Positions 1 to 64,000 of a stretch of DNA of 64,000 nucleotides are shown here, one piece after another. The notes beneath the pieces were generated by a model. The model did not search any database, was not told the origin of the DNA, and saw only the letters and a list, made by a program, of their open reading frames with translations. The stretch comes from Macrostomum lignano. Its lineage: Eukaryota. The position numbers and the translations under genes are program-made. Position 1 is the first letter of the stretch, and each line of letters starts with the position of its first letter. The DNA lies in NCBI GenBank assembly GCA_002269645.1, contig NIVC01002290.1, positions 1-64,000 of the forward strand. The letters run 5' to 3'.

Positions 1-345
1 GCCCCCAATCCTTCAGCTGCCCCCCAATCCTTCAGCTGCCCCCCAATCCTTCAGCTGCCCCCCAATCCTTCAGCTGCCTCCCAATCCTTCAGCTGCCCCC
101 AATCCTTCAGCTGCGCCCCCAATCCTTCAGCTGCCCCCCAATCCTTCAGCTGCCCCCCAATCCTTCCAGCTGCCCCAATCCTTCAGCTGCCCCCCAATCC
201 TTCAGCTGCCCCCCCAATCCTTCAGCTGCCTCCCAATCCTTCAGCGCCCCCCAATCCTTCAGCTGCCCCAATCCTTCAGCTGCCCCCCAATCCTTCAGCG
301 CCCCCCCAATCCTTCAGCTGCCCCAATCCTTCAGCTGCCCCAACA
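1..345. repeat. Minisatellite, ~19-20 bp unit CCCCC(C)AATCCTTCAGCTG
   Basis: Direct tandem copies from the window start, varying in C-run length; the array continues off the left edge. Confidence 0.97.
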
Positions 346-351
346 CATCCT

Positions 352-800
352 TCAGCCGTCCGTTCCCCAATCCTCCAAGAGGCCTCCATGCTTTCTAAGA
401 AACGAGACTTGAAAGCCTCCGATTATACAGTGTGGTAAATTTTTGTAGGGTCCAACTCGCAATTGAAGATATAATTTTGCAATTTTTCTGTGTTTTTTGG
501 TTTGGCAAAACGACCTTTTAAAATTGGTTTCGTTTATTACTTTTTTGTATAGCGTTAACTTGCTTTTAGAAGGCATCTGTTCTGCAATCTGTTTTTGCTT
601 GGAAATCTGCTTCTCTTTCTTGCGCAAGCAGACTTTAGAAAGTTTTGTATTATATCTTGCTTTCCTTTTGTTGCCGGCTTTGCTCCAGAACGCCACCCAT
701 TTTTCATCTTGCTCGACTCTGTTTTGGCTTTCTATTTGATTCGCTGTAGAAATGTGACCATTAACATAAAATTATTATTTTAACTGCATGGTTCCGCCAT
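352..800 (-). CDS. Putative 5' exons of a lysine-rich protein of unrecognised family, divergent from DNMBP
   Basis: ATG at 800 in good context (caacaATGG). Exon 800-785, then a 41-nt GT-AG intron 784-744 with matching phase 1, then an open frame 743-352 (MAEPCT|NQIESQNRVEQDEKWVAFWSK...). No family recognised; the true 3' donor is uncertain. Confidence 0.4.
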
Positions 801-824
801 TGTTGCTTTCTTCTTTGTAACAAT

Positions 825-1265
825 AGATCATGGGGATGGGTATTTAGCATCGGGGATCGTGGGGATGGGTATTTAGCATCGGGGATCATATGGGATGGGG
901 ATTTAGCATCGGGGATCATGGGATGGGTATTTAGCATCGGGGATCATATGGGATGGGGATTTAGCATCGGGGATCATAGAGATAGGGATTTAGCATCGGA
1001 GATCATATGGGATGGGGATTTAGCATCGGGGATCATATGGCTGATGGGGATTTAGCATCGGGGATCATGGGGATGGGGATTTAGCATCAAGGATCATATG
1101 GGATGGGATTTAGCATCGGGGATCATATGGGATGGGATTTAGCATCGGGAATCATATGGGATAGGGATTTAGTTAGCATTGGGATCATGGGGATGGGATT
1201 TAGAATCAAGGATCATATGGGATGGGGATTTAGCATCGGGGATCATATGGGATGGGGATTTGGCG
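825..1265. repeat. Minisatellite, ~30 bp unit GGGATGGGGATTTAGCATCGGGGATCATAT
   Basis: Tandem copies lying between the two divergent start codons. Confidence 0.95.
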
Positions 1266-1444
1266 TGTCAGAATCGGTATGGGATGAAATATATATTAGA
1301 CTAAGATAGCCTAACCCATTAGCCGCATAAGGCAAATAATGGAAGCGCAAAGCACTCTCACAACCCCCCTCCCATAACCGCCGGGCACCCCGCAGCGCAA
1401 GCGGCACCAGCCAACTGAGGCACGCCCTCCCAGCCGCCCCAACG

Positions 1445-4400
1445 ATGCCGCGTCTCTACGTGGCCTCGCACGCGTTCGCGCCGGACAGGCCGGACGAGGA
1501 TCTCGAGCTGCGACCCGGCGACTGCGTGGCGCTTCTTGACCGCCTGCCCGGATGCGATTGGGGCCGCGGAGTGTCGCTTGCCACCGAGGCTGAGGGCATT
1601 TTCCCCATGAATTTTGCTGCCGAACTGCCGGGTGGCCAGCTTAACATTGGTATGAGCTTTTTTCTGCTTCTGTTTTCCTTTGTCGTGTAGGCTGTCAGGT
1701 GGGGACGGTGTCAGAGGTGTAGGCTGTCAAGTGAGGACAGTGTCAGTTATAGGCTGTCAGGTGGGGGACAGTGTCAGTTATAGGCTGTCAGGTGGGGACA
1801 GTGTCAGTTATTAGCTGTCAGGTGGGGACAGTGTCAGGTATAGGCTGTCAGGTGGGGAACAGTGTCAGAGGTGTAGGCTGTCAAGTGAGGACAGTGTCAG
1901 GTGTAGGCTGTCAGGTGGGGGACAGTGTCAGTTATAGGCTGTCAGGTGGGGATAGTGTCAGGTATAGGCTGTCAGGTGGGGGACAGTGTCAGTTATAGGC
2001 TGTCAGGTGGGGACAGTGTCAGGTATAGGCTGTCAGGTTGGGGACAGTGTCAGTTATAGGCTGTCAGGTGGGGGACAGTGTCAGTTATAGGCTGTCAGGT
2101 GGGGACAGTGTCAGGTAAAGGCTGTCGGGTTGGGGACAGTCTCAAGTGTAGGCTGTCAGGTCGGGGACAGTGTCAATTATTAGCTGTCAGGTGGGGACAG
2201 TGTCAGGTATAGGCTGTCAGGTGGGGAACAGTGTCAGAGGTGTAGGCTGTCGGGTTGGGGACAGGCTCAGGTGTAGGCTGTCAGGTTGGGGACAGTGTCA
2301 GTTATTAGCTGTCAGGTGGGGACAGTGTCAGGTATAGGCTGTCAGGTTGGGGACAGTGTCAGTTATAGGCTGTCAGGTTGGGGACAGTGTCAGTTATAGG
2401 CTGTCAGGTGGGGGACAGTGTCAGGTGTAGGCTGTCGGGTTGGGGACAGTGTCAGGTGTAGGCTGTCGGGTTGGGGACAGTGTCAGGTATAGGCTGTCAG
2501 GTTGCGGACAGTGTCAAGTGTTGGCTGTCAGGTTGGTGACAGTCTCAGGTGTAGGCTGTCGGGTTAGGGACAGTGTCAGAGGTGTAGGCTGTCAGGTTGG
2601 GAACAGTGTCAGGTGTTGGCTGTCGGGTTGGGGACAGCTTGTCAGGTGTTGGCTGTCAGGTTGGGGACAGCTTGTCAGGTGTTGGCTGTCAGGTTGGGGA
2701 CAGTTTCAAGTGTTGGCAGTCAGTTTGGGGACAGTGTCAGGTGTAGGCTGTCGGGTTGGGGACAGTGTCAGGTATAGGCTGTCAGGTTGCGGACAGTGTC
2801 AAGTGTTGGCTGTCAGGTTGGTGACAGTCTCAGGTGTAGGCTGTCGGGTTAGGGACAGTGTCAGAGGTGTAGGCTGTCAGGTTGGGAACAGTGTCAGGTG
2901 TTGGCTGTCGGGTTGGGGACAGCTTGTCAGGTGTTGGCTGTCAGGTTGGGGACAGCTTGTCAGGTGTTGGCTGTCAGGTTGGGGACAGTTTCAAGTGTTG
3001 GCAGTCAGTTTGGGGACAGTGTCAGGTGTAGGCTGTCGGGTTGGGGACAGTGTCAGGTATAGGCTGTCAGGTTGCGGACAGTGTCAAGTGTTGGCTGTCA
3101 GGTTGGTGACAGTCTCAGGTGTAGGCTGTCGGGTTAGGGACAGTGTCAGAGGTGTAGGCTGTCAGGTTGGGAACAGTGTCAGGTGTTGGCTGTCGGGTTG
3201 GGGACAGCTTGTCAGGTGTTGGCTGTCAGGTTGGGGACAGCTTGTCAGGTGTTGGCTGTCAGGTTGGGGACAGTTTCAAGTGTTGGCAGTCAGTTTGGGG
3301 ACAGTGTCAGGTGTAGGCTGTCGGGTTGGGGACAGTGTCAGGTGCAGGCTGTCGGGTTGGGGACAGTGTCAGGTGTTGGCTGTCAGGTTGGGGACAGTGT
3401 CAGGTATAGGCTGTCGGGTTGGGGACAGCTTGTCAGGTGTTGGCTGTCAGGTTGGGGACAGTGTCAGGTGTAGGCTGTCGGGTTGGGGACAGCTTGTCAG
3501 GTGTAGGCTGTCAGGTTGGGGACAGTGTCAGGTGTTGGCTGTCAGGTTGGGGATAGTGTCAAGTGTAGGCTGTCAGGTTGGGGACAGTGTCAGGTGTAGG
3601 CTGTCGGGTTGGGGACAGTGTCAGGTGTAGGCTGTCGGGTTGGGGACAGTCTCAGGTGTAGGCTGTCAGGTTGGGGACAGTGTCAGGTGTAGGCTGTCGG
3701 GTTGGGGACAGTGTCAGGTGTAGGCTGTCGGGTTGGGGACAGTGTCAGGTGTAGGCTGTCGGGTTGGGGACAGTCTCAGGTGTAGGCTGTCAGGTTGGGG
3801 ACAGTGTCAGGTGTAGGCTGTCGGGTTGGGGACAGTGTCAGGTGTAGGCTGTCGGGTTGGGGACAGTGTCAGGTGTAGGCTGTCAGGTTAGGGACAGTGT
3901 CAGGTGTTGGCTGTCGGGTTGGGGACAGTGTCAGGTGTTGGCTGTCGGGTTGGGGACAGCTTGTCAGGTGTAGGCTGTCAGGTTGGGGACAGTGTCAGGT
4001 GTAGGCTGTCGGGTTGGGGACAGTGTCAGGTGTAGGCTGTCAGGTTGAGGACAGTGTCAGGGGTAGGCTGTCGGGTTGGGGACAGTGTCAGGTGTAGGCT
4101 GTCGGGTTGGGGACAGTGTCAGGGGTAGGCTGTCGGGTTGGGGACAGTGTCAGGGGTAGGCTGTCGGGTTGGGGACAGTGTCAGGTGTAGGCTGTCAGGT
4201 TAGGGACAGTGTCAGGTGTTGGCTGTCGGGTTGGGGACAGTGTCAGGTGTTGGCTGTCGGGTTGGGGACAGCTTGTCAGGTGTAGGCTGTCAGGTTGGGG
4301 ACAGTGTCAGGTGTAGGCTGTCGGGTTGGGGACGGTGTCAGAGGTGTAGGCTGTCGGGTTGGGGACAGTGTCAGGTGTAGGCTGTCGGGTTGGGGACAGT

Positions 4401-7400
4401 GTCAGGTGTAGGCTGTCGGGTTGGGGACAGTGTCAGGGGTAGGCTGTCGGGTTGGGGACAGTGTCAGGTGTAGGCTGTCGGGTTGGGGACAGTGTCAGGT
4501 GTAGGCTGTCAGGTTGAGGACAGTGTCAGGTGTAGGCTGTCGGGTTGGGGACAGTGTCAGGGTAGGCTGTCGGGTTGGGGACAGTGTCAGGGGTAGGCTG
4601 TCGGGTTGGGGACAGTGTCAGGGGTAGGCTGTCGGGTTGGGGACAGTGTCAGGGGTAGGCTGTCGGGTTGGGGACAGTGTCAGGGGTAGGCTGTCGGGTT
4701 GGGGACAGTGTCAGGGGTAGGCTGTCGGGTTGGGGACAGTGTCAGGTGTAGGCTGTCGGGTTGGGGACAGTGTCAGGTGTAGGCTGTCGGGTTGGGGACA
4801 GTGTCAGGGGTGCAGTGCGCAGGCTGTCAGACTGTCAGATGTCAGCTACCTGTTGCATCTCCACCGTCAGGCTCGGGCCAGCGTCTGTACCGGTGCGGCT
4901 ACAGCTTCCCTGCTGATGCAGCCGGAGACTTAGCAATGTCACCCGGTGACGTCATTCTCGGCCTTGAGGCCATCGACTCCAACTGGTGGCTGGGCCGCCG
5001 CCTGTGCCCCGTGCAGCGGAATGGCCGCTCTGACCCTCCGACCGGAGCCTTCCCGCTGACCCACGTGAAAGACGTGACCCACCTGGTCAAGCCGGAGATG
5101 GATAGCGCTGATGAAGCATCCAGCAGTCTTCGTGTTGACCAGCCTCGCCAAGCCGTCGCCACCAAATCCGTGGCGGCTGCTCACATCGGCGGCGAGCTGA
5201 GCTTCAATCAGGGCGACAGGCTGATTGTCACTCGTCGAATCGATGAAGTCTTCCTTGAAGGCTACTGCGGTGACAGGTTCGGCATGTTTCCGGCCGACTA
5301 CGTGCGCTTCTTGGACGAGACGGACCAGACGGTTGACAGATTCGATTGCAGCAACGCTGACGAGAGCGCGGCGGCGGTCGGAGGCGGCGCAGGCTTTGCG
5401 GAGGAGGCGACAATGGCGCAGGAGACTTCAAAGCTGCATAGTGGCTACACTCGGAGCGGGTCTCAGGTGAGCGGCGAACTTGTACCTGATTGATTCTGTA
5501 CCAGATGGAGTCTGTACTCGACTTGATTCTGTACCAGATGGAGTCTGTACTCAACTTGATTCTGTACCAGATGGAGTCTGTACTCAACTTGATTCTGTAC
5601 CAGATGGAGTCTGTACTCAACTTGATTCTGTACCAGATCGAGTCTGTACTCGACTTGATTCTGTACCAGATGGAGTCTGTACTCAACTTGATTCTGTACC
5701 AGATCGAGTCTGTAATCGACTTGATTCTGTACCAGATGGAGACTGTACTCGACTTGATTCTGTACTCAACTTGATTCTGTACTCGACTTGATTCTGTGCC
5801 AGATCGAGTCTGTACTCAACTTGATTCTGTACCAGATCGAGTCTGTAATCGACTTGATTCTGTACCAGATGGAGTCTGTACTCAACTTGATTCTGTACCA
5901 GATGGAGTCTGTACTCAACTTGATTCTGTACCAGATCGAGTCTGTACTCAACTTGATTCTGTACCAGATGGAGTCTGTACTCAACTTGATTCTGTACCAG
6001 ATGGAGTCTACTCAACTTGATTCTGTAACACATGGAGACTGTACTCGACTTGATTCTGTACTCGACTTGATTCTGTACTCGACTTGATTCTGTGCCAGAT
6101 CGAGTCTGTACTCAACTTGATTCTGTACCAGATCGAGTCTGTAATCGACTTGATTCTGTACCAGATGGAGTCTGTACTCAACTTGATTCTGTACTCGACT
6201 TGATTCTGTACTCGACTTGATTCTGTGCCAGATCGAGTCTGTACTCAACTTGATTCTGTACCAGATCGAGTCTGTAATCGACTTGATTCTGTACCAGATG
6301 GAGTCTGTACTCAACTTGATTCTGTACTCGACTTGATTCTGTACTCGACTTGATTCTGTGCTAGATCGAGTCTGTACTCAACTTGATTCTGTACCAGATC
6401 GAGTCTGTAATCGACTTGATTCTGTACCAGATCGAGTCTGTACTCAACTTTAGTCTGTACCAGATCGAGTCTGTACTCAACTTGAGTCTGTACCAGATCG
6501 AGTCTGTACTCAACTTGATTCTGTACCAGATCGAACACCCTCGCCTAACTCCGTTCTCCGCCAATGCCGCAGCCACAGCCCACTCTCTACGAGCAGGAGC
6601 TGCAGTCCTACGGCCAGGTTAAATACCCGTTCGTTGCCCAGGAGACGGGCGAACTCACGGTCATGCCCGACACCATAGTGTACCTGCTGGGCCATCAGGA
6701 TCACGAGTGGACCTACTGCATGGTTGACAGCGACTACGGGCCTCAACGCGGCCTGGTACCCACCGCATACATCGACATCATTGTTGACTGCGACCACGGC
6801 GCCCGGACGCTGATGTCCGAGCCACAGCCACCCCTGGCCAAGTTGTCCGAGTCTGCTTCCGCTTTGGTTGAAGAAGAAGATGCCGCCAGACGCGAGCCGG
6901 CCTTCCATTTGAGCAGCCTGGACTCCAAGGAGGCAAAGAGGCTCAGCCTGGACCAGGCCATCAGCGCCGAGCTGTCCCTGGCCAAGGCGTCCGGCGCCGA
7001 GCGAGTTCGCGCTCTACCTGACAGCGACAAGGCCGCCATGGCGCTGCGGCTGATGGCTCAGACCGAGAATCTGTTGCTGCAGTCCTCAGCTGCTCAGCAG
7101 GCGAGCCTGCCTCCGCCGTTGCCGCTTCCGCCAGTGCAGCCGCCACCCGTTCCGCCGCCTCCGCTCCCTCGCCAGCCGCCGCCGATGCCGCCGTTGCCTC
7201 TGCCGCCGCCGCTGCCGCCCGCCGTCAGTCCGTCCCGCGTGGCGCCTTCGGTGCCGCCGAAGCCATCCGACTCTTTGGTGCGCTCGCGGCTCGGCAGCTC
7301 CGACGCAGCGGCTGCGGTCGCAGTCACCGAGGATCAGATCGTGCGCGACCTTCGAAGCCGAATCAACAGCCTCGACAAGCAGGGCGAAGACCGCGAAGCG

Positions 7401-10400
7401 TCCGCCACCGCTGCTGCAACCGCCGCCGCCGCCGCCAACGTCGCCTTGAAGGACGGCGGCGCCGGAGGCTCCGGCGAGCGGGCCTACCTAACCGACATCC
7501 TGGCCGGCCTCGAGCCGACGCCGGTCGACGCCGTCAGCGAGGAGGCTGCCAAGCGCCGCCGCCGCTGGACTCACGTGTTCAACGAGCTGACTGCCACCGA
7601 GCGGGCCTTCAACTCGGACATGACCGCCCTGGCCGAGGCCTTCCTCCGCCAGCCTGGCGCCGCCGACCGGCCGGCCGGTTTCCCAGCCGAGTCCCTGTTC
7701 GCCCACCTGGAAGAGGTGGAGGCAGTGTCGGCCGGCCTCCTGTCCGACTGGGAGCGGCAGCCGGCTGACCCGGGTGCGGCTCTGCTGCGCCGCCAGGCTG
7801 AGCTGGAGTCGGCCTACTCCGGCTACTGCGGCAGGCAGAGGGAGTCGCTGGAGCTGGCAACCCGCCTGTCCGGCCATCCGCAGTTCGGCCCCTACATGTC
7901 GGCCAAGGCGGCCAAGCTGATGCCCAACAGCCGGTTCGACCTGAGCGCCCTGCTGATCAAGCCAGTCCAGCGGGTCACCAAATACCCGCTGCTGCTGAAC
8001 GATCTGGTGCAGTCTGCCGAGCCCGGCTCCGCCGAAGCGGACAATCTGGTTGCCGCTTTCCAGCTAGTGAAGAGTCTGGTGCACCACATCAACGAGTCGC
8101 AGCGCACCAGGGAGCTGCTCAATCGGTATCTGTATAGTAATAGGCGAGGCGGCGGCGGCGGCGGCGACGGCGCCGGAGGCCAAAACGACAGCGGCGAGAG
8201 CGGCTGGCGGCTGTCGCACGCGCTGACAAAGAAGAGCGGCCGACTGTCACAGATGATCAGCGCCGGCCTGGGGCTGGCGGAGAGCACGCAGGACGAAGAG
8301 TTGGAACGGTGCGTGGCCAATTTTAAACAGTGCAAACGCTGCGTCCGAGTGCTGCTGGATCGGTGCGAAGCTCTGGGTGCGGCGATGCGGCACAGCCTCA
8401 CTGATCTGGTGGGTCTGGCGCAGAGCCTCTGGGCGTTCAGCTCTGAGTGCGGCGGGCTGGAGCAGGCCAATCAGGTAAGTTGGGATTCCACTTTATATAT
8501 TTACATTACTTTAAAATCCTATTATCCCATGCTGAAATCCCAGTATCCCATACTGAAATCCCATTATCCCATGCTGAAATCCCAGTATCCCATACTAAAA
8601 TCCTATATCCCATGCTGAAATCCCAGTATCCCATGCTGAAATCCCAGTATCCCATACTGAAATCCCATTATCCCATGCTGAAATACCAGTATCCCATATT
8701 GAAATCCTATTATCCCATACTGAAATCCTATTGTCGCGACTTTCCTATTCATTTCTTAGTTCACCTTCACTTGTCTCTGTTTACTCTGTTTTCTCTCTCT
8801 CTGTCTAGCCCAATCTTGTTTTTCTTATCTCTCTCTCCCTTGCTGCCTTCTGATTGGCTCTCCATTCTCACCTCTCTCTTTAGTCGCGCACTCCACCCCT
8901 CTCTTTATTATCTTCAATTCAAAACCCCCTGCAATTTAATGTCATATAAATATACTGGTTTGGGCCCTGCGCCCACTTACTGGTTCCTCTTAGTATTCAA
9001 TATATCATCTAATTTAGTTCTAGTGTTTTTAGTCTTATTTGCTCTACACCTATATCCCAAACCGAAATCCCATATCCCATACTGAAATCCTATATCCCAT
9101 TCTGAAATCCCAGTATCCCATATTGAAATCCCATATCTCATACTGAAATCCCATATCCCATACCGAAATCCCATATCCCATACTGAAATACCATATCCCA
9201 TACTGAAATCCCATATCTCATACTCAAATCCCATATCCCATACTGAAATCCCATATCCCATACTCAAATCCTATATCCCATTCTGAAATCCCAGTATCCC
9301 ATATTGAAATCCCATATCTCATACTGAAATCCCATATCCCATACCGAAATCCCATATCCCATACTGAAATACCATATCCCATACTGAAATCCCATATCTC
9401 ATACTCAAATCCCATATCCCATACTGAAATCCCATATCCCATACTGAAATCGCGCGCATTATTCCATATTTAAATCCCAACTGCAGAATGTTGAAATCCC
9501 ATAGAGAAATTAGATAATCCCGTATTTGAATCGAATTCTCCGGTATTCAAATCCAATTCAATCGACTCCCAACCCCCCCTACCCTTATGACAGCTGCTGT
9601 CAGTGCAGCGGGCCCTGCTCCAGGACTACACTGGGCAGTGTCTGGCAGACTTGGACTCGGAAGTCCTGGCCCCGCTGAACGAGCTGCTAGGCTGCTACCG
9701 CGGCCCCGCTACCCTAATTATCAAGTGCAACAGCAAGCGGCTGGACTACGACAAGCTGCGCGGCCAGTCGGCCAAGAAGGCCGAGCTCACCGCCAGGGAG
9801 CGGGAGGACCTTGGCACCGCCGAGAGGACCTACGCGGCCCTGCGCGACCGCCTCAAAGAGGAGCTGCCGCAGCTGTGCCGCCTGTCCGTGACGTTTCTGC
9901 AGCACTCGCTAGCCAGGTTCGCCCGCCTACACCAGGGCTTCACTAGGCGCTCGCTTGACTCGCTGAATTCCGCTCCGCTGCCCGGCCTGGAGGCCACCTT
10001 CGCCGATAGGTGCGCAGCCGACTTGGCCGACGTCACCGACCGGCTGGCCGCGCTGAGAATCGCGCCCGACGGCTTCAGTCCGCGAGTAGCTGGCGGCGTT
10101 GGAGCAACTTGGACATCGGAGTCTGCGGTCGCTTCCGCGGCGGAGCCTGAACAGCAGCAGCAGCCTCAGACTCAGTCCACCACCATCTGGTACGTGGACC
10201 CGTTCCCGTTGTTGAACACGGAGCTCGAGCCGATGACAGCCGAGACGGCAGCTGCCGATACTCCGATTCCCGCTGCTCGGAGGCAGCCGTCGTCTGAGGT
10301 GAGTCCGCCTTCAGGTCCCTACTGAGCTCTCCGCTGCCTCCTTCAGGTCCCTACTGAGCTCTCCGCTGCTCATTCAGGTCCCTACTGAGCTCTCCGCTGC

Positions 10401-10940
10401 TCATTCAGGTCCCTACTGAGCTCTCCGCTGCTCATTCAGGTCCCTACTGAGCTCTCCGCTGCCTCCTTCAGGTCCCTACTGAGCTCTCCGCTGCTCATTC
10501 AGGTCCCTACTGAGCTCTCCGCTGCCTCCTTCAGGTCCCTACTGAGCTCTCCGCTGCTCATTCAGGTCCCTACTGAGCTCTCCGCTGCTCCTTCGGTCCC
10601 TCATTAGGCTCTCCGCTTCTCTCTTAGTAACTCCCTAAATTAGACTCCACAACCCCTGAAGTTCACCCTCACAAAAGCTTCATGTGTACGCTCGAACTAC
10701 AACTGCACCGCCATTTCCTTGCAGGCCTCTCAGCAGCAGCAGCCGGACCCCGTCGCCCGAGTTATTTACGCATTCTGCGGCCGGAATCCGAACGAGCTCA
10801 CCGTCGTGCCAGACGAGCTGGTCAGAGTGCGCGCCTTTTGCGACCAGTCGGGAAATTCAGACTGGTGGCTGGTGACCAAGACTGATGCGTCCGCTCTGAG
10901 CGGCTATGTTCCCGCTGCCTATGTTGCTAGGGAGGCCTGA
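1445..10940 (+). CDS. DNMBP: Dynamin-binding protein / Tuba-like RhoGEF (4xSH3-DH-BAR-SH3), 5 exons, ~1207 aa
   Basis: Exons 1445-1649, 4871-5466, 6573-8474, 9594-10298, 10725-10940; all GT-AG and phase-consistent, 3624 nt total. Four N-terminal SH3 domains, a Pro-rich linker, DH motifs (VFNELTATE; LLIKPVQRVTKYPLLL), a BAR region (KRLDYDK) and a C-terminal SH3 with CDQSGNSDWW. Branch-like CTAAC lies before exon 3. Confidence 0.9.
1685..4830. repeat. Intronic minisatellite, 31 bp unit GTAGGCTGTC(A/G)GGTTGGGGACAGTGTCAGGT, with a 285 bp higher-order repeat
   Basis: About 100 copies fill DNMBP intron 1. The marker variant gttgcggacag recurs at 2501, 2786 and 3071. Confidence 0.98.
5488..6532. 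repeat. Intronic minisatellite, 33 bp unit ACTTGATTCTGTACCAGATGGAGTCTGTACTCA
   Basis: Fills DNMBP intron 2 and produces the 11-aa repeats seen in the ORF track. Confidence 0.98.
8510..9450. repeat. Intronic minisatellite, 20 bp unit CCCATACTGAAATCCCATAT, interrupted by a solo LTR
   Basis: DNMBP intron 3; a unique island at 8732-9048 splits the array. Confidence 0.96.
8732..9048. mobile_element. Solo LTR (317 bp)
   Basis: Starts TG (tgtcgcg) and ends CA (ctctaca). A perfect 5-bp direct repeat CCTAT flanks it at 8727-8731 and 9049-9053. Internal TATAAATA. Confidence 0.75.
10308..10620. repeat. Intronic minisatellite, 31-32 bp unit TCAGGTCCCTACTGAGCTCTCCGCTGCTCAT
   Basis: DNMBP intron 4; starts ~10 nt after the donor. 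Confidence 0.96.
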
Positions 10941-10989
10941 GCATCCCACTGCTCAGGCTCCCTGTGCTCCTCTCTCATCTGCCTTTGCC

Positions 10990-11415
10990 CTCCCTGATAT
11001 AACTCCCTTCACCCTCCATAACTCCCTTCACCCTCCCTGATATAACTCCCTTCATCCTCTCTGATATAACTCCCTTCACCCTCCCTGATATAGCTCCCTT
11101 CACCCTCCATAACTCCCTTCACCCTCTGATATAACTCCCTTCATCCTCTCTGATATAGCTCCCTTCATCCTCTCTGATATAACTCCCTTCACCCTCCCTG
11201 ATAAACTCCCTTCACCCTCCATAACTCCCTTCACCCTCCCTGATATAACTCCATTCACCCTCCCTGATATAACTCCCTTCACCCTCCCTGATATAACTCC
11301 CTTCACCCTCCCTGATATAACTCCCTTCACCCTCCCTGATATAACTCCCTTCACCCTCCCTGATATAACTCCCTTCACCCTCCATAACTCCCTTCACCCT
11401 CCCTGATATAGTTCT
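10990..11415. repeat. Minisatellite, 24 bp unit CCCTCCCTGATATAACTCCCTTCA
   Basis: Begins ~50 nt after the DNMBP stop codon. Confidence 0.96.
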
Positions 11416-12289
11416 CTTCACCCGCCCTTCTCTCTTCCCTCCCTGATGAATGATTCAGTACATGATATTAGAACAATCTGATTAGATTTGGCGCCATTTG
11501 TTAATACTAATAGAATTACTAATACAATGATTTAACACCATTTATAATTGTCTTTCTATATTTTCTTATCTTTCTATCCGTTTCATATAAACGAGCATAA
11601 AATGATCAACTGTGCTGTTTAAACTAATATTCGGTCTGTCTGTTTGTATTGGATTTATTTTATGGTTCGATTCTATTAGTATACTGATTCTATATTAGGT
11701 GCTATGTTACATATTGTAGAACTGCAGGCTTCATTGTGAATGTTTATTGTTGTAGTTAATGCGACGTCAAGTTTTACGTATATCTAGCCATTTATCATTA
11801 GTTCAAGCTGCCTAATTTTTATCCCAGAATATTATTCTCGTGTAAACAAGGGAGTTAAGTCAGGTCTATTCAGACTTATAGAGCCACAATATTTAGGTTT
11901 TATCCTAAGAAGCGGAATTGCCATTTGGCAGCAGTAGATTTGGTCTAGCCCATAGACATGGATGGTAAAAGTGCAAGCAATTTTGATAATTCGGCCGTAG
12001 GCATTAGGGCATAAAAAGGATCTCCTAATTGATCTTGTTTGCCTTTTGCGATTGTTTTCTACTAGCTCGTGTAAGCTATCAATCTCTTTACTATTAATAA
12101 TTGTTTTCTGTGAGCATGCCGTACTTTTTACCTGGCATTAATCTATGCGCTACTATTGTTAGCCGCAAATTAGAGAATTCAGAAATAACTGCAAGAACCC
12201 TGATTTGAGCTAGCGGGCAATGCGAACCTGCTCAGTAGATTCGAGTTGATTAATTTCTCCTATTGTAACTGCATCTTGAACCTATTTAA

Positions 12290-13182
12290 GAGTCGGGATC
12301 CCGGGATTGAGAGTCGGGATCTGGGGATTGAGGAGTCGGGATCCCGGTATTAAAAGTCGGTATGCCGGTATTGAGGAGTCGGGATCCCGGGATTGAGGAG
12401 TCGGGATCCCGGGATTGAGGAGTCGGGATCCCGGGATTAGAGAGTCGGGATCCCAGGATTGAGGAGTCGGGATCCTGGAATCAAAGAGTCGGGATCCCGG
12501 GATTGAGGAGTCGGGATCCTGGAATCAAAGAGTCGGGATCCCGGGATTGAGGAGTCGGGATCCTAGAATCAAAGAGTCGGGATCCCGGGATTGAGGAGTC
12601 GGGATCCTAGAATCAAAGAGTCTGGATCCTGGGATTAGAGAGTCGGGATCCCGGGATTAGAGAGTCGGGATCCCGGGATTAGAGAGTCTGGATCCTGGGA
12701 TTAGAGAGTCGGGATCCTGGAATCAAAGAGTCTGGATCCTGGGATTAGAGAGTCGGGATCCTAGAATCAAAGAGTCTGGATCCTGGGATTAGAGAGTCTG
12801 GATCCTGGGATTAGAGAGTCGGGATCCTGGAATCAAAGAGTCTGGATCCTGGGATTAGAGAGTCGGGATCCTGGAATCAAAGAGTCTGGATCCTGGGATT
12901 AGAGAGTCGGGATCCTGAATCAAAGAGTCGGGATCCCGGGATTGAGGAGTCGGGATCCTGGAATCAAAGAGTCGGGTTCCCGGGATTGAGGAGTCGGGAT
13001 CCTGGAATCAAAGAGTCGGGATCCTGGGATTAGAGAGTCGGGATCCTGGAATCAAAGAGTCGGGATCCCGGGATTGAGGAGTCGGGATCCTGGAATCAAA
13101 GAGTCTGGATCCTGGGATTAGAGAGTCGGGATCCTGGAATCAAAGAGTCTGGATCCTGGGATTAGAGAGTCGGGATCCCGAG
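12290..13182. repeat. Minisatellite, 21-22 bp unit GAGTCGGGATCCCGGGATTGAG with alternating variants
   Basis: Tandem copies with a palindromic GGGATCCC core, ending ~140 bp before the DENR ATG. Confidence 0.96.
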
Positions 13183-13320
13183 TTAGGTTTATTTTCAAGC
13201 AACTGCAAGCTCTTCCTAATTAACCAATCAGACTAATACTCGATTTCTGCATGCTTTCGAGCCAACAGCAGCAGCGGCAGCAGTACTCAGCTTCATCGGC
13301 AGCTCAAGCATCAGCACGCG

Positions 13321-14516
13321 ATGTCAGACGGCGGCCAGAGCGACAGAGAGGCGCCGCCGCCGGCTGAGTCTTCGGCGCCATCCGCAGCCGCCGCCCCGCC
13401 GCTCTGTCGGCTACAGCGTGCGGCGGCTTCCTGTCGGAACCGAAGCCGGTGCCGGGGGTGCGCTACCCACTGCAGGTGCAGTACTGCGGCGCCTGCTCCC
13501 TGCCGCTGGAGCTGTGCGAGTTCTCCCCGGATCCTGGCGCGTGCAGGTGAAGTACTTTTTATTTTATTCGAAACAGTAAAACAGCGGCGCATCTGAAGGC
13601 TGCGTACGGCTGTTCAGTCCAAGGACTGGGGGTGGGGGGTCGCCACACACACCCTTAACTACCCCAGCTAATGCTGGCATCCATTTTACAGCTGGGTGAA
13701 CTGAAGCACTGCAGATTTAAGTGTCTTGCTCAAGGACACAAATTGTTCCAAATGTGTCAAGAATCGAACCCCCGACCTTTTAGCCGTGAATCCGCCGCGC
13801 TAACCACTAGGCTAGAATCCCCCAAAACGAAAACAGTTTCTCTACTTTCAGTTCAGTAGTATTGAAGAATGCGTGAGCCATTTTTAATGAAAATACGGGC
13901 AGTTGGAAGTGACGACATGCACACGTAAACAGCTCAAACGCCTTCGGCGACATGATGTACATACAAGCGCGTCAATACTGTACGCAGGCACGGCACTCAT
14001 GCACACGCTCACTCAGGGTGTACAGCAGCCCTGACTTTCTAATCATCAGGCATGTACACTCTCAAGAAAGATGGAATTGGCTGACATTCCCACAGGGCCT
14101 GGCTGGAGCAAAACCTGCCCGAAGAGTTCGCCCGGCTGAACACAGGGGCCGCGGCGGCAGACGAGGCGGACGACGACAAGAAGAAGCGCCAGACCCGGGG
14201 CGGCAAGGGCGGAAACAAGGAGGCCAAGAAGAAGAAGGAGGCGGCCGATCAGGCCAGGATTTGCCTGTCCCGAGCGCAGCGGGGCAAGCGGAAGTCGGTG
14301 ACGGTGGTCACCGGCTTGTCCTCGTTCGGCATCGATCTGAAGGAGGCCTCCCGGGTGTTCGGCCAGAAGTTCGCCACCGGCGCCAGCGTCACGGGCAACG
14401 GGGACGAGATTGTGATCCAGGGCGACGTGCGGGACGACCTGTTCGACCTCCTGCCGGAGCGGTGGCCGAGCATCGACGAGGAGCGAATCGAGGATCTGGG
14501 CGATTTGAAGCGATGA
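13321..14516 (+). CDS. DENR: Density-regulated protein (SUI1-domain reinitiation factor), 2 exons, ~215 aa after a 1-nt correction
   Basis: Exon 1 13321-13546 holds [22 protein letters not shown]. Exon 2 14096-14516 holds [13 protein letters not shown]...EIVIQGDV...IEDLGD. The phase-2 intron is consistent. The ATG frame and the conserved frame differ by one base; one extra C in the run at 13394-13397 restores them. Confidence 0.9.
13586..13820 (-). mobile_element. tRNA-derived CORE-SINE in the DENR intron
   Basis: On the minus strand: A box TAGCCTAGTGG (13814-13804), B box GGTTCGATTC (13770-13761), then TGTGTCCTTGAGCAAGACACTTAA...CAGTTCACCCAGCTGTAAAATGG resembling the MIR/CORE domain. A second copy lies at 34281-34428. 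Confidence 0.8.
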
Positions 14517-14639
14517 TGAACTGGGATGCTGGCTGCTTAGCTCTGGGTGCTCGGCTTTTATAACAGTATGAGGCTGGCTGCTGAGGTGCCTGTGCTGGGT
14601 TCAGTCTATGCTCGCTTTTATCTATTCTTAATGATCACT

Positions 14640-14960
14640 TCTCGTGGGCTATCTATTCTCCTGCTATCTCTATTCTCATGCTATCTATTCTCAGTCGCAT
14701 CTATTCTCAGTCGTATCTATTCACAAGCTAATCTATTCTCAACCATATCTGTTCTCAAGCTAATCTATTCTCAACCATATCTGTTCTCAAGCTAATCTAT
14801 TCTCAACCATATCTGTTCTCAAGCTAATCTATTCTCAGTCGTATCTATTCTCAACCGTATCTATTCTGAAGCTAATCTATTCTCAACCGTATCTATTCTT
14901 AAGCTAATCTATTCTCAATCATATCTATTCTCCTGCTATCTATTCTCAATCGTATCTACT
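14640..14960. repeat. Minisatellite, 16 bp unit TCTATTCTCAA(GCTAA/CCATA)
   Basis: Degenerate tandem copies downstream of the DENR stop. Confidence 0.9.
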
Positions 14961-15419
14961 CTTGTTCAGTCTACTCTTATCCATATGTTTCTTACGGAAC
15001 TCTTAATCTCTCTCCCTCTCCCATTGAGTTCTCAGTCTGCAAACCCCAGAAGCACCCTCAGTCAAAAGAGTTCAAATTAAAACGCACATATTGATTGAAT
15101 TTTTCATTCGAACTAATTAACTGCCTGGGTGACTCTTAATAGTAAAGTTATGAGAGTTGTTTAACGTTAAACTATTGGAAATAATTGGCGCTAAGTTCAG
15201 CTCATGTGTGTGACTGTAACTGCCAGCCTCAGAACAGAAATTATGGCAAAATTATAGAATTTCGGATCGGAAGTGTCTTCTTCCTTTGCGGCATTTTCTG
15301 AAGCTCTGCGAGCTTTGGGCAGCTCAGCCTACGCAGTTCCTACTTGGCTCGGTGTGGCTTGCGTTTCGTTATTTATTTCATAGTCATCCTGCGCTGAGTG
15401 ACCAGATACCAGGTACAGG

Positions 15420-16952
15420 AGTGACCAGATGCATTGATGCATTAGCGGATAAAAGGGTGACCAGATGCATTGATGGATAAGAGAGTGACCAGATGCATTG
15501 GTGGATAAAGGAGTGACCAGATGCATTGGTGGATAAAGGAGTGACCAGATGCATTGGTGGATAAGGGAGTGACCAGATGCATTGGTGGATAAGGGAGTGA
15601 CCAGATGCATTGGTGGATAAGGGAGTGACCAGATGCATTGGTGGATAAGGGAGTGACCAGATGCATTGGTGCATAAGGGAGTGACCAGATGCATTGGTGG
15701 ATAAGGGAGTGACCAGATGCATTGGTGGATAAGGGAGTGACCAGATGCATTGGTGGATAAGGGAGTGACCAGATGCATTGGTGGATAAGGGAGTGACCAG
15801 ATGCATTGGTGGATAAAGGAGTGACCAGATGCATTGATGGATTAAAGAGTGACCAGATGCATTGGCGGATTAAAGAGTGACCAGATGCATTGGTGGATAA
15901 GGGAGTGACCAGATGCATTGATGGATAAGAGAGTGACCAGATCATTGGTGGATAAAGTAGTGACTAGATGCATTGGTGGATAAGGGAGTGACTAGATCAT
16001 TGGTGGATAAAGTAGTGACTAGATGCATTGGTGGATAAAGTAGTGACTAGATGCATTGGTGGATAAGGGAGTGACCAGATGCATTGGTGGATAAGGGAGT
16101 GACCAGATGCATTGGTGGATAAAGGAGTGACCAGATGCATTGATGGAATCAAGAGTGACCAGATGCATTGGCGGATTAAAGAGTGACCAGATGCATTGCC
16201 GGATTAAAGAGTGACCAGATGCATTGGTGGATAAGGGAGTGACCAGATGCATTGATGGATAAGCGAGTGACCAGATCATTGGTGGATAAAGTAGTGACTA
16301 GATGCATTGGTGGATAAGGGAGTGACCAGATGCATTGGTGGATAAGGGAGTGACCAGATGCATTGGTGGATAAAGGAGTGACCAGATGCATTGATGGATT
16401 AAAGAGTGACCAGATGCATTGGCGGATTAAAGAGTGACCAGGTGCATTGCCGGATTAAAGAGTGACCAGATGCATTGGCGGATTAAAGAGTGATCAGGTG
16501 CATTGGTGGATAAGGGAGTGACCAGATGCATTGGCGGATTAAAGAGTGACCAGATGCATTGGCGGATTAAAGAGTGACCAGATGCATTGGTGGATAAGGG
16601 AGTGACCAGATGCATTGGCGGATTAAAGAGTGACCAGATGCATTGGCGGATTAAAGAGTGATCAGGTGCATTGCCGGATTAAAGAGTGACCAGATGCATT
16701 GGCGGATAAGAGAGTGACCAGATGCATTGGCGGATTAAAGAGTGACCAGATGCATTGGCGGATTAAAGAGTGACCAGATGCATTGGCGGATTAAAGAGTG
16801 ACCAGATGCATTGTCGGATTAAAGAGTGACCAGACGCATTGGTGGATTAAAGAGTGACCAGATGCATTGTCGGATTAAAGAGTGACCAGACGCATTGGTG
16901 GATAAAAGAGTGACCAGACGCATTGGTGGATAAAGGAGTGACCAGATGCATT
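15420..16952. repeat. Minisatellite, 28 bp unit GAGTGACCAGATGCATTGGTGGATAAGG
   Basis: More than 50 copies between the convergent DENR and bestrophin 3' ends; variant composition shifts along the array. Confidence 0.98.
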
Positions 16953-17678
16953 AACCCGATAACCATATTCAGTTTCTAAGATAATCAATAACTCGAACAC
17001 GGCAATGCTTATTTTGTTCTACTCTGGTCACAGTGATTGCAGACGGTTTTTGTGTATTCGGACTCTGGGCTGTTGCAACAGCGCTACCAAATAAAAGCAA
17101 CAGAGAAAAGCCGCAAAAGCAACTGCAAAATATTTGAAGCTGATCGCGCTAGTAGAAAAAAATTTCGGTTTAAAAAAAGTACAGCGTGAACTGTGTACGC
17201 GGAAGGGAGCAACAAAGGGAGCGAGGCAGATTGCAATGCTTGATTTAATCAGTTCTGGAGCAAAGACAGATGCAGCTTAACGAATGTGATTTATTGCGCA
17301 ATACAGTTAAAAGTACAACAGGAAACTCTCGCCTATCGCGGCGCTATGTTGAGCCCAGATGCGATGGGGCGTACGGTACTGAGATTAGAAAACTGCAACG
17401 GATGAAAGCAATCGAATAGAAGTGCGGATGCATTATCGGTGCAGCAGAAGACATTGCCTACAAAAACAATCTGTTAGCGAGTACATTAAAAAGCAAATAT
17501 GCGCGAGATTTTTGCACTCTGACACAGCTGAGGCCAGGACACATTCGTGAGCTAGTGTACTTTATCCAACAGTATTGCACTGGGCCGCTCTCTGATGGAG
17601 AGCTGGAATTCGCGTTACGAATCTAAGGATCGAGATTTCAGAATCATTATAAAAAATTGCCAGAAAAAATTCGCATTT

Positions 17679-25177
<7,499 letters not shown>

Positions 25178-25751
25178 GACCGCTCAATCTACAGTGAAAT
25201 ATAAGCGATTCCTATGGACCTTAAATCGATCAATAATAAAGGACAGTGTTTCGTATTTAAAAAAATATATTACTGGATTCAGCTGGCTGAAACCGGAGTC
25301 GGGGGGAGGCAGGCAGGCAGACAGACAGACGGAGGGGCTTGGATGGGGTCACCCTCAGCTAGTAGAACCCCCAAGATAGAAAGTAAAACGCCAGGAGGTG
25401 AGAAAAACGAAGTAGACAGAAGTAGAGGGGGAGAGGAAGAGAATCGCAAAACTGTGCGTGGGAGTGCTTAAGGGCAGTAAAAAACACAGCAAACTGCCTG
25501 ACTGTTGGGGCCACCCTCATATGCTCGACCCCGGGCTGATGACTAACCTTGTGCCGCTCCGCCGCCGCTAACAAAATAGGCCAGTCTATTCGGGCTTATT
25601 TAACACTACTACTGCTTGGGCTTATTTATATTATATAGAGAGAGAAGGAACTATATTCACTGGTTGTGAGAGTCTGGGAGACCGTACAAAATTGAGATCT
25701 CCAAGGAGAGTCTCTTGCTTGGTATTGGACAAGATTGGACACACTGGAAGG

Positions 25752-25785
<34 letters not shown>

Positions 25786-26624
25786 ACGGGCAGGGCATGC
25801 TGGCTGAGCTTGTGTATAAGGAGGATGACTCTCTCCTCTCTCCTCTCCCCTCGCCCTCTCTCCCCTGTACAGGGCAGAGTGTACTGTACAGGGCTTTGGC
25901 ATAGAAGAAAAATAGGACCTAGCGCCGCCCACACTCCCCGCCTGCCCTCAGGAGACCTCGTCACTCTCTGCCTCCCCCCCTCTGCCCAATTGCCGTCTTT
26001 CTGCCTCCGACACTGCTGGCCTCCCCTCCATCGCTAAATACATTCCACAGGCCGCCGAATCGGGCTCTTATTACTCCGCCCTTCCCTCGGCCGAACTCTC
26101 TCTCTCGATGCTCATTTTAGCGTGATGCGTTTATATATAAGCGAAATGCATTAAAAAATTAGAAGATTTATCAGCAGCCAGCCAGTTGAACTTAAGTACG
26201 GCTCGAACGCGAAAATAGCAAACAAAAAACAACAAATTGCATAGCCCCTAGGCGACCGCCATAGCTATTAGTACACGCGGAGGCGATTGCGCGTAAACAT
26301 AGTGTTCCTGTCTGTTGGCAGGATAAATGAACTGCGTGGGATTGGAACTATTGGGTTTGGGTAATAGATGAATGCATGGAAGGAGACGGATTATTGCATA
26401 CAGAGATGCACCAGGCGACCAATTTTGTAGAAGTCATGTCTAGTGCTGAATTTAGCGAAGCGCAGTACGAGTACAGAGTGCCTTAAAAAGTACTACGTAC
26501 TAGAGTGACTAGGGAGAGTGCACACCAGAAGGAGTGCCAGAGTACAGTACGAGGGTACAGTTACCAGAAATTGTCGTGAGAATGCCGGAGAGGACACCAA
26601 GGTGAATGCCGTTTAGAGATAAGA

Positions 26625-28195
26625 GTGCCGGAAGAGTGCTGGAGAGTACCAGAATACAGAACAGAGTGCAGCAGATAGTGCCAGAATACAGAACAGAGTA
26701 CAGCAGAGAGTGCCAGAATACAGAACAGAGTGCAGCAGAGAGTGCCAGAATACAGAACAGAGTGAAGCAAAGAGTGCCAGAATACAGAACAGAGTGCAGC
26801 AGAGAGTGCCAGAATACAGAACAGAGTGCAGCAGAGAGTGCCAGAATACAGAACAGAGTGCAGCAGAGAGTGCCAGAATACAGAAGAGTGAAGCAGAGAG
26901 TGCCAGAATACAGGACAGAGTGCAGCAGAGAGTGCCAGAATACAGAACAGAGTGCAGCAGAGAGTGCCAGAATACAGAACAGAGTGCAGCAGAGAGTGCC
27001 AGAATACAGAACAGAGTGCAGCAGAGAGTGCCAGAATACAGAAGAGTGAAGCAGAGAGTGCCAGAATACAGGACAGAGTGCAGCAGAGAGTGCCAGAATA
27101 CAGAACAGAGTGCAGCAGAGAGTGCCAGAATACAGAACAGAGTGCAGCAGAGAGTGCCAGAATACAGAACAGAGTGCAGCAGAGAGTGCCAGAATACAGG
27201 ACAGAGTGCAGCAGAGAGTGCCAGAATACAGAACAGAGTGCAGCAGAGAGTGCCAGAATACAGAAGAGTGAAGCAGAGAGTGCCAGAATACAGAAGAGTG
27301 CAGCAGAGAGTGCCAGAATACAGAACAGAGTGCAGCAGAGAGTGCCAGAATACAGAACAGAGTGCAGCAGAGAGTGCCAGAATACAGAACAGAGTGAAGC
27401 AAAGAGTGCCAGAATACAGAACAGAGTGCAGCAGAGAGTGCCAGAATACAGAAGAGTGAAGCAGAGAGTGCCAGAATACAGAACAGAGTGCAGCAGAGAG
27501 TGCCAGAATACAGAACAGAGTGCAGCAGAGAGTGCCAGAATACAGAAGAGTGAAGCAGAGAGTGCCAGAATACAGGACAGAGTGCAGCAGAGAGTGCCAG
27601 AATACAGAACAGAGTGCAGCAGAGAGTGCCAGAATACAGAACAGAGTGCAGCAGAGAGTGCCAGAATACAGAACAGAGTGCAGCAGAGAGTGCCAGAATA
27701 CAGGACAGAGTGCAGCAGGAGAGTGCCAGAATACAGAAGAGTGAAGCAGAGAGTGCCAGAATACAGAAGAGTGCAGCAGAGAGTGCCAGAATACAGAACA
27801 GAGTGAAGCAAAGAGTGCCAGAATACAGGACAGAGTGCAGCAGAGAGTGCCAGAATACAGAACAGAGTGCAGCAGAGAGTGCCAGAATACAGAACAGAGT
27901 GCAGCAGAGAGTGCCAGAATACAGAACAGAGTGAAGCAAAGAGTGCCAGAATACAGGACAGAGTGCAGCAGGAGAGTGCCAGAATACAGAACAGAGTGCA
28001 GCAGAGTGCCAGAATACAGAACAGAGTGAAGCAAAGAGTGCCAGAATACAGGACAGAGTGCAGCAGGAGAGTGCCAGAATACAGAACAGAGTGCAGCAGA
28101 GAGTGCCAGAATACAGAACAGAGTGCAGCAGGAGAGTGCCAGAATACAGAACAGAGTGCAGCAGAGAGTGCCGGAATACAGAACAGAGTGCCAGA
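26625..28195. repeat. Minisatellite, 32 bp unit AGAGTGCCAGAATACAGAACAGAGTGCAGCAG with variants
   Basis: About 49 copies; the source of the spurious 470-595 aa ORFs. Confidence 0.98.
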
Positions 28196-29039
28196 GTGTC
28201 TGTGCATAACAATGCGCAGATCCAAGCGCCCGAAAAGGCGGAAAAGTCGCACGGAGTCACATGCATGAGATGAGAGGCTAGATACTGATCTCGCAATCAT
28301 GCATGGCATATCACACAGCGGCAGAGAAACGCTGTGTAATAATCATTGGCGGAAATCAGTCCAGGCCTTGAACCACCAAGCAGTTTAAACAAGCCCAGCT
28401 CCAAAGGCTGATGCGTTCAAGAAATGCCAATTGAAAATCTTTAAAAAATGTAGGATGAAAAAACAGAGGCCTTGAATGCAAGATTAGATTTGCAATGGCT
28501 CGGCACACAGGCCTGCTAAAAGCCAATAGAAAAAGTACCAGATGACACCCGTCAAAGGTCATCAGTGTATATTTATAATCCTAGTAAAAGCAGTCATTGC
28601 AGGTTCAGAAACCATTTTTGCCAAAGTAGCAGATACTTGTAGTGTACATGTCTGATGAAGAGGCGGCTGTTGCGTCACAAGCGCGTCACGCAAATTGCAG
28701 AATTGTAAAAGAGTCGCGCGAAAGAGTCGTCCAAGAATTGTTGTGTTGAAGCTTAACTTTCTACTAACTCAGTAGGCTAGTTAGAGTGCAATCAGAGTTC
28801 AATAGGCTAAAACTGAGCGCTTATTGTGTAACTGTAACTTGTGACGCACTAACGATTCTACCCTAAAGCGCTTCTTCTGCGACTTTTTAGCGCCTTGGAG
28901 AACGCCGCTAAAACGCGGGAGATGTGACTCTGATTCATCAAGCGATGCAAATGCGCTTCAAACACAGCTTAGTGAGTCTACAGCGACTCTGGCACGCCTC
29001 AAATACGACTCTGCGGCTTCGGAGTCGTTAATACCGTCG

Positions 29040-30045
29040 CTCCAGAATCACTATAGTCGCCCCAGAATCACTAGAGTCGCCCCAGAATCACTAGAGTCGC
29101 TCCAGAATCACTAGAGTCGCCCCAGAATCACTAGAGTCGCTCCAGAGTCACTAGAGTCGCTCCAGAGTCCCTAGAGTCGCCCCAGAATCACTAGAGTCGC
29201 TCCAGAATCACTTGAGTCGCTCCAGAATCACTTGAGTCGCTCCAGAGTCACTAGAGTCGCCCCAGAATCACTTGAGTCGCTCCAGAGTCACTTGAGTCGC
29301 TCCAGAGTCACTAGAGTCGCCCCAGAATCACTTGAGTCGCTCCAGAGTCACTTGAGTCGCTCCAGAGTCACTTGAGTCGCTCCAGAATCACTAGAGTCGC
29401 TCCAGAATCACTAGAGTCGCTCCAGAGTCACTTGAGTCGCTCCAGAGTCACTAGAGTCGCCCCAGAGTCACTAGAGTCGCTCCAGAGTCACTAGAGTCGC
29501 CCCAGAGTCACTAGAGTCGCTCCAGAATCACTAGAGTCGCTCCAGAATCACTTGAGTCGCTCCAGAGTCACTTGAGTCGCTCCAGAGTCACTAGAGTCGC
29601 TCAAGAATCACTTGAGTCGCTCCAGAGTCACTAGAGTCGCTCAAGAATCACTTGAGTCGCTCCAGAATCACTAGAGTCGCTCCAGAGTCACTTGAGTCGC
29701 TCAAGAATCACTAGAGTCGCTCCAGAGTCACTTGAGTCGCTCCAGAGTCACTTGAGTCGCTCCAGAATCACTTGAGTCGCTCCAGAGTCACTTGAGTCGC
29801 TCCAGAGTCACTAGAGTCGCTCAAGAATCACTTGAGTCGCTCCAGAGTCACTAGAGTCGCTCAAGAATCACTTGAGTCGCTCCAGAATCACTAGAGTCGC
29901 TCCAGAGTCACTTGAGTCGCTCAAGAATCACTAGAGTCGCTCCAGAGTCACTTGAGTCGCTCCAGAGTCACTTGAGTCGCTCCAGAATCACTAGAGTCGC
30001 TCCAGAATCACAAGAGTCACTCCAGAATCACTAGAGTCGCCCCGG
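29040..30045. repeat. Minisatellite, 20 bp unit CCAGAGTCACTAGAGTCGCT (two 10 bp subunits)
   Basis: About 50 copies, intergenic. Confidence 0.98.
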
Positions 30046-30454
30046 AGCCGACTAATTTGGAGTTTTAAAACGCATTTAATACAAAGCATTCTAGGTAATA
30101 AATTATATACAAAATCCATTTACGGCATCAGAATAAAAGTCTCAAACATGCTACTACGAGCGTATAAGTAGAACCTAAAAGTCTATCTAAATGTATGCAC
30201 AACATCGACAAAACAAAGCATTAATACGGCATTGGCAGTTTAAACTGAGGACACTACAAGCTTAGCTTAAAAGGAAGCAAATATGAGACAATGTCAGTCA
30301 ATAACAGATAAATATACTGCAATTCGAATGTCAGGGTGTTGTCATAAGTAACAGGTTAAAGCGATAACTACAAGTAAACAGCTTCAGCTAATCAGACAGT
30401 AGGGAATTTATGTCATTAATATTCAATAACTTGACGGATAAATGCCGGTCTTAA

Positions 30455-30901
30455 CTTTACTGACCAATCAGAGCAGCAGCAGGCCTTCATTCCAACCAAT
30501 CAGAGAGCAACAGGCCTTCATTCCAACCAATCTGAAAACAGTGAGACTCCAATTTCCCAACCAATTAGAGAGCAGCAGGCCACCATTCCAACCAATCAGA
30601 GAGCAGCAGGCCACCATTCCAACCAATCAGAGAGCAGCAGGCCTCCATTCCAACCAATCAGAAAGCAGTGGACTCCATTATAACCAATCAGAGAGCAGCT
30701 GGACTCCAATATTGCAACCAATCAGAGAGCAGCTGGACTCCAATATTGCAACCAATCAGAGAGCAGCTGGACTCCAATATTGCAACCAATCGGAGAGCAG
30801 CTGGACTCCAATATTGCAACCAATCGGAGAGCAGTGTGACTCCAATATTTCAACCAATCAGAGAACAGCGGGACTCCATTCCAACCAATCAGAGAGCAGC
30901 A
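30455..30901. repeat. CCAAT-containing minisatellite (31-35 bp, core AACCAATCAGAGAGCAGC) directly after the MXRA7-like stop
   Basis: About 14 CCAAT cores; the array abuts the TAG at 30904-30906. Confidence 0.93.
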
Positions 30902-30903
30902 GG

Positions 30904-31738
30904 CTAAGAATAGAGTCGCATCTGGCTGCGCACTTCATTCAGAGAAGCTTCAGGCGGCAGTTCGCCGCCAGCCTCGCCGCCCTGCCGCTCAGCCAGGATG
31001 CCGCAGATCTGCCTCAGCTGGTCCATCACGGCGTCCCGCTCGAGTTGCAGCTCCTCCTCCGACAGGCTTTGGAGAATTTTTGCCTGCTCGGCGCGTTTCA
31101 AACTGCCGGGAAGGTGAGTGAATGGGACAGCATCTGCGGCTGCCACCTGTTGCTGCTGCTGCCCCATCTCACTGGCTCCTGCATCCTCAGCGCTGACTGA
31201 CTCGGCTGCCTGGTCTGATGAGGTGCGGGAGAATTAGGGTGGGTTGCTAATCTGTTCTACATATATTGGATTGCTAATCTAATCTACATATATTGGATTG
31301 CTAATCTAATCTGCAATGGATTTCTGATGGATTGCTAGTCTAGAATGGATTGCTAGCCTAGAATGGATTGCTAGTCTAGAATGGATTGCTAGCCTAGAAT
31401 GGATTGCTAGCCTAGAATGGATTGTTAGCCTAGAATGGATTGCTAGCCTAGAATGGATTGCTAGCCTAGAATGGATTGTTAGCCTAGAATGGATTGCTAG
31501 CCTAGAATGGATTGCTAGCCTAGAATGGATTGCTAGTCTAGAATGAAAGCGAAGCGGGCTAAGCACCGTTTGCTCGCGCGCTGTAAGCCGCCGCCTCGGC
31601 CGCCCAGCGGGCCGTCAGCTGGCGCCGCCTCATCAGCTGCTGCGCCAGGGTGGCCAGCAGGCAGGCCAGCACGGCGGTCAGGCCAATCAGCACAGCCTGG
31701 GCGGTCCCCTCAGCTTCGTAGAGCCCGCCGCCAGTCAT
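30904..31738 (-). CDS. MXRA7: MXRA7-like single-pass membrane protein, 2 exons, ~160 aa
   Basis: Exons 31738-31567 and 31214-30904, phase 1. N-terminal hydrophobic helix (AVLIGLTAVLACLLATLA). The C-terminus PGSLK...LSEEELQLERDAVMDQLRQI...EVRSQMRLY resembles, from memory, the MXRA7 helical domain (PGKLR...MTKEELEEEQ...QLAAIF...DVQEQLRLY). Confidence 0.72.
31270..31545. repeat. Intronic minisatellite, 18 bp unit GAATGGATTGCTAGCCTA
   Basis: MXRA7-like intron. Confidence 0.96.
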
Positions 31739-32254
31739 TTTAAAGGAGAAATCTGAAAAATAAATAAAATATACGAGCTACTTACTGTATTCGCTACTTA
31801 CAGTAAGCGAATGATGAAATATTTTAATGAACGGAGACATACACAAATTGGCTATTTTCATGGAAGAAAATATCGAATAAATCTGTTATATTTTGGTATA
31901 TTTATATGTCTGAATGACTTATAACTAACCTTCATCAAGCAATAGCTGAATTCAAGTATTCACAGTGAGCTGGAGTAAATATGAAACATGTTTAACATTA
32001 AGAAGTACTTTAGGAGCACGCAACAAATTTATGAGTGAATCGAGTACTTAGTAAGTACGCATGTACTTTGCAAGTACGCATGTACTTTGTTAGCACGCAC
32101 GCGCTTTGTAACTACGTATGAACTTTTAAATTACGTATGGAGTTTGTAAGTACGGATGTACTATACAAGTACGGATGTTCTTTCTAAGTACACGAGTACT
32201 TTAAAAGAACTAATGCTATAAAAAGTTCGGTTTGCACTAAATCAAATGCAGACT

Positions 32255-35209
32255 TTAAGAGCCAAACAAATCTCGCATAGCCTCGCGCAGGTCAACGAAT
32301 CGAAACTGATAGCCGGTCTCCAGAGTGCGCCGGGGCGAAACGAACGCACCGTCAGTGAGAACGCCGGCCCGCTCTGCGCCGAACATCAACCGGACGACAG
32401 CGGCAGGCGTCGTCAGCAGAGCCGGACGTCGCAGACTGGCAGCCAGAGCGGCGGCCAGTTCAGCGTTGGTGTTGAGGGCCGGCGCCACGGCGTTAAGCAC
32501 GTCGGAATTGAATGACGGCGTCGGAGGCGGCAGGTCGGCCAGCAGGGCGTGCTCAAGGACGCCAACAGCGTCGCTGATGTGCACCCAGGCGACGGGCTGA
32601 CGTCCGCTGCCGGTCGGACCGCCGATGCCCAGACGGAACGGCCAGGCCATACTGGCCAGGGCGCCACCGTCGCGGCCGAGGGCGACGCCCATGCGGACGG
32701 CGATGCGGCGAGTGTCGCCGGTAGCGGCAGCTGCTGCTTCTGTTGATTTTGCGGCCCCCTCGAACACGGCGGCCTCGATGCTGGCGCAGAGCCGGCCGGC
32801 CAGGCTGGCGTCCGGCGCCCCTGCGTATGACTCGTCGAACACGGGCGGCGGGTCGGCGCGCATCTGGGCGGAGCGACGGGTTGATCGGGATTTAATGTAT
32901 GGGATTAGATCCTAGATATGGGAATATAATGACATGGAAAATTGGGACCAAAAATAGTAAATATTGGGGAAATTAATTAAGTTTTTGCAACTTAAATAAC
33001 ATAGAATTCGATAATTGGCGAGATTAGTTGATGGAAGATAGTAAAAGTTAGGATCTCAAGATAGGGATCTCAATTGATGGGGATCTGAATTGATGGGGAT
33101 CTGAATTGATGGGGATCTGAATTGATGGGGATCTGAATTGATGGGGATCTGAATTGATGGGGATCTGAATTGATGGGGATCTGAATTGATGGGGATCTGA
33201 ATTGATGGGGATCTTGATGGGATCTTAATTGATGAGGATCTGAATTGATGGGGATCTGAATTGATGGGGATCTGAATTGATGGGGATCTGAATTGATGGG
33301 GATCTGAATTGATGGGGATCTTGATGGGATCTGAATTGATGAGGATCTGAATTGATGGGGATCTGAATTGATGGGGATCTGAATTGATGGGGATCTGAAT
33401 TGATGGGGATCTGAATTGATGGGGATCTGAATTGATGGGGATCTGAATTGATGGGGATCTGAATTGATGGGGATCTGAATTGATGGGGATCTGAATTGAT
33501 GGGGATCTTGATGGGATCTGAATTGATGAGAGTCTGAATTGATGGGGATCTGAATTGATGGGGATCTTGATGGGATCTCAATTAAAAATTAAAAAGTATT
33601 CTTAGGATAGGGAACTCAAGATGGTGATCTCAAGATGGACTCTCTACTCACAGATGATGGGTAGTAGCCAACAGCTGACACGCCGACAAGGCGACTGGGC
33701 GGTTTCGGTCTGACAGCGGCGGCCGCGGCGGCCAGGCACCGAATCCGGCCGATGCGACTGTCGAACAGCTCGCTCACGTAGCGCCTGTAGGCCACCGTCG
33801 ACAGCCGCAGCGCCGGCCCCGCGTCCAGGATGCTCCGGCCGGACAGATTGCACACCAGCTCGACTCCGTCAGGCAGGCCGCAGCGCTCGACCTCCGGCCA
33901 AGTCAGCGCGTCCTGCTGGCGGGCGTCGCCGGCGCCGCGACTCCTGTCGACGGTGACTACCCGGTGGCCGGCGGAGCGGAGGCTGCGCACCAGGTAGCGC
34001 CCGATGAAGCCGCTGGCGCCGCCGACGGCTATGACAGATGGCCGGACGCTGGGAGACTGCGGGGGAGGAAGAACGAGAGCGTCAAAGTAGTGGCAGGTCA
34101 ACTGGGGTCACCCGGTGTGGAAAAAATAAACTTTGGAAAAAAATTGTAGAAATAGTCACGATCCAGGTCATCTAAGGTCACACTACTAGGGTCACCTAAG
34201 TTTACATTATTAGGGTCATTTTATTACACCTGCCCTAATGGGCAGGTGTGCAACCGACAGATCAGCCGCAGCTATTGCGTGGCGCATCTGAAGGCTGCGT
34301 ACGGCTGTTCAGTCCAAGGACTGGGGAGGGGGTCACCACACACACCCTCAATTACCCCAGCTAATCCTGGTACTAATTTTACAGCTGGGTCGTGAGTCCG
34401 ACGCTCTAATCACTTAGGCTACAATCCCTTAGGCCTTAGGGCCTTCTAAAACCACACTATTCAGTGTTATCGAAGGTCACACTGTCCAGGGTCATTTAAG
34501 GTCACACTATCCAGGGTCATCTAAGGTCAATTCTATTCAGGGTCATCTAAGGTCATTCTATTCAGGGTCATCTAAGGTCATTCTATTAAGGGTCATCTAA
34601 GGTCACACTATCCAGGGTCATCTAAGGTCATTCTATTCAGGGTCATCTAAGGTCATTCTATTCAGGGTCATCTAAGGTCGGTCATACTATTCAGGGTCAT
34701 CTTAAATCACACTATTTAGGGTCATCTAAGGTCAAACTATCCAGGGTCATCTAAGGTCAAACTATCCAGGGCCATCTAAGGTCAGCATGTTGAGCGATTT
34801 GATACCATTCTATTAAAAGTGAAAAATATCAAACATTCTATAGATAGGCAAAGTTATTCCCAAAAAGCAACACAAGAAGCTTATCCAATTCCTTTAGCCT
34901 TTGCTATAAAATATAACTTTGAATTTATTGTTTTAACCCGATCGAAAAAAACATAGCAGAAAAAATAGTTAAATATTTTAAGAGCCAAGAGGTGCAAAAG
35001 TGACCTTAAAATGCGGTTAAAGTGCATTAGGTACGAAAGGTAAACATTGCCTGTTTTAGGATGAATTTGACTAAAAAGCTGTTTATAATGGCATTGGCAA
35101 TGATAAAGTCAAATACCGGTATGTTAAAAGTATCAATATATAAACTTGCACACTTTTTCTGGATTTAACATCGCACCACTATCGAACACCTGTGTTTCTT
35201 TGCCTCCAT
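32255..35209 (-). CDS. SDR39U1: SDR39U1 / TIGR01777-type NAD(P)-dependent epimerase-family protein, 3 exons, ~341 aa
   Basis: Exons 35209-35190 (inferred), 34048-33652, 32863-32255, phase-consistent. Rossmann GGASGFIGRYL, CNLSGRSI, SAVGYY, RMGVALGRDGGAL, GIGGPTGSGRQPVAWVHISD, GYQFRF. Exon 1 is less certain. Confidence 0.88.
33070..33582. repeat. Intronic minisatellite, 16 bp unit CTGAATTGATGGGGAT
   Basis: SDR39U1 intron 2. Confidence 0.97.
34155..34790. repeat. Intronic minisatellite, ~25 bp unit CAGGGTCATCTAAGGTCATTCTATT, split by a SINE copy
   Basis: SDR39U1 intron 1; copies occur on both sides of the SINE fragment. Confidence 0.9.
34281..34428 (-). mobile_element. Internally deleted copy of the CORE-SINE
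   Basis: Matches 13586-13820 over GGCGCATCTGAAGGCTGCGTACGGCTGTTCAGTCCAAGGACTGGGG... but lacks the ~87 bp equivalent to 13698-13784 (B box and most of the CORE). Confidence 0.8.
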
Positions 35210-35381
35210 ATCAATGCTAACAAACAGTATTGACAGAAAAATAAGTAACTTGGTAAGCGTTTTGTGATTCTTAGTTAATAAGGCAGGCCACTTCAAATTG
35301 GCTTGAATTAGCTTACTTTCTTTGTTTACTATAGCAACGAGTGTATTAGATATTAAGACATGGAAACCAGAATAGTCGATA

Positions 35382-35554
35382 GTTGCCATGGCAACGAGTA
35401 GATTAGTTGGTTACAGACAGTTTTGAGTTACTATGGCAACAAAAACATACTAAAGAGTCACCATGGTAACAAAACATACTATATAGAGTTACCATGGCAA
35501 CGAATATCCTAGTCGCTACCATAGAGGAAAAAATTAACCGGTTGCCATGGCAAC
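35382..35554. promoter_or_regulatory. Cluster of five RFX X-box motifs
   Basis: GTTGCCATGGCAAC 35382-35395, GTTACTATGGCAAC 35427-35440, GTCACCATGGTAAC 35457-35470, GTTACCATGGCAAC 35488-35501, GTTGCCATGGCAAC 35541-35554. These match the GTNRCY-AT-RGYAAC consensus; function is inferred. Confidence 0.7.
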
Positions 35555-35590
35555 AGCCCGATTCCCATAGAATCACCAGCAGGCCGCAAG

Positions 35591-37507
35591 TCACTCCAGT
35601 TCGCCAACTAGAAAATCGCGAACCAAAGACAACGCCTTGGCCCGATGAGAAATTGTGTTCTTCACTTCCGGCACCATCTGGGCGAATGTCTCGTGAAATC
35701 CGTCCGGCTTGAATATCGGGTCCCAGCCGAATCGATTGTCGCCGGCCGGCTTGTCCGCTATGGAGCCCGGACACACTCCGGCGAAAACCTTCACCTCCTG
35801 GCCGGGCCCGCGACTGTAGGCGAACACGCAGCGAGCCTCGGCCGACTTGTCCGGGAATGCGGCCAACAGTTTGGGCAGGCCGTCCGGGCCCAGAGCGTCC
35901 AGGAACCACTTGATGTACACCCCGGTAGGCCGCCCAGGGCGTTGAAGCAGAGGCTGGTGTCCTCAACCAGCACAGGGCCGCCGACTCGCTCGGCCGCTAG
36001 GCGGCACTTTTCGCGGGCCACCTGCACACGGAATGAGGTTAGGCATGGGCTCGTTTAATGGGATTCTGATCGCCCCCTACAGAATCCATCTGGTTGCTAT
36101 ACAGAGTTTATCTGGTTGCTATGCCCAATACAGTGTCTTTATCTGGTTGCCATGCACCTTACAGTGTCTTTATCTGGTTGCTATGCCCAATACAGTGTCT
36201 ATCTGGTTGCTATGCCCAATACAGTGTCTATCTGGTTGCTATGCACCTTACAGTGTCTTTACCTGGTTGCTATGCCCAATAGTGTCTTTATCTGGTTGCC
36301 ATGCACCTTACAGTGTCTTTATCTGGTTGCTATGCCCAATACAGTGTCTATCTGGTTGCTATGCCCAATACAATGTCTATCTGGTTGCTATGCACCTTAC
36401 AGTGTCTTTACCTGGTTGCTATGCACCTTACAGTGTCTTTATCTGGCTGCTATGCACCTTACAGTGTCTTTATCTGGTTGCTATGCCCAATACAGTGTCT
36501 TTATCTGGTTGCTATGCACCTTACAGTGTCTATCTCGTTGCTATGCCCAATACAGTGTCTTTATCTGGTTGCTATGCCCAATACAGTGTCTTTATCTGGT
36601 TGCTATGCACCTTACAGTGTCTTTACCTGGTTGCTATGCCCAATACAGTGTCTTTATCTGGTTGCTATGCACCTTACAGTGTCTTTATCTGTTGCTATGC
36701 CCAATACAGTGTCTTTATCTGGTTGCTATGCACCTTACAGTGTCTTTATCTGGTTGCTATGCACCTTACAGTGTCTTTATCTGGTTGCCATGCACCTTAC
36801 AGTGTCTTTATCTGGTTGCTATGCCCAATACAGTGTCTATCTGGTTGCTATGCCCAATACAATGTCTATCTGGTTGCTATGCACCTTACAGTGTCTTTAC
36901 CTGGTTGCTATGCACCTTACAGTGTCTTTATCTGGTTGCTATGCACCTTACAGTGTCTTTATCTGGTTGCTATGCACCTTACAGTGTCTTTACCTGGTTG
37001 CTATGCCCAATACAGTGTCTTTATCTGGTTGCTATGCACCTTACAGTGTCTTTATCTGGTTGCTATGCCCAATACAGTGTCTTTATCTGGTTGCTATGCA
37101 CCTTACAGTGTCTTTATCTGGTTGCTATGCCCAATACAGTGTCTTTATCTGGTTGCTATGCACCTTACTGTGTGTTTATCTGGTTGCTATGCCCCCACAG
37201 TGTCTGTAGCTGGTTGCTATGCCCCCTACAGTGTTTGTATCTGGTTGCTACGCCCCTTACAGTACATTTTTCTGGTGGCTATGCACTATGCAGTGTTTTA
37301 TATGGTTGCCACCCAATTCCAGCTCTACATTTACAGCAGATTATGTCTCACCATCTCAGGCAAGCCTTGCAACTCTGGCAAATCAATATCCTTATTAACA
37401 ACTCTGTCTGACAATCCAGCAGTTAGTAGGATGCTATTTAACTCGCGCAGTTTGTTTGGATTGCCTGTAACAAAGGTGACTAGCTTGATCTTGCCAGATG
37501 TGGCCAT
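35591..37507 (-). CDS. ITPA: Inosine triphosphate pyrophosphatase (Ham1 family), 2 exons, ~195 aa after a 1-nt correction
   Basis: Exon 1 37507-37352 ([11 protein letters not shown]...DIDLPELQG). Exon 2 36021-35591 (VAREKC...[23 protein letters not shown]...[11 protein letters not shown]...[11 protein letters not shown]). One base is missing in the run at 35920-35923. Confidence 0.93.
36085..37310. repeat. Intronic minisatellite, 29-31 bp unit CTGGTTGCTATG(CACCT/CCCAA)TACAGTGTCTTTAT
   Basis: ITPA intron, about 40 copies. Confidence 0.97.
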
Positions 37508-38683
37508 TTATTTGAGAGTAGCAGAAAAGTTTAATAAATAGTTTGATGATAAATTTGATTAAGATTTCAAAATTGAAGTTTTATAAGTGTCTACAGTAGT
37601 TACTAACTGTCTAGTTAGACTATGTTATTAGTATTGATTGGCTGTACAATTTAATCTAAATTCATAATTAGTCAACTATTGACTACACATTAATAGAGTC
37701 GAGGTGTTGACTTGCCTTCCCCCAAAGTAAAGTATTGGGCCATGACCCTCTCTCCTAGAAAAAAACATTAGAATATTTGATATTTGATGGGACTTTCTAA
37801 TTCAGTTAAAGTTTTGAACTCGCTACACTGGTAGCCATTCTAAGCATTGGATAATAAGTATATTATAAATAGCATAAAACTTAAGAGTGGATTGATTTGC
37901 ATTGAGTAATCACTGGTTACATATTAGCCTCCATGTTGCCACATTAGCCTGATAGCAAACCTTATCCTGAATCAGCTTCATGTTTTTCAGAATGAAGCTG
38001 ACTGACATGGTGAGAGGTGAGTCAGTTAGAATATTATATAATTTGACTCTCAGCTTCTTGTCAGAAGTTCATCTTGATATTTGTAGATGATTCAGCTAAT
38101 ATAAAATTTTATCATTGATTCATGAAAGTGCATTGATCATGAAAATTTTCATGTTGAAATAAGTTAGCCAATAGGCTCTACACACTAGATAGTTGCAAAA
38201 AGTTGTGATATCTGTTTATAGGGCCTATATTATAAAATAAACAATTATAAAATTAAAGAAATGAATTAATTAGTAAACAAATAATGTTGAAATGTTAAAT
38301 GTTAAATATTAAAATGAATGTCTTGCTTTCCAGCCATGTCTTGCACAATGCATGTATATTTGCATAATTCATTGAAAATTATCTTTAAAATATATAATTA
38401 TTGGCTCAAATGCAAGAGCAAACCAATAAGGTATAAATAATAGTTGTATATTTAAAATTATTTCCCCATACATTAAAAAATTAGCACTAGCAAAAAGAAG
38501 CATTCTATAATTGATAATGCAATTAAAATAATTTTCAAAAATGCCAACTAAAAAAATGAACTTCGGTAGGATATTCAATAAACTCTATCTATTATATTAG
38601 CCAAAATCACTAATTGAATTGACTTTTGGTAAAAGGGTTTTGGTAAATCAACTTTTGGCAGAAAGTTTTTCAGCAAATCATCT

Positions 38684-39388
38684 AGGCCTAGTATTCAGCG
38701 AATACAATCCACTTTGGTAATAGCCATTTTGGTAACAGGCACTTAGGTAACAAAAAATGAACACTTTGGTAACTGCCACTTTGATAACAAAGCAGATTTA
38801 CATCTGTCAACACTTTATTTTTATGATAATTAGGTTTAGCAAAAAATTAGTTTAATAATTAACATCTCAAATATCTTATTGCACATATTGTTAAACTTTC
38901 TAGTTAAACTGTATTATACTTTGTTTAAACTTGCACAGTAAACTTTATGAAAAATTTAAAGGCAAAAAAAATTAAGCAAAGCAAGCTCCCATACATACAT
39001 TGAAATTGAAAAAATTAAATAATTAATGAAGAAAAAATAGATTCTGTAATTTTAAGTCACTATTTGCTAACTAGATCAGAGATTCCAATGTACACAGTAT
39101 ACAAAATTTGGTCAATTTTAGGATGTCTTAGGAGCATGAAATCTGACTCATCCAGAAATTAAAATAGATTGGTTAACTTAAAACACTTTAAAACAAGTTA
39201 AACACATGCAGGTACGCATAGGTGTTGTGCCATTCTTTCTTTAAATTTTGTTTGCACATCCTTTCAGAGCATATCAATTAATGCATATTATATTATTCTC
39301 ATTTGTTACCAAAGTGGCTGTTACCAAAGTGGCTGTTACCGAAGTCAAAGTGGACTATTACCGGATTCAGCAGAATTGCCTTAGGCCT
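38684..39388. mobile_element. Possible degenerate MITE with ~70-85 bp terminal inverted repeats
   Basis: 38684-38754 (aggcct...ccactttggtaatagccattttggtaacaggcacttaggtaacaaa) is an imperfect inverse of 39302-39388; the interior is AT-rich and non-coding. Confidence 0.45.
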
Positions 39389-40026
39389 AATTGCTAGTTA
39401 TAAGATTGTTGTCAAACATTTTCATTGACTTTAATATGCATACATAGGCTACACAATATACCTATATTTATAACATTCTTGCAAATATTTAGGCTTATAT
39501 TATTCTCAATAATAGTTGTGCTCAGTTACACTTGAACTAAAGATAAACCCAAAAATTCATATTATACTAAGCCCTATTAGGAGCATGAAATCTGACTCAT
39601 CCAGAAATTAAAATAGATTGGTTAACTTAAAACACTTTAAAACAAGTTAAACACATGCAGGTACGCATAGGTGTTGTGCCATTCTTTCTTTAAATTTTGT
39701 TTGCACATCCTTTCAGAGCATATCAATTAATGCATATTATATTATTCTCATTTGTTACCAAAGTGGCTGTTACCAAAGTGGCTGTTACCGAAGTCAAAGT
39801 GGACTATTACCGGATTCAGCAGAATTGCCTTAGGCCTAATTGCTAGTTATAAGATTGTTGTCAAACATTTTCATTGACTTTAATATGCATACATAGGCTA
39901 CACAATATACCTATATTTATAACATTCTTGCAAATATTTAGGCTTATATTATTCTCAATAATAGTTGTGCTCAGTTACACTTGAACTAAAGATAAACCCA
40001 AAAATTCATATTATACTAAGCCCTAT
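39128..40026. repeat. 449 bp tandem duplication (2 copies, identical by eye)
   Basis: ttaggagcatgaaatctg at 39128 and 39577; the copies match through aagccctat. Confidence 0.95.
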
Positions 40027-41715
40027 GGCTATGTACTATATAATATAGCCGTATAGGTAATAGGCCTAGGCGTAATAACTTAGTTAAATAAGTGCTTGGG
40101 CTCATAGATTCACAGACTAGGCCTACAGAGAAATAGCAACTCTTAGATTGAGTAATCTTCACCATATTTTCCACAGTCTACAAGCTATGTCTAGCACTAA
40201 ACTGACGAGTAAATTTATGGTTCATTAAAGCTGCAGGTTTAGAAGATAAAACAGAATTGTGTTGGAATTTAGGAGCCGCATGCTACGAAAAACTTTTTGT
40301 TTCTATGAAAATGTAAAATTTAATTGAACTCTTTATCTGGAGTTTTTACCTAATTACTATAACAGAATGTAGTAAATAACGTAAAATAGGATATAAAACA
40401 GCATTAAATGTCCAGTTTTAATGGTATAGGATGCACGATTAACAACTCGAACAACTCAACTTGAATTTCATAAAAATTCGTATACAGTGCCCCAAAAAAA
40501 TTATACATATTTATATATGCATTTATATACGTATACATACTGTACATTCATATAAAAATATATAGCTACTTGTATATGACACATCAACACATCCTTCAAC
40601 AAGAAGCAAGCTGCTATTGCACTCTCGCAATGCAACAAGACCAATAGCCTACATCACATGTATCATTCACGTCAAACGTAAATTTTAATTCTGCAAACAT
40701 GCAATGCAGTGCCCTAACGCATCATGCATTAATTATCTCGTCACATTCGAGGCTAGTATATGTGTAGCTGATAATTGCTGCAAAGTTTTTTATAACACAA
40801 AAATTGTGTTGAAATCCCCGCATTTCCGTCGAGCTGATGATATGAAAAAAGACATTGTCAGGAATTGATGCAGACTAAATTTTGTTTAACAGCACCTCAG
40901 AATGGCTCAGAACGTCTGAGATGAATCAAAAGACAACAATCAATGTCGAATAAGACTTAGAAATTTCCTTTGAAACCCTAGCTTGATCAAGCTACATGTA
41001 TTGGTATAAAGCTAGCTCGATCCCTTTCCCGCCGAAAAGCAAGTACATGTAGATCTACCCGTACAGCAGCCTATACAATTCAAGGCACCGGATTCACCAC
41101 CTCGGGCCAAAACATCCATTCGATAAAGCTTTGCCGACCGGAGAACATCCCACAGCACGTTCTCCTTGACCTCCCTGATCTTATTGTTGGATGGATTCCT
41201 TCGAGTTTCAATGGCTCGATCAACATGGCTTAACGTCCAATCGAACGTCTACGCTCGTACACATACATGTACATGTATACACGACTGATGCGACATATTT
41301 CGAATTTCTAATATGTCACTCTAGTGGTTATACCTGCCTTAACTTTTCAAAGATTAACGAATTAACGAATCATGGTTAAATAGATTCTCATTATATTTTG
41401 TAACTTGTCAATTATTATTAACATTAGTACCCCTGCACTTACTAGCTGGACTCTATTATAGAATCGATGAATCGAGTTGCCAGGGCTTTTAGCAGTTGGC
41501 AGAAGTCTATGGGAAAACTTGTCAGTATCGGTTGAATAAATAAAAAGCTGAATAAATTTATGAGCACGTAGGCCATAGACATATCTACGAGCCTGTATCC
41601 AAGAACTCAAAAGAGCTCGGGCTTTGTGCCTACTTTCATCTCATCGTTCACTGGCAAGTCCTGCTAGCTTTCCTCAAAGCTTACACAGCAGCAGCTAGAG
41701 AAGAAAAGCCCGAAA

Positions 41716-43086
41716 ATGCGCGAGTGCATCTCTATCCACATTGGCCAGGCTGGAGTGCAGATCGGCAACGCCTGCTGGGAGCTCTACTGTCTGGAGCACG
41801 GCATCCAGCCCGACGGCATGATGCTAGCCGGCAGGGAGAAATGCGACAGCTCAGTAGAGACGTTCTACTCCGAGACAAACTCTGGCCGTTATGTGCCGAG
41901 AGCTGTGTTCGTAGACCTGGAGCCCACCGTGATTGACGAAGTTCGCACTGGAACTTACAGGCAGCTGTTCCACTCGGAGCAGCTCATCACGGGCAAGGAG
42001 GACGCGGCTAATAACTACGCCAGAGGCCAGTACACCATTGGCAAGGAGGTCATCAACACCGTGCGAGAGGTAGTGTCCAGAGCGGTGGAGAACTGCAGCA
42101 GCCTGCAAGGCTTCTTTCTGTTCCACTCGTTCGGCGGCGGCACTGGCGCCGGCTTCACCTCCCTGCTGATGGACAAGCTGTCATCCGAGTATGGCAAAAA
42201 GGCCAAGGTGCAGACGTCCATCTACCCGGCGCCGCAGGTCAGCACCGCGGTTGTTGAGCCGTTCAATGCCATCTTGTGCACCCACGGCACATTGCGACAC
42301 GCCGATGTCACATTCATTGTGGACAACGAGGCCATCTACGACATCTGCAGGAGAAATCTAGACATTGAGAAGCCGACTTACACTAACCTGAATAGGCTGA
42401 TTAGTCAGATAATGTCTTCTATTACAGCTTCGTTGCGCTTTGAAGGCTCCCTCAACGTGGACATCACGGAGTTCCAGACCAACCTCGTGCCCTATCCCAA
42501 GATCCACTTCCCCCTAGCAACGTACGCTCCCATCATTTCGACCGAGAAAGCAAACCACGAGCAGCTCAAGGTCCGCGAGATCACCAACGCCTGTTTCGAG
42601 ACATCGAACCAAATGGTGAAGTGCGACCCTCGGCATGGAAAGTACATGGCCTGCTGTCTACTCTACCGCGGAGACGTCAACTCCAAGGAAGTCAGCGACG
42701 CTATTCAGAAGATCAAAGGCAAGCGCGAAATTCAATTTGTGGACTGGTGCCCAACCGGGTTCAAGGTCGGCATCAACTACCAGCCGCCCACCACGGTGCC
42801 TGGAGGCGATCTGGCGAAGGTGCCGCGAGCCGTCTGCATGCTGAGCAACACCACCGCCATCGCTGAGGCCTGGGACCGGCTAGCGTACAAGTTCGACCTC
42901 ATGTACTCCAAGCGGGCCTTCGTCCACTGGTACGTCGGCGAAGGCATGGAGGAGGGCGAGTTCGCTGAGGCGCGCGAGGACCTGGGCTCCATGCAGAAGG
43001 ACTACGAAGAAGTCGGAGTGGACAGTGTCGAAGGCGAGGAGGAAGAGGTCGAAGAGATGGACAAGGAAGGCGCTGATGGGGAATAA
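41716..43086 (+). CDS. TUBA: Divergent intronless alpha-tubulin, 456 aa
   Basis: MREC start, GGGTGAG signature, [41 protein letters not shown]; single uninterrupted ORF. Confidence 0.98.
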
Positions 43087-44484
43087 GCGAATCTTTAATT
43101 CTGGAATTATTTTTAAAGAGAGACTATATACTCCTTTTACAGCCGCATTGGAATTGGCCTTTTTTGGGGCTCGCAAACAGCTGCTTGAGGATGCATACTT
43201 TCTTTTTCCTTAAAAACATTTTCATCCCTTTCGGTCAGTATTTGAAAGCTTATATATTTTCGTTTTCGCAACGCAATTTGAAACAAATTTCCTTTTTCAA
43301 TCTCTGGCACACGTTCTTGCCTTTTTTAATTTTCAAAAGCTGCAGGCATGTTTGAACGTAAGAATCATTTGGTGACGAATACAAAAATTGCTTTTACGGA
43401 ACCAGTTAAAGATGAGTCTTAAACCGCCTTTTTTTCTATCATGGTCTTTTTATTTTAAATGCTAAATGCTCAAATTTCGCAGCAGAAAAGTGCAATTTAA
43501 AATCAAGCAAAGCAGAAACGTGCATGCCTCCATCAGCAACTGCACCTCTGAATCCAGTGTCAGATTTTTGCACGGCGACAATGGGATAGAACTATATACA
43601 TGCGTCTTTTCGCCCCCACCAGAGCATTGATGGTAGTACATGTACATCATGCAGGCCTCACATCTGAAGTCGGGCCTAGTGCCAGAAATTGCCTGAATAA
43701 TAGTGTCAACAGAGAGTGTGGTTTTCTGAAGCGCTGGTAGACCAAGTAGGCCGATTTATCCCTCCTCCGCCCCCGGCCCTAGCGGGTTATTCGCACGCAA
43801 TCGAATGTACTGTGACGAATATCTGGTCCGCGAGTTCGCGTGCTGACGGGCTGCTAATCAAGTACTGATTGACCACACAGTTAGTGGTGACCGATAACTG
43901 ACGAAGCCGATTATTCGATTACGGATTATGTATATTTGTAGGTTACAGACACGAACGGTACATGTAGTGGTAAATAGCTGATGCTAAACAGGTCATTGGT
44001 AACGAACAGCTGTAGTGTCGATGGAATGGCTTCGAAGATGACCTTTAGTGGGAAACACTACTTAATTGAGAGCGATTTTGAACTACTGTTTATTAGGAAA
44101 TTAAATTGCTGGCGATAGAAACAGCAGCCGAACTCCACGCGCAGTCCTCTCCGAAGCCACAGAATTCAAAATGTTGAATATAACTATTTTAATTCAGTAA
44201 AACAAATCATTGTTTAATATTGTCGATGAACATAAAAATGAAACCAATTAATATAAATAAAATACATATTAAATATTTTAGTAGATTTATTAATCGACGA
44301 ATTGGAATAATAAAAGAACTGCCAACGTCACAGTATAAACTTTCTTCTTGTAGCTCCCTCAATCGCTTCGAATCGGATCGTTGACTGGCTGTCTGTCTGT
44401 ACTATCGGATCAGCCTATGTAGCTATCTCCCGCGTGATCTTAGTGGTCTAAAATTTTAGCTGCCATTCTAATAATATATACTTT

Positions 44485-47400
44485 TGTAAAAATTGAATAA
44501 GGCAGACTAGAGGGCCGTCAATTGAACTAGCAAATAAGAAATAAGAATTAGAGCGTTCACAGAGACGCCTGCCATAACTTATATATTGATTCAAAGTCTC
44601 TCTGACGCAACCACAACCCTCACCATGCACACTGAGGAGGGGGAACGCCAAGCGTACACCTGACGGCGCTACACAGAACAGAGGGTGTAGGCTAGACAGG
44701 AACACAACTAACCATGATCGACACTCCCCCTAATGATGCTTCATCATTAAAGTACTTGAAAACGTTGATTTTCCAATCAACAGCCTTCACTCGCTGCCTG
44801 ACATGGATCAGCCAAAACTTCTCACGCAGTTTGTAAAGGGTGCTTGGAACTTCCCCGTGCAGAACTTTGCTGTGCGCGTCCCTGGATGAGGAGAACTTCT
44901 AGATGCGTCTTGTTCGAGATAAGGATGGGAATATAAGGATGGGCCGATAAGCAGCTGCACCAACGCTTGATTTATTTTTTCAATCGACCCCGACTTCGGA
45001 GCAGACCTTTGCTGTCGATGAAGAGATTCAGCTGCTTTGCGAGATCCGTAGATGCTGTCGACCTTTCAAACTGAGCAATCTCAGCGGGAAACTCCTTCAT
45101 TAATAGTAACTCTTCCAGCCAACGCTCCTCTGCTTCTGACACTTCTGCAGCTGTCAGAGTTCCTGCTCGCTCCTCCCCGCTGCGGAAGTTCGAACTTGCA
45201 AGTTTCTCACGAATCGAAAGACGTAAGCCGTCACCCTAATGAGCTTGGTCCAGGAGGAGATATCCGAATCTGTTATAACTCGCCGCAGCCCCAGGTCCGG
45301 AACAACATCAGGAAGCAGGACGATTGATTTGTCTTGGTCTGTTGTGTTAGCTCGAACTGCCGGCAAAATCGCTTTACTGTTTGACTGCCAATGGCGTAGA
45401 TTCATTCCTGCCTGGCTGAAGACGTGACGGGATCTTTGGATGAGTTCCATGGCTTGTCGTTCGCTTGCGCATCCAGAGATTAGATTGTCCGCATAGATCT
45501 CTTCATGAGAGGCGATTCAGCCCGACTTAGATCCCTGTGGCCAGAGAAAACGCAGTGCATCCCGATCTTCAGCAATGCGAATCTGAAGAAACACCTTTTC
45601 AATATCAGTTGTAAGAGCGATCGGATGAAACCGGAATGCTTGAAGAAGACGAGGAATCTGGGCCAACGAGCACGATCCAGTCTCCAGGCACTCATTCAAG
45701 GACGAGCTCCACCGATCTCGCTTAGCACTGGCATCTTGCCACTCTGACTTTCGTCGACTCTGCTTCAGGACGAATCACTGCTCGGTGAGGCAAGTAGTGG
45801 TCAAGATGGTGCGTGCCGACGGAAACCTCCTCCACTATTCCAGCTTCTTTCTGGCTCATCAGAATGCGGTGGTACTCCTGCAGCAGTGCGGGTTCACGGC
45901 GCAGTCTTCTCAGGTTGCTCTGAAGCCTCGAATTAAGTGTCCAATTCGAAAGGCCTTTTGCTCAGGTTCGGATGCGCTGGTAATGCCAATGCCTTCAAGC
46001 GTCCAAAATGTCTCCATGGAACAGTTTTCAAGGCCTTTGTTAGTGTTGTGTATTGCAAAGGCATGCGATGCGTAGGGGTAGTTCGGGGACAGCGTTTCTA
46101 GAAACTTCCACCGCGGACTTGTTTACGCATAGTTCCAGAAGTTTCCTTCCCCGGTCTTTCTAGAACTTTCCTTCCCCGCGTGCATAAATATACGAGCCGC
46201 CCTCCTATTGGCAAACCCCCTTCTTTTGGTGCCACTGAGCGCCCGGAAAATTATCTATCTTGTTTCTGCGTTCGTTAATTCAACAACAGAACATTGGCGA
46301 CGAGGATGGCGGCTAGCATCCCCGCACCCACGCCCTTCCTGGCGAACTGCGGATCACCGACAGTACCATGGAGCCGATGGATTGAGGCCTTTGAATTTTA
46401 TTACGAGGCGGCCCAATTCAAGGAGCCCGAAGGGAAGGAAGAGGCGAAACCGCTGAAGAAGAGCCTTCTGCTCCATCTGCTTGGATTCGAAGGTCAGCGG
46501 GTTGCTCGAGCACGCCAAGCAATCAAGGAGAACGACACGTTCGCAGCAACTAAGGCGGAGCTCGAGAAGATCTTCGGCGAGAAGCCCAACGTGATGGTGG
46601 CCAGATATCGCTTCCGCCAGCGCCAGCAGCTACCCGGCGAGGACGTCAAGACCTTCGTGGCAGCCCTGAGGGAGCTGACGGAGCTGTGCAACTACGGCGC
46701 GATACAGGACGATCTCATCAGAGACTAGCTGGCTGAGAAGACCAGTAACCCCAGAATCCGAGAGAGGCTGCTGACGGAGAAGGTGGAGGACCTCAACCTG
46801 GCGAAAGCACTCAGCATCGCGGTCTCCATCGAGGAAGCCTCCAAAGAAGCCAAGGCGATGGCGCCATCAACCTCGAGCACAGCTGCCGTCCAATCGATCC
46901 GACAGCCGAGGGGCCAGAAAGTCGCTGCAAAAGGGAGGCACCGCCCAGCACCAGCTGGCAGGACGGCCAAACCTGGCGGCGCCTGCACGCACTGTGGGCG
47001 AGACCACGGACCGACGACCCCCTGTCCGGCCAAGGGCAAGACATGCGACGCCTGTGGCAAGAAGAACCACTTCCGGAGTTGCTGTCGCAGCCAGCAGGCT
47101 GCTGTCAATGCCGCGGACGAGGTGATCACAGTCTACGCAGTGCCAGGTGGCGACAGGGAGGTCCGGGCGACGCTGGAACTCGGACCGGACAGGACTGCTG
47201 TCAGCCTGATGGTGGACTGCGGCGCAAGGGTGTCGCTGCTGTCCCGACAGACCGCCGACCGGATCTCAGGTGCAGTCACCTCTCCCACTACGACGAAGCT
47301 GCGTGCCTACGGTGGACTGCCGATCCAGCTAAGTGGTGTCACCGAGCTAGAGGTGCGCTACGGCGACAAGGCGATGCAGCACCGGTTCTTCGTTGCGCCA

Positions 47401-50400
47401 GGCGGCGACAACATCGTCGGTAGAGACCTGATGGAGAAGCTGGGCTTCCGAGTCGACCTTAGCGGGCAGCCACCCGGAATCGCGAAGGTCAGCGACTTGA
47501 CGGCGGACTTGCAGGCGCGGTACCCAACGACCTTCAGCGGTGCGATAGGATGCTGCGCCGGCGCTGTGCACCAGCCCAAGGTCGACCCAGCAGTGCGACC
47601 CGTCCAGCAGCCACTCTGTCGCCTGCCCCTCATGCGACAGGAGCAGGTCGGTGCCGAACTCGACAAGATAGAGAAGGACGGCATCATCGAGCGAGTTCTC
47701 GGACTTCTTGGCCGAGCAGGGCATCCGGCACGTCAAGACCAGCCTCTACCATCCGCAGACCAATGGCCAGACGGAGCGTCTCAATCGGTCGCTGTTCGCC
47801 AGCATCAGAGCGGCCATGGTGGAGAACAGGCCGTTTCAAGACGCCGTGACCAACTTCTTGTCTGCCTACCGGAGCTCCAAGCACAGCCTGACGGGCAAGT
47901 CACCGGCCGAGCTCATGCTGGGTCGGAAGTGGCGCACCGCGATCACCATGCTGTCTCCCGGAGGGGGAATGACAACGACCGAGGCGACGCCTCAGGCACT
48001 GCGGCAGCAAATCGAGGCGCGGCAGCAGCGGATCAAGGCCTACACCGATGCCAGGCGAAGGGCCCGCCCCGAGACGTTCCACCCCGGCGAGTGGGTGAGA
48101 ATCCGACGGCCCACCAAGAAGGGCAAGCTGGGTACCCGCCTCTCACGGCCACTACAAGTGCTCCATCAGGCGGGACACCACGCGGTCGAGCTCAGCGACG
48201 GCACCAGATGGAACCGGCAGCGGCTGATCCGAACACCGCACCCGGCGCAGCCGAGAGAGCGGTTCGACCCACTGGTGGACTCGGCGCCAACGACCGGAGC
48301 CGGCACGGCGGCACCGGCGGTACCGGCGGCGGAGCCTCCGGCAAGAACAGCAGCGCCCCGCCGATCTGAGCGAGCCAGGCACCCGCCGATACGCTTCATG
48401 AACTGCCGCTGGGACTGATTAAAGTGAAGTTTGGGGACTGTTGGACTCCTTGAAGGAGGGGAAGAATGTTGTGTATTGCAAAGGCATGCGAGGCGTAGGG
48501 GTAGTTCGGGGACAGCGTTTCTAGAAACTTCCACCGCGGACTTGTTTACGCATAGTTCCAGAAGTTTCCTTCCCCGGTCTTTCTAGAACTTTCCTTCCCC
48601 GCGTGCATAAATATACGAGCCGCCCTCCTATTGGCAAACCCCCTTCTTTTGGTGCCACTGAGCGCCCGGATAATTATCTATCTTGTTTCTGCGTTCGTTA
48701 ATTCAACAACAGAACAGTTAGCTCCGTGTGCGCAGCAGAGAAGCACTTGCCCTTTCTTGCCTTCCAGTTCTCCTGCCGAAATGGCGTCGGACAAGGAGCC
48801 ACACAGGAGCCACCCAAGCTGACTGGCTACTGCAACAGCCCCGTTCTGATTTCAGAACGATCCACCTGTCCTGTGACAGGGTCATAAAACTGGTCAGCTC
48901 ATACGAGGATGTTGATCTCTGGATGCTGCTCGCTGCCGATGTCCCAGTCTGCCAGATCCAGATGTAGGAAGTGATCGCTGCGCAAGCTGTTGACAACGGG
49001 CTGATGAGAGCAGATGTAGAGTACTGTGTTGGCGCACAATGTGAAGGGAGTAACGCCGTCGAGCTTACGAAGTTGGAACTCGACCTTCTCCATTTGTAGG
49101 AACCTTGGGCTCTGTGCCTCCAAATGTCGTCACTTCCATTGTCTCTTTGCCGATCATACAGAGTCCCATACGCTCAGCTAAGCCTGACAGGATGAACGAA
49201 CGGTTGCTCGCAGAGTCGAAAAGAATTCGAACCCGTGTTTCACTGCATCCTTCTGGTTAAATCAGCACAGCTCCCGCAGTAAGAGGAATCACTGTCTGGG
49301 CCTTGGTTACCATTTTCATTAGTCTTTACTTCGTGGCTCTCGTCACTGCGCGTCCGACTGTTCGAGTTTCTTCCTTCCTGAACCCGCCGTATCGAAGGTG
49401 CAACTAGGCATCCTGTCTGCCGGTCTCGGTTGGCTGTTCCACTAGCGCAGCGCAGAGACTGGGATGATGCTTTAACTTGCAGAAGTCACACTGCTTCTTC
49501 TGATAACAAGTTTTTTTGGTGGCATGACCTTTAGAGAGGCAACTGAAGCCTAGTGGGCACAGTCGATTGCAACTCTCCGGGGCAATGTTCAGCGTCACAG
49601 TAAGGACACATACTGCTGGCTCTAGCGACCTTCGTAGCCTTCGTCTGCAAAGCAGATACCGTCGTACCTTTCTTGGTTTGCCTGTCAACCGCGTGGGAGT
49701 CTGTGATGAACTGGCTGCTTGAACTCCTGCTCTGAGAGCCGCTTCCTCCCTAACCAGGATTTCTACGAGCTAAGTCCAGGACATTGAAGAATTCTTTAAT
49801 CGAATCTAATCCGTTCTCATCCGTCACTTATAGCTGACTGCCACCATAAAAAGGCCGTACGCGGCAACCATCATGGCAGTTCTAAGCATCCCGAGGCGGA
49901 CCACTTCCGGCAACTTGGGCAGCAACATAGTCTCGTATGAAGCAACACTCACCCCGAGATTCTCCAGGCTGCGGACATTGCCGTTGACTTGATCGTAGAA
50001 GTTTCTGAGGTGGTGGACTGAAGCACCTGAACAGGTCAGAGCCGAAAATTTTGCCAGATGATCGCGCGCGGCTACTCTCCGGTATCCAACCGTCGTTGCA
50101 GGTTATCGATCGCGATCTTACGTAGTTCTCGGCTGTGATGTTAAGGCCGGCGATCGAATTCTTGGCTTCTTCTGAAAGGCGCGATTGCAGGTAGCTAAAC
50201 CTGTCAACGATACTGAGGCTCGGGTTATCGTGGATGCTGTTAACTGAAGCGGTCCCAGAATGCACCATTGCATCCGATATCCATTGAATGCTAGCGGCGG
50301 CAGCTTGGGTAGCCTAATGGCCGGAGTAGTCATCAATTCAGCATTCTCTCGTGGTGACGTGGATGGAGTTGATTCTTTCGATTGCTGCTGCTCTTTTGCC

Positions 50401-51029
50401 TGCATGCGGCTTTCCCGCACAGCCTGAAGACTGCAGTCGCTTGGCAAGACTCGAAATCATCTTTCCAGCCAGCAGCTCGATCGTACTCCATGGTCTTCTC
50501 CACATCCTCTTTTGGAGCTTCTCGTCGATCTCAACGGACAGCTCTTCATCCGCTGCCAGCAGCTGTTGTTTTTTGAGGCGCAGGGCTTCCAGTACGCTGT
50601 CGATATCTTCCTCAGCAGCCCGGCCCTGAGTTGAGGAGGTCTTGGGCTTTTTGGGCCAATCTGCAGTGACCGTCACTATCAAAACTCCACGTATTTTGGA
50701 GCTGTCCATGCTGAACTGATGAGAAACCGCTGAGTCACTGTAGCACTATAAAGACAATAATTTCAATAATGTGAAATTCACTAATGAGTTCGGGCGCCAT
50801 TTTGTAGAAAATGAATAAGGCTGAGGGCCGTCAATTGAACTAGTACATTTAAATAAGATATAAGAATTAGGCGTTCACTGAGACGCCTGCCATAACTTAT
50901 ATATTTGATTCAAAGTCTCTCTGACACAACCACAACCCCACCATGTACACTGAGGAGGGGGAACGCCAAGCGTACACTTGACGGAGCTACACAAAACAGG
51001 TGTAAGCAGGCACACAACTAACCATGACA
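44485..51029 (-). mobile_element. Degenerate BEL/Pao LTR retrotransposon interrupted by a Gypsy element
   Basis: LTRs at 50803-51029 and 44485-44723 (TG..CA on minus, visibly diverged). PBS TGGCGCCCGAAC 50799-50788; PPT beside 44724. Fragments: gag (IRLPKLPP...SIVDRFSYLQSRL), Zn knuckle (CDFCKLKHHPSLC), protease (RILFDSASNRSF), RT (TTDIEKVFLQI...DALRFLW; YADN). Many stops and deletions; no TSD found. Confidence 0.9.
46044..48716 (+). mobile_element. Young non-autonomous Ty3/Gypsy LTR element with an RT-RNaseH-integrase deletion
   Basis: 250-bp LTRs at 46044-46293 and 48467-48716 (2 substitutions seen by eye), TSD GTTAG, PBS TGGCGACGAGG 46295-46305, PPT GAAGGAGGGGAAGAA. Gag ATG 46306 with an in-frame TAG at 46726, CCHC knuckle, protease (MVDCGA), start of RT, then integrase C-half (YHPQTNGQTER). 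Confidence 0.95.
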
Positions 51030-52244
51030 TATTCACGTAGTTTGCGGCATAACTAGGCTTTCTATCAGAAGTAAAAAATACAATTTTGTAATAATTTAAT
51101 GCCCTATTTCACTCAAAGCAGCTTTTTTGCAAGAAAACTTAAGAAATTTAATTAACTTGTTATAATGCACATCTATGTAAAAGCATTACTAGAAACAAGA
51201 GAATTTAAACACTTTTTTATCGAGTTTAAAAAAATCGGTTTAAAATAGCATAGTTTAATATTTATTTTTTCTTCAAAAGCATAGGCGTTTTAAAAAATGG
51301 TGGGATTTGACGGGATAAGCCTCAGCCAAGCAGTGAAGATTAAAGTATGCATTATATAGCAAAAATATTTGATTTTCTTAACAGAAGTAGGAGCATCGCC
51401 CCAGGCCAGACCAGATGGACCACATCAAAAAGTGGCGGTTCCATTGCCATATTGACCCATATAACGTTAGCGTTAACGAGTGCATCAATGGCTGAAAGCA
51501 AGAATCCACGAAGTTTTGATATGTAAAAGTATCTATTGAAGTTAGTTACTATTACTAACTATCTAGTAACTGGCAACTGACAAGCTATATCATGCTCGTT
51601 TTTTTACTAATTAAAATAAATCCTAATGTATAAATCAACATTAAATTGCAGTTTAATACTTTTTAAAATTATTTTAAACCGTTTAAGATTCAGTCTTTAG
51701 GATCTGATTTGATTTTAGAATCAGTAAAATGACATACTTTATTAGTTTTAATTTTTGCAGAGCTTTTATAATCATATGATACTTAAATGGTTTGATTTAA
51801 ATGTTAAAATTGAGTATTGATTGCTATTGTAAAACCTAGGCTCAATAGACAACAATTTTATTTTAGCTCTTAAATGGCAAAGGTCTATAATATTCGAAGA
51901 AAGTTTTTTCCAAAAGTATCTTCTTACTGCTAATTTGCAAACAAAAATCATTAAAATGATTACCTAATAATGGTCAATTCTTTACTAACTAATTATTGAA
52001 TTTTAAATTATAATATAAATATTCTGAGCTTAATAAGTTAGTCTAAAATCATAAAATTTTATCATAATAAGGCTAACAATTAATAAATTAGATTCATTTA
52101 AAGTAAAAAATTGGTAAATATTCATTCTATTTTTATATTTACAGACAGATTTACTACCTAGCTTCAATTTGCCACAGTTTTTTAAAGTAAACTTAGTTTA
52201 CATCAAAACTTACAATTTTTGCATGTTTCCAACTATACCCTAGC

Positions 52245-55200
52245 ATGCTAGACGACTATCAGTTACTGAAAGCCATTGGCAAGGGCAGCTATGGTGAGGT
52301 CTGGCTGGCAAAGCATCTTCGCGATCGGCGCCAATATGTGGTGAAGAAAATCAGCCTACAGAATGCCAACCAGAAGGAGCGGAAAAGTGCAGAGCAAGAG
52401 TGCAAACTGCTCTCCCAGCTCAAGCACCCGAACATTGTTGGCTACAAGGTAATGCTTTTTATTGCATATTTCGATTGCGAAAAAAAAAAGTAAAAATTAA
52501 ATCGAATACAATTGTCAGGACTCATTTGAGGCAAAAGGCATCCTCTACATCGTGATGGCATTCTGCGAGGGCGGCGACCTCTACAGCCGCCTGAAGGAGC
52601 AGCGGGGCACCGCCCTGCCTGAGCGCCAAGTTGTCGAATGGTTCGTGCAGATCACAATGGCCCTGCAGTACATGCACGAGAGGAACATTTTGCACAGGGA
52701 TTTGAAGACGCAAAACATTTTTCTGACCAGATCCAGGATAATTAAAGTTGGCGATCTGGGCATCGCTAGAGTGCTAGATTCGTCCAACGACATGGCCAAA
52801 ACCCTGATTGGTACTCCTTACTACATGAGCCCGGAGCTGTTTTCTAATAAGCCCTACAATCATAAGGTGAGGAGTGATTCGTTGATTCATCGAATTAAAG
52901 AAAGCAATAGTACTTTACCTACTAATTCGCTCTTACTGGGCTAAAACGTCTGAAGTAATAATTTAATTGGTCACATGTGCTTTTCAACTACTATCAATTC
53001 AGTAGCACCATGTCTCTTTGATTCAGATAAGACTTTCTTATCTTCGTTCTTTGTTAGTGTTGGCGCCACTCCTGGCACCGTTTTTATTTTTATTGTTTAT
53101 CCTCCCTCCACCTCCCTTTGGGTTAAGCTTCCATATGTACATTCCCCCCCCCGCTTGCTCTGATAAATGTACATTGGCTATTAGTTTCCTTTTACTGTTA
53201 ATCGTTTGCGCCATTCCTGGCTGGGCCAACCGTTTTATTGCCTTATCCTCCCTCCACCTCCCCTGAGGTTAAGCTTCTACATGTACAGTCCCCCCGCCTG
53301 CTCTGATAAATGTACATTGGCTATTAGTTTACTTTTATTGTTTATCGTTTGCGCCATTCCCTGGCTGGGCCATCCGTTTTATTGCCTTATCCTCCCTCCA
53401 CCTCCCCTGAGGTTAAGCTTCTACATGTACAGTCCCCCCGCCTGCTCTGATAAATGTACATAGGCTATTAGTTTACTTTTATTGTTTATCGTTTGCGCCA
53501 TTCCCTGGCTGGGCCATCCGTTTTATTGCCTATCCTGCCTCCACCTCCCCTTGGGTTAAGCTTCTATATGTACATTGCCCCCGCCTGCGCTGATAAATGT
53601 ACATTGTCTATTAGTTTCCTTTTTTATCGTACGTGCTATTCCTAGCTGGGCACCGTTTTATTGCCCATGCCCACTGTGTTGCATTAAAAAATCTTATTTT
53701 GCAATCCTATTAATGATTTATGATCCAGTCGGACGTCTGGGCTCTCGGTTGCTGCGTATACGAGATGGCCACTCTGAAACACGCATTCAACGCCCGCGAT
53801 TTCAACTCGCTGTCGAACAAGATCCTGCAGGGCCGAATGCCCGACATGCCCATGCAGTACAGCGCCGAGCTTGTGGCTCTGATCCGAGCCATGCTCAGCC
53901 AGGACCCGGACAAGCGGCCGTCAGTGAATCGAATCCTGCGCGATCGCTTTATCCGGCGCAATATTCAGATGTTTCTGGACGCCACGGCCAATCGACCGTC
54001 CACTGCGCCGGCTGGCGGCGGCGGTGGCAACCGCCGTTCGGAGGCCCGCCGAGAGGTTCCTCAACGGGCTCGCGAGGACCCGCCGCTGCCAGCCGAGGCC
54101 GCTGCCAGGGCCAGCGACCGCGAATTGCGCGAGCGCGAACGTGAACGTGAACGAGAGCGTGAACGTGAACGAGAGCGTGAACGTGAACGAGAGCGTGAAC
54201 GTGAACGTGAACGGCAGCGTGAACGTGAACGGCAGCGTGAGCAGGAGCGTGAACGTAATCCGAATCGAGACAAAGAACGAGAGCGTCAGCGTGAACGTGA
54301 ACGAGAACAGGAGCGCCAGCGTGAACAGGAACGTCAGCGTGAACGTGAACGGGAACAAGAGCGCCAGCGTGAACAGGAACGTCAGCGTGAACAAGAACGT
54401 CAGCGTGAGCGTGAAGCTCGCATCGACACGGCTGCTAGACGGCGCCGTCGTGAACAGCTAAGCGTGAACGCACAGCGTGAGTGTGGCTGGGGGAGATATT
54501 ACTGCAAAAGTGGGGCTGAGTAAGGTCTATCTGTATATGCAATTCTAACTATAAAATCCTTTTCGCCCAACCCGATCAGCCTCAATGAACGAAACCTATG
54601 ATGTCGCCTTGACCCCGAGATCGGTATATCAAGATTTGGAGCCATAAATTTTCCTACGATAGTTTTCACATTTTTCTACTCTTGGTAGCAAGTAGAAAAA
54701 GTACTATTTATTGTCTTATCGGCGTCGTACTGATTATTGCTATCCAATTTTATTCTAGTCTTGGTGTTAATGTGGAATGCTTTCTTAGAATGTTTTATAA
54801 GTTATACATTTCCTCGAATAGCTCGTACAAACATACTTCAAGTAGTGCAATAATTAAACCGGACTTTTTGCCAATATCCGGTTGCCAAGCAGCCGCGCAA
54901 AGGTCGGCTCCCGTCCCGGACGCAAACGAGTCGCTGGTGCTGCAGCCTCGGCTGCCGGTCGCGAAACCGCGTCACGCGTCTGACTCAGATCGGGCTAAGG
55001 CCATGGATGCTAGAGACAGAGGGAATTTGTTGGTAATTCCTTTTTGGTATCTTGCACTGCCGATCCCTAGGGGAGAAATGATAACACTACACGAGCGGTT
55101 TGATTTAAATTGCTAGACTAACAATCTTAACCTCCTCCCATGTATTTTTTTCGAGAACTAAAAATAATTTTTGCAGTTTGACTTATCTGGCGTGTGTACA

Positions 55201-57152
55201 GTTCATTCAAGCGACTGGATTTGGTGGGTTAAGCGGGGCTCTTTGAGAGCGTGTGCACATTTAGGTGGCTGGATTGGTGTGGGTGAAACGGGGCTCCCCG
55301 ATAGCGTGCCTGCATTCAGACGGCTGGATTGGGGTGGGTTAATTGAGGCTTCCCGAGAGCGTGTGCACATTCAGGCGTCTGGATTGGGGTGGGTTAAACG
55401 GGGCTCCCCGATAGCGTGCCTACATTCAGACGGCTGGATTGGGGTGGGTTAATTGAGGCTTCCCGAGAGCGTGTGCACATTCAGGCGGCTGGATTGGGGT
55501 GGGTTAATTGAGGCTTCCCGAGAGCGTGTGCACATTCAGGCGGCTGGATTGGGGTGGGTTAATTGAGGCTTCCCGAGAGCGTGTGCACATTCAGGCGGCT
55601 GGATTGGGGTGGGTTAATTGAGGCTTCCCGAGAGCGTGTGCACATTCAGGCGGCTGGATTGGGGTGGGTTAATTGAGGCTTCCCGAGAGCGTGTGCACAT
55701 TCAGGCGGCTGGATTGGGGTGGGTTAATTGAGGCTTCCCGAGAGCGTGTGCACATTCAGGCGGCTGGATTGGGGTGGGTTAATTGAGGCTTCCAGAGAGC
55801 GTGTGCACATTCAGGCGGCTGGATTGGGGTGGGTTAATTGAGGCTTCCCGAGAGCGTGTGCACATTCAGGCGGCTGGATTGGGGTGGGTTAAACGGGGCT
55901 CCCCGATAGCGTGCCTACATTCAGACGGCTGGATTGGGGTGGGTTAATTGAGGCTTCCCGAGAGCGTGTGCACATTCAGGCGGCTGGATTGGGGTGGGTT
56001 AATTGAGGCTTCCCGAGAGCGTGTGCACATTCAGACGGCTGGATTGGGGTGGGTTAATTGAGGCTTCCCGAGAGCGTGTGCACATTCAGGCGGCTGGATT
56101 GGGGTGGGTTAATTGAGGCTTCCCGAGAGCGTGTGCACATTCAGGCGGCTGGATTGGGGTGGGTTAATTGAGGCTTCCAGAGAGCGTGTGCACATTCAAG
56201 CGGCTGGATTGGGGTGGGTTAATTGAGGCTTCCCGAGAGCGTGTGCACATTCAGGCGGCTGGATTGGGGTGGGTTAAGTGGGGCTCCCCGAGAGCGTGTG
56301 TACATTCAGGCTGGGTTGGTTGGGGTTGAATTGGCGGTGTTATTTTTTATAAATATCGTTGTTTTTAATAAACTCGTATAGAAACTTTCACTTCCTTTTA
56401 GTTATTCATTTAACACGCCTAATTGTATACAAACTCAAAATTCACTGAAATTTGTGCTTGCATTAAACCTGGCTTTCAATTAACGTATATAATTTTCTGA
56501 TTAGCTACGCTAATTTTCGAATCTTTATCGTCCTCAATGTATATAGTCTTCTAATTGGTCTTGACTTTTAATATTATGTATAGATTAATTGTAAATTAAA
56601 CTTTATCGCCTCGTGATTTAAATTTCACAATAATTACTCCAGCCTCGTCAGCTGTCATCGCCCCGGCCGCAAGCGCCCGACGACATCTATGAGGAACCGG
56701 ATCGCGACGATGTTCACCGGCCGCCATCGTCTGTGGCCGCCGAGGAGGCCGCCGAGGACATGGAGGAGCTGGTCGAACAGATGACTGTCACACTGTCTGT
56801 TCACAAAAAACAGAAGCGGCCCGGAGACCAGCGCAGCGACAGCGAAGAGGAAGATGATGATCATGATGATGAGGAATCGGAGGCTGAGGCTGGGAACGCT
56901 GGCCCGGTGGAGTCCCGAGAGGAGACCATCGGGCGCACAACGCGCCTGCAGGCGCGGCTGGTGCAGCTACGCAAAGACTGCCTGCAGCGGCTGGGCGTTG
57001 ACCTGCTACGCCAATGCTACGCGATACTGGACGATCCCTCCAAGGACACCGAGGCCGGCCTTGTGCAGCTGCTGGGCAGGGAAACCTTCCAGGAGATGGC
57101 CGGCAAAGTTTGGCAGCTCAAGTTTGTTGAGGAGCGTCTGTTTCCTGGATAA
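52245..57152 (+). CDS. NEK4: NIMA-related kinase 4, 5 exons, ~649 aa
   Basis: Exons 52245-52448, 52519-52866, 53729-54476, 54893-55032, 56643-57152; phase-consistent, 1950 nt. Kinase motifs GKGSYG, HRDLKTQN, GDLGIARVL, GTPYYMSPELFSNKPYN. The C-terminal LRKDCLQRLGVDLL...WQLKFVEE resembles the NEK4 tail. Exon 3/4 boundaries are less certain. Confidence 0.9.
53063..53665. repeat. Intronic tandem repeat, ~143 bp unit, ~4 copies
   Basis: gcgccattcc at 53208, 53351 and 53495 in NEK4 intron 2. Confidence 0.92.
54125..54420 (+). repeat. Coding (RE)n / RQREREQE repeat in NEK4 exon 3
   Basis: CGTGAA-based repeats in frame with the kinase ORF. Confidence 0.9.
55215..56320. repeat. Intronic minisatellite, 55 bp unit GGGGTGGGTTAATTGAGGCTTCCCGAGAGCGTGTGCACATTCAGGCGGCTGGATT
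   Basis: About 20 copies in NEK4 intron 4. Confidence 0.97.
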
Positions 57153-57153
57153 G

Positions 57154-57465
57154 ATTGGGGGTCTGCGCTCGCTAAGTGACAGATTGGCATTGGCTGAGAG
57201 TCTTGTATTGGATTGGCTTTGATTGTCTGAGAGTATTTTATTGGATTGGCTGTGATTGGCTGAGAGTTTTGTATTGGATTGGCTGAGAGTATTGTATTGG
57301 ACTGGTTCTGATTGGCTGAGAGTATTGTATTGGATTGGGTCTAATCAGACCCAATGATAGTATTGTATTGGATTGGCTCTGATTGGCTGATAGTGTTGTA
57401 TTGGATTGGCTCTGATTGGCTGAGAGTATTGTATTGGATTGGCTTTGATTGGCTGAGAGTGTTGT
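57154..57465. repeat. ATTGG (CCAAT)-rich degenerate ~33 bp repeat directly after the NEK4 stop
   Basis: GAGAGTATTGTATTGGATTGGCTCTGATTGGCT-type units starting 2 nt after the TAA. Confidence 0.88.
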
Positions 57466-58629
57466 ATTAGATTTTTTGACACACCATTTGTCAAACACCA
57501 TTTCTCAAATTTTTTGCCCTACCATATAAGAAAATGAACTCGAGTTGCTGGTAAAACAATGCAATTTTGTAAATTTGCTTCAAAGATATGTTGTCCGTCC
57601 CTGAAATGAACTGCTGAGCGAGCTTGGGTTTATAAAAATGAGTTTGAAAATATTTCTACTCACTATAACTTATTTTACTGTTTGTTTGCTATTTGCTATT
57701 TGTTATAAATCTTCTATTTCTCTGTCTGAAAATTTCTTTTCACATGTCTTTTTTGTTTTAGAAATAATAAAATAGCGACTACATCAATGATATCAAAGGT
57801 AAAGTTTCATTTCAGAATTTGCTATCATCAGCTTAACTAGTCAGCTGACTCTCATTAGCTTGCGCTTGTTCGTCATAAGTACTTAAATGCATACGAAGTA
57901 TATACTTAGCAAAACAGCTTTCTACTTTCAGTTCAGTAGCAAAGGAGAATACACAAGCTATTTTATAAAAAAAGGCAGCTGAAATGACTTTGATAAGTTT
58001 AGAAGCCCAAGCTTGCAGGCATAAACAACTTTTGCTAATTGGTTCAGCAATAATGTACATTAGCCAGTCCACTAAAATGTACATGGCAGCTTTAGGCTGG
58101 AATTCCGTGAAAAGCAATAAAAATTGGGGCGGGGCGGGGGTAGTGTGGAAAGGCACGGTTGGAGGGTTTAAGCTGAGGGTTAAAAGCAATAAATTGAGCC
58201 TTGGCTTTAAAAATACAATAAAATGCTTCTGTTTAACTTACTACTGAGCTGAAAGTAGCTTACACGCAAAAGTGCTGATTGGCCGATCTAGTTATTCTAG
58301 TATCTGTGATAAGTAGTGACTGATGATGCCTTAGCCACCCTGTTTTTAACTTTTATTATGTTTAACTTTTTATTATTTTGACAAATAAAATTACAATAAT
58401 TTTCAAGTAATGAATAAATGAAAACAAGTGTTTGTAATCACTTTTTTGCCTATCAAAACAGCCGGTGTGCTGGTTTTAACATTCGAAAGTTTATTTTTCA
58501 CAAAAGGGTGCCGCAGTGGCAGCTTCAGAGCTAACAGTGTCTGTCTCTCGCGCCGCGAGCCCAGGTTCGATTCCGCGTGCGCGGCCGGCCACATGCATTT
58601 GGGGCCTGTGCACAGAGCACAGTTTTGCA

Positions 58630-59415
58630 TGTGTGGTATTTGTGTGGTATTTGTGTGGTATTGGTGTAGTATTGGTGTGGTATTGGTGTGGCATCTGTGT
58701 GGTATTGGTGTGGCATCTGTGTGGTATCCGTGTGGTGCTGGTGTGGTATCCGTGTGGTGCTGGTGTGGTATCCGTGTGGTGCTGGTGTGGTATCCGTGTG
58801 GTGCTGGTGTGGTATCCGTGTGGTGCTGGTGTGGTATTCGTGTGGTGCTGGTGTGGTATCCGTGTGGTACTGGTGTGGTATCCGTGTGGTGCTGGTGTGG
58901 TATCCGTGTGGTGCTGGTGTGGTATCCGTGTGGTGCTGGTGTGGTATCCGTGTGGTGCTGGTGTGGTATCCGTGTGGTGCTGGTGTGGTATCCGTGTGGT
59001 GCTGGTGTGGTATCCGTGTGGTGCTGGTGTGGTATCCGTGTGGTACTGGTGTGGTATCCGTGTGGTGCTGGTGTGGTATCCGTGTGGTGCTGGTGTGGTA
59101 TCCGTGGTGCTGGTGTGGTATCCGTGTGGTGCTGGTGTGGTATCCGTGTGGTGCTGGTGTGGTATCCGTGTGGTGCTGGTGTGGTATCCGTGGTGCTGGT
59201 GTGGTATCCATGTGGTGCTGGTGTGGTATCCGTGGTGCTGGTGTGGTATCCGTGTGGTGCTGGTGTGGTATCCATGTGGTGCTGGTGTGGTATCCGTGTG
59301 GTGCTGGTGTGGTATCCGTGTGGTGCTGGTGTGGTATCCGTGTGGTGCTGGTGTGGTATCCGTGTTGTGCTGGTGTGGTATCCGTGTGGTGCTGGTGTGG
59401 TATCCGTGTGGTGCT
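58630..59415. repeat. Minisatellite, 22 bp unit GGTGTGGTATCCGTGTGGTGCT
   Basis: About 35 copies, intergenic. Confidence 0.97.
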
Positions 59416-59972
59416 GATTGTTAGCTTCAGTTTCAACCTAGCATATCCGGTGTGACAGCAAAGCAGCAGCATGTACCATACGGACGTTCGATAAGTTTTA
59501 TAATCAGTCTAGTGGCAATGTTGAGTCAAAAACTCGCCAAGAACAGAGCAGATTTGCCAACCAGCAGTCTGTAAATGCTCACTGCATGAGCATGCCCAAC
59601 ACCCAGCTCTCTATCAGCTGGGCTAAGTACTCTCTGCCTGTACCTGCTCAAATCTTATCACCTTACCAAGGTAAATTCATTTCGAGCAATTGAGTTAAAA
59701 TATGCCTACAACAGAACGCTTCGTGGCTTCAAAAGTTGTTTGAAAATGCAAATTCTGTAGCAAATACCAACAGTTGCAATCGTTTTCATATTTATGCTGA
59801 ATTCATATATCCACTATGAATTATTCGACTCTGGGCACCACCGCTCTGCCCGAGATTAAATCCATATTCGAATGCGGTAAGCAATCATATCTGCGATTCC
59901 CCCAACTCTCACTAATTCCCTCGCCGATTCCCCGTGCAACTCTCCCGAATTCCCTCCCCGATGCCCTATCCA

Positions 59973-62900
59973 ACTTACTTACTTACTTAGCTGCAGGGCT
60001 GTCCCGGGGGGACACAGCGGGAAGGCGCGAACGCCCATTCCGCTAATCCCTGAACGGCCGACGCGTCGCTATGGACGAAGGGTTGGCGCCGCCCAGGGAG
60101 GTCCCCCAGTGTCGCCAGCAGCTATGGTGCTCTCTGGAAAGGAGAGTTCAGCCCTGCGGGTGGCCCGGAGGTAGCGCATGAACTGATTAAAGTTTTCGGG
60201 TTTGCACGCTTCAGTAATAGATGTGTGTGGCCCGAGGTAAGTGAGTCTGGCCCGCGTGAAGGCGGGACAGATGCTGACGAAATGTTCAGCGGTTTCGTCA
60301 CCTGAGTTACAGAAACTGCAGATGGCGTTGGTGGCGTTGCCCTGCAGGTACTGGTGCCTAGAGAAGCAGCCGTGACCAGAAAGGGTCATGGTGGCAGCCC
60401 GGATGTCTCTGCGCGAGAGGCGCAAGAGGAGCTTCCGGAGCTGGTGAGAGGGCTGAGGGACAGCGCCTCTGGATTGCCTGCAGGTAGTGCAGTTCGCCCA
60501 AGTCGAGCGGTGCTGGGTCCTGATCCACGCTTTGATGCGCGAGTCGATGACACAGCCAGGAATCGGGACAAGGGGTTCGGGACCGAGAGAGGAGCCGGAA
60601 ACGCCAACTTTCGCAAGGGCGTCAGCCAACTCATTTCCTCGGATCCCCACATGCCCCGGAACCCACTTGAGGGTGATTTTGTTGGTGGAGCCCAACATGT
60701 TGAGGAGTTTGATACAGTCGAGGACTGTAGCAGAATTGGTGCTGCAGCCACTGATGGCGTGCAAGGCAGCTTGGCTGTCCGAATGGAAAATGATGTTCTT
60801 ACCGGTAACGCCAGTGGCGAGGAGCTCTGCGATGCAGGAGCTGATGGCGAGAACTTCATTTTGGAAGACACTGGAGTTGACCCCAGTGTACTGAGCGTGG
60901 GTTGCGATGACCCTCCCGTTCAGGAAGATTCCAGCACCAAAACCGGTGTTGGCTGACTGCTTAGAACCATCGGTGTAGCAATGAAGCTCACCAGGGTTCC
61001 AGTGGTCATTGAGGGTATCGCGCGAGTCGATAGCTACGGGTAGCGTTGTCTCAGGTTGAGCTTTGAGGCAATGCCATTGGTGAAGACGCGATTGGCCTGA
61101 CACTCGTTGAGAAAGTTGAGGCACAGGTCGCTATGCGGGACGAGGTTCCGCTTAGCAGGTGCCCTCATGTAAAGGAATTTGACACCGGCATCAAGTAAAC
61201 GCCGCGTCGTTCTAGCTGCCTCACCCCTGACGAAGAGGTCGAGAGGCGGTAGATTAAGGAAGGCCCCCATGCCGGCAAAGGGTGTGGACCTGGTGGCGTT
61301 GCAGATAAGCCTACACGCTCTGCCCTGGATCGTGTTGAGAAAATCTGCATGGCTTTTGACCTGGGTAGCGCTAACCCAGACAACCGAGGCGTACGTAATG
61401 GCAGGTCTAACTACGGAAGTGTAGATCCACCAAAGCCGCTTTGGGGAAAGACCCCAAAAGGTGCCAAGTGCTCGTCGGAGCTGGGCCAGGATGGCTGAGG
61501 CACGCTTGGCTTTTGCTTTCACGTGGAAGGGCCAGTTGAGCCGGTGGTCAAGTATGACCCCTAGACATCTGGTCTGGTGCGCGAAGGCAATATCTCCGCC
61601 GTAAAGCTGCAGAGGTCGTATGTTCCAGCGTATTCTGCTGGTGAACATAATGGCAACAGTTTTGGGCTCAGAGTTCCAGACCGTTGTCATTGGCCCAGGA
61701 TTCTGCTTTGCGAATAAAACTCTGCATCAGATCCCTGAACGTGCTGGAGGACGGCCCAGCCACAATGGCAGTGACGTCGTCAGCATACCCGACTTTGAAG
61801 ACGGGATCAGGTCGGGAGTCGCCCAGAAGAGCGTCCATGACCAGGTTCCAGAGCGTCGGGGTGAGGACTCCGCCTTGGGGTCCACCCTTACAGACTCTGG
61901 CGGAGGCAGTTTGCCCAAGAAGTTGGGCAGTGACCGTACGGTTAGAGATCATGTACATGATCCACCGTATGAGGGTAGCGTGAGCTTTGCGATTTTGAAA
62001 CGCTTCAAAGATAACGTTGTCGAAGGCGCCAACAATGTCGAGATAGAGAGCCAGGGCGTAACCGTCACCCAGTACCGCCCGTTCAATCTTCTCGACTATC
62101 GCATGCAGGGCGCTGTCAGTCGACCTCCCGGTACGGAAGGCGTGCTGATGATTGCTGAGAGGCATTGCTGTCAGCTCGCAAGAAAGCAGCCGCCAGAGAA
62201 TAAGCCTCTCAGTGAGCTTAAGCATTGCTGACGTTAAGCTAATTGGCCTAAAGGCCTTGACGCTCTGGTAGTCACCCTTCCCAGGTTTGGGAATGAAGAC
62301 TACCCGAGCTTCGGTCCAGCACTTGGGAACGTATCCCAGCTGGATAGAGGCCCGCATGAGATTGCGGGTAAGTCTCAAGAACGGGGGTATCTTGGCTGCT
62401 TCACGAAGGAGAACAGTGTAGATACTATCAGGTCCAGGAGATTTGAAGGGCTTGAAGGTTCTGACCGCACGAGCGATTAAGTCTTCAGTGATAATGCCCG
62501 CCGCTAGGGTAGCTCCATCCATTGAATGGTTGGGTTCCGATCCGGCAGTGGGTATCCTCAGGAAGAATGTGCTGAGCATATGCTGAAGCAATTCTTCAGG
62601 GTCTTTAGTAAGAGAGCCATCATCTTTTCTGATCATGGCTAATTTGGACATTTTGTCCATTGTAAGGGCCTTGAAAAGCCTAGAAGTAGGTCTGTCTTGA
62701 TCCAACTCATTGCAGAATTGGCGCCATTTACATTCCTTGGCCTTGCGCACTTCAGATTTGAAGTTGCGGGAGGCTTGTCGGAAAAGCTCCATGTCCTCCG
62801 GGTTTCCGGTCTTCATGGCACGGCGGTGAAGGCTTTTGGCCTTCCGCCTGAGTTTCCCCAGCTCCGGGTTCCACCACGGCGCCGAGGTCTTGCCTTTGTA

Positions 62901-64000
62901 GGCACGGACAGGGCAGGCCGCCTCATAGGCTGCAATAATGCAACCTGTCAGCGTCTCAGCCGCATGGTCCACATCCTCGCAGGTCTCAATCGGACGTAAG
63001 TCTGTGAGTTCCTGCAGGTGCAGATCAAGGGTAGCCTTATAGGCCGCCCAATCAGTGTTGCGGATGTTACGCCTCCAAGTAATCGAGTACTGGGGTTTAG
63101 TGTTCGCGATGTTAAAGGCGATAAAGCAGTGGTCAGACAGGGAGGGCTCCTCAGACCCGACTCTCCACTCCTCAACTCTGTCAAAGAGTCTTGGGGTAAC
63201 GAGTGTGGCGTCTAGGACCTCAGTCCATCTGCCATTGTTGAAGGTAGGAGTGCTACCGCGGTTGCAGAGCATGAGGTTTGTGTTAGAGATAAGGGTTAGA
63301 AGCTCCTCCCCTCTAGTATTGGTGTCTTTGCTGCCCCAGTGCTTATGGTGTGCGTTGAGGTCGCCCCCTAAACACAGCTCAGCGTTCTGGGACTCGCAGT
63401 ACTCTCGGGAGCAGGGTCTCTGTCGCCTGGGATGTAAATCGAGGCAATGAGACACGTACGCGGAGAGAGATGATTAGATTGGATGACACAAAGGTCTCCA
63501 TCAGAGAGATCAGTCCTCAGCCAAGCCTGGAGATGGCTGGCAGCGAGGATAGCCGCTCTAGGGCGGTTGTTCCCCGGGCCACACATAAAAGTCAGAGTAG
63601 CCAGAGGGAATGTTGGGCAACTCACCGTTGCGCATCCAGGGTTCCTGGATCAGGATGAGACCTGGCCTGTGCAGCTCAGCAATCTTCATCAGATTTACTG
63701 ACGCAGATACGCAATGCTGTAGATTTATTTGCAGACAGAATGTCGCTCCTTTGGCAGCGTGGAGCTTAGTCATAAATTAAATGCAAATTAAATGCAATTG
63801 TCTGGCTAGAGTCCGGGCCATCAAGGAGACTTGGACAGCAGGAGACTTGGCAAATCTTCCTCGTCCCAGGCCGTTGGGGCTTGACTGGGAGATGGGAGTT
63901 GGTCGATGTCCATGGCCTCCTCACCCCCACCAGCCCCCAGCCAGCAGAGTCCTCGGGCTCCGATGACAGGATGGAGGAAGCTTCCTCATCTGCATCTTTG
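59973..64000 (-). mobile_element. Non-LTR retrotransposon (APE-RT-RNase H-CCHC; LOA/R1/I group), 5' part outside the window
   Basis: ORF2 runs from ATG 63773 to 60069 with three frameshifts (~63460, ~61680, ~61040). APE (INLQH, LIQEPW, GGDLNAHH, SDH), RT (FRPISL, LDIVGAFD, GPQGGVLTP, YADD), RNase H (YTDGSK, SDSQAAL, WVPGHVGIRGNELAD) and CSFC...HFVSIC. (TAAG)n tail at 59973-59988. Confidence 0.95.

What the first reader, a model, noticed from the sequence alone, without database searches (positions are those of the whole stretch)
35324..35554. Five RFX X-boxes packed into 173 bp upstream of SDR39U1, partly built by tandem duplication
Two perfect GTTGCCATGGCAAC palindromes and three near-perfect boxes lie 170-345 bp before the SDR39U1 ATG, with weaker half-sites near 35324 and 35360. 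Boxes 2-4 are spaced 30-31 bp within similar flanks (gag-box-aaaacatacta), which points to amplification by the same tandem process that fills the introns. RFX/X-box control of ciliary genes is established, but a ciliary role for SDR39U1 is not known to me. Inference: minisatellite birth has created a homotypic enhancer, possibly an internal promoter of an operon that recruits a metabolic enzyme to ciliated cells.
Basis: partly seen in the sequence, partly recalled or inferred. Interest (0 to 1): 0.7.

Follow-up and report, generated by a model that had tools for sequence, protein, structure and literature searches.

The report
Tandem RFX-type X-box array behind ITPA
Five near-perfect binding sites for the cilia regulator RFX are packed into 173 bases of a flatworm genome, but they begin 36 bases after the end of one gene (ITPA), lie 1.3-1.5 kb ahead of the next (SDR39U1), and show no sign of being kept by selection, so a role in ciliated cells is unproven.

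Summary
The five X-box palindromes are real. They start at 35382, 35427, 35457, 35488 and 35541, and two are perfect GTTGCCATGGCAAC. All fit the strict RFX consensus GTNRCCNNRGYAAC. Nothing else in the 64 kb does (8 strand hits against 0.10 expected).

The window is Macrostomum lignano contig NIVC01002290.1.
- All the genes involved are on the minus strand.
- The array starts 36 nt after the ITPA stop codon.
- It lies 1.33-1.50 kb upstream of the first coding exon of SDR39U1.
- That exon has no ATG. It starts at a consensus acceptor and most likely gets an in-frame AUG from the spliced leader.

The stretch 35324-35554 is a degenerate array of eight units of about 30 bp. Only the box is conserved between units. 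Unit number differs among the three genomic copies. In the 95.8%-identical paralogue only two boxes still fit the consensus, and the boxes changed at the neutral rate.

Verdict: a real, tandemly amplified array of RFX-type sites in the spacer between ITPA and SDR39U1. RFX binding is plausible. Nothing found here supports a ciliary role for SDR39U1.

The parts
35541..35554 (.). Box A (unit 1): perfect palindrome GTTGCCATGGCAAC, 36 nt after the ITPA stop codon.
   Evidence: Identical in all three genomic copies.
35512..35524 (-). Unit 2: decayed box (minus strand CTATGGTAGCGAC). Its flank TAGGAT.TT matches the extra unit found in paralogue L001.
35488..35501 (.). Box B (unit 3): GTTACCATGGCAAC. 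Fits the consensus on both strands.
   Evidence: L001 has a 2-nt insertion in the spacer here (GTTGCCATATGGTAAC).
35457..35470 (.). Box C (unit 4): GTCACCATGGTAAC. Fits the consensus on the plus strand.
   Evidence: L001 reads GTTACCATGGTAAC on the gene strand.
35427..35440 (.). Box D (unit 5): GTTACTATGGCAAC. Fits the consensus on the minus strand.
   Evidence: The first G is lost in L001 (TTTGCCATAGTAAC).
35382..35395 (.). Box E (unit 6): perfect palindrome GTTGCCATGGCAAC.
   Evidence: L001 reads GTTTCCATGGCAAC.
35359..35367 (-). Unit 7: half-decayed box (minus strand GTTTCCATG).
35324..35338 (-). Unit 8: decayed 15-nt box (minus strand GTTGCTATAGTAAAC). It overlaps a forkhead-type GTAAACAA.
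35425..35501 (.). The youngest part of the array, which TRF calls a tandem repeat: 31-bp unit, 2.5 copies, 83% matches.
   Evidence: Copy number differs in L001.
35591..36021 (-). Last exon of ITPA (Ham1p_like). Stop codon TGA at 35593-35591. This copy has a 1-nt deletion (G4 instead of G5) near 35925.
36107..37309 (.). 31-bp minisatellite in the ITPA intron (39 copies). It carries 36 copies of GTTGCYATG, an extended RFX half-site.
   Evidence: Not detectably homologous to the X-box unit.
37352..37507 (-). ITPA exon 1. ATG at 37507-37505; donor atg|gtgaga.
35208..35210 (-). It is not a start codon.
   Evidence: No usable in-frame donor. Reads ATA in L001.
34456..34784 (.). 25-bp minisatellite (13 copies) inside the ITPA-SDR39U1 spacer. 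It inflates the intergenic distance.
   Evidence: Part of it is absent in L001.
33652..34056 (-). First coding exon of SDR39U1. It starts right after the acceptor ...ttcctcccccgcag (AG at 34058-34057) and has no ATG. The frame tct ccc agc continues the AUG at the end of the spliced leader.
   Evidence: The annotated partial CDS starts 0, 6 or 9 nt after the acceptor in the three copies. The SL sequence is from PMC8629364.
32255..32863 (-). Second and last coding exon of SDR39U1 (DUF1731/epimerase), stop codon included.

Best explanation
The stretch 35324-35554 is a degenerate tandem array of eight units of about 30 bp. The conserved core of each unit is a consensus RFX X-box palindrome.

It sits in the spacer between two same-strand genes of Macrostomum lignano. 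It starts 36 nt after the ITPA stop codon, so it is probably transcribed as ITPA 3'UTR or intercistronic RNA. It ends 1.33 kb ahead of the acceptor where SDR39U1 most likely receives the spliced leader.

Shown:
- the motif matches and their excess over chance;
- the repeat structure;
- the gene positions;
- that unit number and box sequences differ among the three genomic copies.

Inferred:
- The array grew by slippage or unequal exchange from one X-box-bearing unit.
- As DNA it can bind RFX dimers with high affinity wherever the chromatin is open (my estimate about 0.6).
- It is a young element under little or no constraint. At most it is a lineage-specific RFX-responsive enhancer or internal promoter for the downstream trans-spliced genes. 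It is not the proximal promoter of SDR39U1.
For: - Motif: all five boxes fit GTNRCCNNRGYAAC, giving 8 strand hits against 0.10 expected, with none elsewhere in the window.
- Repeat structure: TRF finds a 31-bp array. Aligning the eight units shows conservation only in the box columns. Boxes A and E match 14/14 while their flanks match 10-11 of 32.
- Turnover: L001 has an extra unit. Four box-changing events fall in 70 bp, against 57 substitutions in 1365 aligned non-box positions (4.2%). Only two boxes in L001 fit the consensus, against five in the window and L002.
- Gene context: organism and genes, ITPA stop and SDR39U1 acceptor.
- Trans-splicing and operons: the SL ends in ATG, and the published operon rule uses repeat-adjusted distances (PMC8629364).
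- RFX in flatworms: in a planarian an Rfx orthologue is tied to cilia gene modules whose promoters are enriched for the RFX motif (PMC12660999). A schistosome protein has an RFX DNA-binding domain 80% identical to human RFX1.
Against: - No binding, chromatin or expression data were available.
- Two perfect palindromes with unrelated flanks are hard to get from neutral decay of one duplicated unit. That points to some force keeping or recreating the box, so selection may be stronger than I assume.
- The paralogue comparison has little power: four events observed against about three expected under neutrality. Three of the four lie on the L001 side, so the window copy could still be constrained.
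- I did not show that M. lignano has an RFX gene.
Confidence: 0.45

Rival explanations
1. The array is a selected homotypic RFX enhancer or internal promoter within an ITPA-SDR39U1(-MXRA7-like) operon. It drives SDR39U1 in ciliated cells.
For: - The sites are of the highest quality.
- Between units only the box is conserved.
- The array is on the same strand and upstream of a gene that appears to be SL trans-spliced.
- A Drosophila screen searched a strict X-box consensus (RTNRCC N1-3 RGYAAC) up to 3 kb upstream, and found palindromic boxes over-represented in true targets (PMC2375033).
- A forkhead-type GTAAACAA lies next to unit 8.
- The planarian Rfx-cilia link (PMC12660999).
Against: - The boxes are 1.33-1.50 kb from the first coding exon. 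All validated C. elegans X-boxes lie within 500 bp upstream (PMC3245922).
- In Drosophila the mere presence of an X-box did not predict regulation; conservation did. Here four of the five shared boxes changed in the paralogue, at the neutral rate.
- No SDR39U1-cilia or SDR39U1-RFX link in the literature or in the held target lists.
- The SDR39U1 family is widespread in bacteria, so its distribution does not track cilia.
Confidence: 0.2
2. A neutral minisatellite that resembles an X-box by chance. It is not bound by RFX in vivo and has no function.
For: - The region is saturated with minisatellites: 31 TRF rows in 12 kb.
- Other arrays nearby also carry transcription-factor-like cores. GTTGCYATG occurs 36 times in the ITPA intron, and AACCAATCAG 9 times right behind the MXRA7-like stop codon. 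A recognisable motif in some array is therefore expected by a look-elsewhere effect.
- The boxes changed at the neutral rate and unit number varies between paralogues.
Against: - My estimate for a random 31-bp unit matching the 19-bit consensus is about 1e-4.
- The two perfect palindromes (35382, 35541) lie outside the young tandem part and have unrelated flanks.
- Conservation among the eight units is confined to the box.
- No other match occurs in the window or outside the array in the paralogous locus.
Confidence: 0.25
3. The element works at RNA level. The mutually complementary boxes fold the ITPA 3'UTR or intercistronic RNA into a long nested hairpin that affects 3'-end processing, stability or separation of the cistrons.
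For: - The minus-strand RNA 35595-35310 folds to -82.1 kcal/mol, with z = -3.3 against shuffles. Three nested helices form: box A with box E, unit 2 with box D, and box B with box C.
- The first canonical AATAAA is 662 nt after the ITPA stop codon, so the array is probably transcribed.
Against: - Such a fold follows automatically from repeated palindromes.
- The changes in L001 are not compensatory. G to T in box E and the 2-nt insertion in box B break pairs, and the extra unit changes the nesting.
- No Rfam family matches.
Confidence: 0.05
4. RFX acts on ITPA rather than on SDR39U1. The array would be a 3' enhancer or repressor of a gene that cleans the nucleotide pool, or a protein roadblock that helps terminate ITPA transcription before SDR39U1.
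For: - The array starts 36 nt after the ITPA stop codon. The first 100 nt after the stop, including box A, are identical in all three copies although the spacer averages 4.2% divergence.
- Yeast RFX (Crt1) represses the ribonucleotide reductase genes through several strong and weak X-boxes. Human RFX1 represses MAP1A through two X-boxes in an exon (PMC3245922).
Against: - The adjacent ITPA exon differs at only 1 of 467 positions between paralogues. The invariant block may therefore reflect gene conversion or recent homogenisation, not selection on box A.
- I know of no animal precedent for an RFX roadblock terminator.
- No X-box lies upstream of ITPA.
Confidence: 0.05

Closest known systems
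X-box promoter motifs of RFX/DAF-19 target genes in C. elegans, Drosophila and vertebrates
   Same: A 14-bp imperfect palindrome that fits GTNRCC N0-3 RGYAAC. The perfect form GTTGCCATGGCAAC is, to my knowledge, the optimal RFX1-3 site. Palindromic boxes are over-represented in true Drosophila targets (PMC2375033).
   Different: Known targets usually have one box, within about 500 bp of the ATG in C. elegans (PMC3245922), conserved between species, and next to a ciliary gene. Here there are five consensus boxes plus three remnants. They lie 1.33-1.50 kb from the next coding exon and directly behind another gene's stop codon. They are next to genes with no known ciliary role and are not conserved in a paralogue.
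Genes regulated through several X-boxes: yeast RNR2/3/4 via Crt1, human MAP1A, C. elegans F25B4.2
   Same: More than one X-box of differing strength acts on one gene. The effects can be synergistic or antagonistic (PMC3245922).
   Different: Those cases have two or three non-repeated boxes in a promoter or first exon, and they have been tested functionally. Here the boxes are units of a tandem array in an intercistronic spacer and are untested.
SL trans-spliced operons of Macrostomum lignano, with repeat-inflated spacers (Ustyantsev and Berezikov 2021, PMC8629364)
   Same: Same-strand neighbours. The downstream gene starts at a YNCAG-type acceptor. The spacer is inflated by tandem repeats. The SL ends in AUG.
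   Different: The modal repeat-adjusted spacer is about 100 bp with a 1-kb cut-off. Here the distance from stop codon to acceptor is 1533 nt, or 1035 nt after removing TRF repeats, which is borderline. As far as I know, internal promoters have not been described for this species.
Regulatory minisatellites and homotypic site clusters, such as arrays of one factor's sites acting as enhancers or pause elements (from my own knowledge)
   Same: Tandem amplification multiplies one binding motif, and copy number varies.
   Different: No activity has been shown here.

Membership tests
RFX X-box cis-element | The sequence fits the consensus GTNRCC N0-3 RGYAAC. | tested here: met
   Five boxes and 8 strand hits against 0.10 expected; two are perfect palindromes.
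RFX X-box cis-element | Bound by an RFX protein of the same organism. | not testable with these tools
   No ChIP or DAP data were available. RFX is shown for other flatworms only (hit P0088). The search listed only short fragments, none from M. lignano.
RFX X-box cis-element | Lies close to the start of the regulated gene: within 500 bp in C. elegans, and up to 3 kb searched for a strict consensus (RTNRCC N1-3 RGYAAC) in Drosophila. | tested here: inconclusive
The boxes are 1326-1498 bp from the first SDR39U1 coding exon and 36 nt after the ITPA stop codon. The transcription start site is unknown.
RFX X-box cis-element | The box is conserved in homologous loci, the feature that predicted true targets in Drosophila. 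| tested here: not met
   In the 95.8%-identical paralogue only box A is unchanged. Four events fall in 70 box positions, matching the spacer rate of 4.2%. Two boxes fit the consensus there, against five here. No other species could be compared.
RFX X-box cis-element | The neighbouring gene is ciliary or RFX-dependent. | tested here: inconclusive
   No link found for SDR39U1 or ITPA in full-text searches or in the held supplementary target lists. Absence from these sources is not proof.
M. lignano SL operon | Adjacent genes lie on the same strand with no opposite-strand gene between them. | tested here: met
   ITPA, SDR39U1 and the MXRA7-like gene are all on the minus strand in three loci.
M. 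lignano SL operon | The downstream gene is SL trans-spliced. | tested here: inconclusive
   The evidence is indirect. The exon starts after ...cccccgcag and has no ATG. The NCBI models are 5'-partial and begin 0, 6 or 9 nt after the acceptor. The AUG at the end of the SL is in frame. No SL-containing reads were seen.
M. lignano SL operon | Repeat-adjusted intergenic distance below 1 kb (PMC8629364). | tested here: inconclusive
   Stop codon to acceptor is 1533 nt. Removing 498 nt of TRF repeats leaves 1035 nt. The distance should be measured from the unknown poly(A) site, which would shorten it.
Minisatellite / tandem repeat | Head-to-tail copies whose number varies between copies of the locus. 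| tested here: met
   TRF finds 2.5 copies of 31 bp. An eight-unit degenerate array is visible. L001 has one extra unit.

The most novel reading that the evidence does not exclude
Tandem amplification of a single X-box has created a homotypic RFX enhancer or internal promoter inside a spliced-leader operon. It puts SDR39U1, and perhaps the MXRA7-like gene behind it, under ciliated-cell control in one set of genomic copies. The paralogue with mostly broken boxes (L001) serves as a natural loss-of-function control.
Probability: 0.15. Interest if true: 0.6.

Novelty: new member of a known kind. Interest (0 to 1): 0.3.

Why it matters
If the array is active, it would be a clear, datable case of regulatory sequence born from a minisatellite. 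It would also be a first example of an internal, factor-specific promoter in a flatworm operon. M. lignano has transgenesis and RNAi, and a paralogue with decayed boxes is available as a natural control, so the idea can be tested.

If it is inactive, it is a caution. In a genome this full of minisatellites, perfect transcription-factor motifs can be amplified without meaning. The same window also holds a CCAAT-box array and an X-box half-site array.

Tried and rejected
- Exact look-up of the 109-aa ORF of the last ITPA exon found nothing.
- I tested whether the X-box unit and the 31-bp ITPA intron minisatellite share an origin, since both have a 31-bp period and contain GTTGCYATG. Their similarity is not above chance: P = 0.73 ungapped and 0.30 with local alignment.
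- Rfam and tRNA scans of 33900-36100 gave only a sub-threshold bacterial leader match, which I take as chance.
- The sigma-70 promoter and terminator scan does not apply to a eukaryote. It only re-found the palindrome.
- The poly(A)-signal scan was uninformative. None of four genes in the window has AATAAA or ATTAAA within 400 nt of its stop codon.
- Literature searches for SDR39U1 with cilia, RFX or FOXJ1, and for the three Mlig gene identifiers, found nothing relevant.
- Held supplementary files of a human RFX target study and a Xenopus Rfx2 target study contain neither SDR39U1 nor ITPA.
- An RFX DNA-binding-domain search meant to show an M. lignano RFX returned only short fragments. A schistosome hit was found, but no M. 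lignano hit among the 120 listed.
- No other Macrostomum species turned up in the protein search, so no cross-species comparison of the spacer was possible.
- I considered NFI as an alternative binding factor, because TGGCA half-sites are present. I rejected it because the half-sites are everted and abutting, not TGGCA-N3-TGCCA (my own knowledge).

Full report
**What is in the sequence.** Five 14-mers lie between 35382 and 35554: GTTGCCATGGCAAC (35382), GTTACTATGGCAAC (35427), GTCACCATGGTAAC (35457), GTTACCATGGCAAC (35488) and GTTGCCATGGCAAC (35541). Each fits the classical strict X-box consensus GTNRCCNNRGYAAC on at least one strand. That gives 8 strand hits in the window against 0.10 expected from dinucleotide shuffles, and no hit anywhere else in the 64 kb. 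Boxes 2-4 are 30 and 31 bp apart, and TRF calls them a 31-bp repeat of 2.5 copies.

**Organism and genes.** A protein search with the SDR39U1 exons returned Macrostomum lignano proteins at 97-99% identity. The window is the exact reverse complement of part of contig NIVC01002290.1 of assembly GCA_002269645.1.

All the genes involved are on the minus strand. In order:
- ITPA (Ham1p_like): exon 1 at 37507-37352, an intron filled by a 31-bp minisatellite, last exon at 36021-35591 with stop codon TGA at 35593-35591.
- The X-box array.
- A 25-bp minisatellite.
- SDR39U1: exons at 34056-33652 and 32863-32255.
- An MXRA7-like gene.
- A bestrophin gene.

The first box in gene orientation (35554-35541) starts 36 nt after the ITPA stop codon.

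**The SDR39U1 start.**
- The obvious donor there (CAG|GTGTTC) joins out of frame to the SDR39U1 exon.
- The only in-frame GT sites (ATA|GTGGTG and GTG|GTGCGA) do not fit the species' donor motif GT[G/A]AG.
- In the paralogous locus the ATG reads ATA.

The real first coding exon follows a polypyrimidine tract and ...cccccgcag (AG at 34058-34057). It contains no ATG. All three NCBI gene models are 5'-partial and begin 0, 6 or 9 nt after this acceptor. The 35-nt spliced leader of M. lignano ends in ATG (PMC8629364). Joined to tct ccc agc ..., it gives M-S-P-S-V-R-P-S-V-I-A-V-G-G-A-S-G-F-I-G in frame. I therefore infer that SDR39U1 is SL trans-spliced and takes its start codon from the leader. This is inferred, not shown, because I saw no SL-containing reads.

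The boxes are thus 1326-1498 bp upstream of the first coding exon, not 170-345 bp.

**Operon question.** The published rule for this species calls two same-strand genes an operon if the downstream one is trans-spliced and the repeat-adjusted spacer is under 1 kb. That paper also notes that repeats inflate operon spacers (PMC8629364). Here the stop codon is 1533 nt from the acceptor. Removing 498 nt of TRF repeats leaves 1035 nt, before subtracting the unknown ITPA 3'UTR. The pair is therefore a borderline but plausible operon. No canonical poly(A) signal occurs until 662 nt after the ITPA stop codon, and the same holds for neighbouring genes, so this says little. Any 3'UTR longer than 36 nt includes box A.

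**Anatomy of the array.** Read on the gene strand, 35554-35324 splits into eight units of 23-45 nt. Each begins with a box or a box remnant:
- u1: perfect box.
- u2: decayed (CTATGGTAGCGAC).
- u3-u5: near-perfect.
- u6: perfect.
- u7: half-decayed (GTTTCCATG).
- u8: decayed (GTTGCTATAGTAAAC).

In an alignment of the units, conservation is confined to the box columns. Boxes A and E match 14/14 while their flanks match 10-11 of 32. Only u3-u5 share clearly similar flanks.

**Comparison of the three genomic copies.**
- L002 (Mlig015606) is 99.6% identical across the spacer and has identical boxes.
- L001 (Mlig029812) is 95.8% identical, with 59 substitutions in 1434 aligned positions.
- L001 has one extra unit (GTTACCATGGTAGC).
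- Four of the five shared boxes differ in L001: a 2-nt insertion in the spacer of box B, GTGAC/GTAAC in box C, loss of the first G in box D, and G to T in box E. Box A is unchanged.
- That is four events in 70 box positions, against 4.2% substitutions in the rest of the spacer. This is the neutral expectation.
- Only two boxes in L001 still fit the strict consensus, against five in the window and L002.

The first 100 nt after the ITPA stop codon, including box A, are identical in all copies. The adjoining ITPA exon differs at only 1 of 467 positions, so this block may reflect homogenisation rather than selection on box A. The test has low power. Three of the four changes are on the L001 side, so constraint in the window lineage cannot be excluded.

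**What it most likely is.** The sequence is a real, tandemly amplified array of high-affinity RFX-type sites. In a planarian, an Rfx orthologue is connected to cilia gene modules whose promoters are enriched for the RFX motif (PMC12660999). A schistosome protein carries an RFX DNA-binding domain 80% identical to human RFX1. RFX binding in M. lignano is therefore a reasonable inference, although I did not show the factor in this species.

Whether the array regulates anything is open.
- For function: site quality, conservation confined to the box, and a position upstream of a trans-spliced gene.
- Against function: the distance to that gene, neutral-rate change in the paralogue, and no link of SDR39U1 or ITPA to cilia or RFX in full-text searches or in the held target lists.
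- The SDR39U1 family is also common in bacteria, so its distribution does not follow cilia.
- The Drosophila screen showed that the presence of an X-box alone does not predict regulation, while conservation does (PMC2375033).

**Look-elsewhere caution.** The neighbourhood is packed with minisatellites: 31 TRF rows in 12 kb. Two other arrays also carry factor-like cores. The ITPA intron array has 36 copies of GTTGCYATG, and an array right behind the MXRA7-like stop codon has 9 copies of AACCAATCAG. The intron unit is not detectably related to the X-box unit. Amplified motifs may simply be common in this genome.

**Other readings.**
- As RNA, the array would fold into three nested box-box helices (z = -3.3). 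This follows automatically from repeated palindromes, and the L001 changes are not compensatory.
- RFX might act on ITPA as a 3' element or roadblock. This is conceivable given multi-X-box repression of the yeast RNR genes and human MAP1A (PMC3245922), but nothing here supports it.

**Comparison with known systems and novelty.** X-boxes, and genes with two or three X-boxes, are known (PMC3245922). M. lignano operons with repeat-inflated spacers are also known (PMC8629364). What is unusual is five consensus copies made by tandem amplification in an intercistronic spacer. Without evidence of activity I file it as a new member of a known kind. My interest score is 0.3.

The most novel reading that the evidence still allows is a minisatellite-born RFX internal promoter in an operon, with L001 as a natural control. 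I put it at about 0.15.

Noticed in passing
window 35924-35927 (minus-strand ITPA last exon): This copy of ITPA has a run of four G where both other genomic copies have five. The result is a frameshift. NCBI models this copy as 128 aa, against 195 aa for the others. It could be a homopolymer error in a long-read assembly or a truly broken redundant copy.
   Followed up: partly
window 36107-37309 (ITPA intron); L001 and L002 equivalents: A 31-bp minisatellite fills the ITPA intron. It carries 36 copies of GTTGCYATG, an extended RFX half-site. There are about 15 copies in L002 and about 8 in L001, so copy number varies between genomic copies. The unit is not detectably homologous to the X-box unit (P = 0.3-0.7).
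   Followed up: partly
window 30463-30903: A minisatellite (TRF period 34, 13.6 copies) starts right after the stop codon of the MXRA7-like gene. It carries AACCAATCAG, an NF-Y-type CCAAT box, 9 times. This is a second case in the window of a factor-like motif amplified behind a stop codon.
   Followed up: no
window 34056-34058: SDR39U1 has no start codon of its own. The exon begins right after a cag acceptor, in frame with the AUG that ends the M. lignano spliced leader. This is why all three NCBI models are '5'-partial'.
   Followed up: yes
L001 1-21560 (opposite strand): The annotation of the paralogous contig has a 258-aa Tubulin_C gene model on the opposite strand that spans the whole 21.5-kb locus. 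It is probably a chimeric or read-through model. The other two copies have no equivalent.
   Followed up: no
window 41716-43086 (+), 38000-41000: An intronless, somewhat divergent alpha-tubulin (456 aa) lies head-to-head with ITPA across a 4.2-kb spacer of 27-33% GC. That spacer includes a perfect 449-bp tandem duplication (39128-40026).
   Followed up: no
window 52197-52941 (+); 44400-51000; 60000-63500: Exons of a NEK-type protein kinase lie at 52197-52941. Nested and degenerate retroelement ORFs (gag, integrase, reverse transcriptase, endonuclease) lie at 44.4-51 kb and 60-63.5 kb. No X-box lies near any of them.
   Followed up: no
window 35322-35329: A forkhead-type core (GTAAACAA on the minus strand) overlaps the decayed unit 8 of the array and is kept in the paralogue. 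One such match in 300 bp is not significant by itself.
   Followed up: no
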